A stretch of DNA of 64,000 nucleotides from an uncultured delta proteobacterium (GCA_963716725.1 CAVQUB010000021.1:64001-128000), one strand, 5' to 3'; positions 1 through 64,000 are shown, counted from the stretch's first letter. The notes: a model not told the origin generated them from the letters alone. Program-made: numbers and translations.

Positions 1-248
1 CCGCCACCCGCTTCGATGGCGAGCCAACGGGCCGGCGAGTAGTCGGCCGTGAACCCCAGGAATCCGAAAGGACCCAGGGACAGGGCGTGGAACCAGAATG
101 TGAAGGGGAGTCCCCAGCGATCGGCAGGGTGTGCCGTTTCTTCTACGTAGCGGGTGCCCACCTGTGGCGGGGCGGCATCACTCGCCGAAGAGCAATTCGG
201 GTAGCTCACGAGGAGAGCCGCGGTCGACAACAGCGAGAAGAGCCTCAT
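1..248 (-). CDS. hypothetical exported/membrane protein, 3' end beyond window
   Basis: ATG at 248 opens a stop-free frame to the window edge: MRLFSLLSTAALLVSYPNC...LGPFGFLGFTADYSPARWLAIEAGG; signal-peptide-like N-terminus. Not in the ORF track because it is truncated. Confidence 0.5.
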   Translation of the reverse strand, partial: MRLFSLLSTAALLVSYPNCSSASDAAPPQVGTRYVEETAHPADRWGLPFTFWFHALSLGPFGFLGFTADYSPARWLAIEAGG

Positions 249-348
249 GCGCACCCAGTAGAGCAAATCGGGTGCCACCCGCGCCAGGTAACGACCATTG
301 CAGCGCCGCAGGCGTGCCAGAAACGCGCTCGCTGCACCGGGTCTGCTC

Positions 349-600
349 TCACTCGCTGAACCAGGGCGGGAGCGGATCCTGAAAGCTCCAATCGACGCCG
401 ACGACGTCCTCGTCGACGTCCTCGATCGCACGACTCGCCAGCTTGAAGGCGGCGTACGCGTCAGCCGCCGTGATGCGTCCGCCCGGTCCGTCCGAGTCTC
501 CGGTTCGCCAGGTCCCGACCCAGGAGCCGTCCACGAGCTCGAGCACCAGCTCGTAGGTCAGCCCGGTCCGTCCGTTGTCGAGGGTCATGACGTGCCGCAC
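349..600 (-). CDS. hypothetical protein (83 aa)
   Basis: Balanced, acidic composition unlike the Arg/Ala-rich shadow ORFs; 18 nt downstream of the amidohydrolase on the same strand. Confidence 0.55.
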   Translation of the reverse strand: MRHVMTLDNGRTGLTYELVLELVDGSWVGTWRTGDSDGPGGRITAADAYAAFKLASRAIEDVDEDVVGVDWSFQDPLPPWFSE

Positions 601-618
601 GAGCCCGAATGTAACCGA

Positions 619-2310
619 TCACACCGGTAGGCTCCCGAAGGCGAGCTCGCCCCCGACGATTGTGCACGACACCCGAGCAGCATCCAAATCGGGACCACTC
701 GCCAGCGGGCCGCCGAGCACGACGATATCAGCGCGCTTGCCGCGCTCGAGGGTGCCAGTCCGATCGGCACAGCCGCTGACCTCGGCAGCGACCCGCGTGT
801 AGCTCACGATGGCTTCGTCGACGTCGATGCATTGATCCGCGCCGCGGATCTGACCGAAGGAGGTCCGACGAAACACCGCTGAGCGAATGCCGTCGAGCGG
901 CTCGAAGCCGGCCACGGGAAAGTCGGAGCTGCCCACGACGCGGACCTTCTTGTCGAGCAACGAGCGCAACGCAAACTGCTCGAGCCCGGGGATGTTCGGC
1001 GCGCAGGCCATGCCCGGCATCTGCAGGAAGAAGGGCTGCACCACGACGGCAGCGCCGGCGTTGGCGACGCGCTCGATCAGGTCGCCGGCGAGGAAGGTGG
1101 CGTGCTCGATGCGAGGGACGCCCGCGTCGGCGACCTTGGTGCCGCAGGCCTCGTAGGCCGCCAGCGCCACATCGATGGCGGCGTTCCCGATGGCGTGGAT
1201 GGCGAGAGCAAAGCCGCGCTCCGTCGCAGCTTTGACGACCTCGAGGGCCTCCTCGCGAGCATAGATCTGAATGCCGGTGCGGATCTTTCGACCGAATTTC
1301 GGCGAGGCGGAGAACGCGGTGCGGATTGGATCCAGGGTGCCGTGGCGAATGCCGAGCGCGAACGAAGACAGCATGACCCCGGCGGTCTGCCACCAACCGA
1401 GGCACATGGCGCAGCCCGGCGCACCATCGAAGGTGAGTTTGAGCGGACCGATGCTCAGCTTGCCAAGCGTCTCTCCTGTCACCGGACCATCGAGGGCGTC
1501 CCAGGGCGTCTCCAGGTAGCCCGTGACCGAGACGGGCATCATCACGGTGGGAACGAGCAGCAGCCCGCGACGATCGGCTTCTCGATACAGATCCGCCAGA
1601 TCGCGCGGCACCGCCGCGTCCACCACACAGGTGATGCCCGCGCGAGCAAGGCTGTGGTTGTGGTCGCTCAGCCGCTGGAGAAAGCCCTCGGCATCCCGCG
1701 CGACGGCGCTGGACCGCGCGAGCGATTCAACCCGGCTCATGCCGCGCTCGATCAGCACTCCGTCCGGCAGGCCCTTGCGGTCGCGCGAGATGGCGCCACC
1801 CGAAGGATCCGGCGTGTGTCGATCGATGCCGGCGAGCTCGAGCGCACGGCTGTTGGCCGCCACACGATGGCAGGTGTAGTGCATGGCCATCAGCGGGTGA
1901 TCGGGGACCGCGTCGTCGAGCTCTTGCCGCGTCGGAGCCCGCCGCTCGGCCAAGAGCAGCTCGTCCCAGTCGGTGGCGATCAACCACTCGCCCTCGGGCA
2001 GCGCCGACGCGGCATCGCGCAAGACGCGCTGAAGGCCCGCGATGTCCGTCACCGCCGGCGGCGCCAGCCGTAGCTGGCCGCCGTAGAGCGCCGTGATGCA
2101 GGGGTGATGGTGCGCGTCGATGAAGCCCGGCAGCACGGCCGCGCCGCCCGCGTCCCACGTGGTGGCGTCACCACCCGCCGCTGCCTCGACCTCGTCCTGG
2201 CGACCGACGGCGATCACGTGGCCGTCGCGCCAGGCGATGGCGTCGGCGCGGGTGAGGGCGTCGTCCATGACCCGCACGTCGGCGTTGACCAGGAGGTAGG
2301 TTGCACTCAT
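619..2310 (-). CDS. amidohydrolase family 3 (YtcJ-like) metallohydrolase
   Basis: PGFIDAHHH, HAIGN, RIEHA, GSSDFP and GTLERGKRADIVVL motifs. Confidence 0.9.
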   Translation of the reverse strand: MSATYLLVNADVRVMDDALTRADAIAWRDGHVIAVGRQDEVEAAAGGDATTWDAGGAAVLPGFIDAHHHPCITALYGGQLRLAPPAVTDIAGLQRVLRDAASALPEGEWLIATDWDELLLAERRAPTRQELDDAVPDHPLMAMHYTCHRVAANSRALELAGIDRHTPDPSGGAISRDRKGLPDGVLIERGMSRVESLARSSAVARDAEGFLQRLSDHNHSLARAGITCVVDAAVPRDLADLYREADRRGLLLVPTVMMPVSVTGYLETPWDALDGPVTGETLGKLSIGPLKLTFDGAPGCAMCLGWWQTAGVMLSSFALGIRHGTLDPIRTAFSASPKFGRKIRTGIQIYAREEALEVVKAATERGFALAIHAIGNAAIDVALAAYEACGTKVADAGVPRIEHATFLAGDLIERVANAGAAVVVQPFFLQMPGMACAPNIPGLEQFALRSLLDKKVRVVGSSDFPVAGFEPLDGIRSAVFRRTSFGQIRGADQCIDVDEAIVSYTRVAAEVSGCADRTGTLERGKRADIVVLGGPLASGPDLDAARVSCTIVGGELAFGSLPV

Positions 2311-2364
2311 GAGGATCCGGAGTATCCGCCGTGGCAGACAGGCGCAAGCGCCGCCGACCGGCCT

Positions 2365-3573
2365 TCAGTTCTTCACGCAGCTCACCTGATACGAGCTGCA
2401 CGAACCGCAGGAGCAGCTCGTGCCGGTGGACTGCACGTGGTAACCGCTCGGACAGCTCGACCCACAGACCGAGAAGCTGTTGCCGCTGTTGATACCGCAG
2501 CTCGCCTGGTACGAGCTGCACGAACCGCACGAGCAGCTCGTGCCCAGCGACGACACGTGGTAACCGCTCGGACAGCTCGACCCACAGACCGAGAAGCTGT
2601 TGCCGCTGTTGATAGCGCAGCTCGCCTGGTACGAGCTGCACGAACCGCACGAGCAGCTCGTGCCCAGCGACGACACGTGATACCCGCTCGGACAGCTCGA
2701 CCCGCAGGTCGAGAAGCTGTTGCCGCAGTCCGGCGCGCAGGTGGCCTGATACGAGCTGCACGAACCGCACGAGCAGCTCGTGCCCAGCGACGACACGTGA
2801 TACCCGCTCGGGCAACTCGAACCGCACTGGCTGAAGCTGGTCTTGTTCGTGTGCTTGACGCCGGTGACCGGATCGCAGGAGTCCGTGGTGCAGGCGTTGC
2901 CGTCGTCGATGTTCACGGGCGTGTGCGAGATGGCACCGCTGGTGGGGTCGCAGGAGTCCGTCGTGCAGGCGTCGTTGTCGGTGACGCTCACCTGGGTGTG
3001 TTTTACGCCGTTGGTGGGGTCGCAGGAGTCCGTGGTGCAGGCGTTGTTGTCGTTCACCTGCGGAGGCGTGCCCGGCTTGCAGTTGCCGCTCCCGTCACAG
3101 GTCTCGACGCCGTCGCAGACGGTGTTGTTGCCACAAGACGTTCCCGAGGTCGCGAAGGTCTTCACGCATTTGCCGTTGGTGCACGCTTCGTTGGTGCACG
3201 GATTGCCATCGGCGCAGTCGGCGGGGCTCGAACACGAGGTTCCTCCTCCAGCGCCCGTGCCGCCGCTGCTCGCGCCGCCGCTGCTCGCGCCGCCGCTGCT
3301 CGTGCCGCCGCTGCTCGTGCCGCCGCTGTTCGCGCCGCCGCTGTTCGCGCCACCGCTGCTCGTGCCGCCGCTGCTCGTGCCGCCGCTGCTCGTGCCGCCG
3401 CTGCTCGTGCCGCCGCTGCCGCCAACCCAGCCGCCGTCGCCGACGCCGGCGCCGCTGCCGCCCGCTGCTGCGTCCCCGGCGTCCGAGTCGCTCAGCGCCT
3501 CGGCGTCGTCGAATGCGGCACAGCCGACCAGGATCGGCAGGCACAGCAGCGCGCGCACGAACGAGACCATCAA
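2365..3573 (-). CDS. Cys-rich repeat lipoprotein (Gly/Ser linker, DxNxCTxDxC repeats, 4 x 40-aa Cys repeats)
   Basis: Lipobox LVGC; GGTSS linker; DGNPCTNEAC, DNNACTTDSCDP, DNDACTTDSCDP and DDGNACTTDSCDP units; C-terminal CGSSCPSGYHVSSLGTSCSCGSCSSYQ repeats. Confidence 0.85.
   Translation of the reverse strand: MMVSFVRALLCLPILVGCAAFDDAEALSDSDAGDAAAGGSGAGVGDGGWVGGSGGTSSGGTSSGGTSSGGTSSGGANSGGANSGGTSSGGTSSGGASSGGASSGGTGAGGGTSCSSPADCADGNPCTNEACTNGKCVKTFATSGTSCGNNTVCDGVETCDGSGNCKPGTPPQVNDNNACTTDSCDPTNGVKHTQVSVTDNDACTTDSCDPTSGAISHTPVNIDDGNACTTDSCDPVTGVKHTNKTSFSQCGSSCPSGYHVSSLGTSCSCGSCSSYQATCAPDCGNSFSTCGSSCPSGYHVSSLGTSCSCGSCSSYQASCAINSGNSFSVCGSSCPSGYHVSSLGTSCSCGSCSSYQASCGINSGNSFSVCGSSCPSGYHVQSTGTSCSCGSCSSYQVSCVKN
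2378..2838 (-). repeat. intragenic tandem repeat, 4 x 120 bp
   Basis: ctg(a/g)tacgagctgcacgaaccgca recurs at 2386, 2506, 2626 and 2746. Confidence 0.95.
3256..3420 (-). repeat. 15-bp coding minisatellite (GGTSS/GGASS/GGANS linker)
   Basis: cgtgccgccgctgct-like unit repeated about 11 times. Confidence 0.9.
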
Positions 3574-3731
3574 TCCAAGAGCTTAGCTCACTCGATCGCC
3601 CGCGGCGAACGCTGGCCTGAGCGCGCGAGAGTTCGAGGCTCCCGGTGCCGGCGGGCCGAGCCCACGTTTCGAAGAATGCGGCTGAACCACCGAGCGCAGC
3701 GTGTCGTCGGGGGTCAGGCTCCCCGGGACCG

Positions 3732-3919
3732 TCAGAGCTTGGGCGGGACGGCCACGACGACCGACTGGGTTGCGGCGACCGCCGGGCGGTCCGCTACGAC
3801 CGTCAGCGTGGCCTTGAAGAATTGCACGCCGAGTCGGCCTTCGTGGCCCCCGTCTCTCCGACGTCGGCCTGCCCGTTGCAGGTCGCGTCCTCCGATCCGT
3901 CCGCGAGGCCATCTCCGTC
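3732..3919 (-). pseudogene. probable relic of a TSP3-repeat surface protein
   Basis: One frame reads DGDGLADGSEDATCNGQADVGETGATKADS (TSP3-like Ca-binding repeat). An adjacent frame continues GVQFFKATLTVVADRPAVAATQSVVVAVPPKL*. No convincing start or signal peptide. Confidence 0.4.
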
Positions 3920-3976
3920 CCCGCGATGGTGACATCCATCAGGCGTGGCAGCCGGCGTTGGCGATATGGTGGGCCC

Positions 3977-4390
3977 ATGCGTCAGCTCGCGTTTGGTTTG
4001 GTCGCCTTGGCAACCCTGATGATCGCGTGCGGTTCCGACGACGAGAAATCGAGCCCCGATGCTGGAAGCGGTGGCGGCAGCGGCGGCAGCGCTACGGGTG
4101 GCACGTCAGGCGCGGGCGGCGCGGCGGGTTCGGGCGGAATGCTCTGCTCAGCGGCCACGAAGCCCTACGAGCCCTCGACAATCGATTGCCAGACCGCCTG
4201 CGCGAACTTCACGGCGTATTGCGCTCAGGGGTCCGGCTGCCAGAACCCCTACTGCAACGATCCTCAATGTCCGCTCGCCTGCGACACGATCAAGGGCGGC
4301 CTCACCTACAGCAACGCGCTGTTCGGCTGCGCCGCCGAGAACCCCACCTGCGCCGGCTTTTCGCAGTGTCTGAAGGACAAGTGCGGCTGA
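3977..4390 (+). CDS. small Cys-rich lipoprotein
   Basis: MRQLAFGLVALATLMIAC lipobox, Gly linker, Cys-rich C-terminal domain; TATGGT 6 nt upstream of ATG. Confidence 0.8.
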   Translation: MRQLAFGLVALATLMIACGSDDEKSSPDAGSGGGSGGSATGGTSGAGGAAGSGGMLCSAATKPYEPSTIDCQTACANFTAYCAQGSGCQNPYCNDPQCPLACDTIKGGLTYSNALFGCAAENPTCAGFSQCLKDKCG

Positions 4391-4405
4391 CTCCGCGCTC
4401 GGTCC

Positions 4406-5902
4406 CTACTTGACCGGGTTGCCCTGGGCGTCGAAGAACCGGATCTTGCGATCGAGGCCCTCGAGCGTGGGCGCGACGACTTTGCGATCACCGGCCAGGA
4501 CCACCACGTATTCGTCCGGGTTGCAGTAGCCCTTGGCCAGCTCGTTGGCCTGCTCCACGCTGACGGCCTTGACGTGGTCGGACCACTTCTCGAGCCAGTC
4601 GTCGGGACGTGAGTAGAGAGGCAGGTTGGCGAGCTGCGCAGCAACGTCGCCGCCGCGCTCGAAGCGACCGGGAAAGCCGAGCAGCAGCCCGCCGACCGCT
4701 TCGGCGCGCTCCTGCGCCGAGATCGGGCGAGACGCGCAGAGGTCGCGCAGCTCCTTGAACGACTCGTCGATGCTGGCTCGGGTCGTCTCGCGCTTCACGC
4801 TGGCGGCGAGGGCGAACAGGCCCGTCTCTTTGTAGCGCTGGAAGCTCGAACGAGCGCCGTAAGTATAGCCCTTGGCCTCGCGCAGGTTCAGGTTCAGCCG
4901 GCTGGTGAAGGCTTCGCCAAACACGCGGCTCATCACCATGGCAGGGAAGTAGTCCGGCGTGCCCTCGCCAGGAGCGCGCCGGGCGATGGCGAGAGCGGTC
5001 TGCGTCGAATCCTTGTAGTCGACGAAGAAGATCGCCTTGTCGGGCTTCTCGCTGGAGACGGATGCGCTCTTCGACTTGGCGGAGCCCTTCCAGCTGCCGA
5101 AGCTCGCCTCCAGCGCCTTCACCGCTCGCGCCTGATCGACGCCGCCCACCACCACGAAGGCCGCGCCTTCGGGCACGACGAGCGCCGCGTAGTGGGCCTT
5201 GACGTCCGCCAGCTGGAGCTTGCCGAGGGTCGGCCGCGTGCCGCCAGCGAGGGCTCCTGCGTAGCCGTCACCGAAGAGCGCCTTGCGCAGCGCGATGCTC
5301 CGGGCCGAGGTCGGTTCACTCTCCGCAGCGAGAGCGTCCGCGATGCGCTGGGATTTGCGCCGCGCGAACTCTTTGGCGTCGAAGGCGGGCTTCTGGGCGA
5401 TGTCAGCCAGCAGCGTGACGCTGGCGTCGAAGCTGTCCGCGATGGTGTTGATGGCCAACATCACGTAGTCGACGTCGGCGTTGCCCCCGTAGTCGGTGCC
5501 GAGACGCTGTAGCTCTTCGGAGAGCGCGAGGGCGTCCTTGCCGCCCGCGCCTTCGTCGAGCATGTCGATGGTGAGCGCGGTCAGGCCGGCCTTGCCCTTT
5601 GGATCGGTGGAGGCGCCCCGAGGCACCACCAGGAGCACGCTCACCAAGGGAGTCGGGCCTTGCTCGACGAAGTAGACCTTCATGCCGTTGGAGAGCGCCG
5701 AGATCTTCGGGCGGGGGAGCGCGAAGCTCGGCGCCGGCGCCGGCGTGGGCAGCTTGCTGCGGTCGGGCGCGCCAGCCGCGACGGTCGGCGCGCTGGGCGG
5801 AGCGACCACCGGAGGCAGGGGCGGGAGCTTGGCGGGCTCGGGCGGCGGCCCACCGCAGGCGACAGCTGCGAGAGCAACGAGGGTAGAAGCGCGGCGGATC
5901 AT
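4406..5902 (-). CDS. M16 family peptidase, non-catalytic subunit (lipoprotein)
   Basis: LSNGMKV, DPKGKAGL, RLNLNLREAKGYTYG; lacks HxxEH; lipobox AVAC; ATGA overlap with the upstream M16 gene. Confidence 0.9.
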   Translation of the reverse strand: MIRRASTLVALAAVACGGPPPEPAKLPPLPPVVAPPSAPTVAAGAPDRSKLPTPAPAPSFALPRPKISALSNGMKVYFVEQGPTPLVSVLLVVPRGASTDPKGKAGLTALTIDMLDEGAGGKDALALSEELQRLGTDYGGNADVDYVMLAINTIADSFDASVTLLADIAQKPAFDAKEFARRKSQRIADALAAESEPTSARSIALRKALFGDGYAGALAGGTRPTLGKLQLADVKAHYAALVVPEGAAFVVVGGVDQARAVKALEASFGSWKGSAKSKSASVSSEKPDKAIFFVDYKDSTQTALAIARRAPGEGTPDYFPAMVMSRVFGEAFTSRLNLNLREAKGYTYGARSSFQRYKETGLFALAASVKRETTRASIDESFKELRDLCASRPISAQERAEAVGGLLLGFPGRFERGGDVAAQLANLPLYSRPDDWLEKWSDHVKAVSVEQANELAKGYCNPDEYVVVLAGDRKVVAPTLEGLDRKIRFFDAQGNPVK

Positions 5903-7270
5903 TTCTGCGCGCCTCCGGCCTTGGGGCCCTTCACGATGTCGATGCGTACGTGACGGGTCAGATCGAGCCACCGTTGCGCGGCCGAGTGCACACCCTGAGG
6001 CGTGGCGCCGGTGTAGCGCGCGAGATCCTGCTTCATGAAGTCGCCCTTGCCCGTCGAGTGATAGTAGGTGCTGAGGGTCGTGGCCCGCGACACCGCGCCC
6101 TCGACTCGCTGGTAGAAGTCCTTCTTGTACCCGTTCACCGCGCGCTTCATTTCGTCGTCCGAAGGCGGCGTCGCCAAAGCCTTCTTCAGCGCGTCCATCA
6201 GGGCGGTCTCGAGCTCCTTCAAGGTCTTGCCCGGAGCCGCGGTGGCCTGCACCACGTAGAAGCTCGAGAGCTGCATCGACACCTGGAAGGCCTCGACGTC
6301 TTTGGCGACCTTCTTGTCGTAAACGAGGGGTTTGTAGAGGCGGCTGGTCTTGCCGCTCGCGAGAATGCTCGAGAGAAGATCGAGCTCGGCGTCGCCCGCC
6401 GCGAAGATCGCCGGCGTGTGCCAGGCCAGATAGATGCGCGGCAGCTTCACGTCGTCCGTCTTGGTGACGTGCACGATGGACTCGAGCTTTGGCATGCTGG
6501 CAGCGGGCGCCGCGGCTCGCTTGACCGGGCTGCCCTCGGCGCCGCCGAAGTACTTCTTCACCAGCGCTTTGGCTTCGGCGGGTCGAAAGTCTCCGACGAT
6601 GGTCACGACCGCGTTGGCTGGACCGTAGTAGTCACGAAAGAAGCCCTTCACGTCATCCAGAGACGCGGCAGTCAGATCCGCGTGCGAGCCGATGACCGAG
6701 TGCCCGTAGGGATGACTCTCGGGGTAGAGCGACTCGGTCAAGTAGATCCAAGCCATGCCGTAGGGCGGGTTCTCGTAGCGCTGGCGGCGCTCGTTCTTGA
6801 CCACGTCGCGCTGGTTGTCGAGACGGTCTTGGGTCAGCGCCGGCAGCAGGTGGATGCATCCGATCGGATTCCATCCACAGCGTGAGGTCCAGATAGTTCG
6901 ACGGCACCCGCTCGAAGAAGTTCGTACGATCTTGGGTGGTGGTTCCGTTCGCGTTGCCGCCGATGGGCTCGAAGGGCTTGAAGTACTCGTCGTCGAAATG
7001 CTTGCTGCCCTGGAACATCAGGTGCTCGAAGAGATGGGCGAAGCCGCTGCGACCGCTGCGCTCGTGGGCCGAGCCGACCAGGTAGCGGATCTCGGTGGCC
7101 ACCACCGGCAGCCGGTGGTCTTCGCTCAAGAGCACGGTGAGGCCGTTGTCGAGCTGGTACTGCTCGACGGGTAGGCTCAGGGCCGCGGGTGGTTTGGGAG
7201 GCGGCGTGGCCTGGGCAAGGCTGGTGGCTGCACACACGATGCCGGTACAAAGCAGGGCTCGAAGTCGCAT
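5899..7270 (-). CDS. M16 family zinc peptidase, catalytic subunit (apparent +1 frameshift near 6857)
   Basis: GFAHLFEHLMFQGS (HxxEH). Removing one base after ...MESDRM joins ORF 6653..7270 to 5899..6804 as IHLLPALTQDRLDNQRDVVKNERRQ. Confidence 0.85.
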
Positions 7271-7303
7271 CGTCGGGGGTTTTCCGAGCGACGGGCGGGG
7301 ACG

Positions 7304-8512
7304 TCAAGGGAATAGCGATGGGACGTCGACGAGGAACAGGTCCATGGGCTCGTCGGTGCCCGCGACGACGCGCCGCGGGTGATGCGGAAACACGTAGTTG
7401 CCGTAGAGCGGGCGGTGGGCCGCGAAGCGCTTCTGCCGGCGCTCGAGGTCGTAGACCCAGAGCCCGCTGCCGCTGCCGATGGTGAGCAACTTCGCTCCGG
7501 TGGTGAGCGCGAACATACTGCCGCTGGTGCCCTTCACGCCGCGGAGCGGCGCTACGGTCTGGGCCTCGAACGAGACCAGGGCGAACGCATCGCGCACTCC
7601 GTCGGCGCCGTCGGCGTAGCTGATCATCGCGTGGGATCCGCTGCCGTCGAACACGATAAAGTCACTGGTGGGCTTGTCCCAGACACGTTCCGTGCGCTGG
7701 TCGGGTTGACGCAGACACGACAGACCGCGGTCGTCTCCGGTGCAGACGCGGTTGCCACCCGGCGAGAGGCTCCCACCACGATCGGGAGGAGCTATGACGC
7801 GCGCGCCGCCGGTTCGCCCGTCGATCACCGAGCGCTCTGCGTAGCTCTCGACCAGCCAGAGCGAGCCATCTGCTGCTGCCTGACAGGTCTCGGCCTTGCG
7901 CGCAGCGCCGAGCGCCGTCGGCTGGGGTGCCCCCGGCGCCCAACGCCAGAGCCGCGCGTCCGCTTCCTTCGACTCTTCGTGGAACACGATCTCGCGAGCC
8001 CCAGAGAAACGCGCGCCGCAGATCGCACCGTCGCGGCTCGCGAGGAACTTCCCGGTGGCGACCTCGATCACCGCGAGGCCGCTCATGCTCCAAATCAACA
8101 CCTGGGTCCCATCGTCCGAGAATCGTGCGCTCGGCACCCAAACCGATTGCGACACGGGCTGAGGCAGCCCCGGCGAGACGAGCAAGGCGGTGTTGTTCGG
8201 GCCGTCGATGACCCAGCTCTTCGCGTCGGGCGACAGCGCGTGGATCGCGGTCTGCTTGGCGATGGGGACCGGCTTCAGCGCCGCGCCTGCGCGAAAGTCG
8301 ATGGCTGGACCGAGCTTGAAGCTGACGGTGGTGGGCGAGGCCACTGGAAGATCGAGCGGGACCGGCACCGGCGCTACTGCCGACGACGTGGGCTGCAAAG
8401 TCGGCGGAGTCGAAGCGATGGGTGGGTAGCGGCGCGCGGGTCGCCCGCCGCGATCCGCGCAGCCCGACACCAAGAGGATCGCGGTCGCACCCAGCCAGCG
8501 CGACGATCTCAC
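7304..8512 (-). CDS. putative beta-propeller lipoprotein
   Basis: Lipobox VSGC, Pro-rich linker, repeated SPDxK/FSDDG/LSPGG blade-like motifs. Confidence 0.7.
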   Translation of the reverse strand: MRSSRWLGATAILLVSGCADRGGRPARRYPPIASTPPTLQPTSSAVAPVPVPLDLPVASPTTVSFKLGPAIDFRAGAALKPVPIAKQTAIHALSPDAKSWVIDGPNNTALLVSPGLPQPVSQSVWVPSARFSDDGTQVLIWSMSGLAVIEVATGKFLASRDGAICGARFSGAREIVFHEESKEADARLWRWAPGAPQPTALGAARKAETCQAAADGSLWLVESYAERSVIDGRTGGARVIAPPDRGGSLSPGGNRVCTGDDRGLSCLRQPDQRTERVWDKPTSDFIVFDGSGSHAMISYADGADGVRDAFALVSFEAQTVAPLRGVKGTSGSMFALTTGAKLLTIGSGSGLWVYDLERRQKRFAAHRPLYGNYVFPHHPRRVVAGTDEPMDLFLVDVPSLFP

Positions 8513-8519
8513 GGCGCGC

Positions 8520-9926
8520 TCAGCTCCCGAACCAACGCCGCCAGAACGGACCGTCCTTCTTGGGCTCGGCCTCCACGCGCTCGCGCGGCGCCGGGGGTGC
8601 GTCCGGTTCGGCGGGTGCCGGAGCCGGGCGCCCCCCGTCGGGGACCACGGAGCGCGTCGCGGGTGGAGCGGCGGCTGCCCGAGGCGGTGGTGCTGCGCGC
8701 GGTGGCGGCGCGGGACGCGCGGGTTCGATCTCGACGGGCTCGACTTCGACGGGCTCGACCTCTACGGCCTCGGCCTCGACCTCGGAGCGGCGCGCCGACT
8801 TGGACGCCTCCTCGAACACGGCGTCGAGGCCCCAACCGCTCGGATCTTCGAAGCCGCCTCCCCCCGCCTCGATGCCAGGGGTGCCCAGGCTCGCGTGCAG
8901 GGCCTCGGACGCGACGCTGCCCGGGGAGCCGGAGAACTGGTGGAGAGTGTCGATGATCAGATCGCCAATCTCCCCTGCCTTGTTCTTGCCCTCGGCCTTG
9001 CGACGCGCGAGGCGGGCGTCGGCGGCCAAGCCGACGATCTTGGCGATGTCGAGGTAGGTCACTGGACGAGCGAGGCCGCGCAAAACCAGCCCGAGATCTC
9101 GCGCGTAGTCGTCGGCGCAGAGGTAGCGCTGCGCTGGATCCTTGGCGAGCGCCTTACCAAGCACGCGTAGGACTTCTTCGGGGATGTCCCCGCGGAACTT
9201 GCGCGGGTCGGGGATCTCGGCCGCGCGAACCAGCTTGAAGGTCTCGACGTCGCTCTCACCGAGAAACAGCCGACGGCCCGCGAGCATCTCCCAAAGCAGG
9301 ATGCCCGCCGCGAAGATGTCGACGCGTTTGTCGGTCTTCTGACCCAGGGTCACCTCGGGTGCGAGATAGCCGAACTTGCCTTTGACGATGTCCTCGTCTT
9401 CGTCGGTCAGGTGCGAGCTCGCCTTCGCCAGTCCGAAGTCCACCAGCTTGACCTCGCCGCAGCGCGTGATGAGCACGTTGTGCGGCGAGATGTCGCGGTG
9501 CACGATGTCCAGCGGCCGACCCGAGTGGTCACATGCCGCGTGGGCGTAGGACAGCCCCTCGCACACGTCCATGGCGATGCGACACGCCACCTCGACCTGC
9601 ATCTGCTGCTTGTGCGCGGAGAGGTAGTCGAGGACCTCCTTCAGATCCGCACCGTCGACGAACTCCATCACGATGAAGTGGGCCCCGGCACCTTGTCCGA
9701 TGTCGAAGACCTGCACGCACTTGCTGTGGCTCAGGTAGGCGCCGAGGCGCGCCTCGTCCAAGAACATCTGGATGAACTCGCGGTTGGCGCTGAGCTTGGG
9801 CAAGACGCGCTTGATGGCGACTTTCTTGCGGAAGCCCTCGATTCCGGCGCTCTCGCCCCGAAACACCTCGGCCATGCCGCCGGCGGCGATGCGTTCGATG
9901 ACGTGATAACGCTGGCTTTCACTCAC
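8520..9926 (-). CDS. serine/threonine protein kinase (cytoplasmic)
   Basis: IAAGGMAEVF, VAIKR, HRDISPHN, DFG and APE motifs; GTG start with GAGGT SD; no TM helix. Confidence 0.95.
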   Translation of the reverse strand: MSESQRYHVIERIAAGGMAEVFRGESAGIEGFRKKVAIKRVLPKLSANREFIQMFLDEARLGAYLSHSKCVQVFDIGQGAGAHFIVMEFVDGADLKEVLDYLSAHKQQMQVEVACRIAMDVCEGLSYAHAACDHSGRPLDIVHRDISPHNVLITRCGEVKLVDFGLAKASSHLTDEDEDIVKGKFGYLAPEVTLGQKTDKRVDIFAAGILLWEMLAGRRLFLGESDVETFKLVRAAEIPDPRKFRGDIPEEVLRVLGKALAKDPAQRYLCADDYARDLGLVLRGLARPVTYLDIAKIVGLAADARLARRKAEGKNKAGEIGDLIIDTLHQFSGSPGSVASEALHASLGTPGIEAGGGGFEDPSGWGLDAVFEEASKSARRSEVEAEAVEVEPVEVEPVEIEPARPAPPPRAAPPPRAAAAPPATRSVVPDGGRPAPAPAEPDAPPAPRERVEAEPKKDGPFWRRWFGS

Positions 9927-10006
9927 GATCGACCTCTTGTGCGAGCAGCGAATATCCCACGCTCGGCGGCCCGAAGGCCAGGCCGCCGTGGTAGCTTCCA
10001 CTTCGC

Positions 10007-12220
10007 GTGCGCCAGGCGGTTGTTTTCGTCTCTTTGCTGTCGCTGACCGGCTGCTCCGACGGCGAGGAAGAGGTCCAGCCAGAGCCGGCTCGGGCGGACC
10101 TCTTCGCCGCCATCGATCCGCGGATCGGTACCGCAGGAGTCGGCTTCGGGGTCGGATCGACCTACCCCGGCCCGGCCGTGCCCTTCGCGATGATCCATCC
10201 TAGCCCGGACACGCGGACCGAGACTGGAGCCCCGAGCTTCTATCACTGCGCGGGCTACTACGCCGAGGACCCCTTCATCAGCGCCTTCTCGCTGCTGCAC
10301 TTCGAGGGCACCGGCGTGCCGGACTACGGGACCATCGGTATCTTGCCCACGCTGGGCATGAGCGAAAAGAAGCGCAGCCAAGCTGGACACATGATCGGCT
10401 TCGACAAAGCCAGCGAAGTGATGAAGCCGGGCTACTACGCGGTGACGCTCGCAGACGGCATTCGAGTGGAGCTGACCTCCAGCGAGCGAGCGGCGATCTT
10501 CCGTTTCACCTTTCCAAGCGACGCGAAGCCGGTGCTGCTCTTGGATCTGGATCACCGGCTCGAGGGTGAGATCGCAGCGGCGGACGTCACGCTCGCCGAA
10601 AGCGGCTTCGACGCCCACGTGCGCCACCTCGGCAACATGTCGGAACGAGCGGGCGGCTACGACCTCTTTGCGCGCGGCCTGCTCGACGTGACGCCGACGG
10701 CGGTGGGCACCTTCGACGCCGGGGGCCTCTCGCCCGGGAAGCCCATCGCCACCGGCGTTCCGCTGGGCGCGTGGTTGGAGTTGCCCGCGGGCACGACGAC
10801 GGCGACGCTGCGGATCGCGGGGAGCTTCGTGGACGCCGCCGGCGCCCAGAAGAACCTCGCGACCGAAGCGCCGAACTTCGATTTCGAAGGCATGCAAAGC
10901 GCTGCCGAGGACCGTTGGCGCGCCGTCACCGACCGCTTCGAAATCTGGGGTGCTTCGAGCTACGACACGACCGTGATGGCCACCGCGCTCTATCACGCGC
11001 TGCTCATGCCGACGCTGATGAGCGACGTCGACGGGCGCTTCGTCGACGTGCACGGCAAGGTGGCCAAGAGCAACCGCCGTCGCTACAACGACTTCTCCCT
11101 CTGGGACACCTACCGCACGCTCCACCCCTGGCTGCTGCTCTCCGAAGACGAGCGCAACGAGGACTTCGCGGCGTCGCTGGTGAACATGGCCAAAGAGGGC
11201 GGCGCAGTGCCGGTCTGGGGCATCGCGCACGGCGACTCGCACACCATGGTCGGATCGCCCGGCGAGATCGTGCTGGCGGAGTCCGCGCTCAAGGGCGTGG
11301 CCTTCGACGACGAAGCCGCAGCCTTCGATCTGGCTCGGGTCGCGGCCTTCGGCCCGTCCCCGGGTCCGGTCGGCGGCCGCGACGCCGATCTCGGCTCGTA
11401 CCTCGAAAAAGGCTTCATCCCCTCGGAGGTCTCCAACGGATCGGTGTCGAAGACCCAGGAGTACGCCGTGGCCGACGCCGCCCTGGGGCTCTGGGCCGCT
11501 CGCCTCGGCAAGACCGCCGACGCGAGCACGCTGTCGAAGCGCGGACGCAACTACGCAAACGTGTACGACCCCGGGATCGGGTTCTTCCGGCCGCGCAAGG
11601 GCGACGGCAGCTGGGGCGCACTCGGGGATCCGACCGCGCTGGACAAGGCCTACGTCGAAGGCAACGCTTGGCACTACCTGTGGATGGTGCCGCACGATCC
11701 CGAAGGTCTGGCGGAGACCCTGGGCGGCGAGAGCGCAGCGCTCGAACGCCTGCGCGATTTCTTCGCCGCGAGCAAAGAGGACGTGCCCATCTTGGGCGTG
11801 CGCGCGCACTACTGGCCGAGCAACGAGCCGGACATCAGCGCGCCGTGGTTCTTTGCAGCGTGGGGCTCGCCGGCCGAGACCTGGTCCACGGTTGACTGGG
11901 TGGTCACCGAGCTCTACGGCGACGGCGTCGACGGCCTGCCGGGCAACGACGACGGCGGCACGATGAGCGCGTGGCTGCTCTTCGCGGCGACCGGGCTCTA
12001 TCCTCTGCCGGGCACCGATCGCTACATCGTCTCGCCGCCGCGCTACTCGAAGGTGGTGCTGCGCCGACCGAGCGGCGACCTGACCGTGAAGGCGTCACCC
12101 GCGCCAAAGCCAGGCCTGAAGGTCGAAGCGGTGACTCTCGACGGCGTGCAGGTGTCGACCCGTACGCTCACCCACGCCGAGCTCGAAGGAGCCCGCGTAC
12201 TCAGCTTCGAGCTGCGCTGA
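10007..12220 (+). CDS. GH92 family alpha-mannosidase (lipoprotein)
   Basis: TYPGPAVPFAMIHPSPDT, FSLWDTYRTLHP, SVSKTQEYA, YVEGNAWHY, SNEP, GNDDGGTMSAW; lipobox LTGC. Confidence 0.92.
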   Translation: MRQAVVFVSLLSLTGCSDGEEEVQPEPARADLFAAIDPRIGTAGVGFGVGSTYPGPAVPFAMIHPSPDTRTETGAPSFYHCAGYYAEDPFISAFSLLHFEGTGVPDYGTIGILPTLGMSEKKRSQAGHMIGFDKASEVMKPGYYAVTLADGIRVELTSSERAAIFRFTFPSDAKPVLLLDLDHRLEGEIAAADVTLAESGFDAHVRHLGNMSERAGGYDLFARGLLDVTPTAVGTFDAGGLSPGKPIATGVPLGAWLELPAGTTTATLRIAGSFVDAAGAQKNLATEAPNFDFEGMQSAAEDRWRAVTDRFEIWGASSYDTTVMATALYHALLMPTLMSDVDGRFVDVHGKVAKSNRRRYNDFSLWDTYRTLHPWLLLSEDERNEDFAASLVNMAKEGGAVPVWGIAHGDSHTMVGSPGEIVLAESALKGVAFDDEAAAFDLARVAAFGPSPGPVGGRDADLGSYLEKGFIPSEVSNGSVSKTQEYAVADAALGLWAARLGKTADASTLSKRGRNYANVYDPGIGFFRPRKGDGSWGALGDPTALDKAYVEGNAWHYLWMVPHDPEGLAETLGGESAALERLRDFFAASKEDVPILGVRAHYWPSNEPDISAPWFFAAWGSPAETWSTVDWVVTELYGDGVDGLPGNDDGGTMSAWLLFAATGLYPLPGTDRYIVSPPRYSKVVLRRPSGDLTVKASPAPKPGLKVEAVTLDGVQVSTRTLTHAELEGARVLSFELR

Positions 12221-12230
12221 CCGAGAAATC

Positions 12231-12392
12231 TCAGGCGGCGTGCTTGCCGGGCACGAGGGTCGTGTTTCGCTGCGCCTCGGGCGGACGTGTGCGACGCGCG
12301 CGCTCACGGGCGCGGATGAAGACGACCCGAAGCTCGGCGGTGGACAGGGTGGCTAGCCAGGGAGTCTTCGGAGAGTTGCTGCGCCGGGTCAT
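12231..12392 (-). CDS. putative small protein (53 aa), below ORF-track cutoff
   Basis: ATG at 12392 with GAGG SD; MTRRSNSPKTPWLATLSTAELRVVFIRARERARRTRPPEAQRNTTLVPGKHAA*; fills the gap after the GH92 stop. Confidence 0.45.
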   Translation of the reverse strand: MTRRSNSPKTPWLATLSTAELRVVFIRARERARRTRPPEAQRNTTLVPGKHAA

Positions 12393-12416
12393 GACAGATG
12401 CCTCAAAGGGAATCAG

Positions 12417-12432
12417 TGCATGCGCCGTGCCG
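12417..12432 (-). promoter_or_regulatory. sigma54 (-24/-12) promoter candidate
   Basis: Minus strand CGGCACGGCGCATGCA has GG-N10-GC spacing and is close to TGGCACG-N4-TTGCA; about 25 nt upstream of the small ORF. Confidence 0.5.
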
Positions 12433-12565
12433 GCGGCCAGCCGCTGGGGCTTCGGGCGTTTTCCACGGCTTTTCGGGGTTCAGCCCCACGGCGGCGTGTG
12501 CGGATCCTCACACCCCCCGTGTCCTGGCGATCAGACCTGGGGTTCCCAGTGCCATACTTCGCCGG

Positions 12566-13150
12566 ATGCGGCGTGTCGCTGGCCTATCCCTGATGCTGGT
12601 CGCCTGTGGCGGCGGCGAGGGTGACGGGCCGCCGAACGTCGATGCGGGCGCGGGCGCGGGCGGCGGCGGCGGCGCCCCGCCCTCGAAGGTCGCCTTCGTC
12701 AGCTCGACCGAGTACACGCCGGACTTCGGATTGGCGGAAGCAGCGGACGCGCTGTGCACCGAGCGCGCGAGCTTCGTCGGACTCCCCGGCAGCTTCCGTG
12801 CCTGGCTGAGCGACGCTAGTTCGTCTCCGAGTTCGCGCTTCTCGAGGCCCCTCGGCAACTACGTTCGCGTCAAAGGCGCGGTCATCGCCAAGGGTTGGGT
12901 GGGCCTCACTACCGAAGTCCTGAAAGTCCCCCTCGACTACGACGAGTTCGGTGACGAGACCTTGCTCGGCTTCACGGCTTGGACGGGGACAGACGCCGAC
13001 GGGGCAGCCACGAGTCAAGATTGCTCGACCTGGAGCGGCAAGGGTCAGGGCACCTTTGGGGACATTCGCGCCTACGATCAGAGCTGGACCAAGATGCCGA
13101 GCCCGGCAGGGTGCGGTGGGTTTGGACACCTCTACTGCTTCGAGCAGTGA
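12566..13150 (+). CDS. DUF1554/endostatin-like domain lipoprotein
   Basis: Lipobox LVAC; FVSSTEY...AADALC...FRAWLS...WTGTDADG...C..W...HLYCFEQ pattern. Confidence 0.8.
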   Translation: MRRVAGLSLMLVACGGGEGDGPPNVDAGAGAGGGGGAPPSKVAFVSSTEYTPDFGLAEAADALCTERASFVGLPGSFRAWLSDASSSPSSRFSRPLGNYVRVKGAVIAKGWVGLTTEVLKVPLDYDEFGDETLLGFTAWTGTDADGAATSQDCSTWSGKGQGTFGDIRAYDQSWTKMPSPAGCGGFGHLYCFEQ

Positions 13151-13152
13151 GC

Positions 13153-14115
13153 TCAGATCCGAAGGCCGAGCACGGACCCGGTGAGCGCCGCAGCCACGGC
13201 CGCCGCCAGGGGAACGGACAAGTTGTCGTCGATGCGAACGCTGGCGGCTTCGGCCACCGCGCCTGCTGCGCCCGCGGCCACCGAGACGGCGATCAGCGCG
13301 GGGATTGGCGCAGCGCCGTGCCAGAGCAGGAGCACGGCGAAGGCGGCAAGAGAGCCGAACAGAGCAAACGCCAGGGTGCCTTCGAGCGTGCGACCACCGG
13401 CCAGTTGCCGGCGCCCCCAGCGACGGCCGACCAGGCCCGCGGCCGGATCACCGACGCCGAGGACCGCCAAGGCTGCGGCCGACGCGAACGACGGACTGAC
13501 GAAGGCCAGGATCACCAGCGCCGTGCCGTACCAGGTCGCAGAGTTGACGTGATGGTGCTCGTGGGGATGGATGATGGCCCGAAAGAAGCGCACGCGCATC
13601 AGCCGCTCGTTCCAACGCTTGCTGATCACGCGCCCAGTCTCGTTCACCCAGCAGTAGACGGCGAACGCGCCGGTGGCCCACAGCGTCCCGGTGCGGGACA
13701 GGAACACCTCGAGCAGAAGCAGCGCGCCGACGGCGGAGCTGACGTGGAAACCGATGCGCGGCCAGTTGGTGGGGCGCAGCGTGGGAGCGCGCACCGAACG
13801 ACGTCGAAGCTCGCCGGCCAGGCGCTCATAGACGGCCATCAGGTGCGGGCGGAGCCGGAGCCAATAGCTGGCGGACTCGGAGGTCTCGATGGCCGCCTCA
13901 TCCATCAGGGCTCGCAGGGTCGCGACGGACTCGCTGATGGGCGGCGGCGCTGCGGTCTCGGTCGAGAGTTCTTCGACCGACGCCCGGATCCGCGACCAGC
14001 GCTCCTTGGCGCGGGTGCTCATCGCGTGGGTGAAGCTGGCCGGATCCGTCTCTCGGAGCAACGCGAAGAGCTCGCTGGCGAGGTCTCCGGTCTGAGTCAG
14101 CGTCGCCGTGTTCAT
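13153..14115 (-). CDS. phytol/dolichol kinase-like (CTP-transferase family) membrane protein
   Basis: RIGFH, GVGDPAAGLVGRRWG, RTLEGT and IDDNL motifs; multiple TM helices. Confidence 0.8.
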   Translation of the reverse strand: MNTATLTQTGDLASELFALLRETDPASFTHAMSTRAKERWSRIRASVEELSTETAAPPPISESVATLRALMDEAAIETSESASYWLRLRPHLMAVYERLAGELRRRSVRAPTLRPTNWPRIGFHVSSAVGALLLLEVFLSRTGTLWATGAFAVYCWVNETGRVISKRWNERLMRVRFFRAIIHPHEHHHVNSATWYGTALVILAFVSPSFASAAALAVLGVGDPAAGLVGRRWGRRQLAGGRTLEGTLAFALFGSLAAFAVLLLWHGAAPIPALIAVSVAAGAAGAVAEAASVRIDDNLSVPLAAAVAAALTGSVLGLRI

Positions 14116-14213
14116 CCAAGGGTTCACCTAGCGCAAAACGGTCTCCGCGGCGAGATTGTCGATGGTCGCGCGAACGGACCTTCGCACTCTTGTCAGGAAT
14201 TGGTCATTTTGGA

Positions 14214-14846
14214 TCACCGCTGCTTCATGCGTGCCGTCGTGACCCACTCGTCCCAGGTGCTCGACCAGCCGTCGTAGTGGATCAAATATTTGTCCGCTTT
14301 GACGCTGAGCACGCTGGCGGGCCACCACTTGCCTTTCCAGAGGACCGCGACCTTCGCGCCGGCTGCGTAGGCGGCCTTCTTTGGCGCCGGCGGCCCCGCG
14401 TCGATCGGCGGCGCGAGCATCACCCCCGACGCGGTGGGCATGAGGTTGGGCACAGGCCTCGCGGCCACACGGGTCGGCGAGGCACTGCCGGCGGGAGCGC
14501 CGGTGGCAACGAGCTCCGGGGTCGGAGGCGTCAGCTCTGGACCGACCAACGGCTTGGACGAGTCGATGTAGTACGGCGCGAAGCTGGTCTCGGTCAGCCA
14601 CGCTGCCAGCATCGGCTTCCACTCGGCTGCGTCGAGTCCGGTGTCCCGCAGCGACGCCTCGACCGCGAGGCTGGCGACCTTGGCGCACGAGTGCTCGCCC
14701 GGTCGCACCCCGGCTTCTTCGGTGAGCTTGCGGCAGGTCGCGAACACCTTCTCGTACTTGCCGAGCAGGCGCTGGGCCCGCATCTTGGGCGTGCACCCGC
14801 CCGCGAAGAGCGCGACCACGAGCAGGAGCCCTCCGATTCGCCGCAT
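14214..14846 (-). CDS. lipoprotein with C-terminal Tudor-knot/Agenet-like domain
   Basis: Lipobox AGGC; C-terminus KVAVLWKGKWWPASVLSVKADKYLIHYDGWSSTWDEWV. Confidence 0.75.
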   Translation of the reverse strand: MRRIGGLLLVVALFAGGCTPKMRAQRLLGKYEKVFATCRKLTEEAGVRPGEHSCAKVASLAVEASLRDTGLDAAEWKPMLAAWLTETSFAPYYIDSSKPLVGPELTPPTPELVATGAPAGSASPTRVAARPVPNLMPTASGVMLAPPIDAGPPAPKKAAYAAGAKVAVLWKGKWWPASVLSVKADKYLIHYDGWSSTWDEWVTTARMKQR

Positions 14847-14936
14847 CTCGTATCAGCGTGGAGCCGACCCGCGAGCTTCGTCAAGCGACCGCGGCTGTAA
14901 GGCCGCTGTGTTGCCCGGCGTTGACGGGGCACCGCC

Positions 14937-15333
14937 GTGTCATTTCGCGAGAGGCTCCCGAAGAACTTGGTCGTCGTCGCACTCGGGCTCACGGCCGCGC
15001 TGGGACCCGCGTGCCGCAAGTCCACGGACGGCGACGCGCTCTCCGGGTCACGAGCACCTCGTCAACGGGTCCGCGTCGGTGCTCTTTCTGCGCAATGACC
15101 TGCTCCGGTTCAGCGAGCTGGGCACCCTGGGCGCGCGGCCCGACGGCAACGGCGACGACGGCTGTCGCGCCTCGTGCGTGGACTGGTACGGCAACGCTCG
15201 GCCCTTGTTCCTGCGAAACCGCGTGTTGGCCCTGCTCGGATACGAGATCGTCGAGGGAGAGCTCGACGGCGGCCGCATCAAAGAGACGCGGCGGGTGAGC
15301 TTCGCGCCACGACGCACGCAGATCGCGCGCTAG
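14937..15333 (+). pseudogene. internally deleted lipoprotein gene (signal peptide joined out of frame to a beta-propeller-protein C-terminus)
   Basis: GTG at 14937 gives MSFRERLPKNLVVVALGLTAALGPAC and stops at 15098. Another frame from about 15040 gives HLVNGSASVLFLRN...DDGCRASCVDWYGNARPLFLRNRVLALLGYEIVEG*. Confidence 0.6.
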
Positions 15334-15451
15334 CTGCAAGGGCGGAGGGCAACTGCGCAGCGCGCAATCCGGCGCCCCTGCTCACGCGTGACGCAGCGCG
15401 AGATGCGCTTTGTCAGGTGCCTTCGGGCGTTCCCGTGGCAGGCTCGGGACC

Positions 15452-16759
15452 ATGACGACCGACCTCACCGAGTTCGTCCGTCCCGCCGCCGGCGTGACGC
15501 GCGTTTCCAGCATGGCTTCCGGCATCGTCGGATCGGAGATCTTGAAGATCGCCGCAGACATCCGCGCGATGGTCCAGAAGGGGCAGAAGATCTGCAATTT
15601 CACCGTCGGCGACTTCGACCCGCGGGAGTTTCCCATCCCCGACGCGCTCCAGAAAGGCATCGTCGAGGCCTACGAGGCGCACGAGACCAACTACCCGCCG
15701 TCCAATGGCATGCCGGAGCTGCGAAGCGCGGTGCAGCGCTTCTACGCGCGTGAGCTCGGGCTCGAAGTGCCGATCGAGTCCATGCTTGATCTGCGGCGGC
15801 GCGCGGCCCGTCATCTACGGCGTGTATCGCACGCTCGTCGATCCCGGCGACGTGGTCGTGTTCCCCGCTGCCGAGCTGGAACAACAACCACTACGTGCAG
15901 ATGACGGGCGCCCGCGGGGTCGCCGTCAAGTGCGGCGCCGAGACGCGCTTCCTGCCGACGCGCGAGAGCATGCTCGTCGAGCCTGGGCGAGGCGCGTCTC
16001 GTGTGTCTCAACTCGCCGCTCAATCCGACCGGCACGGCCATGAGCCGCGACATGCTCGCCGGCATCTCCGAGGCCATCTTGAGCGAGAACGAGAAGCGGG
16101 AGAAGACCGGAAAACGCCCGGTGTTCCTGATGTACGATCAGATCTACTGGATGCTCACCGCGGACGGGGCCAGCCACGTGACTCCGCCGGGCATCGACCC
16201 CGAGATGGCGCGCTACACCATCTTCGTGGACGGGATCAGCAAGGCGTTCGCCGCCACGGGAGTGCGGGTCGGCTGGGCCGTGGGCCCGGTCGACGTCATC
16301 GACCGCATGAGCTCGATCTTGGGTCACGTCGGGGCGTGGGCGCCCCGCGCCGAGCAGGTCGCGACCGCAAAGTTTCTCGACGACACGGCGAGCATCAAGA
16401 CCTACGTCCGCGAGATCAAGCAGGGCATCGTGGGTCGCCTGAACGCTCTGCACGAAGGCTTCCAGGCGTTCAAGGCCCAGGGACTTCCGGTCGACAGCTT
16501 GTCTCCCGAAGGCGCGATCTACCTGACGGTGCGCGTCGCGCCCTTCGGCAAGAAGACCCCGGACGGCACGCTGCTCTCCAGCAATGAAGACATCCGCAAG
16601 CTGCTGCTCGATCGAGCGGGAGTGGGCGTCGTTCCCTTCCAGGCCTTTGGCTACCCGGACGACGACGGCTGGTTCCGCCTGAGCGTGGGCGCGGTGTCCC
16701 TGCGCGAGGTCCAGGACGCGCTGCCACGCATCGGCGAGGCGCTGCGCGCCCTGGCCTGA
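15452..16759 (+). CDS. class I/II (aspartate) aminotransferase, with three apparent +1 frameshifts
   Basis: NFTVGD, YPPSNGMPELR, LNSPLNPTG, YDQIY, GISKAFAATGVRVGW (PLP Lys), FRLS. Extra bases near 15787, 15865 and 15976 split it across ORFs. Confidence 0.85.
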
Positions 16760-16854
16760 CTGGTGGGAGCTGCTCCCACACCCACCCCGTCATTTTCCGT
16801 CCGATCCTTGGCCCGGCGCCCCGATTTCGACTCTTTGTCGGCCGGGGACGTCCC

Positions 16855-17388
16855 ATGGACGACGGAAGCTTCTACTTCGAGCCCGAGCTCGACAGCGGTG
16901 TGTTCGCCCGACAGCAGGGTGACGCGGCGGGCCTGGCAGCGCGCGCGCGCTACGCGGTCGATTGCGAAGTCGCCGCCGTCGTCGATCTGACGGGTGCCGT
17001 GGCGAAGCTCGGAGTTTCGGGCTCCCCCCTCGAGCTCAGCGACGAAAAGCAGGCTGTGCTCATGGCCTGGTTGCAAGAAGTCGACTCCTGCGCCCTGCGC
17101 CCGACACCGCCACGGTTGGCGCTGGCCTTCGGGTGTCACGAGCTCTTGGTGGTGCCGATCTGGTCGCCCGTCGCACTGGTCGGCGTGATCGCAGTCTCGA
17201 CGCCCGCTGCCGTGCGGCGTCCGGCCACCATCTTGGAGGCGCTCGCCGCCGAGTGGGCGTTGACGCTCGAGGAAGAGGAGCGCCGATCGTCGCGGGTGGA
17301 ACGCGCGCGCTCCGAATGCGAGACCGAACGAGCGCCCGCGCCGGAGTCCGAGCTCGATTACGCAGTAATTCACGCCGGCCGCTGGTGA
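16855..17388 (+). CDS. hypothetical protein (possible GAF-like fold)
   Basis: LLVVPIW...LVGVIAV...ILEALAAE pattern resembles a GAF C-terminal half; GGGGA SD. Confidence 0.55.
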   Translation: MDDGSFYFEPELDSGVFARQQGDAAGLAARARYAVDCEVAAVVDLTGAVAKLGVSGSPLELSDEKQAVLMAWLQEVDSCALRPTPPRLALAFGCHELLVVPIWSPVALVGVIAVSTPAAVRRPATILEALAAEWALTLEEEERRSSRVERARSECETERAPAPESELDYAVIHAGRW

Positions 17389-17466
17389 TTGTGCTCGCAC
17401 ATCGGGCGCCGATGAGTATGCTCCCGCCCCCTGAACGGCCCTCGGGCCCACGAGACGAGGTACGCG

Positions 17467-17934
17467 GTGCTGGTTCGAGAAGTGATGACGCACAAGGTGC
17501 TGACGGCCGGCTCTGACTGGACGTTGGCAGAGCTCAAGACCTTCCTGCTCGAGCACAGCATCAGCGGCGCCCCGGTGGTCGACGCCCACGGCAAGCTAGT
17601 CGGGGTCGTATCGGCGACCGACGTGATGCGCTCCGAGGACACGCCAGAGATGACCGAGGGCGGCTACTTCGCGACCTCGCTCGATTGTCCGCTCGGCGAA
17701 GAAGAGCTGAGCTCGCTCATCATCGAGGGTGCGCCGTCTCAGATCGTGGGCGACGTGATGACCCCGGTGGTCTTCCAGATCGCCGCCGACGCGCCCGTGG
17801 ACGAAGCCGCTGACACCATGGCGCGGGGGCGCATCCACCGCATCGTCGTCACCGAAGGCGACGCCGTCGTGGGCATCGTCACGGCGCTCGACCTGGTGCG
17901 AGTGCTGCGCGACGTCTTGCGGCAGAACCGCTGA
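17467..17934 (+). CDS. CBS domain pair protein
   Basis: VREVMT...ISGAPVVD..GKLVGVVS..D and VGDVMT...IHRIVV...VVGIVTALD. Confidence 0.92.
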   Translation: MLVREVMTHKVLTAGSDWTLAELKTFLLEHSISGAPVVDAHGKLVGVVSATDVMRSEDTPEMTEGGYFATSLDCPLGEEELSSLIIEGAPSQIVGDVMTPVVFQIAADAPVDEAADTMARGRIHRIVVTEGDAVVGIVTALDLVRVLRDVLRQNR

Positions 17935-17948
17935 GTGGGCGCTCGCTG

Positions 17949-19304
17949 ATGTCGTCCGGCGAGGGCAATCGCGCGGTGCTCATCGCGGTGAGGCACCCCG
18001 ACGTCAGCGAGGCCGAGCTCGACGCGAGCCTCGCCGAGCTGGGGCGCCTGGTGAAGACGCTGGGCTACCGCGTGGTGGATTGGGTGACACAGCCCCGCGC
18101 CACCCTCGCCCCGGGAGCCGTGCTTGGGGAAGGAAAGCTAGCGGAGCTGGCCGAGCTCACCGGCGGCAGCGGGAAGTCGGGCACGCCGCTTCCGCTCCGG
18201 AAGTTGAGCAAGGCTCGGCGCCGACGCGAGCCCGAAGCAGACGCCAGCGGGCCGGAAGAACCCGCCGAGGACAGCGAGCCGAAGATCGCCCTGGTCGCGG
18301 TCGATCACGACATTTCACCCAGTCAGGCTCGCAACCTCGAGCGTGCGACGGGATCGGCGGTTTTGGACCGAACCGGGGTCATCATCGAGATTTTTCATCG
18401 CCACGCCAAGAGCCGCGAAGCGCGGTTGCAAGTCGAGATCGCGCGACTCGCCTACACCGCCCCGCGCCTCCGGGAATCGCCCGCCGGAAGAGAGCGACAA
18501 GCCGGTCGCGGCGCGGGTGAAGCCGCGCTCGAGCTCGATCGACGCAAGATCCGCGACCGCATCGCCGAGCTCAGAGCCGAGCTTGCGGCTATCCAGCGCG
18601 ACCACGGCGTGCGGCGCGCCCACCGGCGCGATGCTCGTCGTGTGGCCTTGGTGGGGTACACCAATGCCGGCAAGAGTTCCCTCATGCGTGCGCTGACTGC
18701 CAGTCAGGTCCACGTAGAAGACAAGCTCTTCGCCACCCTCGACACCACGGTGCGTGCGCTCTCGCCCGAGACGAAACCCCGCATCTTGGTCAGCGACACG
18801 GTCGGCTTCATCAAGAAGCTGCCCCACGACTTGGTCGCGAGCTTCAAATCCACGCTCGACGAAGCCCTCGAAGCGTCGCTGTTGCTCCACGTGGTGGACG
18901 CCAGCGATCCGAGCTGGGAGAGCCAGCTCGAGGTCACCCGGGCGGTGTTGGCCGAGATCGGCGCCGAGGGGCTGCCGATGCGCGTGGTGATGAACAAGAT
19001 CGACAAGCTGGGCGCCGAGGAACTCGAGGAGCTGCGGCGCCAATGGCCGAATGCTTGGTTCTCGTCAGCGCACGATCCGGCCGACGTGATCCGGGTGCGC
19101 GACGCGTTGGTAGCCTTCTTCGAAGAGGACTACCTCGAGAGCGAACTCTTCGTGCCCTGGACGGCCCAGCGACTGGTCGCCGAAATGCACGAGGTCGGTC
19201 GCGTGCTCGAGGAACGCTACGGCGAAGATGGAGTGACCGTTCGCCTGCTCGCCGACGCTCCAACGCTCGCACGGCTGCGCTCGGCGCTCGCGGATGGATC
19301 GTAG
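17949..19304 (+). CDS. hflX: GTPase HflX
   Basis: QARNLE, DRTGVIIEIF, EARLQVE, GYTNAGKSS, LFATLDTT, DTVGFI and NKID motifs. Confidence 0.95.
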   Translation: MSSGEGNRAVLIAVRHPDVSEAELDASLAELGRLVKTLGYRVVDWVTQPRATLAPGAVLGEGKLAELAELTGGSGKSGTPLPLRKLSKARRRREPEADASGPEEPAEDSEPKIALVAVDHDISPSQARNLERATGSAVLDRTGVIIEIFHRHAKSREARLQVEIARLAYTAPRLRESPAGRERQAGRGAGEAALELDRRKIRDRIAELRAELAAIQRDHGVRRAHRRDARRVALVGYTNAGKSSLMRALTASQVHVEDKLFATLDTTVRALSPETKPRILVSDTVGFIKKLPHDLVASFKSTLDEALEASLLLHVVDASDPSWESQLEVTRAVLAEIGAEGLPMRVVMNKIDKLGAEELEELRRQWPNAWFSSAHDPADVIRVRDALVAFFEEDYLESELFVPWTAQRLVAEMHEVGRVLEERYGEDGVTVRLLADAPTLARLRSALADGS

Positions 19305-19331
19305 CCCCGGGCGGCGAGGGCGACGAGACGC

Positions 19332-19529
19332 TCAGCCTTGGTGACGAAGTAGGGTCGTCACCTTGCCGAGCTCGCCCTCCCAGGTCTCGGTGTGGCGCGA
19401 ATCGCTGTGCGACCCGTCGTGTCCGGCGGGCGCGTCGCAAACCAGCTCTGCGCGGCGCTGCGCCACGTTGGTGGACGTGCCGGTGACGCTCCTCGTGACG
19501 ATGAGAACTGCTTTGGCTCCGCAAGTCAT
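19332..19529 (-). CDS. putative small metal-binding protein (65 aa)
   Basis: MTCGAK...LVCDAPAGHDGSH...W; C...C-x5-H-x3-H ligand pattern; fits between hflX and the kinase. Confidence 0.5.
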   Translation of the reverse strand: MTCGAKAVLIVTRSVTGTSTNVAQRRAELVCDAPAGHDGSHSDSRHTETWEGELGKVTTLLRHQG

Positions 19530-19679
19530 CTGTGGACGCCATGGCTTACCCCCGCTCGCTGCTTGGGAGAAGCCCCCAGCGGTTTCCAGGGCCATTACCC
19601 GCGGAGACCACCGCCACCTGGCCCGATCTGGATCCGGCGTGATAGCCTTTGTCGACCTAAGTCCTCTCTTACTTGCGCC

Positions 19680-21050
19680 ATGAAAGAGACGGAAACCCTC
19701 CCCCCCGGAAAGCTCATCGCGGGTCGTTACCGAGTCCAAGAACGCCTCGGCGAAGGCGGGATGGGCTCGGTGTACGCGGTGGAGCACGTGCACACCGGAC
19801 AAGAACTCGCGCTCAAGGTCCTGAACGCGAAGATGGTTCAAGATCAGATCGCGCTGGAGCGATTTCGCCGGGAGTCGCGCGCCCCCGCGCGCATCCAGAG
19901 CGATCACGTCGTGCAGGTGACCGACGCGGACGTCGCGCCCGAGCTCGGCGGCGCGCCCTTCTTGATCATGGAGCGGCTGCGGGGTCAGAGCTTCGACCAG
20001 CTCTTGGCGGGGGCGGTGATGTCACCCGCCGCGACCCTCCTCTACCTGGGACAAGTGGCGCGCGCCTTGGACAAGGCCCACGGCCTGGGCATCATCCATC
20101 GAGACATCAAGCCCGAGAACATCTTCCTGACGAAGCGCGAGGACGGAACTCCGCTGGTGAAGCTGCTGGATTTCGGCATCGCAAAGCTCACCGAGGGCAC
20201 GGACATGTCCTCCAAGACCGCGACGGGCGCGATCTTCGGCACACCCCTGTACATGGCGCCGGAGCAAATCCTCGGGCAGCCCGATCGCATCTGCGCCCAG
20301 ACCGACATCTGGGCGTTGGGCGTCTTGGCCCATCGCATGTTGACCGGCGCCGAACCCTGGACCGCGCAGACCCTGCCGCATCTGGTGGCTCAGATCGCCT
20401 ACGAGCAACTGCCGACCCCGAGCCAGCGCGGCTCCGATCTCGGTCCCGGTTTCGACGCTTGGTTCGCCCGCGTCTGCGCGCGGCAACTGGAAGACCGCTA
20501 CGCCTCGGCCTCCGAAGCCGTCTCGGCCCTCGCGACTGCCCTCGGCGTCGAGGCCTCGGCGCTCAGCGTGAGCGGTGAGGTCAGGTCGAGCCACCACGTC
20601 ATCCGCTCGAACCGCGACGTCGCGCTGGCCGAAACCGCGGTGGCCCCCACCGACACCGGCATCGGCTCGGACACGCTGGCCGCGCAGGTCACGCTGCGCA
20701 AAGGCGGAGGCCGCGTGGTGATGGTCGCGGCCGTTTCGGGCATCGCGGGGCTGCTCGGGGTCGGTTTGTGGCTCGCGCTGCGCTCGCCGGTCCCGGCCAG
20801 CGAGCCCGCGGGCACGGCGGCCGCCGCGATCTCGACCGCTCGGTCGGATCCGACCGCGCCGACCACACCCAGCGGGCCTCCCAGTGTCGAGGTCGCCATC
20901 ACGCCGCCGACGTCGGCGTCCGCCGCAGGCTCCGAGGCTCCTCGAGTCCTGCCGCTTCCGAAACCGGTCGGCAAGCCGCCGAGCCAAGGCAAGACGCCTC
21001 CGAAACCGAGCGGCGCTAACGTCGACCCGCTGGACATGGGAAGGAAATGA
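19680..21050 (+). CDS. membrane-anchored serine/threonine protein kinase
   Basis: LGEGGMGSVY, ALK, HRDIKPEN, DFG, GTPLYMAPE; one TM helix, then a Pro-rich tail ending VDPLDMGRK; ATGA overlap with the next gene. Confidence 0.95.
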   Translation: MKETETLPPGKLIAGRYRVQERLGEGGMGSVYAVEHVHTGQELALKVLNAKMVQDQIALERFRRESRAPARIQSDHVVQVTDADVAPELGGAPFLIMERLRGQSFDQLLAGAVMSPAATLLYLGQVARALDKAHGLGIIHRDIKPENIFLTKREDGTPLVKLLDFGIAKLTEGTDMSSKTATGAIFGTPLYMAPEQILGQPDRICAQTDIWALGVLAHRMLTGAEPWTAQTLPHLVAQIAYEQLPTPSQRGSDLGPGFDAWFARVCARQLEDRYASASEAVSALATALGVEASALSVSGEVRSSHHVIRSNRDVALAETAVAPTDTGIGSDTLAAQVTLRKGGGRVVMVAAVSGIAGLLGVGLWLALRSPVPASEPAGTAAAAISTARSDPTAPTTPSGPPSVEVAITPPTSASAAGSEAPRVLPLPKPVGKPPSQGKTPPKPSGANVDPLDMGRK

Positions 21051-22075
21051 GACTCACTCCTCGCCGGATCCGCTCCGCGCTATTCATGGTTGCCATCGCG
21101 CTCGCATCGAGCCACTCCCCTGCGCAAGGCGACGCGGCCGCGGCAGAGCAGCTGTACAAGCAAGGCAAGGCCCTCGCGAAGAAGGGCGACTATGCCGCCG
21201 CGTGCCCCAAGTTCGAGGCGAGCTACGGTCTCGACCGAGGCCTGGGTGCGCTGCTCAACTTGGCCGACTGTCACGAGCGACTGGGCAAGCTAGCCTCCGC
21301 GTGGGCGGAGTGGAACGAGGCCCATGACCTGGCCAAGCGGTCCAAGGACGACCGCGCGAAGTACGCCGGCGATCGCCGCGACAAGATCGAGCCGAAGCTG
21401 CCCAAGCTGCAGATCAACGTGAAGAACCCCGTGGACTCGCTGGCCGTCTACCGCGGCGACGCCCAGATCGAAGCTGCGACCTACGGTGCCGCGCTGGCGG
21501 TGGATCCCGGCGAGGTGCTCGTCAGCGTGCGGCGCGGGGATCAGACGCTCAAGAGCGAGACCGTCACCGCGAAAGAAGCCCAGACCGCCACCGTCGAGCT
21601 CGACCTCGCCGCTATCGACGCGGAGTTCCCGGCGCCCAAGCCCGCGCCGACCGCGACCGCGACCGCGACCGCGACGGCGCCACCGCCGCCCGCTCCCCGC
21701 GCGCCACCGCCTTCGAGCTCGCAGAAGACCATCGGCTACGTCGTCGGCGGCGTGGGCGTGGCGGCGCTGGTCACCGCAGGAGTGCTCGAGGGCCTGGCCC
21801 TGAGCAAGAAGTCCAAGGCCGACGAGCCCGATCAGTGCGTCAACGGGTACTGCAGCCCCAACGGGTTTCAGACCATCGAAGACGCGAAGCGCCTCGCCAC
21901 CATCGGCCAGTGGGTGGGCATTGGCGGCGTTCTGTTCACGGCGGTCGGAGCGACGCTCGTGCTCACGGCGCCGTCGTCCAGGGAGACCGCCCGGGCGAAG
22001 CGCCCGGCACGCGTCGGCGCCGGCGGATGGATCGCGCCTTCGGGGGGCGGCATCACCATCAACGGGTCGTTGTGA
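21047..22075 (+). CDS. TPR + PEGA-like domain protein with C-terminal hydrophobic hairpin
   Basis: Signal peptide; AEQLYKQGKAL...ACPKFEASY...ALLNLADCHERLG TPR; VDPGEV beta domain; two hydrophobic segments; ends GGGITINGSL. Confidence 0.85.
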   Translation: MRLTPRRIRSALFMVAIALASSHSPAQGDAAAAEQLYKQGKALAKKGDYAAACPKFEASYGLDRGLGALLNLADCHERLGKLASAWAEWNEAHDLAKRSKDDRAKYAGDRRDKIEPKLPKLQINVKNPVDSLAVYRGDAQIEAATYGAALAVDPGEVLVSVRRGDQTLKSETVTAKEAQTATVELDLAAIDAEFPAPKPAPTATATATATAPPPPAPRAPPPSSSQKTIGYVVGGVGVAALVTAGVLEGLALSKKSKADEPDQCVNGYCSPNGFQTIEDAKRLATIGQWVGIGGVLFTAVGATLVLTAPSSRETARAKRPARVGAGGWIAPSGGGITINGSL

Positions 22076-22443
22076 TGGCGCCGCGACACTTGGTCGCGCT
22101 GGGATTGCTCGCGGTCGTTGCAGCGCCGAGCTGCGTGAGCACGCTGGGGCTCAACGAGGAGTACCGTTCGGCGGTCGAGCAACTGTGCGCTTGCCCGAGC
22201 ATATCTCCCCCGTTTGCAACCACGAGAGCGTGCGTCGCCGAGCTCGAGTTTCGGCTCGAGCGCGCCAGCGCGTCCGGGCGCTCCGCGTGGATGAAGAACT
22301 TCACGGAGAAATGCGACACCTGCCCCGCCGATCCCATTCAGGAGTGCGTTCGGGTGACTCCGACTTGCGAGGGTACGGGTGAGTGCCCAAGCGCTGGGTG
22401 CCAGCTCTGCTGCCAGGAGTTGCCGGAGAAGAAGTGCTTCTGA
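22075..22443 (+). CDS. short Cys-rich lipoprotein
   Basis: TGATG overlap; lipobox APSC; shares the L..ASASGRSAW segment with the two downstream paralogues. Confidence 0.8.
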   Translation: MAPRHLVALGLLAVVAAPSCVSTLGLNEEYRSAVEQLCACPSISPPFATTRACVAELEFRLERASASGRSAWMKNFTEKCDTCPADPIQECVRVTPTCEGTGECPSAGCQLCCQELPEKKCF

Positions 22444-23634
22444 GGCGCGCCCCCCTCGCCGCGGCGCTCGGCCTGCTGATCGCCATCCCGAGCTGCAGCG
22501 GGCTGCTCGAGCTGGACGGCTACTCCGACGCCACCGGCGAGCTCTGCGATTCTGTTTCGCACCTGCTACCAATTCGACTGCGCGGCGCAGGTCGGCAATG
22601 CGCTCGGCAACGCCGACGCCAGCGGGCGAGCGTCGTGGCTCGCGGCGCTCTCGGACCAGGGCTGCCTCGAGCAGTGCTCGGCGGCGAGGCGCTGCCTGAA
22701 CATCGAACCCGTGTGCCTGCCAGAGAAGGCCAGCTGCACGCGCACCGAGCAGTGCTGCGGTTTCTTGAACGGCGCCACCGAATGCGGCGCGCCGACCGGG
22801 GGGGATAGCGTCTGCTGTCGCGCCCAAGGCGCGACCTGCGCGAGCAACGACGATTGCTGCGACGGAAACTGTGATCGCTCCACCAGCACTTGCGGCGGCA
22901 CCGTGTGCGCCAGTGTGGGCGAGGTCTGCAAGAACGCCTTCGATTGCTGCTCGGGAAAGTGCGGCGCCGACCATCGATGCGAGCCGAACCTGTGCAGCCA
23001 AGAGGGCTTTGCCTGCGCCGCACAGGCCGAATGCTGCGTCGGGCTCTCCTGCACCGCGGGCGTGTGCGGCAAGGGCATCGTGTGCCGCGCCGACGGGGAA
23101 GAATGCGAGCCAACTGGCAATCCCCCGTGTTGTGACCAGCTGCCCTGTGTCCCGATCGGCAATTCCAAGGGACTTTGTCGGAGCTGCCTGCAAGGCAACG
23201 AGCCCTGCGACCCGGACGACCCCAAGTGTTGCGAGGGCCAGTATTGCGATCCATACAAGAAGCTCTGCGGGAACAGGTGCGTCGGCCCGGACCAACCATG
23301 CGAGAACAACTTCGACTGCTGCAGCACGCAGTGCGACCGTGCCGCCGGCTCGGCGCAGGGAACCTGCGCGTGTTCGAAGGGTTCTTGCGTCGACGACACC
23401 GACTGCTGCGACAAGACGGCGGGCCAGTGCGTCGGCGGCAGCTGCCAGCTCGACTGCAAGGTGGGCACGTCGTGTCACAACGCCTGCGTGGCCGGACCGG
23501 CGATGAAGAAGGACTGCTCCCCCTGCGTGGCGACGGTCTGCGCCGACGACCCGTTTTGTTGCTGCCAGCTCTGGGACGACCTGTGCGTCGACCGCGCTTT
23601 CAAGACCTGCACCGCAGCCTGCAAGGACCCCTGA
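22434..23634 (+). CDS. Cys-rich lipoprotein with 8 knottin-like repeats, copy 1 (apparent +1 frameshift at 22551)
   Basis: GTG at 22434, lipobox IPSC. Removing the T at 22551 gives ELCDLFRTCYQFDC...CLEQCSAARRCLNIEPVC, collinear with 25180..26361. Confidence 0.85.
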
Positions 23635-23644
23635 CGGAGAGCCC

Positions 23645-25141
23645 ATGATGAAACTGCGAGCACTGAGCGTGATCGGTCTCATGGCCTGCGCCGCCGGTTG
23701 CGGCGCCTCCTCGTCGGAGGACGCGGCGGGAGGTCTCGGCGGCGCGGGCGGCGGCCCCGGGTTGACGAACTTCGGAGTCGAGCCGGCCGAAGACGGTCCG
23801 GAGGCGGACTCGGCGAGCGACTCTTCGAAACTCGGCCCGGCCTCCTGTGTCAGCGACCTGCCGCTCGAGCAGGTCGAGCTTTCGCTCGGTGACATTCAAG
23901 GCGCGGCCAGCGCGGCTCGCGCCCGCGAGGTCTTGCTGCGCAGCCCGGCCGAGTCCCCGTGGCCGAGCCGGATCCGCGTCAGCGATTTCCTGAACTACTA
24001 CCGGGTGAGCGTGGACGCACCCGCCACCGAGGCATCCATCACGCTGCAGGCGAGGCCCCGGATGCTCTACAGCGACGTGGGCCAGAGCACCCAAGCCACC
24101 GGCCAGTGGGACGTGGTCGTCGCGCTGCACGCGCCGGTGGCGAACGTGCGCAAGCAGCACGCGTTGATCGCGATCGTCGATACTACGCCGAGCATGGCGG
24201 GGGTCGGCATTGGCAGGGCCAAGGCCGTGCTCAGCGCGCTGATCAACAGCGCCGCGGCGGGCGACCACCTCGTCGTCCTGACCACCGACCCCGAGCAGGG
24301 CAACCCCATCGAGCTGGATCTCGTGGGAGCTGCGGAGCGCGAACAAGCCGCCCGCGCCGTGGGCGAGCTGGAGCTGGGGGGCGAGAGCGCGATCACCGAG
24401 GCCATCGCCCGGGCCTACGACTTAGCCGAGCTCAAGCAGAGTCTCGGCATGCCGGCGCGGGTGATGCTGGTGAGCGACGGAGGTGGCGACGTCGCTGGCC
24501 TGGACGAAGGCCGATTGACGACCGGATCACAGCCCGGCGAAAACCCCATCGCGCTCACCGCCGTCGGCACTGGCTCGTCGAGCTGGTATCGATCCACGTT
24601 GTTGCGCCGGGCCGCTGAGCTGGGTCGCGGACCCTACGTCTACGTGGATTCGGAGGACGAGGCCGAGTCGTTGTTTGGATCTCGGCTCCCCGAAATGACC
24701 GAGATCGCCCTCGACGGGCTCTCAATCCAGCTCGAGGTTTCTTCCTTCTACACGGTCCACGAGGCCGGCGAAGGCATCCCCTCGGGCAGCTCGCCCCCGC
24801 AGTACCTGGCGCCCGGCGCCTCGACCACGAAGCTCTTCCGCCTCGTTCCCTGCAAGTTTGGCGCTACCCCCAGCGACACTACGATCGCGGTGACGGCCAC
24901 GCATTCCGGCGGCACGGTCGGCTGGACGGGTGACCTGCTGGCGTTGAAGAAGCAGCCGGCCGCCGCAATGCTCGACAAAGCCCTCGCCATCGACGCCTAC
25001 GCATCAGCCCTGCGCGCTCGAGAGGCTACCCGGCTCGCGGCCGCACAAACCCTGATTGCGGCGGCGCTGAAGGCCGGCCCGGATCCAGATCTCTTGGAGA
25101 TGAAGGAGCTCGTCGCACGTCATCCGCTCCTGAATCCCTGA
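23645..25141 (+). CDS. VWA-domain lipoprotein (YfbK-like), copy 1
   Basis: Lipobox AAGC; IRVSDFLNYY; IVDTTPSM (MIDAS-like), VMLVSDG, LTAVGTG, AELGRGPYVYVD. Confidence 0.85.
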   Translation: MMKLRALSVIGLMACAAGCGASSSEDAAGGLGGAGGGPGLTNFGVEPAEDGPEADSASDSSKLGPASCVSDLPLEQVELSLGDIQGAASAARAREVLLRSPAESPWPSRIRVSDFLNYYRVSVDAPATEASITLQARPRMLYSDVGQSTQATGQWDVVVALHAPVANVRKQHALIAIVDTTPSMAGVGIGRAKAVLSALINSAAAGDHLVVLTTDPEQGNPIELDLVGAAEREQAARAVGELELGGESAITEAIARAYDLAELKQSLGMPARVMLVSDGGGDVAGLDEGRLTTGSQPGENPIALTAVGTGSSSWYRSTLLRRAAELGRGPYVYVDSEDEAESLFGSRLPEMTEIALDGLSIQLEVSSFYTVHEAGEGIPSGSSPPQYLAPGASTTKLFRLVPCKFGATPSDTTIAVTATHSGGTVGWTGDLLALKKQPAAAMLDKALAIDAYASALRAREATRLAAAQTLIAAALKAGPDPDLLEMKELVARHPLLNP

Positions 25142-25179
25142 TCTCGTCGAGCCGCCAACTACGCTAGGTTGGTCCAGAA

Positions 25180-26361
25180 ATGAAGCTTCGATTCGCGTTC
25201 ACCACCGCCGGTCTCCTGGCGGTCGTCGGCTGCGCATCCCTGTTCGGCGTCGATGGCTACAGCGACTCGACCGAAGAACTCTGTGAGCTCCTCGAGCGCT
25301 GCTACCAAGTCAAAGATTGCCGCGACCGGCTCGGTCCTCGACTCGATGCGGCGTCGGCTTCGGAGCGTAGCGACTGGCTGAGCGCCATCAGCGACCAGGC
25401 CTGCCTCGAGCAGTGCAGCGCGGCGCGACGCTGCCTCAACATTGCTCCCGTCTGCGGGGCTCAGGCGTCGCAGTGCTCGAGCCCGCAAGAGTGTTGCGGC
25501 TTCCTGAACGGAGTGCGGTCCTGCGGACAGGACGGGACCTGCTGCCTCGCGAAGGGCGCGGCGTGCGGGCCCGAGTCGCAGTGCTGCAACAACGATTGCA
25601 AGAACGGGTTTTGCGGCGGAGCGAAGTGCGCGGAGCCCGGAGCGCCCTGCCTCAACCCCTTCGAGTGCTGCACCAACATCTGCATCGCGGGAAAGTGCTC
25701 CGAAGGCATTTGCATCGAGCTCGGGGGCGGCTGCGAGGCGACCGAGGACTGCTGCGAGGGCAAGTGCCTCGGGGGCCGCTGCGGGTACGAGGAGTGTCGT
25801 GCGGAGAACGAGGCCTGCACGGACGGCGTTCAATGCTGCGACGGGCGGCCATGCGTCGAAATTCCCGCAAGCCCCGGGGTGAAGCTCTGCCAGGGCAGCA
25901 AGCCCTGCGCGCCCCTCGACTTTCCTTGCCAGGAGAACACCGACTGCTGCGTCGACGGGGACCAGCCGCTCGTCTGCGATCCCAAGGCCAAGCGCTGCGG
26001 CGAAGCCTGCCGAGCTCTGGGAATATCGTGTTCGACCCCCGGCGAGTGCTGCAGCAAGGTTTGTGAGAGCGGTATTTGCGGCTGCTCGAACGACGCTTGC
26101 ACTGGGTTGGGCGACTGCTGCGGCGAGGCCGTGTGCGTGGGCGGCGTGTGCGAGACCAACTGCGCCCCCGCTGTCTGTCACGACGAGTGCGTGCCCGGCG
26201 GACCGCTCTCGCCATCGTGCTCCAAGATCGGCCCTCCGGCAGTGGACGGCGCGTGCGTCCAGAAGGTGTGCGAGAAGGACGGATATTGTTGCTGCAAAGC
26301 CTGGGACGCCGCGTGCATTCAGGGCGCCCTGGATCTGTGCCCCAAGACAGTCTGCCAGTGA
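25180..26361 (+). CDS. Cys-rich lipoprotein with 8 knottin-like repeats, copy 2
   Basis: Lipobox VVGC; units such as CLAKGAACGPESQCCNNDCKNGFC; C-terminal CHDEC...CV.KVC..D.YCCC..WD..C module. Confidence 0.88.
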   Translation: MKLRFAFTTAGLLAVVGCASLFGVDGYSDSTEELCELLERCYQVKDCRDRLGPRLDAASASERSDWLSAISDQACLEQCSAARRCLNIAPVCGAQASQCSSPQECCGFLNGVRSCGQDGTCCLAKGAACGPESQCCNNDCKNGFCGGAKCAEPGAPCLNPFECCTNICIAGKCSEGICIELGGGCEATEDCCEGKCLGGRCGYEECRAENEACTDGVQCCDGRPCVEIPASPGVKLCQGSKPCAPLDFPCQENTDCCVDGDQPLVCDPKAKRCGEACRALGISCSTPGECCSKVCESGICGCSNDACTGLGDCCGEAVCVGGVCETNCAPAVCHDECVPGGPLSPSCSKIGPPAVDGACVQKVCEKDGYCCCKAWDAACIQGALDLCPKTVCQ

Positions 26362-26449
26362 TCCGTGCCACAGTGTGCCAGGGCCGGGGCGGGATCCTGC
26401 GGGATCCCCGGGGGCCGGCCAGGCACGCTGCGTGCTAGGCTTTGGGGTC

Positions 26450-27976
26450 ATGAACCGCTGGTGCGCGTTGGCTCTGGTCCCGTTGGCGGTTGCGTGTGGG
26501 TCGAACGCGTCCGACGGGGCGCTGGATGAGGGCGGCAGCGGAGGGGGCATGAACATGGGGGGCGGAGGCGGGCTGAGCGGAGGCCCCCCCATCAGCGGCA
26601 GCGGAGGCTCCGGCCTCACCGGATCCGAAGCCGCCACGCTCGAGCCCAATCTGGCATCGAAGAGTGGCGGGGCGCAGAATGCGCCCGGCTGCCCTGGGTT
26701 CACCGGCGCTACCCAGCTCGACCTAACGGTCGCTGACGCCCGCGGGATGGCTAGCGGACCGCGTGTGCGCGAGCTCGTGGCCGCCGGGCAGGCCGGGCCG
26801 GCGGCGGTCCGAACCAGTGAAGTGAACAACTACTACCGCTTGAGCTGGCCGAACACGCCGGAGCCCGGCGGCTTCCTTTCGCGAGTCGGCGTCCGCCCGC
26901 GCAAGGTCGGCACCACCGTGTTGCCAGGCCACTACGATCTGCTGGTTGCGGTCCGTGCTGACCCAAACGTGCATCTTCGCCAGAAGGTGGAGATGGTCGT
27001 GGTGGTCGACACCTCGGCTTGGATGACCGAGGAGGGCTTGGCCCGGGGCCGTAAGGTGGTGCGAGCCCTCGCGAACTCGATGCTGCCGGGCGACTACTTT
27101 GCGTTGAAGTCCCTGGCCGGGACGGTGCTATTCGAGTCCGTGCTGCTCGCGCCGAGTGCCGAGCTCGCCGACGTCGAGGCCAAGCTCGTCCGGGAAGACG
27201 GCGGCTCGGTTCGAAGCTCGGTGGAAGGCGCCTTGGCCAAGCTCCAGGAGACCCCGCCGGAGCCTGCGGTCTGGAAGCGCGTCGTGTTTGTGGGTAACGG
27301 CGCGACTGACGACGGCCCCAATCCGGCTATCATCCAGAAGGCCGCGACAAGTGCACACCAGGTGTTCGTCTCGGCCGTCGGCGTGGGACAGGACGGCTAC
27401 AACGGCGGCATGCTCGCCGGACTCGCGCGGGCTGGCCGGGGCGCGCACTTGTACATCGACAACCTCGATGAGCCGGCCAAGCTCATCGAGGCACGCTTTG
27501 TCGAGCTCTTCGGCATAGCCGCCGACGACGTGCGCTTCGCGATCAGCTTGCCCTGGTTCATGCAGTCGCTCGACCCGGTGCCGCCTCCGGACTCCAGCGC
27601 CCCAGCGCCGCCGCAGTACCTCTCCCCGGGCGGCACGATGCTGCATGTCTTCCGGCTGTTCGTCTGCGAGGCCGCGCTGACCTCGGCAACAAACGATGTC
27701 ATCGGCATCTCCGTCGACTTCAGGCTGCCGGGGGAGACGACTTCGCAATCACTCCCGCTGGCGATGAAGCCCGTGGCCAAGGCGCTGCTTCAGCCCGTGC
27801 CCGAGCTCGACGAGCTCGAGGCCATCGACGCCTGGGTGTCGGCCTTCCGGTCGCCGAACTCGACTCGCTACGCACTCGCGAAGCAGCTGCTCGACTCGAC
27901 CGACTTGCAGGGCAAAGCCCCCTTCAGCGACCTGCTCACCATCCTCGACAAGCACCCGAACGCCCCCAAGAACTGA
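26450..27976 (+). CDS. VWA-domain lipoprotein (YfbK-like), copy 2
   Basis: Lipobox AVAC; VRTSEVNNYY; VVDTSAWM; VSAVGVG, LARAGRGAHLYID; PPQYLxPG shared with copy 1. Confidence 0.85.
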   Translation: MNRWCALALVPLAVACGSNASDGALDEGGSGGGMNMGGGGGLSGGPPISGSGGSGLTGSEAATLEPNLASKSGGAQNAPGCPGFTGATQLDLTVADARGMASGPRVRELVAAGQAGPAAVRTSEVNNYYRLSWPNTPEPGGFLSRVGVRPRKVGTTVLPGHYDLLVAVRADPNVHLRQKVEMVVVVDTSAWMTEEGLARGRKVVRALANSMLPGDYFALKSLAGTVLFESVLLAPSAELADVEAKLVREDGGSVRSSVEGALAKLQETPPEPAVWKRVVFVGNGATDDGPNPAIIQKAATSAHQVFVSAVGVGQDGYNGGMLAGLARAGRGAHLYIDNLDEPAKLIEARFVELFGIAADDVRFAISLPWFMQSLDPVPPPDSSAPAPPQYLSPGGTMLHVFRLFVCEAALTSATNDVIGISVDFRLPGETTSQSLPLAMKPVAKALLQPVPELDELEAIDAWVSAFRSPNSTRYALAKQLLDSTDLQGKAPFSDLLTILDKHPNAPKN

Positions 27977-27980
27977 GCGT

Positions 27981-28817
27981 TCAGCACTCACAACCGCCGA
28001 AGACGCAGAGCAGGCTCAGCGTCAGAGTGAAGTCGCCAGCGTCATTGGCGGTCTTGCCGTCGACGACCACCACGTACCATCCGTCTTCCGGCGCCACGAA
28101 GCTGGTGCTCCAGGTGCCCGCGCCGGTGTTCCCGCACAAGAGCTTCTTGCCGCACCCCTGATCGGTGCAGCCCGTGCCGGAGTAGATCTTGAAGACCCGA
28201 TCCCACGTCGGAGCGCTCGAGCACTTCGCGCCCTGGGTGAGCAGCACGTCGAGCTTCTCGAATTTCTTCAGGTACAGGCGCCAGGCTCGATCACGCCCGT
28301 CGTCTTTGCAGCTTGTCGCGTCGTAGCCGCTCAGGTCGTTCGCTACGCTGCAGGTGCTCGCCGTGACCTGAAAGCCGCCGGCCTTGGCAGCGGTGAGGCG
28401 CCCCACCACGCGAGCTCCGGAGCAGCCTGCGCCGCTCTCGCTCCCGTCCCCGCAGCCGAGCACGTTGCACGACGTGCCCCCTCCGCTGCCTCCGCTGCCT
28501 CCGCTGCCTCCGCTGCCTCCGCTGCCGCTGCCGCCGCCGACGCCGCTCCCACCCGTGCCTCCGCCCGTGACCGCACCGCCCACCCCGCCGCCGCCCGTCG
28601 GCAACGTCCCGCCGGTGCCGGCGCTGCCGCCCGCACCCGAGCCCGCGCTACCTCCCGCGGCCCCGGTACCGGCGCTGCCGCCGCCGCTCGCTCCGCCGGA
28701 TGACGCTCCCCCGGAGCCCCCGGGCGCGCCGCCGCCGCCCTCGCCTTCGCCGACGCCTTCGGCCGTTGCGCACGACAGCGCAAACCAAATCAGGGACAAA
28801 TGGTGAAAGCGCGACAA
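27981..28817 (-). CDS. Gly-rich lipoprotein with C-terminal PPC-like beta-sandwich
   Basis: Lipobox ALSC; long Gly/Ser linker; GWYVVVVDG...GDFTLTL ending. Confidence 0.75.
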   Translation of the reverse strand: MSRFHHLSLIWFALSCATAEGVGEGEGGGGAPGGSGGASSGGASGGGSAGTGAAGGSAGSGAGGSAGTGGTLPTGGGGVGGAVTGGGTGGSGVGGGSGSGGSGGSGGSGGSGGGTSCNVLGCGDGSESGAGCSGARVVGRLTAAKAGGFQVTASTCSVANDLSGYDATSCKDDGRDRAWRLYLKKFEKLDVLLTQGAKCSSAPTWDRVFKIYSGTGCTDQGCGKKLLCGNTGAGTWSTSFVAPEDGWYVVVVDGKTANDAGDFTLTLSLLCVFGGCEC

Positions 28818-28849
28818 GTCGCGGAACTATAGCGCGCTCGCGCAGCCGG

Positions 28850-29431
28850 GTGAGTCGTGATCCGACGTATGCTGACCAGGTGGACGCCGAGGGCTTTCGA
28901 CCGCCGCCGCCAGTCCCCGTCGCCGCCACGCCACCGGTGCCGAGTAGTGGACTCAAGCTGCTCGGGATCGCGCAGTGTGCGCTCGGGGCCTTTGGCATCG
29001 CAACGGCGCCGCTCGCGCTCATCACTCGAGCATTGGTCCAAGATCCCGGCTCCCGTCAGGTCCAAGATCTGCTCTGGGATGGCTGGCTGGGAGCTTGGAC
29101 CTACGCCTCGCTCACGCTCGGCACCGCGCTGGCGGTCCTGCTGATCGTCGCCGGCGTCGCCGTCACGCGCGGTCGCGCGCTGGGGCGCAAGCTGTCGGTC
29201 GCGCACGCGCTCGCGACCCTCGCGCTGGTCGTCGTGGGCCAGATCGTCACCGCGCTGCTGCTCTATCCTGCTTTGCTGGAGCTCGCGGCGAGCGGAGGCG
29301 CCGCCGAGCGGGGCGGCGCGGTCGGCGGCATCGCCGGCGGTCTGCTCGGTAGCGCCGTCGCGCTGGTGCTGCCCGCCATCGAGCTGGTGGTGATGTCACG
29401 GCCGCAGGTCAAAGAGCAGCTCTCGCAATGA
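28850..29431 (+). CDS. hypothetical integral membrane protein (about 4 TM)
   Basis: Four hydrophobic segments; ends VMSRPQVKEQL. Confidence 0.7.
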   Translation: MSRDPTYADQVDAEGFRPPPPVPVAATPPVPSSGLKLLGIAQCALGAFGIATAPLALITRALVQDPGSRQVQDLLWDGWLGAWTYASLTLGTALAVLLIVAGVAVTRGRALGRKLSVAHALATLALVVVGQIVTALLLYPALLELAASGGAAERGGAVGGIAGGLLGSAVALVLPAIELVVMSRPQVKEQLSQ

Positions 29432-29579
29432 CGCCGCTCGCCCCCGGGGCTGAGCCGCCCGCTTCGCCCCGCCTCGCACTCGGCATTGGCGTCGGCGTCG
29501 TAGTGCTGGTGGCTCCTCGAGTTGAACGCGACGACGGATGCACCACGGATCTCGCTCTGGACGACCGCTCACGAATCGG

Positions 29580-31919
29580 TCAGCGCTTCTTCGCGGTGAG
29601 CTTGCCTTGCAGCTCGAGCGCGGTCGCTCTGAAGCGCGCAGCCTCCGTCGGGCAGCCCGCGGAGCAGGGATGCTTCTTCTTCGGCCCGCATCCGCGCTTG
29701 GCGGCAGTCGAGAGCCCGATCAGCGCCGATACCGCGCGGGCGTCTCCGGTCTCGAGCGCCCTGCGAAGCAGCGGTACGCGCTCCGCGCAGGTGCGTGCGG
29801 TGCGCAGCTCGAAGGCAACGGCGAGTGCGGGAGAAAACTGCTTGCGCACGGCTGCGTCGTCGAGGCGCTCACGCGCGGCCTGCCGCAACGGGATGCTGGT
29901 CAGCATCAGGTCGTAGAGCATGTCGGGGCCAAGCGACCCCATCCGCGTACCCATCAGGTCGAGTGCGCGAGTGGAGGCCTCCCCGGGCGACAGCGCCGCT
30001 TTGACCACGAGCGCCCCGACGGTCTTGTCCCGGCCACGCTCGGGGTCGATGCGCAATAGCGTGTCGAGCTCACTCATCGCCCGCGGGAGCCCCTCCGCGG
30101 TGGCGCCCAGGGCGATGACCAGTGGCTCGATCACCGCCGGATCGCCGGGAAAACGCTTGGACAGCTCGAGCAGACCCTCGACGCCGCGGGCCGAGGCCGC
30201 GCGCACGTCGTCAGCGGAGGCCTGCGGCCCGGGCGCGATGCCCGGCGAGGGTGACGGAAGCATTGCCAAAGGCGCGGCCGGCGGATCCGGGTCGCCGGCG
30301 GCGGTGGCGGTCGGCACGACGCTCGGCTCGGCCGAGGGCACTGCCGCGGCAAGCGGCGGCGGCGCGACGCCGCGGGCGCGAGCGCGCTGTCCCAAGTGCA
30401 GGCAGGCGATGGACACCGCGATCGCAGCCACCGCGAGCACGGGGCCGGCGAACAGCCTGCCGAAGCGGCCGATGTCGGACTCGAGGATGCGCCGTCGCAG
30501 AAAGATCGTCGTGCCTGCGGTCAACGCGATCAACACGTGGATGGGGGCAAACCCGGGCCAGCCGGAGTAGCCCGGTCCGGAGGCGCCAACATGCTGTGCC
30601 ACGGCGTCGGCGCTGCGCCCGAAAAGCACCACGATCCCGTAGCTGGCAAGCGCTCCGACGATGGGCCCGCGCAGTCGCGGCAAGAACTCCAGCATCTTGA
30701 CGCTGTTGTTCCAGAACCGACGCCGGAACCAGCGCACCAGGAGGGCGCCGGGCGTGAGCAGCGTTCCGCAAACGACCGCAAGCACCAGCCAGAACTCGGA
30801 GGCCGACAGCGCTCTTCGGCCCAGCAGCGCGGGCAGACCCTGGAGCACGGTCATCACGCCGAGCACCGCTGTGAGCAAGGCGAGTGCTGCGACGAACAAG
30901 ACCTGCGGACGCGCCGAGCCGACCTCGTCATCGTCGGTCATCGAGTGGGTGGCCGAGAGCAACTGCCGACGCGGGGGCGGGTCCTGGCGCTCGGAGGCCT
31001 CGAAGTGCGAAAACGCCAGGTCGAGGTCATCGGCGCTCTGGAAGCGCTCGTCGGGGGCCGCCGCCATCGCCCGCTGAACCACCAACTCGAACTCCTCCGG
31101 GATCTCGGGGTTGATCGAGCGCGGCCTCACGGGCTCTCCGCTCATCACCGCGAGCATGGTCTGTTGCACGGACTCGCCCGCGAAGGGCGGGCGTCCCGTC
31201 AGGCAGGTGTAGACGATGGCGCCGACGCCGTAGATGTCAGCCCGCTGGTCCACACGCTCCCCACGCGCCTGCTCCGGCGCCATGAACGACGGTGTCCCCA
31301 TGGCGATACCCGTGCGCGTGACGCTGTTGCCGGTGGCTTCGATGAAGCGCGAGAGTCCAAAATCGAGGACCTTGACGCTGGGGTAGGGCGCCGGGCCGAT
31401 CAGATGCACGTTGTCGGGCTTGAGATCCCGATGGATCACGCCCTGGGCATGGGCCGCCGCCACGCCGCGCGCGACCCTGCTCCCGACGTAGGCCGCCTGA
31501 TCAGGGCTCAGCCAACCGCGCTCTTTGATGTAGTCGCCGAGGTTCTGCCCTTCGAGAAACTCCCACACGATGTAGGGCCGTCCGTCGTCGGCGTATCCAA
31601 AATCGTGCACCGCGACCACGTTGGGATGCGAGATGCTGGCGGCCGCGTCTGCCTCGCGCTGGAATCGTGCGCGAACCTCCGGGCTCCCTGCCATCTCCGC
31701 GCGGATCACCTTCACCGCGAAGCGCTTGCCCGCGATGCGGGTGTGGTGGGCCTCGTAGACCCTGCCCATGCCCCCCTCCCCGACGATGCGCACGAGCCGA
31801 TAGGTGCTCTGGAGGGTCACTCCGACGAGGTCGTCAGCGCCCTCGCCTTCGGGGACGACGCTCACGCCCGCGTGGGGTGACTCGTGGGCCGTGGGCCGAT
31901 CGTGGATGGAGTTGGCCAT
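29580..31919 (-). CDS. serine/threonine protein kinase with multi-TM region
   Basis: VGEGGMGRVY, AVK, HRDLKPDN, DFG, GTPSFMAPE; several TM segments, then a helical C-terminal domain. Confidence 0.93.
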   Translation of the reverse strand: MANSIHDRPTAHESPHAGVSVVPEGEGADDLVGVTLQSTYRLVRIVGEGGMGRVYEAHHTRIAGKRFAVKVIRAEMAGSPEVRARFQREADAAASISHPNVVAVHDFGYADDGRPYIVWEFLEGQNLGDYIKERGWLSPDQAAYVGSRVARGVAAAHAQGVIHRDLKPDNVHLIGPAPYPSVKVLDFGLSRFIEATGNSVTRTGIAMGTPSFMAPEQARGERVDQRADIYGVGAIVYTCLTGRPPFAGESVQQTMLAVMSGEPVRPRSINPEIPEEFELVVQRAMAAAPDERFQSADDLDLAFSHFEASERQDPPPRRQLLSATHSMTDDDEVGSARPQVLFVAALALLTAVLGVMTVLQGLPALLGRRALSASEFWLVLAVVCGTLLTPGALLVRWFRRRFWNNSVKMLEFLPRLRGPIVGALASYGIVVLFGRSADAVAQHVGASGPGYSGWPGFAPIHVLIALTAGTTIFLRRRILESDIGRFGRLFAGPVLAVAAIAVSIACLHLGQRARARGVAPPPLAAAVPSAEPSVVPTATAAGDPDPPAAPLAMLPSPSPGIAPGPQASADDVRAASARGVEGLLELSKRFPGDPAVIEPLVIALGATAEGLPRAMSELDTLLRIDPERGRDKTVGALVVKAALSPGEASTRALDLMGTRMGSLGPDMLYDLMLTSIPLRQAARERLDDAAVRKQFSPALAVAFELRTARTCAERVPLLRRALETGDARAVSALIGLSTAAKRGCGPKKKHPCSAGCPTEAARFRATALELQGKLTAKKR

Positions 31920-31989
31920 TCCCTGAAGCGGCGCCCATCCTAGCGCCCTTCGACCGGCAACTGGCGGCGCGTGACGAAATCCCGAAGGA

Positions 31990-33129
31990 TTAGGGGGCGA
32001 GTACCTGCTCACCCGTCCCGGTTCGCCAGACCGCGAGCCAAGTCGGCCCACCCACCGCCACCAGCGGCTGGGACGGCGACAGGACTACGGAGCGGTTCTT
32101 GGTGATCTCACGCACCCAATCCTCGGTCGCCGTCGCCCCGGCCAGAGGCAACTCCGTCGCCATCCGCTCCTTGCCGTCGGCGTCGAGGACCACGAGCTTC
32201 CACGAGCGCGAGCCCGCATCCGACGGCCCGGTCTCCAAGCGCAAGAGCGCGACCTCCGAGTCGTTCGTTGCGAGATCGAAGGTACCGGGGAGCTCCAGGG
32301 TCTTCTTGACCGCCAGGCTCGCGGCGGCGAGCTGCACCAGCTGGAGCTTCCCGTCGCTCCGGGCCAGCCAGATCTCGTCCAGACGGCGCGTGGTGAGCAC
32401 TCGCCACACCTCGCCTCCCTCCGGCAAGGCCATCGACCAGTGCTTGCCTCCAGGGAAGAACCGCTTGAGCACTGAGCCCGCGGTGTAGACGTACGAACCG
32501 TCTTTGAGCAGCGCGAAGCCCTTTTGATCGGCATCGGCCAGCGGGATCAAGTCGAGCGTGTCGAGCCGCCCCAGCTCCCCGAGTTCGTAGGGATAGAGGC
32601 TGGGGTCGATGCCGTGGTGGACCCAAATCTTCTTCTTGTCGCGCCGGTCGCCCAGCACCAGGGAGTCCGGGAACAGCGGCAGGCGCGAGTAGCGCTCGGC
32701 CTTCTTCGGATCCCGTGGCACGTACCAGACGTCGCTGGAGCCGGCCGCCAGCACGCTGCCATCGACCAGCGCGGCCACCCTTCGAGGCTGCGTGATCGGG
32801 AGACGCGTGATTTCCTTCATGTCCTTCGTGCCGCGGATCACCAGCTCGGAGTCGGTGAGCTGCGCCAGGCGTTCATTGCCGAAGGCGACTCTCTGAGCTG
32901 GCACGCGACGGGGGGCAACGTCGAGCCTCTCGCTGCGCATTTCGGCCACGACTCGCTTCGCCGCCGCGCTGGCGTCGAAGCCGCTGGCGTCCGGCGCCGC
33001 TGCCAGCGCAGCGTCGAGGTCTCTCGCAGGTGGACGCTCGGGCTCGCTGGGTCGGCTCGGCGGCGCAGGGGCGCGCTCTTCGCAGCCCGCGAGGGCCAAG
33101 ACAACAGCAAGAACCGCGAACGCTCGCAT
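31990..33129 (-). CDS. hypothetical lipoprotein (beta-rich)
   Basis: Lipobox LAGC; Pro linker; TATCCT 9 nt upstream of ATG. Confidence 0.75.
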   Translation of the reverse strand: MRAFAVLAVVLALAGCEERAPAPPSRPSEPERPPARDLDAALAAAPDASGFDASAAAKRVVAEMRSERLDVAPRRVPAQRVAFGNERLAQLTDSELVIRGTKDMKEITRLPITQPRRVAALVDGSVLAAGSSDVWYVPRDPKKAERYSRLPLFPDSLVLGDRRDKKKIWVHHGIDPSLYPYELGELGRLDTLDLIPLADADQKGFALLKDGSYVYTAGSVLKRFFPGGKHWSMALPEGGEVWRVLTTRRLDEIWLARSDGKLQLVQLAAASLAVKKTLELPGTFDLATNDSEVALLRLETGPSDAGSRSWKLVVLDADGKERMATELPLAGATATEDWVREITKNRSVVLSPSQPLVAVGGPTWLAVWRTGTGEQVLAP

Positions 33130-33190
33130 GGCGGGCCGAGGATAGATCGGACAGGTGACAGCCGGTGCAACTCCGAGTACTGCCAGCCGA

Positions 33191-33616
33191 ATGTTCGCAC
33201 GTGGGGCCGCCTGTCTGCTGCTGTCGGTCGCGTGCGCGACGGGCTGCGGCTACTTGCGCAAGGTCGGCGACTGCCGACGCCTAGCCACCCACGTGAACCG
33301 CGCGCTCACGGAGATCTCGGCCGCCCGCGACGCCGGGGGAGCCACCGCCGAGACCTACCGTGACCTGTCTGCTCGTTACGAGCGACTGGCCCACGAGGTC
33401 GAGATCGGAGTCAGGACCGACGACGCGCGCGGCAAGACCCTCCGGGAGTACTCGCAGTCGTTTCGAGAGACCAGCCGCGCCCTCACCGCGCTCGCCTTCG
33501 CCCTCGAGCAGAAGGACGAAGCGGGCATCACGCGGCTACAGCGCGAACTCGCAACGCTCGCGCGACGCGACAAGACCCTGGTCTCGCGGCTCGACGCGTT
33601 GTGCGCCGAGCCCTGA
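33191..33616 (+). CDS. hypothetical helical lipoprotein
   Basis: Lipobox ATGC; amphipathic helices bracketed by two Cys. Confidence 0.7.
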   Translation: MFARGAACLLLSVACATGCGYLRKVGDCRRLATHVNRALTEISAARDAGGATAETYRDLSARYERLAHEVEIGVRTDDARGKTLREYSQSFRETSRALTALAFALEQKDEAGITRLQRELATLARRDKTLVSRLDALCAEP

Positions 33617-33623
33617 GCTCCGA

Positions 33624-35501
<1,878 letters not shown>

Positions 35502-35574
35502 GTCAGCAATTGTGCCCTCAGCGCGAGCAGTTCTCAACTGGCGCCCGGCCCCGCCGTGGAACGTCGCGTCAGGC

Positions 35575-36774
35575 TCACTTCTTTTTCTTCTTGGGACGCG
35601 GGACCTTGCGCTCTTTTGGGCCGACGCTCACCTGACCCCACACGTAGCCAACCTGGCGCCGGAACTGGCCGAGCTCGTCGCCGCCGAACAGCCACAGGTC
35701 CCGGGGATCTGTGTCCATGTGCAGCATCGGCGCCCAGTGCCCGCTCGAGACCCAGGTCAGCACCTTTGGCGCGGTCAACGTCGATCGCACCAGCACGATG
35801 CCGCAGGCCGGCTTGACGGCGAGGCCGGAGCATCCGCTGAGCACATGCAGCTCTTCGTTTCCGATCGGGCGCCAGACCCAGTGCCGCTCGAAGCGGAAGC
35901 CCTTCTGCTCACCGATGTCTTGCTTCGCCTCGGCGGGCAGTAGACGCAGCGCCGACGCAGCGAGCTCCTTGTCCGGCGTAGCGCGCGGGTCGAGCTTGTC
36001 CCCGCGCACCACGTTCAGCACGACCTCGGATTCGTTACGGGGCCCTGCGCAACATCGGAAGCCAGTGTTGGCAGCTCGACTCTCGGCGGACCGTCCGATG
36101 GCGTTTGCGCAGCGGCCGACGAGCTCGCCTTGCGGCGCGTTGCCGCCGCGCACCGAGACCAGAGGTCGATTCGAACCACGACCCCAAGGGCTGTCAGTCC
36201 ACTCCCAAACGCCGCCGTGCATGTCCCGCGGTCCGAGCTCACTCTTGCAGCCGACGAGAAACCCCGTCGGTCGCATCGCCGATACGCTTCCGGTTCCGCA
36301 GCGATCGGCGCGGTAAGCGTTGCCGTACTCGTAGGTGTAGTTGTTCGGTCCCTTGCAGGAGCGCTCCCACTCGAGCTCCGTGCAGAGGCGCTTGGCACCC
36401 TCCTCGCACAACGCCGCGGCCTCGGCCTGCGTGACATTGGTGCGGGGGATGGCCCCCTCCTCGTTGGGGAACGGAAATAGGTCCATGTAAAAGCCGTGGA
36501 GGATCACCTGCTCGCCGGGCATTTCCTCGTCCGCGAGCCGCGGATACGCGTCCGGCGGCGTCCCCGCCACCAGCGCGCCGCCGGAGATCCACACCATGCC
36601 CTGCTTCGGCTCCGGGGGCGCGATGGGCGGGCCGATGGACGCGCTGGCGGACGGGCTGGGCTCGGTGGGCTGAGAACGGCGGCCGCGGTCGCAGGCCGCG
36701 CTCACCAGCAGCGAGAGGAGCAAGAGGGTCGTGGGCCAGCCCCAACGTTCGCGGCGCGCGAACGCGAGCCTCAT
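35575..36774 (-). CDS. FGE-sulfatase (SUMF1/EgtB/PvdO-like) domain lipoprotein
   Basis: [34 protein letters not shown]; lipobox SAAC; ATGA overlap. Confidence 0.88.
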
Positions 36775-38213
36775 GGCTCGCCGCGCTCGTCCTTCTCGCG
36801 CAATCCGAGCTCTTTCATCTTGAGCTGGAGCCCCTTGCGCGAAATCTTGAGCAGGCGCGCGGCGTGGGTCACGTTGTTGTGAGTCTGTTCGAGCGCCTTG
36901 AGGATCAGCTCGCGCTCGAGCCGGCTCATGGCCGCCTTCACCCGCTCTTTGAGCCCGTCGGCGGGCGAGCCGTCGAGGGCCGGCGGCGGCTCCGAGGGCG
37001 TCGCCGATCGTGAACCCTCTGCCCGCGTCACCTCGGGCGGGAGATCCGCGGCCGAGATCCGATCGCGGTCGCAGAACAGCACCGCGCGCTCCACCAGGTT
37101 CTCGAGCTCCCGAATGTTGCCCGGCCACGGATACGCCATGAGCAGTTGATCGGCTTCCGGGTCGAGGCCCTTGACGCTCTTCTTCAGGCGCGCGTTGAAC
37201 TTCTCGATGAAGTGCCCGACCAGCACCGCGATGTCTTCGCGCCGCTCTCGGAGCGGAGGCAAGCGAATCGAGACGACGTTCAGCCGATAGTAGAGGTCCT
37301 CGCGAAAGGTTCCGTTCGCGATGTCCTTCTTCAAGTCGCTGTTGGTCGCGGCGACCAGTCGTACGTCCACGTGAATGGTCTTGATGCCGCCGACCCGTTC
37401 GAACTCGTGCTCTTGCAGCGCGCGGAGGAGCTTGACCTGCATCTCGATGGGGATGGTGCCAATCTCGTCGAGGAAGAGCGTGCCGCCGTTGGCCAACTCG
37501 AATCGCCCAGGCTTGCTGCCGACCGCCCCGGTGAACGCTCCGCGCTCGTAGCCGAAGAGCTCGCTCTCCATCAGATCGCGGGGGATGGCTGCGCAGTTGA
37601 CCTTGATGAAGGGTTTGTCGCGCCGCGACGAACTCTCGTGCAGCGCACGCGCCACGAGCTCTTTGCCGGTGCCACTCTCGCCCGATACGAGCACCGTGGT
37701 CGGAGTGTCGGCGACACGCTCGAGCACCGCATACAGGTCCAGTACGCTCGCGCTCTGACCGATGATGCCAAAACGAGCGTCTTTCGGCGCCTGCGCCTCG
37801 GCGCTGGGGCTGAACTCGACGGACGACAAGTCGCGGGTCCGAAGCGCCTTCTTGACGATGGCCCGCACCTCGGCCTGATCGAAGGGCTTGGTGATGTAGT
37901 CGAAGGCGCCGGTCTTCAGCGCCTCGACGGCGTTGTCGACGGTCCCGTGCGCCGTGATCATCACCACGGGCAGCTCGCTGTCGATGGCCACCGCCCGCCG
38001 CAGGAGCTCCATGCCGTCCAGTTTGGGCATGCGCAAATCGGTGATCACCAGGTCGATGTGATGGTCCGCGAGGACCAGGAGCGCCTGCTCGCCGTCGTCG
38101 GCGGTGTGCACGTCGTAGCCGTCGCGCGCGAGCTGCGCGGCCAGGACCCGGCGCAGGTTCGGCTCGTCGTCGACCACCAAGATTTGTTTGCGCTCGGGCA
38201 GCATCGAATCCAT
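36771..38213 (-). CDS. sigma54-dependent response regulator (NtrC family: REC-AAA+-Fis HTH)
   Basis: [49 protein letters not shown] and HTH motifs. Confidence 0.95.
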
Positions 38214-38220
38214 CAGACGC

Positions 38221-39561
38221 TCATTCGCATCGGGAGCCGCGCTTCGACCCCGGGAGCAGCTTGGAGCAGTAAAAGAGCGCTGCCTTGCCGTTGCCGGGCG
38301 CTCCGGCCACGAAGATGTCTCGGTCGGGCTGGTGCACGACTGCGATGGACGTGCCCAGTCGGTCGCCGGACTCCGCGCTGGAGATGAAGCGCGCCTCGAG
38401 CAGCCACTCGGGATGCTCGGCGGACACGTCGAAGACGAAGACAGCGCCGGCATCGGATTCGTCGCGCACGGCCATGCCCGGCGCCCCGACCAAGACCTCG
38501 CCGTCGCCGTTCTGATCCAGATCCGCCACGGCCAGCGCCGCGCCGAAGCGTGAGCCACCGCAGCCGTCGAGGTCGGCGGTGGTCCGACACTTCAGCTTGA
38601 CGACCGGCGTCACATTGGTCGCACAGGAGGCGGGCGCACCCTCGAGCAGCGATCCGTCGATGACCCAGACCTCCTTGTCGGTCGCGACCACCAGCTCTTC
38701 GTTTGCGTCGCCCCCGGTGACGAAACCGGCGCTGAGCGTGCGGCCGAACCCGGGCTCCGACGACGCAAAACAGTGCGCGAGCGCGCCGGTGTCGTCGAAA
38801 ACGTGGACCCGGCTCAGGGCGGGTTCCCCCACGGCTATCCAGCGTTTGCCTTTGGTTTCGAGGATCGCGAGGGCGGCCCCGAAGGTGGGACCCGCGGGTC
38901 CCGGGTCGAGGGAGGTCGGGTCTTGGGAGCCTGCGGGGTAGAACCAAGCCGAACCGCTGGAAGTGTCGAGGGACGTCGCTCCGGCGGCGACCACCGGCGT
39001 GAGCGGGACCACGGGCTGAGCGTTGCCTGAACGCTTGGGCCGCTCCGACGTCAGCGCCAGCTGATTGCCCGGCTCGGGCAGGCTCAAACCCGCGGGCGCG
39101 TCGAGCCGGCTGAGGAACGCTGTCTTTCCGGCGTCGCACTGCACTTGGATGCCGGTGCCGTCCCAACCTTCGGCGAAGCACAAGGTGCGGGGCTGGTTGT
39201 CGAGAAACGCCTTGGGCATCGCGGCAGCGTTCTTTGCGAGCGTGCAACCCACATCGCAATGGCCTGCTCGCGCGGCGTCTTTGCTCGCGCCTTGGCCAGT
39301 GCCGATCTCGAACTCCGCGCCACCCGTGTGCCCCGGCGCGGCGCCGACGAACACCCGATAGAAACCGTCCACTTCGGCGCTCGCAACGCTCGAACCGAAG
39401 CCCGATCCGACGCTGTCTGGCTTCTCGAGCAGCAGCACCGGCGCGTCCTGGCTGACATCGTCGAAGCGCGCCCAGGAGCACGACACGACACCGGCGACGA
39501 GGCCTAGCGCCAGCGGAAGGACCAGGGCAGCCCGGCGCGGACTAGCGTTCCAGGTCGGCAT
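38221..39561 (-). CDS. FG-GAP (integrin-alpha-like) repeat lipoprotein
   Basis: Lipobox [42 protein letters not shown] overlap with the upstream PEGA gene. Confidence 0.85.
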
Positions 39562-41228
39562 CAGAAGCGCCCTCCGATCGAGAAGCCCTGGGGGCCGGGA
39601 GACACGCCGATCGAGAAGCGCTGGTCGCGGCGGACCTTCGGCTGCGGCAGCGCGACTCTCGACGGAGTCTGCCGCCAAGCCGTGGGTCGCTGCTTCCTCG
39701 GATCGTTGAACTCGACGGGCTTGTTCTTCACGGCGCGGGATTCAGGCAGCGGATCTTTGATGAAGTTGTAGGTGGCAAAGGCACCCAAGACGCCACCGAT
39801 GGCGAAGCCGGCGTTGGCGCCGATGGCGAAGATCCGCCCGCGCTTGATCCGGGCGTCGTCCTCTTCGAGCACGCCCGCCTTGCGATCGTTCTCGAGGTCG
39901 TCGTGCAGGTTGTTCGACCAGATGCCGAAGAACACCCCGGCGCCGACGAACGCGGTACCGATCACCGCCTGCGTCCAGGCCGCGCCCCGCGGGTACTTCT
40001 TCACCATGTCGGCGTGCAGGGGCATGACCTGCCCGGCGGGCACGGTGACGACCTCCTCATAGGTCTTGTACCCGCTCGAAGCGATGGTCAGCTTGTGCTG
40101 CCCCGCGTCGGCCTTGACGGCCAGGGGCGCCTCGCCGGAACGCCAGACGCCCGCGGGTTTCTCGTCGATGGAGACCTTCAGCTCCGGCGCGTTGCCGTCG
40201 ACCCGCACGTAGCCGTAGCCGACCCGGACGAGCTTGACCTCGAGCTCCTTCTGCTCGCCGCGGCCCAGGTCGAGCTTCTTGACGAAGGTCTCGAAGCCGG
40301 GCGCCTCGACCAGGAGCGAGTGCCGTCCGCTCGCCACCAGCTCGCCATGCGGCGTGGCACCCCATGGAGCACGTGCGCGTCTATCGTCGTCGATGAACGC
40401 GTAGGCGCCGATGACGTTGGCCGATACGCGCAAGAAGCTCATGAACTCTCCCTGGGAGAGGTTCGCGCGGAAGTGGAACACCTTGGCGCGCCGAACCTCG
40501 ACCGCCGCGTCGCAGGCCTTGAAGTCCATGTAGGGATCCACGACGACGTGGTAGCTGCCGACTTCCAAGGTCAGGTTCGCCGGAGACTGCGCGGTGGTCA
40601 CCTGATGCCAGCCCGGATTCTGGCCCCCGAGCTTGAAGGCCGGTGCCGACTCCGTCGTCCGCGCGTACAGCTTGATGGGCGCCCCCGGCGGGTCGGTCTC
40701 GATCAGCGCCAAGGACTTCATGGAGTCCGCGGTGTCCGAATCCAGCGCCGGAGGAGGAAGCGGCGGAGCGGCGTCGTCGGCGCCCGCTTCACCGGCGTCG
40801 TCGAGGCCAGCGTCCGCGTCCGGCGGCGGCGGCGCCATGCCCTTCGAGGCTTCCAAGGCGGCGATCCGGGCGCGCACCTTGGCGGCGTCCGGAGCGTTGG
40901 GATCGGAGGTCAAATAGTCCCGGAACTTCTGGAGCGCCGGGTCGACCTGACCCAATTTTTGGTAACAAACTCCGGCGTTGAACAGGAAGGCTGCATACGG
41001 CTGCTCGGCGTGCCCGGCCTCGAACAGCTTGGCGGCCCCCGCGTAGTCGCCGGACACGAAGAGCGCCTGCCCCTTCTCCATGCGCTCTCGGATCAGCTCC
41101 AGCTTCTTCGCCGAGACGGCCTTTCCGCCCTGAGCTTTCGCTCCGTCAGGCGCCGAGAGCGCAACCACCAAGATCAACAGCAGCCCGCTCAACCACGCCA
41201 GTGTTCTCGATGAGGTAAGCCGTCCCAC
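39561..41228 (-). CDS. TPR + multiple PEGA domain protein with C-terminal hydrophobic hairpin
   Basis: TPR (FLFNAGVCYQKLG), IETDPPGA, three PEGA-like units, two hydrophobic segments, ends GFSIGGRF; start uncertain. Confidence 0.85.
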   Translation of the reverse strand: MGRLTSSRTLAWLSGLLLILVVALSAPDGAKAQGGKAVSAKKLELIRERMEKGQALFVSGDYAGAAKLFEAGHAEQPYAAFLFNAGVCYQKLGQVDPALQKFRDYLTSDPNAPDAAKVRARIAALEASKGMAPPPPDADAGLDDAGEAGADDAAPPLPPPALDSDTADSMKSLALIETDPPGAPIKLYARTTESAPAFKLGGQNPGWHQVTTAQSPANLTLEVGSYHVVVDPYMDFKACDAAVEVRRAKVFHFRANLSQGEFMSFLRVSANVIGAYAFIDDDRRARAPWGATPHGELVASGRHSLLVEAPGFETFVKKLDLGRGEQKELEVKLVRVGYGYVRVDGNAPELKVSIDEKPAGVWRSGEAPLAVKADAGQHKLTIASSGYKTYEEVVTVPAGQVMPLHADMVKKYPRGAAWTQAVIGTAFVGAGVFFGIWSNNLHDDLENDRKAGVLEEDDARIKRGRIFAIGANAGFAIGGVLGAFATYNFIKDPLPESRAVKNKPVEFNDPRKQRPTAWRQTPSRVALPQPKVRRDQRFSIGVSPGPQGFSIGGRF

Positions 41229-41298
41229 AGCTGCGCACTTGACCCCGGATGCGGGCGTGGCACAAGCCCGAGCGGTTTCGGGCTCCAAGGCCTCGGTC

Positions 41299-41351
41299 GT
41301 TGCACGAAGGTTGCACGAAGATTGAGGTCCGGCCCCAGGTGCCATTATGCT
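41299..41351 (+). promoter_or_regulatory. 11-bp direct repeat abutting a sigma70-like promoter
   Basis: GTTGCACGAAG x2 (41299-41320), then TTGAGG-18-TATGCT. Confidence 0.5.
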
Positions 41352-41385
41352 ATCGAGAAGCTCCCCCGGCATGCCCCGAATTGCC

Positions 41386-42240
41386 ATGCGCGCCCCCTGT
41401 CACCTCATCTTGGCTGCTGCCTTCGCGCTCGCGCCCGCCGTGGCCGCGGCCGAGGATGCGCCGAAGCCGTTCCCAGCGTGTGAGAAGACTCCGACCGAGG
41501 GTGACGTGGCCGGCGCCAAGGGCGCCTTCCAGGCAGGGCAGGCCTCCTTCGAAGAGGGCGACTACAACCGCGCGATCTCCTACTGGGACGACGCCTATCG
41601 GCGCGACTGCACGGCGCACGCGTTGCTCCTGAATCTGGCCCGGGCCTTCGAGCTCAACAACCAGAGACGCCACGCTGTCGGCGCGCTCGAGACCTACCTG
41701 GCGCGCCAACCGAGCTCCCCGCAGCGCGATCAGATCGCGCGGCGCATCGAGGGGCTGAACGAGAAGGTCACTCAAGACGCGGGCAAAGCCGGCGTCAGCC
41801 CCGCTCCCGGTCCCGATGGCAATCCGCCGGCCGTCGGCGTCGATCCGGAAACTCCGACCTCGCCGGACACCGGCGGCAGTCGGCCCATCACTCCGCTCAT
41901 CGTCGCGGGCGCTGGCGGCGTGATCACCATCCTGGGCGCTGTGCTCTACCTGGGCGCATCGTCGGACGTGAAAGACATCGAGGACCAGTGCGGCGGTGGC
42001 CGCAACTGCCCGCCCAAGCTTGCGGAAGAGGGAAACGACGCCCGGAGTCGTCAGACGACCTGGGGCATCGTCACCATCGGCGGCCTGGCGGTCACGGCCG
42101 GTGGCCTGGTTTGGTACCTGGTGTCCAAGCCGAGCCAGGCCACGTCGACCGGCGCCCTGAAACAAAAGCGTGTGCTCCCGCGCGTCGATCCGCTGGTCGG
42201 CCGTGGCTTCGCCGGCCTCGGCGTCAGCGGCTCGTTCTGA
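41386..42240 (+). CDS. TPR protein with C-terminal hydrophobic hairpin
   Basis: Signal peptide; AFQAGQASFEEGDY...LLLNLARAFE TPR; two hydrophobic segments; ends GLGVSGSF; alternative start 41371. Confidence 0.82.
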   Translation: MRAPCHLILAAAFALAPAVAAAEDAPKPFPACEKTPTEGDVAGAKGAFQAGQASFEEGDYNRAISYWDDAYRRDCTAHALLLNLARAFELNNQRRHAVGALETYLARQPSSPQRDQIARRIEGLNEKVTQDAGKAGVSPAPGPDGNPPAVGVDPETPTSPDTGGSRPITPLIVAGAGGVITILGAVLYLGASSDVKDIEDQCGGGRNCPPKLAEEGNDARSRQTTWGIVTIGGLAVTAGGLVWYLVSKPSQATSTGALKQKRVLPRVDPLVGRGFAGLGVSGSF

Positions 42241-42510
42241 TCAGCGCGCGGGTTCTTCGGGCTCGGGGTTCGCTTCGTCCCGATCGTCGCTCTCGGTCTC
42301 GGGCTTCGCGCGCTTGCTGGTGAAGACGACGTAGCGTGACTGAGCGTTCGGTCCGCCGTCGAGTCGTGACAGATCAGGCTCGAGCGGAAAGGGCGTCTCG
42401 CTCGACGAGCCGCCGCAGGCCGCGAATGCGGCGACGAGTGCGATGGTCGAGACTGCGCAAGCGAGTCGAAGCACGGCGAGGTCCGTAGCACGGGAGCTGC
42501 GCCCTCGCAT
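42241..42510 (-). CDS. small putative lipoprotein
   Basis: ALVAAFAAC lipobox followed by GGSSSETPFPLEPD. Confidence 0.55.
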   Translation of the reverse strand: MRGRSSRATDLAVLRLACAVSTIALVAAFAACGGSSSETPFPLEPDLSRLDGGPNAQSRYVVFTSKRAKPETESDDRDEANPEPEEPAR

Positions 42511-42556
42511 AGGGTTCGGGTGGCCCGGCGGGACGAGTTGCTCTAGCTTTCGCCCG

Positions 42557-43117
42557 ATGACCGACGCGCGGCGCGCCTTTCGACCCGTGCTGCTGGCAGC
42601 GCTCGCGGCGGCTTGCGGCGGGGAAGAGCAGGCGCCCGATGCCTGCCCGGCGCCCGCTTGCCCCGTCGATACCGCCGGGCTGGATCTCTCGACGCCCGCG
42701 GTCGGCTTCACCGCCGAGGTACTGCCGCTCCTCCGCCGATCGTGCGGCCTGTCGAACTCGTGCCACGGGTCGGCGACCTCGAGCGCTGCCGACCTCTACT
42801 TGGGCCCCAAACGCAGCGACACCACCACGGTCATCGATCAAGCCCTTCGTCAGAAGATCATCGACGCAATCGTGGACGTTCCCTCCAAGACGGCGGCCGC
42901 GATGTCCCTGGTGAAACCCTCGGATCCGACCCAGAGTTTCCTGATGCTGAAGATGGACGGTTGTCACGTCGCGGCAGGCCTCGTGTGCACGCCCCAGCCG
43001 AAATCGAAATCCGGGGCTGCATGTGGCGACCGGATGCCACAGACCGCGTCGCCGCTCTGCGTGGAGGACCGCGACGTCATGCGTCGCTGGATCGCGCAAG
43101 GCGCTTCGAACGATTGA
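42557..43117 (+). CDS. lipoprotein, putative c-type cytochrome with atypical CX5CH motif
   Basis: Lipobox AAAC; EVLPLLRRSCGLSNSCHG; VKPSDPTQSFLMLK; CGDRMP; RRWIAQGA. Confidence 0.65.
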   Translation: MTDARRAFRPVLLAALAAACGGEEQAPDACPAPACPVDTAGLDLSTPAVGFTAEVLPLLRRSCGLSNSCHGSATSSAADLYLGPKRSDTTTVIDQALRQKIIDAIVDVPSKTAAAMSLVKPSDPTQSFLMLKMDGCHVAAGLVCTPQPKSKSGAACGDRMPQTASPLCVEDRDVMRRWIAQGASND

Positions 43118-43124
43118 GGGGACG

Positions 43125-43730
43125 ATGATCGGAAGACTCGCGGGCAGAGTGTTGGCTGAGGACGCGACCGGCATGCTGCTCGTCGATGTCGGTGGAGTGG
43201 GCTACGAGGTGTCGGCTCCGGTGGGCGCTCGCGGTCGGGCCCAGTCCAATGGCCCCGACCAGGTGGTGTTGTTCGTCCACACACACGTGCGCGAGGACGC
43301 CTTCGACCTCTTCGGGTTCGCCGCCGAAGAGGAGCGCAGGGTGTTCCGACTGCTGATCGGCGTACCCAACGTGGGACCGAGGACGGCCCTGGGGGTGCTC
43401 AGCGCAATCCCCTTCGACGAGCTGGCACGCGCCGTCGAGACCGGTGATGTCGCGCGGCTGACCCGGGTGCCCGGCATCGGCAAGAAGACAGCCGAACGCC
43501 TGGTGCTCGAGCTCAAAGAAAAAATGCCGAGCGCCGGGCTGAAGTCCGCGGGCCCCGAGCCGGCCCGCTCGCCGGCGTCGGACGACTCGCGAAAGCTGCA
43601 CTTTGCGCTCACGAACATGGGTTACCGGCCTGCGGAGGCCGAGCGAGCCTTGAAGGCCCTGGGCGACCGCGTGGGCCAGGACCCGCTCGCGGACTTGCTG
43701 CGCGACGCGCTCGCGGTACTGAACCCTTAA
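43125..43730 (+). CDS. ruvA: Holliday junction branch migration protein RuvA
   Basis: MIGRLAG, DVGGVGYEV, VREDAFDLFGF, GVPNVGPRTAL, VPGIGKKTAERLVLEL, ALTNMGY. Confidence 0.95.
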   Translation: MIGRLAGRVLAEDATGMLLVDVGGVGYEVSAPVGARGRAQSNGPDQVVLFVHTHVREDAFDLFGFAAEEERRVFRLLIGVPNVGPRTALGVLSAIPFDELARAVETGDVARLTRVPGIGKKTAERLVLELKEKMPSAGLKSAGPEPARSPASDDSRKLHFALTNMGYRPAEAERALKALGDRVGQDPLADLLRDALAVLNP

Positions 43731-43772
43731 CCGCGCTCTTTGGCCCCAGCGGCGCCCCACGTCCCACGATCC

Positions 43773-43800
43773 TTGACCCCCACGAGGGGGCGTGGATAAT
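43773..43800 (+). promoter_or_regulatory. sigma70-like promoter
   Basis: TTGACC-16-GATAAT, 65 nt upstream of the FHA gene. Confidence 0.5.
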
Positions 43801-43865
43801 CGCGCAGTTATTGCGAAAGTTGCGGCGCAGACGCCCCTACCACCGGCGCGCCGGGGAGCCCCTCA

Positions 43866-44942
43866 GTGATCACCTGTCCGAAGTGCAGCAAGGAAAACCA
43901 GGACCACTACAAGTTCTGCCTCGGTTGTGGTGCGGAGCTGCCGAGAGGCGCCGCCCCCAAGCCGTTCTCGCCGCAGACGCCGCCGCACGGGGTAGCGCAA
44001 CCCCCGCGCTCCGCGACGCCCGCAGTGGCGCCGACGCCGTCGGCACCCCCGCGACCCGGACCGGCACCGGTGCCCGTGCCCACCCCCACTGCGACACTCA
44101 CCCCCGCAGCCGCAGCCGCACCCACTCCCTCGGCCGCCCCCGCCGCGCCTTCGGGTACCGTCACCTGCCCGCAGTGCGCTCACCAGAACCAACCGGGCAA
44201 CCGCTTCTGCGCTTCCTGTGGCTACAACGTCGGTGCGCTCGCGGGGTCGGTCCCCGCCCCGCCCGCCGCGCCTGCCGCACCGACGGCTGCCGCTAGCGCG
44301 AGCGGACCGAGCGTGACGTTCACTGCGCTGCGCGCCGACGGCACCGAAGCAGGAACCTACAAGCTCCCGGATGCGCCCACGCTCACCGTCGGCCGCGACA
44401 CAGGCTCGATCTTCGCCGGCGACAGCTATCTCTCGCCGCGACACGCGACGTTCAGCCGACGCAATAGCCAGCTCTTCGTCAAAGACGAGAACTCGCTCAA
44501 CGGCGTGTACCTCAAGGTCAAGCCCAACGAACCCTGGCCCCTCGAGTACAACGACATCTTCCGCATCGGACAGGAGATCGTGCGCCTCGAGGAGCTGAAG
44601 GCGGTCGGCGCGGCCCCTGACGGCGTCGAGCGCTTCGGCAGCCCGGCCAAGGGTTACATCGGGCGTCTTTCGCTGATGATCGGCCGAGATACGACCGGAA
44701 ATGCCTTCCCGATCCCGGAGCGCGGCGTGCACTTGGGCCGCGAGCGCGGTGATGTCCTCTTCTCGGAAGACGGCTACGTCTCGGGTCTGCACTGCCGCAT
44801 CGCGCGGGCGGCGGACGGCAAGATGCACCTCACCGACGTGGGGAGTTCGAACGGCACCTTCGTGCGCCTGGGCAAGGAACAACTCGTCCAGCGCGGCGAC
44901 GTGCTCTTGATGGGTCAACAGCTGTTCCGCGTCGATTTCTGA
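43866..44942 (+). CDS. zinc-ribbon + dual FHA domain protein
   Basis: CPKC..N....KFCLGCG and CPQC..N....RFCASCG; FHA motifs VGR..SPRH..SLNG and LGR..VSGLH..SSNGT. Confidence 0.9.
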   Translation: MITCPKCSKENQDHYKFCLGCGAELPRGAAPKPFSPQTPPHGVAQPPRSATPAVAPTPSAPPRPGPAPVPVPTPTATLTPAAAAAPTPSAAPAAPSGTVTCPQCAHQNQPGNRFCASCGYNVGALAGSVPAPPAAPAAPTAAASASGPSVTFTALRADGTEAGTYKLPDAPTLTVGRDTGSIFAGDSYLSPRHATFSRRNSQLFVKDENSLNGVYLKVKPNEPWPLEYNDIFRIGQEIVRLEELKAVGAAPDGVERFGSPAKGYIGRLSLMIGRDTTGNAFPIPERGVHLGRERGDVLFSEDGYVSGLHCRIARAADGKMHLTDVGSSNGTFVRLGKEQLVQRGDVLLMGQQLFRVDF

Positions 44943-44953
44943 GGCCGGGCACC

Positions 44954-45352
44954 ATGTCTGGCCCTCGAACGATACGAGTCGTTGCCGCCGTCATCGAACG
45001 CGGTGGGGATTATCTGATCACGCAGCGGCGGCCCTCCGCCGTCCTCCCCCTGCTCTGGGAGTTCCCCGGCGGCCGCGTGGAGGATGGCGAGACTGACGCC
45101 GACGCCTTGCGGCGCGAGGTGAAGCACCGCTTGGGCGTCGAGGTCCAGCCCGGCCAGCTGATCAGCTTCGTGAGCCATCCCTACGAGCACTACACGGTCG
45201 ACCTGTACCTGTACGAGTGTCGGATAGCCGCTGGCGAGCCGAAGGAGCTCAACGTACACTCGTTCAAGTGGGTGACGAGCGGCGACTTCGACCAATATCC
45301 GTTCACGCCTGCCGACGAGCTGTCGATGAACAAGCTGCTCGGCCTCGGCTGA
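44954..45352 (+). CDS. MutT/NUDIX family pyrophosphohydrolase
   Basis: WEFPGGRVEDGETDADALRREV Nudix box; FTPAD. Confidence 0.9.
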   Translation: MSGPRTIRVVAAVIERGGDYLITQRRPSAVLPLLWEFPGGRVEDGETDADALRREVKHRLGVEVQPGQLISFVSHPYEHYTVDLYLYECRIAAGEPKELNVHSFKWVTSGDFDQYPFTPADELSMNKLLGLG

Positions 45353-45957
45353 ACCGCATCGCCGCGCTCGTGGCCGTGGTGGCAGTCGCCACTCCCTTGC
45401 GCGCGCAGTCCCCCACGGCACCGCCGACGCCCGCGCCCTTTGGACCTGGAGCCCGGCTCGCGGTGGTCAGCGAGGGCAAGCCGGTCAACGTGTTCGTTGC
45501 GCGACTCGATCCAAGGGCAGCAGAGCCCCCGCCCGACAGCAGCTTCGTCAAGCTCGGCAAGACCCCGCTGGCGGTCGATCTGCCCCAAGGCAGCTACCGC
45601 ATCGAGGTCGAAGGCGTGGATATCTCCAACGAATCTCTGCTCTTCGAGATGCGGAACGAAGCTCGGTCAATCAGGGTCCGCACCGGCTCCGAGGGGCTCT
45701 CGACCACCGGCACGCTCTTCATGGGCATCGGCCTGCTCGGCATCGTCGGTGCGACGGCCATCCTCGCCTCCGGTTCGAAGGCCCCGAGCAAGCTCGACAA
45801 GGCCAGCGTGCTGATCCCGATGTACGCGGCCGGCGCGGTTTGCTTCGGCGGTGGCCTCGCCATGAGCTACGTGGGCAGCACCAAGCTCGAAGCCAGCCCA
45901 CCGGCCCGGACCGGTCCGGTCGGGGGCGCTTGGCTCGCCCTGCGCGCTTCGTTCTGA
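45349..45957 (+). CDS. PEGA-like protein with C-terminal hydrophobic hairpin
   Basis: GKTPL.VDLPQGSYRIEV; two hydrophobic segments; ends AWLALRASF; start uncertain. Confidence 0.6.
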   Translation: MNRIAALVAVVAVATPLRAQSPTAPPTPAPFGPGARLAVVSEGKPVNVFVARLDPRAAEPPPDSSFVKLGKTPLAVDLPQGSYRIEVEGVDISNESLLFEMRNEARSIRVRTGSEGLSTTGTLFMGIGLLGIVGATAILASGSKAPSKLDKASVLIPMYAAGAVCFGGGLAMSYVGSTKLEASPPARTGPVGGAWLALRASF

Positions 45958-46014
45958 GCGCACCGCCGACGCTCACGACGCGCAACCCGGCGACCGTGCG
46001 CCCGATGAGCGAGC

Positions 46015-46746
46015 ATGACTGTCCTGGGCCAGGCGTGGACCTGCCTCCTCGATCTCGTCGCGCCACGCGATTGCCCCGCGTGCGGGCAGGACGCCGGGCG
46101 GAGCCTCTGCGTGGCGTGTCACCGATTGCTCGAACCAGCACCGACTCGCGACCTCGACGGCATCCCAGTGGTCGGCGCCGCGCTCTTCTTGGCGCCGCTC
46201 GACGGGGCGGTGCACCGCTTCAAGTACCAGTCTCGTCCCGACCTGGCTGCACCGCTCGCGGCGCTGTTCACTCGGGCCGACCTCGGGCGACTCGGTGCGG
46301 ACCCGCGTTCCCTCTTCGTCCCGGTACCGCTCCACCGGACCCGGCTCGCCGAGCGCGGCTACGACCAGTCGGCGCTGCTTGCGGGGGCCCTGGCGCGAGC
46401 ACGCGGGAGGCGCACCTGCGCCCGGGCACTCTGGCGCACCCGTATGACTCAGCAGCAAGCCCGACTCGACGCGCGCGCTCGATGGGACAACGTGATCGGC
46501 GCGTTCGAGCCCAACCCGAAGGTCAGCCTGGCGGGACTCCCGGTCGTCTTGGTCGACGACGTGGTCACCACCGGCGCCACCGCGAGGGAGTGCGCCGGCG
46601 TGCTCGGTCGAGCCGGCGCGCACGTGACGGCCATCGCATGCATCGCGCTCACCCCTCACGGATCATCCAGGAATCTTGCTCCCCCGCGCGATCCCAGCGC
46701 TCCGGAATTGATGCAGCAGTCGGAAAATGGGAAACCGCTCGCGTGA
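46015..46746 (+). CDS. comF: ComF family phosphoribosyltransferase-like protein
   Basis: CPAC..LCVAC zinc ribbon, PVPLH..RLAERGYDQ, LVDDVVTTGAT. Confidence 0.9.
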   Translation: MTVLGQAWTCLLDLVAPRDCPACGQDAGRSLCVACHRLLEPAPTRDLDGIPVVGAALFLAPLDGAVHRFKYQSRPDLAAPLAALFTRADLGRLGADPRSLFVPVPLHRTRLAERGYDQSALLAGALARARGRRTCARALWRTRMTQQQARLDARARWDNVIGAFEPNPKVSLAGLPVVLVDDVVTTGATARECAGVLGRAGAHVTAIACIALTPHGSSRNLAPPRDPSAPELMQQSENGKPLA

Positions 46747-48650
46747 GCGACGACGAAGCCGAGAGCTGGCACTGGGCCGACGCCGACGGCGTGATCAGCA
46801 TCGTGGACGATTGGGAGCTCGTGTCTTCGCTCTCGACCGGGTCGCTCCCGCACTACACGCTGGTTTGGCGCATCGGCTGGAAGCAGTGGCTGCCCGCCTG
46901 CAAGGTCGCCGAGCTCTCGACCAGTCTTCCGAAGAGCAAGCTGGAGCAGCCTGTCGATCCCGGCTCGGATCCACTGCTCACCGAGCCACCCGCGCCACCC
47001 GTCGATCGCTACCAGGCGTACAAGACCCGAGAGGCCGCGGCGATGCTCCTCGGATCGAGCTCGAAACCCGCGGCGAGGGTGCCCGTCGCGCCGCCGACCG
47101 GAAGGCCTCCGAGTCTGGTTCCGACGCCACCGCCACCGCCCATCGCGGCGCGGCCCGCCCAGCCAACGCTGGTCGAAGTGAATCCGATTCAAGCGACGGC
47201 GACGTTGCGCCCACCGGGCGCGGTCCCGCCTCCACCGCCCGCCGTCCCCTTGCCGACTCCCTTCACGGCTCCGGTAGCGCCGCTCATTCGCGAAAAGATC
47301 GTCGAAGAGCCGGCGCCGATTTCCGTCGAAGCTCCGACGAATCCCCACGCTTCGCCCGCCGCGGTCGCCTCGCCCGAGAGCGCGCCGCTGCCCTCATGGA
47401 GCGAAGACCTCGACGCGGAGGTGCGCGCGAACATGCGCCCCGCGCGCGGCAAAATGCAGCCGTCGGCCTATGCGCCGCCCCCACCGCTGGCAAATGCCAC
47501 AAGGCCCGCGGTCCGATCCAGCAGCGGTTGGGTGATCGGCCTCGTGGCTATCGGTGGCGTCGGATTGCTCGGCGCCAGCGTGGTGGCCTGGCTGGCGCTT
47601 CGGCCAGGCAAAGCCCCGGCGCCCAGCCTGAGCGCGAGCGGCTCCGCCGGCGGCGCCACCGACAAGACGCCGGTGCGGGCGTGTCGGCTCGACAGGGCCG
47701 CCGCCCGCCTGTCGACGGCGATCAACCCCGCGGTCGCGCCGGTTGTCGCGGCCACTCCGGCGGGAGGCAAGTTCGCCATCGGCTTTGCGGCCAGTGACCG
47801 AGAAGCCGAGGGCATCACCGTCGACGCGTCGACGTTGGCCGTGGAGCGACCGTTTCGCGAGAGCACCCGGCGCGACGTCACCAGCGTGGTCCCGCTGACC
47901 GCCGGCGGAAATCTGTCCTTCGCGGTCGATCAGGACGAGCCTGAGTTTCGCTCGGCACGCACAATCGACGTGAGGGGCCCGTGGACGCTGGGCTGGACCG
48001 CCGAGGGGCTTGCCCGCCGGGCGGGCTCGGGCGCTCCGACGACGCTCTGGACGACACCCAGCGACAAGGCCACGGATCCGAAGGTGGCCGCGCTCCCAAG
48101 TGGGGGCTTCGCCGTCACGGCGCGGCGCGGCGGGCAGAGCGGCACGGTGCTCGTCGGGCTTCTGGGCGCCAGCGGCGAGCAGCAGGGGCCGGTGGTCGAC
48201 GTGAGCGCGAAGCCCCAGGTCGGCTCACCGGCGATCGCGGCCAGCGACCGGGGGGTACTGGTGGCCTTCGCGGGGCGGCCTACCGACGAATCCTACTGGA
48301 CTCTCCAGGTCGGGACCGCCCCGGCGGGCGCGCTGCCCACCAAGGCCGATGGCTTTGCCACCCCCCCCGGGGGGCTCGGGGCCGACGCCATTTCCCCGGC
48401 AGTCGAAGGGGTTTCGAACGGGCGCTGGCTCTTGCAGTGGACCGAGGGGGCGCCCGGACAGCGCCAAGTCCGCATCCAAACCCTTGGCTTCGACCTGGTT
48501 CCCGTGGGAGATCCCATCAATCTGTCACCCGAAGCGCTCAACGCCGGCCAAGGCGTAGTAGTTGTCCAGGGCGACCAGGCGATCTCGCTATTCTTGGTGA
48601 AAAAAGGCAAGGCCCACGAGCTTTGGGGAGCAACGCTTTCATGTCCGTGA
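46743..48650 (+). CDS. GYF_2-domain membrane protein with Pro-rich linker and periplasmic beta domain
   Basis: GTGA overlap; WHW...TLVWRIGWKQWLP (GYF_2-like); single TM segment. Confidence 0.75.
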   Translation: MSDDEAESWHWADADGVISIVDDWELVSSLSTGSLPHYTLVWRIGWKQWLPACKVAELSTSLPKSKLEQPVDPGSDPLLTEPPAPPVDRYQAYKTREAAAMLLGSSSKPAARVPVAPPTGRPPSLVPTPPPPPIAARPAQPTLVEVNPIQATATLRPPGAVPPPPPAVPLPTPFTAPVAPLIREKIVEEPAPISVEAPTNPHASPAAVASPESAPLPSWSEDLDAEVRANMRPARGKMQPSAYAPPPPLANATRPAVRSSSGWVIGLVAIGGVGLLGASVVAWLALRPGKAPAPSLSASGSAGGATDKTPVRACRLDRAAARLSTAINPAVAPVVAATPAGGKFAIGFAASDREAEGITVDASTLAVERPFRESTRRDVTSVVPLTAGGNLSFAVDQDEPEFRSARTIDVRGPWTLGWTAEGLARRAGSGAPTTLWTTPSDKATDPKVAALPSGGFAVTARRGGQSGTVLVGLLGASGEQQGPVVDVSAKPQVGSPAIAASDRGVLVAFAGRPTDESYWTLQVGTAPAGALPTKADGFATPPGGLGADAISPAVEGVSNGRWLLQWTEGAPGQRQVRIQTLGFDLVPVGDPINLSPEALNAGQGVVVVQGDQAISLFLVKKGKAHELWGATLSCP

Positions 48651-49570
48651 CCAACCGTATCCTCCGAACCGCCCACGCAGTCACCCTCAGCGCGAGCGTG
48701 AGCTTCATCCCTCTGACCGCGGCCGGTCTGGTGGTCTGTGCCACGGGCTGTTCCATCCTGGGCAGCCCCGGACCGTCTGCCGTTTCGCAGGGGCAGAAGT
48801 ACCAAAGCGGCGATCCGACCTTCGACGAGTTTTTCGGCAACCTCTACGACATGCAGGTGGAGCTCGCGCAGTCGCCCGCCTCTGAAAAAGAGATCCGCGA
48901 AGAGCTCGCCAAGAAGGTGAAGCTCGACGAAGGCGCCTCGGCCAGCATGCTCGGCAAGAAGCTCGGGAAGAAGACCGAAGAGTTCGCCACCGCCGGCACC
49001 GGCCTCAAGATGGAGGTCGAAGGGCTCGACGGCGATGACGACCCAAAGGTGACGCTCTCGGTGAAGGGCAAGGAGCTCCAGGGCGACGACAAGTCGCTGG
49101 TTGGGGCCATGGAAGCAGCGGTCAAGAGCGCAACGAAGCTCCACGTGCGGATGAAGAAGATCAAGAAGGCGCTGGATCAGGCTACAGGCCAGATCCTCGC
49201 CCTCGAAGGGACTGTGGACGCGGCCTTCCGCAAGGGCGGCCCCAGGAAGAAGGCGGAAGCCCGCAAGAACCTGGACGATGCCAAGAAGCTGGTCCCCCTG
49301 ATGGGCGCGCGCGCGGAAGAGATCGCCGAAGCCGCGAAGAGCACGGCAAAGAAGGTCTCCGAAGCCGCCCAGACCGACACAGGGCAGTTCGACGCGCCGA
49401 CGCCCCCAGTCGAGCCGCCGCCGACGGAACCCGACCCCGAGAAGCCCACGGACAAGAAGCCCGCGGACAAGAAGCCCGCGGACAAGAAGCCCGCGGACAA
49501 GAAGCCTGCGGACAAGCCCGCGGACAAACCGGTGGACAAGCCCAAGCCGCCCAGCGACTTCGAGCCCTGA
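48641..49570 (+). CDS. helical lipoprotein with DKKPA-repeat tail
   Basis: Lipobox ATGC; Lys/Glu-rich helices; DKKPA-like repeats before DFEP. Confidence 0.75.
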   Translation: MSVTNRILRTAHAVTLSASVSFIPLTAAGLVVCATGCSILGSPGPSAVSQGQKYQSGDPTFDEFFGNLYDMQVELAQSPASEKEIREELAKKVKLDEGASASMLGKKLGKKTEEFATAGTGLKMEVEGLDGDDDPKVTLSVKGKELQGDDKSLVGAMEAAVKSATKLHVRMKKIKKALDQATGQILALEGTVDAAFRKGGPRKKAEARKNLDDAKKLVPLMGARAEEIAEAAKSTAKKVSEAAQTDTGQFDAPTPPVEPPPTEPDPEKPTDKKPADKKPADKKPADKKPADKPADKPVDKPKPPSDFEP

Positions 49571-49581
49571 AACCGGGGGAT

Positions 49582-50928
49582 TCAGTTGACGCTTTTGATG
49601 GCGTCGAGGAAGGGCTGCGCTGCCACGAAGTCCGTGCAGCGTACCGCCTCGGCGCCCCGCGAGTCGTAGACCAACACCGTGGGCAGTCCCACGACCTTGT
49701 GCTCTTTCATGGTCGCGGTGACCACGGGGTCCTCGTCGTCCGTCGCGTCCACTTTGACGGCGACGAACCGACCGGCCTCGCGTGCAACGCCGTCTTCGCT
49801 GAAGGTGTGCTTGTCGAGCTCCTTGCACGCGCCGCACCACGCCGCGGTGAAGTCCAGCAGCAGCGGGCGCTTCTCGGCGGCTGCTTTGGTGCGCGCCTCC
49901 GCGACGCTGATGCTCTCCCAAGCCAGGGTGCGCGAAGGCTTCGACACACCCGCGATGAACGCGAAGCCACCGAGGCAGACGAGCAAGATCCCTAGGCCCT
50001 TTCGGCCCTTCACGCCCGGGCCAGGCTCCTCGAACGACCGGTGGACTGCCCCGAGGAGCAGACCGACTAGCGCCGCGGCCGCCGCCACCGCCAAGAACGT
50101 CGTGGTCGGACGCGCGAACTTCGTGAGCGCTGGGAAGGCCGACCCCAGGAACCACAGCGCAACCACGACCAAGACGATGCCCAAGACCGACTTGACGTGG
50201 ACCATCCAACGGCCGCTCTTCGGAAGCTGGACGGCGAAGGCCCCAACCAGGAAGAAGGGCGCGCCAAGGCCGAGGGCAAACGCGGCCATCGCCAGCGCAC
50301 CGAGCGCGGCGCTCTGGGTCTTGGCGATCCAGGTCAGGATCCCCGTCAGCACCGGTCCGGTGCAGGGCGCGGCGATCACGCCGCAGACCAGACCGAGCAC
50401 GAAGGCTCCTTTGAGCCCGATCCCTCCCACGGTGGCCAGCTTGTTGGTCAGCGCGGATGGGAGGGTGAACTCGAAGGCTCCAAACATGCTGGCCGCCATC
50501 GCGAGAAAGAGCATGCTGATGACCACGATCACCCACTTGCTCTGGAGCACGGCACCGAACATCCCGCCGGTGAGCCCCGCGGCCAGGCCGAGCGGGACGA
50601 ACATCGCGACGATGCCCAGCACGAAGGCCAGCGACAACAGAACCCCCTGGGCTCGGCTCCTCGCTTCTTTCGCGCCGAACACGCTGACCGTCACGGCGAT
50701 CATCGGGTAGACACACGGCGTCAGGCTCACCAGCAGGCCACCCAACAGCGCGGCAAGCGCCGCGTACAGCGGCCCCTTCTGCAGCGCGCGGGTGAAGGCA
50801 TCGCCTCCGCCGCCGCTCGCCGCGTCGCCAGCCACTGTGCAAACGTTGCCCGAAGCCTCGGCCCCCAATGACCAGGCCGAGAGCACCATCAGTACGACCA
50901 TGAATGGGATCCAGCGGAAGCGTGTCAT
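49582..50928 (-). CDS. DsbD/CcdA-family thiol:disulfide interchange protein with thioredoxin domain
   Basis: SLTPCVYPM, AAPCTGP, DFTAAWCGACK, VGLPT. Confidence 0.92.
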   Translation of the reverse strand: MTRFRWIPFMVVLMVLSAWSLGAEASGNVCTVAGDAASGGGGDAFTRALQKGPLYAALAALLGGLLVSLTPCVYPMIAVTVSVFGAKEARSRAQGVLLSLAFVLGIVAMFVPLGLAAGLTGGMFGAVLQSKWVIVVISMLFLAMAASMFGAFEFTLPSALTNKLATVGGIGLKGAFVLGLVCGVIAAPCTGPVLTGILTWIAKTQSAALGALAMAAFALGLGAPFFLVGAFAVQLPKSGRWMVHVKSVLGIVLVVVALWFLGSAFPALTKFARPTTTFLAVAAAAALVGLLLGAVHRSFEEPGPGVKGRKGLGILLVCLGGFAFIAGVSKPSRTLAWESISVAEARTKAAAEKRPLLLDFTAAWCGACKELDKHTFSEDGVAREAGRFVAVKVDATDDEDPVVTATMKEHKVVGLPTVLVYDSRGAEAVRCTDFVAAQPFLDAIKSVN

Positions 50929-51017
50929 CGAGTGTCGCTATTGTAGTTCCGAGCCCGCCCCGTGTGGAGGGTCAGCCCGCTGCCCGGCCCGACGAAGGCC
51001 GGCGCGAAGCCCCTCGC

Positions 51018-51776
51018 TCAGGCCTTCTTACGAGGGATCCGGGCCAAGAGGCGCCGCGCGCGGGCAATTTCTCCGTTCAACGCCACCGCCAGCGCCACCC
51101 GGCCGCCCGTGGATCGCTGGACGAACGCCCGCAAGTACCGCCGAGCCTCCTCGAAATCGCCCTCGTGAAAAGCCAGCTCGCCCAGCACGAACTGCCCGTA
51201 GCCCTGTCCGCAGGCAGCGTCTGCGAGGCGTTCCCTCATCGCGTTGACCGCATCGGCCTCGACCACCTCGCCGCCCGCCATCCGCGAGAGGGCCAGCTGC
51301 GCCTGATAGAGCGGCCGATTGGTCGTGCCCCAGCGCGACGCGCGGGACAGCGCACCCGCCGCCTCGCGATAGCGACCCGCGAGATAGAGCACGCTGCCCA
51401 GGGTCCACAGGTGGAAGGCGCGGCGGGACGGCGGGCTCACGCGACTGGCGAGACGGAGATGCGAAACCGCGCCCTCGTGGTCACCGACGCCGAGGCAGGC
51501 GCGGGCCGCGTCTTGGCGCGCCACGTCGGGCATCACGTCGAGGGATACGATCTCCAGGGCGACGGTCAGCGCTTGATCGAAGCGCTTGGCCTCCATATGA
51601 GACAGGTACAGCTGCCGGAGCAGCATCGCGCGGGTGGTTCGGCTGATCCGGCCACCGCGATCGAGCGCCCGCAACGCGTACTTGGCCCGGAGGCCGGACG
51701 TGCGTGCGAGCGTTGCCTTTCGGAGGAGCAGCTCGGGCGTAGCGGCTTCTGCCGCTGCCGCGCGCGTTCTGGACAT
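51018..51776 (-). CDS. TPR-like hypothetical protein
   Basis: Helical repeats (LGSVLYLAGRYREA, LGELAFHEGDFEEARRYL); TAGTCT 9 nt upstream of ATG. Confidence 0.7.
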   Translation of the reverse strand: MSRTRAAAAEAATPELLLRKATLARTSGLRAKYALRALDRGGRISRTTRAMLLRQLYLSHMEAKRFDQALTVALEIVSLDVMPDVARQDAARACLGVGDHEGAVSHLRLASRVSPPSRRAFHLWTLGSVLYLAGRYREAAGALSRASRWGTTNRPLYQAQLALSRMAGGEVVEADAVNAMRERLADAACGQGYGQFVLGELAFHEGDFEEARRYLRAFVQRSTGGRVALAVALNGEIARARRLLARIPRKKA

Positions 51777-51864
51777 CTGCCACCAAGACTAGCAAGCCCT
51801 GCACACTCGTCCAGATTTCTGAGGCGCCTTTGAAAGTCGGAGGCTTCGGGATAAAGCCATTCTC

Positions 51865-52167
51865 ATGAGCTCGCCGGCCTTCCGACTCGCTGCCGCGGCA
51901 GCCTGGGCCCTGACGGCGTTCGGCTGCGGGCACCCCGCCACCGAGTCGGAGTGCGAGGAAATCGTCGAGCGGGTGGCGCGCCTCGAGCTCGAGAAGAAGT
52001 ACCCCCAGAGCCCTGATTCGGTGCGGGAGGAAATCGAGGCCACGAAGAAGAGCGTGCGGGGGTCCATGCTCAAAGAGTGCGTCGGGAGACGCATCACCAC
52101 GAAAGCCATGCAATGCGTACGCAGCGCGAAGACCAGCAAGGAGGTGGTGGAGAGTTGCTTCGACTGA
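51865..52167 (+). CDS. small Cys-containing lipoprotein, paralogue 1
   Basis: Lipobox AFGC; C..I.....C......C...A.....C pattern. Confidence 0.75.
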   Translation: MSSPAFRLAAAAAWALTAFGCGHPATESECEEIVERVARLELEKKYPQSPDSVREEIEATKKSVRGSMLKECVGRRITTKAMQCVRSAKTSKEVVESCFD

Positions 52168-52448
52168 GCGGGACCGCCTGGATCTGCCTCAGCCTGCTCT
52201 CGAGCTGCGGCAAGCCCCTCGCCCCTGCGGAGTGCAATCAACTCCTCGACCACTACACCGAGCTCCTGGTCCGGCAAGACAATCGCACGATCAGCGACGA
52301 GGAAGTCGACCGCAGCAAGGCCGGTGCGCGCCTGAAGGCGGCCGGCTCGCACGAATTCGCCAGGTGCAGCTCCAAGGTCTCACGCCGCCAGTGGGACTGC
52401 GCCATGAGGGCCCCCAGCGTGGACGAGGTCGAGCGATGTCTGCTGTGA
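52155..52448 (+). CDS. small Cys-containing lipoprotein, paralogue 2
   Basis: TTG at 52155 after GGAG; LSSC lipobox; same 4-Cys spacing as paralogue 1. Confidence 0.7.
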   Translation: MLRLSGTAWICLSLLSSCGKPLAPAECNQLLDHYTELLVRQDNRTISDEEVDRSKAGARLKAAGSHEFARCSSKVSRRQWDCAMRAPSVDEVERCLL

Positions 52449-53293
52449 GCAGCGCCGCGGCACGACGGCTGAACCGTCAACTGCGACGCACCATCGCAGA
52501 GCACGAGCTCTTCGAGTCCGGCGACCGCGTGCTGATCGCCGTGAGCGGCGGCAAAGACAGCCTGACGCTCCTCGACCTGCTCGAGATCTGGAGCCGGGGT
52601 CCGGTCTCCGTGGAGCTCACGGCCGTGCATCTCGATCAAGGGCAGCCCGGCTACGACGGCGCGCCGCTCCAGACCTTCTTGGAAGCGCGAGGCGTCGACT
52701 TCGAGATCTTGCGGGAAGACACCTACTCGGTCGTCACCCAGAAGCTGGGACCAGAACAGACCTACTGCTCGCTGTGCTCGCGGCTCCGGCGCGGCATCCT
52801 CTACTCCGCAGCCGAACGCCTGGGCGCGAACAAGATCGCGCTGGGCCACCATCGCGAAGACGCGCTCGAGACATTTCTGCTGAACCTGCTGTACGCCGGC
52901 AGGCTCCAGACGCTCCCGCCGAAGTACCGTACCGACGACGGCCGCTTCGAAGTGATCCGCCCCCTGATCGAGTGTGCCGAAACCGATATCGCGGCCTACG
53001 CGGCAGAGCGCAAGTTCCCCATACTGCCCTGCGGGCTCTGCGGCTCTCAAGAAGGACTTCGGCGCGACGCGATGGGCGAACTGCTCTCCCAACTCGAACA
53101 GGACAACCCCTCCGTGCGAGCCATCATGCTCAATGCCCTGGGCAACGTGAGCCCCACGCACCTGATGGACCGAGATCTGGTGCGCGCCTGGAGCGCGCGG
53201 CCCGCCGACGTCCGTCCGCCGGGCCTGCTCGCCGAACGTCCGCGGCACGCCCGCGCTCTTCCGGTCGTGAGCACCCGATCGCGACTGCCCTGA
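52436..53293 (+). CDS. ttcA: tRNA 2-thiocytidine(32) synthetase TtcA
   Basis: SGGKDS PP-loop, CSLCSRLRRG, GHHRED, IRPL, CGLCGSQE. Confidence 0.93.
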   Translation: MSAVSSAAARRLNRQLRRTIAEHELFESGDRVLIAVSGGKDSLTLLDLLEIWSRGPVSVELTAVHLDQGQPGYDGAPLQTFLEARGVDFEILREDTYSVVTQKLGPEQTYCSLCSRLRRGILYSAAERLGANKIALGHHREDALETFLLNLLYAGRLQTLPPKYRTDDGRFEVIRPLIECAETDIAAYAAERKFPILPCGLCGSQEGLRRDAMGELLSQLEQDNPSVRAIMLNALGNVSPTHLMDRDLVRAWSARPADVRPPGLLAERPRHARALPVVSTRSRLP

Positions 53294-53364
53294 TCCGGCT
53301 GGCAACGCGCCGATCCCTGCGCCTCTGCTGGCCCGACCGGCGAACGTGTGCAACCCTCTCGCTC

Positions 53365-54018
53365 GTGGTCGCACGCGCAGTGGGCTTGTTCGTTCTGGCA
53401 ACGCTCGGCTGCCAAGGCCAGACCGTGGGCGAGTCTTCCAGCGGAGGAGCGGCCGGCTCCGCAGCGGGGGGCGCGAGCGGGACCAGTACCGGGGGCTCCA
53501 ACACCGGCGGCTCCAACACCGGCGGCTCCAACACCGGCGGCTCCAACACCGGCGGCTCCAGCACCGGCGGCGCCACTGGACCAGGCCCCCACGGCGCGTT
53601 GCCCACTGGCTATTGCTGCACGTCCAACGACGACTGCCGCTACCGGGCATGTCTGGATTTCGGTGGCGTGAAGATGTGCAGCGACCGCTGCACCAACTCC
53701 GCAGCCTGCACTACCGGACCAGGCTTCGCGTGCAACAAGACCTCCGAACAGTGTGAGCCTGCCGGACCACCCGCCTGCATCCCGGCCGATCAGTGGCAGC
53801 TCGGGTCCAAATCCGCCGGAGGCTGTTGCTATGCCGCGGGGGACGGCACCGCGGGCGAAGAGTGCCAGGGCAATTTGTGCATGGCCTTCGGCCCGCTGTC
53901 GAACCCGTTCATCTGCACGCAGGCCTGCGCCACGGGGAAGGACTGCCCGCCGACCTACAAATGCGAGACCGCCACCGGCTTCTGCTGGCCCTACGCGACA
54001 AACTACACCTGCCAGTGA
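53365..54018 (+). CDS. Cys-rich lipoprotein with GGSNT linker
   Basis: Lipobox TLGC; 15-bp GGSNT repeats; two CC...C...C...C units. Confidence 0.75.
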   Translation: MVARAVGLFVLATLGCQGQTVGESSSGGAAGSAAGGASGTSTGGSNTGGSNTGGSNTGGSNTGGSSTGGATGPGPHGALPTGYCCTSNDDCRYRACLDFGGVKMCSDRCTNSAACTTGPGFACNKTSEQCEPAGPPACIPADQWQLGSKSAGGCCYAAGDGTAGEECQGNLCMAFGPLSNPFICTQACATGKDCPPTYKCETATGFCWPYATNYTCQ

Positions 54019-54021
54019 CGC

Positions 54022-54447
54022 TCAGGGCGCGCAGGCTGGCGGGGCCTGAGGCGCCTGGCCACACGCCAGCGCGAGACGCACCTCGACGGCGTCAATCCAC
54101 TCTCGATGCGTGGCGCGATGCGGCTCCAGGATCTCTCTCGCGCGCGCGTAGCTCTGCGCGGCGTGCCCGGGCTGGCGGTTTTGAAGCCGCAAATCGCCCA
54201 GCTGCACGAAAGAATACGCGGGTTCGGGACACTCGTAGCCGCAGGCGGCGATCCGCACGACCAACGCTCCGGTCGCGAAGTGAATCGCCGATGGCAGATC
54301 GCCCAAGCCGGCGAGTGCCCGCGCGCGTTGCTCGAAGCGAAGCGCTCTGTAGCGTGGCTCTTCGCTCGCTCGGTTCTGCGCCCCACACGCCGCGAGACCA
54401 ACCCCAATCGCGAGGACCCAAGCGCGAGGCACGACCCAGGGTGCCAC
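54022..54447 (-). CDS. small TPR-like lipoprotein
   Basis: Lipobox LAAC; FVQLGDL...AAQSYARAREI. Confidence 0.6.
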   Translation of the reverse strand: MAPWVVPRAWVLAIGVGLAACGAQNRASEEPRYRALRFEQRARALAGLGDLPSAIHFATGALVVRIAACGYECPEPAYSFVQLGDLRLQNRQPGHAAQSYARAREILEPHRATHREWIDAVEVRLALACGQAPQAPPACAP

Positions 54448-54480
54448 GGCGGAGCGGATGCGCTACTAACCGACATCAGC

Positions 54481-55827
54481 ATGCAGTCGCGAAGTCTGGT
54501 CCTGGCGCTCGTGCTCGCGGCGGCGAGCTGTGCCGGCCCGCGCACCGGGCCGCGGGCGGCGCCGGCTCGTCCGTCGCTCGCCGTCGACCAAGACGCCGAG
54601 CTCGGGCGCTTGGCCGACCAGCAGGTCATGGCGGAGGTGCGAGCGCTCCCGGATCGCGCCCTGCAGACCTACGTCGAGGGCGTGCTGGCTCGCGTGGCTG
54701 CCCACGCCGATCCGACGGCCAGCCGTTGGACCCTGCGTCTCCTCGACACCTCTCATGTGAGCGTGCGCTCGGGGCCGGGGGGGTACGTATACGTCACGCG
54801 CGGGCTGCTGGCCTTTCTCGGCTCCGAGGCCGAGCTCGCGGCGGCGCTCGCCCACGAGGTCGCCCACGTCTCGGGGCGCGACTGGAGACGCCAAGCCGAG
54901 AGCCTCGCCGCCCACGGAGTCGAAGACGGCGACATCAGCAAGCTGCGCCCGGACGATCGCCTCGCACTCCTGTCACGCCTGCGACGTGAAGAGCACTTGG
55001 CCGACGAGCGCGCGCTGGGATACCTGGAACGCGCCGGGTACGCCCGCGGTGGATTGGCGGAAGTGCTCGGGCTCTTCGAGGCGCTCGAGCGCCTCGCCGG
55101 CGGCAACCGCGTCCCTCCGTCGCTGCGAACCCACCCCGCGACGCGTGAGCGGCTGAGTGCCATTGGAAAGCGCTCGACGCCCGGCGGCGAGTGGAGGAAG
55201 GCCGAATACCTGGCCAAGATCCAGGGCCTGCTCTTCGGCGAAGATGCTCGGGACGGCTATCTGATCGGCGACCGCTACGTGGTACCCAACGCCGACTTCG
55301 AGCTCCCGCTGCCAGCGGCTTGGCGCGCGCGCTTGGTGGGTCGGGATCTGATCGCCGCTCTGCCTGGCAAAGCCACCATCCTGTTGGTCGCGCGCTCCGA
55401 GCACGGGACTCTCGAGCGGACCCTGAGCGCGCTCGGAGACGCCACGAGCTTCACCGAGCTCAGCCTCGGCGAGCGGCGCGCGTTCTCCGCTCGCAAACCC
55501 AGCGACGGCGGGCTGACTTCGATGAGCTACGTGTTCGACACCCCGGGGGCACCGCTGGTACTGGCCTTGGTGGTGCCCGGAGGGGAAGAAGACAGCGAGC
55601 CCGTCCGCGTGCTGTTGGGCAGCGTCCGAAAGATCGCCGACCCGGCGCTTCGCAACCTGGGCACGCTCCGCGTCCACGTCGTGAAGCTCGAGGCACCCAG
55701 CTCCCTGCGCGCGGTCGCGCAGGCTCGACCCACGCATACGAACCTCTCGACGCTCGCCCTGATCAATGGCGTCGACCCGGATCAGGTCCTGCCCACCGGG
55801 ACGCTGATCAAGCGCATCGAGCCCTGA
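54481..55827 (+). CDS. M48 family metalloprotease lipoprotein with LysM-like C-terminus
   Basis: GGYVYVTRGLL, AHEVAH, EHLAD, THP...R, LALINGV...LPTGTLIK. Confidence 0.88.
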   Translation: MQSRSLVLALVLAAASCAGPRTGPRAAPARPSLAVDQDAELGRLADQQVMAEVRALPDRALQTYVEGVLARVAAHADPTASRWTLRLLDTSHVSVRSGPGGYVYVTRGLLAFLGSEAELAAALAHEVAHVSGRDWRRQAESLAAHGVEDGDISKLRPDDRLALLSRLRREEHLADERALGYLERAGYARGGLAEVLGLFEALERLAGGNRVPPSLRTHPATRERLSAIGKRSTPGGEWRKAEYLAKIQGLLFGEDARDGYLIGDRYVVPNADFELPLPAAWRARLVGRDLIAALPGKATILLVARSEHGTLERTLSALGDATSFTELSLGERRAFSARKPSDGGLTSMSYVFDTPGAPLVLALVVPGGEEDSEPVRVLLGSVRKIADPALRNLGTLRVHVVKLEAPSSLRAVAQARPTHTNLSTLALINGVDPDQVLPTGTLIKRIEP

Positions 55828-55833
55828 ACGGTA

Positions 55834-56112
55834 CTAACGTACCAAGCTCGCCAGGACCAAGACCAAGACCAGAAGCATCGCGAGGATGCCTAGGATCCAG
55901 AGGATGAGGCCTCGCCACGCACCACTGAGCGTTCTTCCTCCGCGGTCCTCGCAAGCAAGACAGATGGCCCAGGGCCGAGTGCCGCCTTCGGTCAATACGC
56001 AACAGTCTCCGCAGATGGGCACGCGGCAGCGCGCGCAGGGTCCCACGGCCAACGCCCCACAGCGGACGCAGTGCTCGCCGCCGCCGTCGTCGTGGGAGGT
56101 GAGCTCAGGCAC
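55834..56112 (-). CDS. B-box-like zinc finger membrane protein
   Basis: CVRC...CARC..PICGDC...CLAC plus a C-terminal TM segment. Confidence 0.75.
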   Translation of the reverse strand: MPELTSHDDGGGEHCVRCGALAVGPCARCRVPICGDCCVLTEGGTRPWAICLACEDRGGRTLSGAWRGLILWILGILAMLLVLVLVLASLVR

Positions 56113-56131
56113 GGGAGGGGATTCTAGTGCC

Positions 56132-56479
56132 TCACCAGCGGGACATCGCTCCCAGGTTCTTCACGACGGCGAAGCCCGCACCCCGGAGCATGCCGCCCGC
56201 GGTGGCGCTGCGCAGGCCAGACGCGCAGTAGATCACCACCGCGCGGTCTTTGGGGCCGAGCTCGCCGACTCGCGCCGAGAGCTCTCCGAGCGGTATGCAG
56301 ACCGCGTTCGGCAGGTGCCCGCCGGCAAACTCGCCGGGCGTACGCACGTCGAGCAAGAGTGCCCCGGCTTCTACGAGCTTGCGCGCCTCTGCGGGTGAGA
56401 CATCCCCGAATCGGCGCCGCAACATGAGCGCGAGCAGGCCCACGGTGGCAATCAGCAGGATCCACTGAATGGGGGTCAT
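56132..56479 (-). CDS. rhodanese-like protein with N-terminal TM
   Basis: LLDVRTPGEFAGGHLPNA, YCASGLRS. Confidence 0.9.
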   Translation of the reverse strand: MTPIQWILLIATVGLLALMLRRRFGDVSPAEARKLVEAGALLLDVRTPGEFAGGHLPNAVCIPLGELSARVGELGPKDRAVVIYCASGLRSATAGGMLRGAGFAVVKNLGAMSRW

Positions 56480-56528
56480 CGCGGTTGAGTGTTGGAGCCA
56501 CGCGCCGAAAAATGGATTCGCCCCGTGG

Positions 56529-56954
56529 TCAGTCTGGGGAGCGCTGCTCCCGGATGATGCGTTGGAGCTGCCCGGGATCGATGCGCGCATCCATCAGCGG
56601 ATGGATCGCCGAGCCCTCCCACTGGGCGTGGGCCTCGAGGGCGGTGGCGAGCTCGTCGAGCGTCTGCCGGAAGAGCCCGCCCGCTTCGGCGAGCGCGGTC
56701 AGGTCGGAGAGCAGGTCCCTGATGCGATCGTGCTCGTAGCGCACGCGCCGGCAATCAGCGGCGTGGCTCCGGTCGATGAGCGGCAAGAGCTGCGCCTCTT
56801 CGAGCCGGAACTGCAGCTTCAGGCCGCCGGCGAAGAGCACCCACAGAGCGAGCAGCCCGGCCCGGTCCGCCGGCGCGGTCGGGCTCGAGAGCTGATCCAA
56901 GAGCGCGCGGAGGCGCGCGTGCTCCTGGCGGAAATAGCTGCAAAGGTCGCTCAT
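56529..56954 (-). CDS. hemerythrin-like (HHE) domain protein
   Basis: QEHARL, RLEEAQLLP, EHDRI, AHAQWE. Confidence 0.7.
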   Translation of the reverse strand: MSDLCSYFRQEHARLRALLDQLSSPTAPADRAGLLALWVLFAGGLKLQFRLEEAQLLPLIDRSHAADCRRVRYEHDRIRDLLSDLTALAEAGGLFRQTLDELATALEAHAQWEGSAIHPLMDARIDPGQLQRIIREQRSPD

Positions 56955-57004
56955 CGCTGCCCGGGAGCTCGACCTCGGCCGAGCCCCCGCCCCCGGGTCC
57001 GGAC

Positions 57005-59023
57005 TCACTCGATGGGCGGCGGAAGCACGCCCTTGGCCTTGGCCTTTTCGCAGCCGCGTTCGACGCCGGTGGAGCCGTCCTCGGATTTGACGACCTTGAA
57101 CTCGACGCGCCGGTTCTTCTCCCAAGCCGCCCCGTTGTGGCCCTCGTCCAGCGGGCAGTATTCGCCGTAGCCCTGGGAGACGAGCCGTGACTTGGTCACG
57201 CCGCGACTGATCAGCGCGTCGACCACACTGGCCGCGCGATCGCGGGTCAGCTTGAGGTTGTAGTCATCGCTCGAGCGCTCGTCTGCGTGACCGGCCACTT
57301 CGATCACCATGAACTCCGGATGCCCCTTCAGGGTCGCCGCGACCGCGTCCAGGATGGCGGTCGACTCCGGAAGGATCTTGGCGCTGTTCGTCTCGAACAT
57401 GACCTTGTCGAGGATGATGATGTCCGAACCCTCGATCAAGACCTTGCCCTTGTCCGGGCAGCCGTCTTCGTCCTCGAAGCCGTTGTAGGTCTCCGGATCG
57501 TTCGGGCACTTGTCCTTCACGTCCGGGATCTGGTCCTTGTCGTTGTCCGGATCGGGACAGCCGTCCTCGTCTTCGAAGCCGTCCTTGTCTTCGGGATCGA
57601 GCGGACAGCTGTCGTCCTTGTCGAGGATGCCGTCCTTGTCGTTGTCGGGCTCGGGCAGCCGTCGTCGTCCTCGAAGCCGTCGCGGTCTTCGGGATCGTCC
57701 GGGCACTTGTCGCGCGAGTCGAGGATGCCGTCGCCGTCGCGATCGCCGTCCTGGCCCTCCGGGCAGCCGTCGTCGTCGTCGTCGCCGTCGCGATCTTCAG
57801 GGATGTTCGGGCAACGGTCGTCGACGTCCAGGATGCCGTCGTTGTCGTTGTCCGGCTCTGGGCAGCCGTCTTCGTCCCGGAAGGAGTCGAAGTCTTCGGG
57901 ATCGTCTGGGCACTGGTCCACGTCGTCTTTGTAACCGTCGCCGTCGCGATCGCCGATGCTCGGCTCGAAGACGAAGCCGAGCACCATGCGCACGTCGGCC
58001 GCCTGATGACCGGTCACGAAGGCGCGACTTCCGCCGCCCATCATCAGGTAGCTGTTCCGCTCGACGAAGAGCTTGATTCCGCCAAGAAATTCGGCGCTGA
58101 GCTTCTGCTTGGAGTCACTCTTGCCGTCGAGCAGGTAGGTCCCGTAGCTCTCGACCACGAGATCGAGGGGGTCGAGCGCGCGAAACGCGATGCCGGCACC
58201 GAAGGTGGCCAGGTTGCCCGCTTCGAGCTTGCCCTCGGCGAGCTGGTTGCGACCCGCGTTGTCCAGCTCGAACTTCGGGTTCTTGCCGGTGTGACCCCGG
58301 TAGCCCGCGTCGAGGCCGACCTTCAGCCGCCGCGATGAACCGAACCGGTTCTCGAATACGACGTGCGGCCAATACCAAACGCCAGGATCTGCCCCGAGAT
58401 CGCGAGGGGCGTCGCCGACCGGAATGCCACCCTGCACGATGACCGCCAGACCTGGCCCGCGATCGACCCGGGTGAGGCGCAGCTTTCCCTGCAGCGCCAC
58501 GGTGCTGATCTTCTGCGCGTCGAGCTTGCCGGTGTTGTAGGTGTCGCCCGTCGCGCCGAGCTCGTTGGCTTCATTGCCCGCCATCAAGACCACCGGCACC
58601 GTGATGCCGATGCTGCCAAAGTTGGCGATGCCGTAGTTGAAGCCGAAGGTGCCCTGAAACGAGTTTTTGACCAACGCGTCCACGCCGCGCTCGGCGCTGG
58701 GCCCCCCGCTCGCGCAGCTCGGCTCGCCCGGACCCCCGCAAGCGTCGCGGTCGGCATTCGTCCGCATCAAGTTGCGGCCGTAGTCGAGGACCAGTCCGAA
58801 GCTGATGTCGTTGGCTCCGAGGATGTCGGAACCGTTGACCGACATGAACCCCTTGGAGTCGATGGCGGGACGGAACAGGTGGGTGTCCATGCCGTCGCCG
58901 TTCTTCTCGACGACTCGAGGCTCCTCCTGCGCGAACGCCACCCCAGATATCGCGAGCAGCGTGCCGAGGCCCGCCGCGGTCCACGCCCATCGCTGGCAGC
59001 TGCCTGCTGCTATCCCATCGCAT
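57005..59023 (-). CDS. outer-membrane beta-barrel + TSP3 repeats + OmpA C-terminal domain protein (two apparent frameshifts)
   Basis: DxDGDG/DxDGCP repeats; FETNSA, VAGHAD, NLKLTRDRA, NRRVEF. One base appears missing near 57654 and one extra near 58996. ATG at 59023 with AGAGGAG SD restores a signal peptide ending VAFA. Confidence 0.85.
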
Positions 59024-59189
59024 CGTCAGCGCGCTCCTCTCCCGCGGTCGGCTTCCGCGGCCAAGTGTTGCGGCGCCGGAAGCTTGCGAAAATCCAAGAG
59101 TTAGTCGAGCTGACCGTAGCAGAGCCCGATTTTCGGTGTCAACGCGACCCGGGCGCCGGCTCGCGCAAATGCTACGGTGGGAGGCTTTG

Positions 59190-59840
59190 GTGAGGCTGAC
59201 GGTCGCGGTCGCCCTTTTTTCAGCCGCTACGGTGTTGGCGGACAGCTCCATCCTCTGGGCGGCACCCGCCCAGCCCGAACACGCCGTGGCGCCCGCCTCG
59301 AGTCAGGCGAAGAGCGGCGATCGGCGCCGGATCTTCGTCGGAGTCGTAGGGTTTGCCGCGCTGGCCTTGGGGCTGACGGGGCTTTGGCTTCTGCGGCGCT
59401 CTCGAGCCAGAATCGCGGTGTCACCCCCCGCTGAGGGCGCCGCTCCGGGCCCGGTGGTGACCCGCGTGGCCCGAACTGCGCCGCCCGCAGCTGCGGTCCA
59501 GAGCGACGGAGGGCGGCTGGCCTGCCCCGCCTGCCGGGCACAGGCCTCGCCGCCAGCTCTCTTCTGTAAGTTCGACGGGACCCGGCTGGTCCAGCTTCGG
59601 GACGCCGGCGATGCCCGCGAGCCGAGCGGCGGCGTTTGCCCGGTCTGCGAGCAGGATTTCGATCCTGGCATCGACGCCTGTCCGCTCCACGACGAGGATC
59701 TCGTTCCAGCGGCCGAACCCAGCTCCGCCGAGCGGCCCAGCGGGCAGTACCCCAAGATCTGCCCTACCTGCGGAGTCCAGTACCCGAACGGCTCGGGATT
59801 TTGTGGCGCGGACGGCTCGGCACTGGTCACAGTGAACTGA
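59190..59840 (+). CDS. membrane protein with three CxxC...CxxD/H zinc ribbons
   Basis: CPAC..FCKFDG, CPVC..ACPLHD, CPTC..FCGADG; GTG after GGAGG. Confidence 0.75.
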   Translation: MRLTVAVALFSAATVLADSSILWAAPAQPEHAVAPASSQAKSGDRRRIFVGVVGFAALALGLTGLWLLRRSRARIAVSPPAEGAAPGPVVTRVARTAPPAAAVQSDGGRLACPACRAQASPPALFCKFDGTRLVQLRDAGDAREPSGGVCPVCEQDFDPGIDACPLHDEDLVPAAEPSSAERPSGQYPKICPTCGVQYPNGSGFCGADGSALVTVN

Positions 59841-59919
59841 TTGGATCTTGTCGCTTCGCCAGAGCGGCCGAGTTGGTTTAGATTTTGGTCTCGAGTCCAG
59901 AGTTCGGAGCCGAAGCACG

Positions 59920-61470
59920 ATGAAGATTACCTGTCAGTCCTGTGGCGCGAAGTACGCAATCGCGGACGAGAAAGTCCGCGGGCGCCGCGTCAAGGTTCGC
60001 TGCAAAGGTTGCAACGAGCCCATCGTCGTCGATGGCTACAATGAGCCACCGCAGGATCAACACGCCGCGCCGCCCCCAGCCCAAGAGGGAGGAAACGCGG
60101 CGGCTGACACCTGGAGCGTCAACCTGACCGACACCGATCAGCGCTCGATGACGACCAGCGAAATCGTCGATGCTTGGAACGCCGGAAGCATCCCCGCCGA
60201 TGCCTTCGTGTGGAGAGAGGGCATGGACGACTGGGTGCCGCTGGCCTCGGCGCCCGATCTGACGCCGTACCTGTCGGCGGCCCAACACTCGGCGCCGGTT
60301 CAGCCGGAGCCCGCACCAGCGTTCGACTTCTCGCCGCCGGTCGCGGGAGGCGGAGCCGCACGCGTCGAACGATCGCGCGGCGCCGCTGACATCTTTGGTA
60401 GCGCCGCCGCGGCCGGCTCCGAGGAAGAAATGGCCAACGCGCCCTTCGCGGGCGGCGAGGCGTACGACGATCAGAAGCCAACCGGTGCTCGCAACGAAAA
60501 CTCGGTCTTGTTCTCCCTCGATGCGCTCAAGGCCGGGGTTGGACCGGCCACCAGGGCTTCGGCACCGGCGCCGCGGGGCACCGTTCGGCCGGCCGCGAAC
60601 GATTCGGCCGATCTCGACGACATCATGAACATCGGTGGCGGCTCCATGGGCGGGCCGCTGTTCGGAATGGGCGCCAACCAGGCGCTGCTCGCCGCCCCGC
60701 CCCCTCCACCTGAGCCGCCGCCGCGCCCGAGCATCCCGAGCGAGATGCCCGCAGCGTTCAACAGCATGCCGCCTCCCGGCTACCCACCGAAGAAGAGCAA
60801 CACTGTGGTGTTCGCAGTGGGCGGCGGCGTCGCGCTGCTCGCCGTGATCGCCATCGTGATCGGCATATTTGCGCTGCGCAGCGGGAAGACTGAAGAGGCC
60901 AAGGCGGCCACCGGCGACAAGAGCGACAAGAGCGCGCAGGCATCCGGCAAGAGCGGCAGCGCGCCAGACGAGAAGAAGGATGAAAGACCCGCCGATCCGG
61001 ACAAGAAGCCGGACGAGGCGAAGCCGGACGACCCGACCGCAGCCCCCTCGGCGTCGGGCGAGAAGAAAGAAGTCACCGAAGAGGAAAAGAAGCGCTTCGC
61101 CGAGGCGATGAAGAAAAAAGAAGAAGAGGCGGGAAAGGCGCCGGAGGAGAAGAAGGAGGAGAAAGTGGTCAAGAAGGAGGAGCCGTCGAGCGGCGTCGCC
61201 TCGTTCAACAAGGGCGCGGCTATCGCGGCGCTCGGCGGAGCCGCAGCGCAGGCCTCGGGCTGCAAGCGCCCCGGGGGTCCCACCGGCAGCGGCAAGGCCG
61301 TGGTCACCTTCGCGCCCTCGGGTCGGGTCACCAGCGCCAACGTGAGCGGCGGTGAATTCCCGGGCACCTCGGTGGGCAGCTGTGTGGCCGGAGTGTTCCG
61401 GCGCGCGCAGGTGCCCGCCTTCAGCGGAAACGCGGTGACCGTCAGCAAGGGCTTCTCGATCTCACCTTGA
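59920..61470 (+). CDS. zinc-ribbon/GYF_2/TM/TonB-C-like protein (GltJ/AgmX-like architecture)
   Basis: MKITCQSCGAKY...VRCKGC; FVWREGMDDWVP; TM segment; C-terminal VTFAPSGRV...GSCVAGVFR...PAFSG. Confidence 0.8.
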   Translation: MKITCQSCGAKYAIADEKVRGRRVKVRCKGCNEPIVVDGYNEPPQDQHAAPPPAQEGGNAAADTWSVNLTDTDQRSMTTSEIVDAWNAGSIPADAFVWREGMDDWVPLASAPDLTPYLSAAQHSAPVQPEPAPAFDFSPPVAGGGAARVERSRGAADIFGSAAAAGSEEEMANAPFAGGEAYDDQKPTGARNENSVLFSLDALKAGVGPATRASAPAPRGTVRPAANDSADLDDIMNIGGGSMGGPLFGMGANQALLAAPPPPPEPPPRPSIPSEMPAAFNSMPPPGYPPKKSNTVVFAVGGGVALLAVIAIVIGIFALRSGKTEEAKAATGDKSDKSAQASGKSGSAPDEKKDERPADPDKKPDEAKPDDPTAAPSASGEKKEVTEEEKKRFAEAMKKKEEEAGKAPEEKKEEKVVKKEEPSSGVASFNKGAAIAALGGAAAQASGCKRPGGPTGSGKAVVTFAPSGRVTSANVSGGEFPGTSVGSCVAGVFRRAQVPAFSGNAVTVSKGFSISP

Positions 61471-61506
61471 GGCGAGACGCGAGATGCCCCGCTGCGGATC
61501 GTCCGC

Positions 61507-62838
61507 TCAGCTCTGACACCCGCAGCCGCACTCGTTCGAGAACGGCACCGACGGCGGCGTGCAGAAGTATTTGACGAGCATGCACTTCTCAGGGCTTTGC
61601 GCCATCCACGTCTTCTTCGGATCGTTGTAGTTGCAGACCGGCTTGCACGCGCCATCGGTGAGGTAGCCCTTGCTCTCACCCGCGTCGCCGGCGTCCGCCG
61701 TGACGGCTCCCTGGAAGCCGCAAGAGTTCGAGTAGGTCTTGGGCGTGCCGTTCTTGATCGTGCCGCAGACCGGCTGGTAGAGCGCCATGCAGGCGACGGG
61801 TTCGTCGCAGTGCCCAGCGCGGATCTCTGAGCTGGAGAGGTTCGAGAGACTCGAGCCCAACCACGACTCGGCTGCCCCCTTGGTCTCGAAGTTCTTCGCG
61901 TAGACCGTCGGCGAATTCACGTTCGGCGGGCTGATCCAGCCGATGGCGCAGTAGCCTTCGGGGCACGCGCCCGCCCAGTACTTGCCCTTGCTCTCGCCGC
62001 TGAACCCAGCCGCCGCGCGCACGACCTTCTGGAACTCGCACAGACTGGCGTAGGTCGCTTCTTGATCGGTGACGATCGGAATGCCGCAGACCTGCGGGTC
62101 GGTGCTGGGGCACTTCTTGGTGTTGAGCGACTCGCAGCTTCCGTAGTTCACCCCGCTCATGGTGACCTGCGGATCGAGCCCAACCCAGGCATCCGCTGCC
62201 GCCTTGTCGTTCGCCGCGAAGTTCTTGGCGTAGTAGCGGCCGTCGCTGGTGGTAAATTCCGCGCAGAGGGGCTGATCCACGCAGACACCCGTCTTGCAGG
62301 GCGCCTGCTTGCACTGGGGAAGCGCGCACGCCTTGCCCGGACCGCAGTCGGCGTCCTCGCTGCATTCCTTGGAGCACGCAGCCGAGAGCGAGTAGGAGTA
62401 CCAGCTGTTCACCTTCTCGTACCAAACCGGAGAAGCGAAGACCCAGTAGTCACCGGGTGAGCCGAGCGTCACGTTCAGGGTCGCCTCGCTGGTGGTGGCG
62501 TAGGTCCAGTCAACGAGCTTTCCCTTCGCGTCGAGCACCATCAAGAACGCACCGAGTTGCTTCGGCCACGTCGCGCTCAGGCTGAAGGTCGTGTCGGTGG
62601 CGGTACTCGCGGAAAACCGGTAGACGTGACGACGGCTCTTCGGCTTGACCGCGTTCTTCAGCGCCCCGGTCTGACAGTCGAAGTCCCAGTCGTAGTAACG
62701 CCACCCGCCCGCGAAGTGAGTCTCCGCGCCCAGCGCGCTGGTGGGTTCGGCGTCGTCGGGCGCCTCCGAGGTGGCCGCACAGCCGGTGAGGGCAGCGAGC
62801 GAGAGTCCGAAACCGACCAGAAAGGCTTTCTTCAACAT
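61507..62838 (-). CDS. lipoprotein with two Kazal-like repeats
   Basis: Lipobox LTGC; CPSTDPQVCG...TYASLC and CMALYQPVCG...TYSNSC; C-terminal FSNECGCGC. Confidence 0.75.
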   Translation of the reverse strand: MLKKAFLVGFGLSLAALTGCAATSEAPDDAEPTSALGAETHFAGGWRYYDWDFDCQTGALKNAVKPKSRRHVYRFSASTATDTTFSLSATWPKQLGAFLMVLDAKGKLVDWTYATTSEATLNVTLGSPGDYWVFASPVWYEKVNSWYSYSLSAACSKECSEDADCGPGKACALPQCKQAPCKTGVCVDQPLCAEFTTSDGRYYAKNFAANDKAAADAWVGLDPQVTMSGVNYGSCESLNTKKCPSTDPQVCGIPIVTDQEATYASLCEFQKVVRAAAGFSGESKGKYWAGACPEGYCAIGWISPPNVNSPTVYAKNFETKGAAESWLGSSLSNLSSSEIRAGHCDEPVACMALYQPVCGTIKNGTPKTYSNSCGFQGAVTADAGDAGESKGYLTDGACKPVCNYNDPKKTWMAQSPEKCMLVKYFCTPPSVPFSNECGCGCQS

Positions 62839-62875
62839 GACGCGTCACCTCTTGGAGCCCATCCCCTGACAGACC

Positions 62876-62923
62876 CCTACATGTAGGTGGACGCGGTGTA
62901 CGCCCCGACTCCGCGTCTGTCAA
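62876..62923 (-). promoter_or_regulatory. sigma70 promoter with overlapping inverted repeats
   Basis: TTGACA-17-TACACC; GACGCGG-N14-CCGCGTC (62890-62917); perfect palindrome CCTACATGTAGG (62876-62887). Confidence 0.55.
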
Positions 62924-62957
62924 CGGCCAGCTGACGCGCCGCGTAATTCACGCAATT

Positions 62958-64000
62958 TCAAGGTGTTGCGAGGCGCTCGCGAAGTCGTGTGCTGCGCTCT
63001 TCGCGCCGAACCTCGGACAGCGCCAGGCGCAGCGCCCGGGGATCGGCCACCACCACGCACAGGCGCTTGGCGCGCGTCACCGCCGTGTAGAGCAAGTTGC
63101 GACTCAGCATCACGAAGTGCGCGGACGAGAGCGGCAGCACCACCACCGGGTACTCGCTGCCCTGACTCTTGTGGATGCTGGTTGCGTACGCGAGCGTCAG
63201 GCTCTCGAGATCCGTGTCCTCGAGATCGACTTCGCGCTCGTCGAAGCGCACCCGCACCCGACGCTCCGAAGCGTCCACCGCCACGATGACACCGAGGTCG
63301 CCGTTGAAGACGTCGCGCTCGTAGTCGTTCTTGGTCTGCATGACCTTGTCGCCCACGCGAAGCTTCTGACCCCGCGAGTCGAGCGACGGCCCGCTCGGGT
63401 TGAGCGCGGCCTGCAGGCGCTCGTTGAGAACTTGGGTGCCGGCCGGTCCCCGGTGCATCGGTGTGAGCACCTGGATGTCCTTCACCGGATCGAAACCGAA
63501 TCGCTTCGGGATGCGCGTCGCAGCGAACTCGACCACGAGCGCCGCTGCTTCTTCGGCGTCGCGGCGGTGCACCACGAAGAAGTCGGCGTTTGTCTCCTCG
63601 GCGTTGGCGCTAACCGGAGGCTCGCCGACGAGAATGCGATGAGCGTTCTCGACGATGCGACTCTCGCTGCCCTGGCGGAAGATCTCGTTCAAGCGCACGA
63701 CCCGCACGGCCCCGCTGTCGATCAGATCCCGCAGCAGCGCGCCGGGCCCAACGCTGGGCAGCTGGTCCGCGTCGCCCACGACCACCCAACGCGCCTCCGA
63801 TGGCGTCGCCGAAAGCAGCGCGGCGCCCAGAGGCAGATCGATCATCGAGGCCTCGTCCACGATCACGGCGTCGACGTCGAGAGGGGCGTCGGCGGTGCGC
63901 TGGAAGCGGGCCGATCGCGGCTCGAACTCCAGCAAGCGGTGCAAGGTGGTCGCCTCGCGGCCCGTGGCCTCGGCCAGGCGTTTGGCGGCGCGGCCCGTGG
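62958..64000 (-). CDS. recD2: ATP-dependent RecD2-like SF1B helicase, 5' part beyond window
   Basis: GRAAKRL..ATG.EA.TLHRLL, VDEASM, GDADQLPSVGPG, IFRQ, AYATSIHKSQGSE, LLYTAVTRA. Confidence 0.9.
   Translation of the reverse strand, partial: TGRAAKRLAEATGREATTLHRLLEFEPRSARFQRTADAPLDVDAVIVDEASMIDLPLGAALLSATPSEARWVVVGDADQLPSVGPGALLRDLIDSGAVRVVRLNEIFRQGSESRIVENAHRILVGEPPVSANAEETNADFFVVHRRDAEEAAALVVEFAATRIPKRFGFDPVKDIQVLTPMHRGPAGTQVLNERLQAALNPSGPSLDSRGQKLRVGDKVMQTKNDYERDVFNGDLGVIVAVDASERRVRVRFDEREVDLEDTDLESLTLAYATSIHKSQGSEYPVVVLPLSSAHFVMLSRNLLYTAVTRAKRLCVVVADPRALRLALSEVRREERSTRLRERLATP

Follow-up and report, generated by a model that had tools for sequence, protein, structure and literature searches.

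The window analysed here, a 64,000-nt stretch of DNA from an uncultured delta proteobacterium, contains seven co-oriented genes at positions 19680–27976, all located as open reading frames on the plus strand. These genes, referred to as G1 to G7, are real and uncharacterised. They encode a Hanks-type Ser/Thr kinase (G1, 19680–21050, 456 aa), an exported TPR-like membrane protein (G2, 21047–22075, 342 aa), a short Cys-rich lipoprotein (G3, 22075–22443, 122 aa with 13 Cys), a long, frameshifted Cys-rich lipoprotein (G4, 22434–23634, about 399 aa if read through), a VWA-fold lipoprotein (G5, 23645–25141, 498 aa), a second long Cys-rich lipoprotein (G6, 25180–26361, 393 aa) and a second VWA-fold lipoprotein (G7, 26450–27976, 508 aa), the lipoprotein assignments being predictions. 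A preliminary description had named the same components, and these identities were retained except for a PEGA domain in G2 and the reading of G4 as a single frame.

The first four genes overlap as previously described: by 4 nt in ATGA at 21047–21050 (G1/G2), by 1 nt in TGATG at 22073–22077 (G2/G3) and by 10 nt at G3/G4, where the GTG start of G4 lies inside G3. The remaining genes are separated by 10 nt (G4–G5), 38 nt (G5–G6) and 88 nt (G6–G7), and none of these three intergenic regions contains a terminator-like site on the plus strand; two such sites lie inside G5 and G7, and one lies downstream of the cluster. Sequence comparison bore out a tandem two-gene module, with G4 homologous to G6 (40% identity over 373 aa, E 1e-95) and G5 homologous to G7 (27% identity over 519 aa, E 1.5e-41), so that the Cys-rich and VWA genes were duplicated jointly, as a pair. 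A literature search found no account of the cluster, in agreement with the earlier view that the gene set is undescribed.

The kinase, the membrane protein and the question of a single unit

The kinase domain of G1 matches Pkinase (PF00069) at E 3.1e-42 and 145.2 bits, against a gathering cut-off of 31.7, and its catalytic motifs are intact (Gly loop at residue 24, ALK at 44–46, HRD at 140 and DFG at 164). It is predicted to be cytoplasmic, and a single TM-like hydrophobic segment (residues 343–368) is followed by an outside tail of about 90 aa that is rich in Pro, Ala, Ser and Thr; 20 of the last 96 residues of G1 are Pro. No sensor domain could be recognised in this low-complexity tail. Assignment of G1 as a PknB/Stk1 PASTA kinase (NF033483) was rejected, since the score was 229 bits versus a cut-off of 450 and the outside part is the Pro-rich tail with no PASTA domain.

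G2 begins with a signal-like N-terminus and a single TPR-like unit; its middle part is beta-rich, has no assigned family and leads into a Pro-rich linker. Its hydrophobic segments at residues 228–253 and 288–310 flank a conserved C-x4-C loop, and the conserved Cys residues are 53, 75, 264 and 269. The best TPR model is TPR_16 (E 3e-4, 21.6 bits), which falls under the Pfam cut-off of 32.7; PF07719 is precomputed in 8 of the 120 G2 homologues listed, and several homologues are named 'TPR repeat protein' by JGI. The TPR region of another protein in the window, which carries both TPR and PEGA, also aligned with G2 (hhalign 78.6%). The PEGA domain (PF08308) previously attributed to G2 was not supported, as no Pfam match was obtained at E ≤ 0.1 and none of the 120 homologues listed has a precomputed PEGA. 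The hhalign comparison with the true TPR+PEGA protein covers only residues 6–95 and, in that protein, only the TPR part.

Two Polyangiaceae/Myxococcales MAGs (L001 and L002) carry all seven genes in unchanged order and with the same three start/stop overlaps, and each of the three genomes has retained both Cys-rich/VWA copies. The two MAGs are close relatives (55–81% protein identity) whose downstream flanking genes are collinear too; shared gene order would be expected in any case, and the recurrence is weak, non-independent evidence of functional linkage. A genome scan yielded, among the matches listed (600 pattern matches), four that encoded a relative, representing at least two distinct loci. 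Protein identity across the three genomes is 43–44% for G3, the fastest-changing of the seven genes, 55–57% for G7, 61–65% for G5 and G6, 74–81% for G1 and G2, and 67–80% for the flanking genes. The faster divergence of G3 and G5–G7 compared with G1, G2 and the flanks fits exposed binding proteins.

These data also bear on a somewhat doubtful alternative, in which two separate units stand side by side: G1 and G2 as a generic myxobacterial kinase/TPR pair for signalling, and G3–G7 as an independent lipoprotein module with a structural, adhesive or other role and no signalling tie to the kinase. Such an arrangement would suit the breadth of the G2 family (332 clusters, down to 33% identity) and the fact that the synteny comes from collinear close relatives only. 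Two further observations count against a kinase-linked reading: a distant G2 paralogue at 41326–42237 (hhalign 97%) is adjoined neither by a kinase gene nor by genes for such lipoproteins, and of the three kinases in the window only G1 adjoins the lipoprotein module. However, the G2/G3 and G3/G4 overlaps bridge the two supposed units in every one of the three genomes, and no terminator-like site lies between them. The seven genes probably make up a single operon in a soil myxobacterium of Polyangiaceae type.

Cysteine-rich lipoproteins and the knottin question

By profile and sequence comparison, G3, G4 and G6 are members of a large unannotated family of predicted lipoproteins, with 155 cluster representatives at E ≤ 1e-30. 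In the family layout, a helical N-domain is followed by about 7–9 units spaced like an inhibitor cystine knot and then by a Cys-rich C-domain; in G6, where 67 of the 393 residues are Cys, these parts span residues ~19–95, ~99–325 and ~328–393, respectively. The N-domain is common to all three Cys-rich lipoproteins, as had been noticed before (G3 versus G6, 30% identity over 104 aa, E 5e-9). G3 is indeed nearly this domain alone, with only a short Cys-rich tail added; it aligns to positions 5–109 of the family profile (E 4e-11), and both of its orthologues match the same profile with filters off (6e-9 and 1e-8). No Pfam or NCBIfam match was obtained for G3.

G3 to G7 are all predicted to be exported lipoproteins, with lipobox-like starts reading APSC in G3, IPSC in G4, LMAC/AAGC in G5, VVGC in G6 and AVAC in G7. 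The lipobox call is a pattern reading: the Cys falls among the initial 20 residues and comes behind a start that is basic and hydrophobic. A lipobox-like signal was found with a loose pattern of our own in 103 of 133 Cys-rich family members of 300–520 aa. Beyond the three close genomes, the order of a short protein followed by a long one appeared in 1 of 153 proteins examined; in this distant relative, P0119 (31–40% identical), a short G3-like lipoprotein seems to continue directly into a long member of the family.

In this window G4 does not form a single open frame, contrary to what had been assumed. It is read in frame 0 at 22434–22550 and then in the +1 frame at 22552–23634; at the break, the TT at 22550–22551 on the plus strand contains one T too many, compared with an intact, nearly identical relative. 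That relative is the metagenome protein P0005, which shares 99.7% identity with G4 over the 360 aa past the break; its residues 19–39 map to 22488–22550, and residues 40–399 map to 22552–23631 in the next frame. The G4 orthologues in L001 and L002 are intact as well.

The long Cys-rich proteins had been described as poly-knottins. The underlying six-Cys framework (C-C-CC-C-C) is repeated seven times in both G4 and G6, compared with a mean of 0.44 in shuffled sequences, and 0 of 2000 shuffles reach seven. The G6 unit, C-x6-C-x5-CC-x3-C-x4-C, has the framework of knottin peptides, the double-knot toxin DkTx and Cys-rich domains of the Dickkopf/colipase type. In the AF2 model of G6, pLDDT is 65.8 overall and 70–89 in the repeats, and its best Foldseek matches are knottin toxins and inhibitors. 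These include 1hvw (TM 0.85, rmsd 0.8), SGTx1, hanatoxin, squash inhibitors, DkTx, Dkk and colipase, with target-normalised TM-scores of 0.6–0.85 over 25–34 columns against toxins of spiders and cone snails and against squash trypsin inhibitors. However, none of the 62 fold matches reaches E ≤ 0.001, and the statistics of the likeness are weak. G6 differs from knottin peptides and DkTx in carrying 7–9 units within one bacterial lipoprotein, between conserved N- and C-domains. In the Atlas, the clusters that come nearest hold Myxococcota proteins automatically named 'Dickkopf N-terminal cysteine-rich', which at a score of only 0.76 is taken as a lead. At the sequence level, Pfam Conotoxin_I2 is matched at E ≤ 0.01 by 23 of 111 family members, and fewer match other knottin toxin families; the Cys-rich proteins of the window itself have no knottin-type Pfam match above cut-off, and their PDB sequence matches are spider venom peptides at E 0.007–0.27. 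A knottin fold in the long Cys-rich lipoproteins is suggested, but not proven, and we place modest confidence in this fold and in the model of the N-domain.

The same evidence would suit a different role for these proteins, in which the long Cys-rich lipoproteins are themselves the active agents. They would form tethered or vesicle-borne knottin-like arrays that act as protease inhibitors or blockers against prey or grazers, with the VWA lipoproteins as carriers or holders and the kinase only regulating expression. Myxobacterial vesicles carry lipoproteins. The inhibitor-cystine-knot spacing and the toxin and inhibitor matches in both fold and sequence point in this direction. Nevertheless, we consider this role unlikely, given the fold matches short of significance and the window proteins under the Pfam cut-offs; moreover, conserved N- and C-domains together with a lipid anchor fit a displayed scaffold equally well.

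VWA-fold lipoproteins and comparison with known systems

In G5, the lipobox and a Gly-rich linker precede an N-terminal domain; the VWA domain follows at residues ~172–335, and after it come a beta-sandwich and a C-terminal helical part. The AF2 model of G5 (pLDDT 69.6, pTM 0.67) gave 396 Foldseek matches at E ≤ 0.001, led by Sulfolobus ArnB (8s05, 4e-16) and the VWA structure 4fx5 (1e-14) and also including ITIH1, SpaC, PitA and Sec23/24. Profile matches in the PDB were 8s05 (1e-5) and BatB (1.4e-4). The fold of G5 thus upholds the VWA domain reported earlier, although both G5 and G7 stay under the Pfam gathering score (14.6–21.2 bits). The VWA fold was modelled for G5, and G7 was placed by its homology to G5; G7 itself matches VWA_2 at E 4.5e-4, under the cut-off, and PF00092 is precomputed in four of its six homologous clusters.

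The two proteins, each with 4 Cys in ~500 aa, differ in their metal-site residues. G5 has MIDAS-like residues (D-T-T-P-S ... T ... S-D-G), which are kept in 3/3 G5-clade sequences with one Ser-to-Thr change. The site of G7 is degenerate (D-T-S-A-W ... G-N-G), as it is in 7/7 G7-clade sequences; relative to D-x-S-x-S...T...D, the last Ser is gone in all seven, E replaces D in five of seven and N replaces the last D in five of seven.

CglB of Myxococcus xanthus gliding had been offered as an analogue. It is described as an outer-membrane VWA lipoprotein adhesin of 416 aa in which disulfides matter structurally, with an N-terminal VWA domain, MIDAS residues D56, S58, S60, T182 and D211, a beta-jellyroll and 17 Cys (PMC9946355). 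The analogy goes no further than the level of a myxobacterial VWA lipoprotein. By that description, the proteins differ in how their domains are ordered, in the number of Cys and in the state of the MIDAS: the VWA domain of G5 is central and precedes a beta-sandwich and helices, and the D-T-T-P-S of G5 and the degenerate site of G7 stand against a canonical MIDAS in CglB. No Glt genes were found near the cluster in the 64-kb window.

The best fold match of G5 is with Sulfolobus ArnB and ArnA (8s05, 5a8j), which share the VWA plus beta-sandwich arrangement. Gram-positive pilus-tip adhesins SpaC and PitA, together with ITIH1 (6m3y, 7w6b, 6fpy), are likewise VWA-centred multi-domain binders and match the G5 fold at 5e-10 to 2e-12; they differ in their low identity (12–15%) and their anchoring, and are not lipoproteins. 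In the Arn system and in bacterial operons that combine vWA with a Ser/Thr kinase, FHA and PP2C, a VWA gene is linked in the genome to a Hanks kinase, and, according to published accounts, the VWA proteins are cytoplasmic and work with FHA, PP2C and often MoxR (Deinococcus DRA0331-0334 preprint; PMC7159879; PMC13622651). The present cluster was rejected as such an operon, because G1–G7 have no FHA, PP2C or AAA match and no MoxR, and the VWA proteins carry export signals. The nearest FHA protein is encoded at 43800–44939.

A possible envelope signalling unit

The reading that we favour, though only tentatively, is that the cluster is one envelope operon whose long Cys-rich lipoproteins each pair with the next-encoded VWA lipoprotein and signal through G2 to the kinase G1. 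It draws on the overlaps, the absence of intergenic terminator-like sites, the conserved gene order, the intact kinase motifs and the export signals, as well as on the joint duplication of the Cys-rich and VWA genes, the VWA fold, the MIDAS split, the common N-domain, P0119 and the divergence among the three genomes. From these we infer co-transcription, pairing, docking, the kinase link, an outer-membrane or surface location and a ligand.

Envelope lipoproteins that report to an inner-membrane kinase are known from NlpE-CpxA and RcsF-Rcs, and NlpE also senses disulfide formation; those systems use histidine kinases. An envelope-stress sentinel of this type, in which the lipoproteins report failures of oxidative folding or sorting via G2 to the kinase, would draw on the extreme Cys content, with ~33 disulfides needed per long lipoprotein, the lipid anchors, the tight coupling to the membrane kinase G1 and to G2 as its TPR-like companion in the periplasm, and G3 as a minimal N-domain form. 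It is very improbable, because no sequence relation to NlpE or RcsF was found in Pfam and NCBIfam scans, because the VWA partners and the duplication are left without a role, and because the faster divergence of the lipoprotein genes is more in keeping with ligand-facing proteins than with a housekeeping sentinel.

In the envelope operon that we propose, G3 to G7 would leave the cytoplasm, receive a lipid anchor and form many disulfides in the periplasm, and G4 with G5 and G6 with G7 would form two paralogous envelope-anchored binding units, in which G5 would retain a metal-site-like VWA face and G7 would have lost it. The helical N-domain of G3, G4 and G6, lying beside the lipid anchor, may provide a docking site that all three share, perhaps for the TPR part of G2 in the periplasm, and G3, almost an N-domain alone, may act as an adaptor or competitor. 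The occupancy or state of the units would be relayed through G2, the putatively translationally coupled partner of G1, and the kinase G1 would then phosphorylate cytoplasmic targets. Since the reading frame of G4 is broken here, this strain may depend on a single Cys-rich/VWA pair.

Organization of the gene cluster

The gene set reported in the preliminary description is real, with three corrections. In the window, which has a G+C content of ~68%, seven genes on the + strand span 19680–27976. G1 (19680–21050, 456 aa) encodes a kinase and G2 (21047–22075, 342 aa) a TPR-like protein. G3 (22075–22443, 122 aa), G4 (22434–23634, ~399 aa if read through), and G6 (25180–26361, 393 aa) encode Cys-rich proteins, and G5 (23645–25141, 498 aa) and G7 (26450–27976, 508 aa) encode VWA lipoproteins. 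The junctions described earlier were exact: ATGA at 21047–21050, TGATG at 22073–22077, and G3 overlapping G4 by 10 nt. The gaps G4–G5, G5–G6, and G6–G7 are 10, 38, and 88 nt. The cluster is considered bounded, because an HflX gene on the same strand lies 376 nt upstream and a convergent gene (27981–28817, −) ends 5 nt past G7. The product of this convergent gene is Gly-rich, with a lipobox and a Cys-containing C-terminal domain, and had no Pfam match; its C-terminal 162 residues are 76–80% identical in L001 and L002, two related loci in other genomes. No terminator-like sites were found in the intergenic gaps of the cluster, an Rfam search of 19000–29000 matched no family, and a promoter scan gave two weak sites, both intragenic, and none upstream of G1.

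G4 had been taken as one intact gene, but its frame is broken at 22550–22551 in the window: the lipoprotein start lies in one frame up to 22550 and the remainder in the next frame from 22552. Compared with the metagenome protein P0005, which is 100% identical before the break and 99.7% identical (359/360) after it, the window sequence is longer by a single T within the TT at 22550–22551, and the G4 orthologues of L001 and L002 are both single-frame. An aminotransferase class I/II gene in the window (15392–16759, +; Pfam 1e-23, C-terminal part) contains three frame changes, using all three frames, within ~250 nt; it starts and ends in the frame of 15392, which has a stop at 15902–15904. These changes are either assembly indel errors or the mark of a pseudogene, and they make an assembly indel error a live explanation for the break in G4, the alternative being a recent pseudogene. 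At the start of G4 (22434–22487), 5 of the first 18 residues differ from P0005, but 1 of the remaining 381; this divergent stretch includes the 10 nt of G4 that overlap the end of G3.

Conservation of the cluster and its kinase and TPR-like proteins

Our preferred, though tentative, interpretation of the cluster is a single envelope operon, a reading that we regard as possible. The Cys-rich and VWA lipoproteins would form two paralogous binding units, the helical N-terminal domain (N-domain) common to G3, G4, and G6 would be a shared docking piece, possibly onto the periplasmic part of G2, and G2 would relay the state of the binding units to the kinase.

A genome scan detected the cluster in at least two loci, one in a Polyangiaceae MAG (L001) and one in a Myxococcales MAG (L002), and both keep the seven genes in the order and with the three overlaps of the window. 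Identities to the window in L001 and L002 are 74–75% for G1, 80–81% for G2, 43–44% for G3, 70–72% for G4, 61–62% for G5, 62–65% for G6, and 55–57% for G7. The genes downstream of the cluster are collinear in these loci as well (67–80%), so the conservation of the cluster there says little about its function.

G1 is a Hanks kinase (Pkinase, 3e-42) in which the Gly loop, Lys, HRD, and DFG are all present; a single hydrophobic segment (343–368) is followed by a ~90-aa Pro/Ala/Ser/Thr-rich tail, and Pfam and NCBIfam scans found no PASTA or other sensor domain. G2 opens with a signal-like stretch and contains a TPR-like unit under the Pfam cut-off; its beta-rich middle is followed by a Pro-rich linker and two hydrophobic segments flanking a conserved C-x4-C loop. 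A word-based search returned 332 clusters for the G2 family, and those with a named source come from Polyangiaceae and Minicystis MAGs. The PEGA domain previously assigned to G2 was not recovered: Pfam gave no match, 0 of 120 listed homologues carry PEGA, and hhalign against the window's own TPR+PEGA protein aligned the TPR part only.

That true TPR+PEGA protein (39564–41399, −; PEGA 2e-19) lies divergently beside a distant G2 paralogue (41326–42237, +; hhalign 97%, E 2.5e-11), which is without the central beta-rich domain and has neither a kinase nor a lipoprotein module adjoining. Two more Hanks kinases in the window, 8520–10196 (−) and 29580–32084 (−), are 26% and 33% identical to G1 and are without the lipoprotein module; the latter has a conserved counterpart downstream of the L002 cluster (75%). 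The lone G2 paralogue and the two kinases without the module are points against a tight kinase link. With these points on one side and the retained gene order and overlaps on the other, we find it doubtful that two units are merely adjacent here.

A zinc-ribbon and FHA protein (43800–44939, +; FHA 6e-21), 16 kb from the cluster, is the nearest candidate phospho-Thr reader for the kinases of the window. The window also contains a 211-aa ORF (14214–14849, −) whose C-terminus matches a eukaryote-type Tudor-knot/chromo-like domain (4e-8), an unusual occurrence in bacteria.

Cys-rich and VWA lipoproteins

The proposal that the Cys-rich proteins share an N-domain was borne out, as G3 matches the first ~100 residues of G4 and G6. 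G4 and G6 are 40% identical, and G6 has 67 Cys among 393 residues. Each of these two proteins contains seven copies of a C-x6-C-x5-CC-x3/4-C-x4-6-C framework (mean in shuffles, 0.44; seven attained in 0 of 2000). The predicted model of G6 is of moderate quality, with a pLDDT of 65.8 overall, 70–89 in the repeats, and <50 in the Cys-rich C-terminal domain (C-domain). Its best PDB matches are nearly all knottins (omega-atracotoxin, SGTx1, hanatoxin, conotoxins, squash inhibitors, and DkTx), the remainder being Dickkopf/colipase domains; target-normalised TM-scores are high, yet every E-value is ≥0.8. Pfam Conotoxin_I2 was matched at E≤0.01 by 23 of 111 family members, and a small number hit other knottin toxin families or Dickkopf_N. 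The repeats are therefore termed knottin-like, the knot itself being putative. A rival reading, with the arrays as inhibitors or toxins and the VWA proteins as their carriers, is in our judgment unlikely. The best ESM Atlas scores, 0.76 for G6 and 0.86 for G3, serve as leads only; the clusters closest to them are made up of Cys-rich or small lipoproteins of Myxococcota.

The word-based search gave only 7 clusters for the Cys-rich family and thus understated its size: an exhaustive profile search yielded 2253 representatives at E≤0.001, of which 621 reached 1e-10 and 155 reached 1e-30. Among 153 family proteins examined, the N-domain is present in 134, the C-domain in 131, and all three parts (N-domain, repeats, and C-domain) in 113; a lipobox-like motif was found in 103 of the 133 members of 300–520 aa. 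The C-domain occurs without the N-domain in 17 proteins, including giants with many copies. The ~65-residue C-domain of G4 and G6 (conserved D-P-x-C-C-C-x-x-W-D-x-x-C) is present in 5–25 copies in proteins of 600–2400 aa (P0072, P0077, P0095, P0109, P0141, and P0149), and one multi-copy protein is full of Dictyostelium-type CTDC repeats. As it is multi-copy in large proteins, the C-domain is a mobile module extending beyond the family.

In a FastTree phylogeny of 119 rows, with family proteins outside 370–480 aa left out, the G4 and G6 clades fall together inside one small starred set of 15 rows, so the tandem duplication is lineage-specific; an ancient G4/G6 split was rejected. P0119 (524 aa), from a distant lineage, reads within a single ORF as a short G3-like lipoprotein, then another lipoprotein signal, then a long member of the family. 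Either two neighbouring genes were read through in gene calling or the fusion is genuine, and the arrangement hints that the short-then-long order may be older than this clade.

The Cys-rich family goes unnamed in the local copies of Pfam and NCBIfam. A precomputed column labels two of its members, P0005 and P0006, as PF26780; the local Pfam copy gave no match to PF26780 and no paper naming it was found, so some of these proteins may already have a catalogue entry. A tblastn search of a plasmid collection with G6 gave no match. This family of lipoproteins with knottin-like repeats, large and as yet unnamed, is the most solid new point of the analysis.

G5 and G7 each open with a lipobox and a Gly-rich linker. 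Their assignment as VWA proteins stayed sub-threshold in Pfam at the sequence level, but the fold match of G5 to solved VWA proteins is strong. The G5 model (pLDDT 69.6, pTM 0.67) matched ArnB (4e-16) and 4fx5 (1e-14) in Foldseek, along with ITIH1, SpaC, PitA, and Sec23/24, and profile matches of G5 to ArnB and BatB concur. The metal-site (MIDAS)-like residues D-T-T-P-S, T, and S-D-G are kept in 3/3 sequences of the G5 clade; in the G7 clade, the last MIDAS Ser is lost from 7/7 and the other positions are variable. A YfbK-like architecture, based on an N-Y-Y/F motif before the VWA domain that we took to be YfbK-like, was dropped, as Pfam gave no support at E≤0.1.

Relation to known systems and significance

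The suggested analogy with CglB, the gliding adhesin of Myxococcus xanthus, stands only in part. From the published description, the one point common to CglB and G5/G7 is that of a myxobacterial VWA lipoprotein; CglB differs in size, in the order of its domains, in its number of Cys, and in its MIDAS (PMC9946355). Cytoplasmic vWA-kinase-FHA-PP2C operons and ArnAB resemble the cluster in fold and kinase link; they are without export signals and depend on FHA and PP2C, neither of which the cluster has. In agreement with the statement that the gene set had no prior description, a literature search, with thin coverage of subscription journals, found no paper on it.

The function first proposed for the cluster is plausible but largely putative: anatomy alone is demonstrated, whereas pairing, docking, location, and ligand are inferred. 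We consider it quite improbable that the long Cys-rich proteins are the first bacterial poly-knottins, a widespread myxobacterial family of outer-membrane lipoproteins with ~8 true cystine-knot modules. In that reading, each would join a VWA lipoprotein in a rapidly evolving unit that recognizes kin, prey, or matrix at the surface, and a dedicated Ser/Thr kinase would sense the state of the unit by way of a TPR co-receptor. A folding or sorting sentinel similar to NlpE or RcsF appears very improbable.

Myxobacterial Hanks kinases number in the hundreds, and to our knowledge the input is known for almost none of them. An operon tying a Hanks kinase to defined envelope lipoproteins, as in our tentative single-operon reading, would supply a testable kinase input. 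If the repeats are true cystine knots, the knottin fold would extend to bacterial tandem arrays. The paired duplication, with one VWA protein that has the metal-site residues and one that does not, is a clean case for the divergence of a candidate binding pair.
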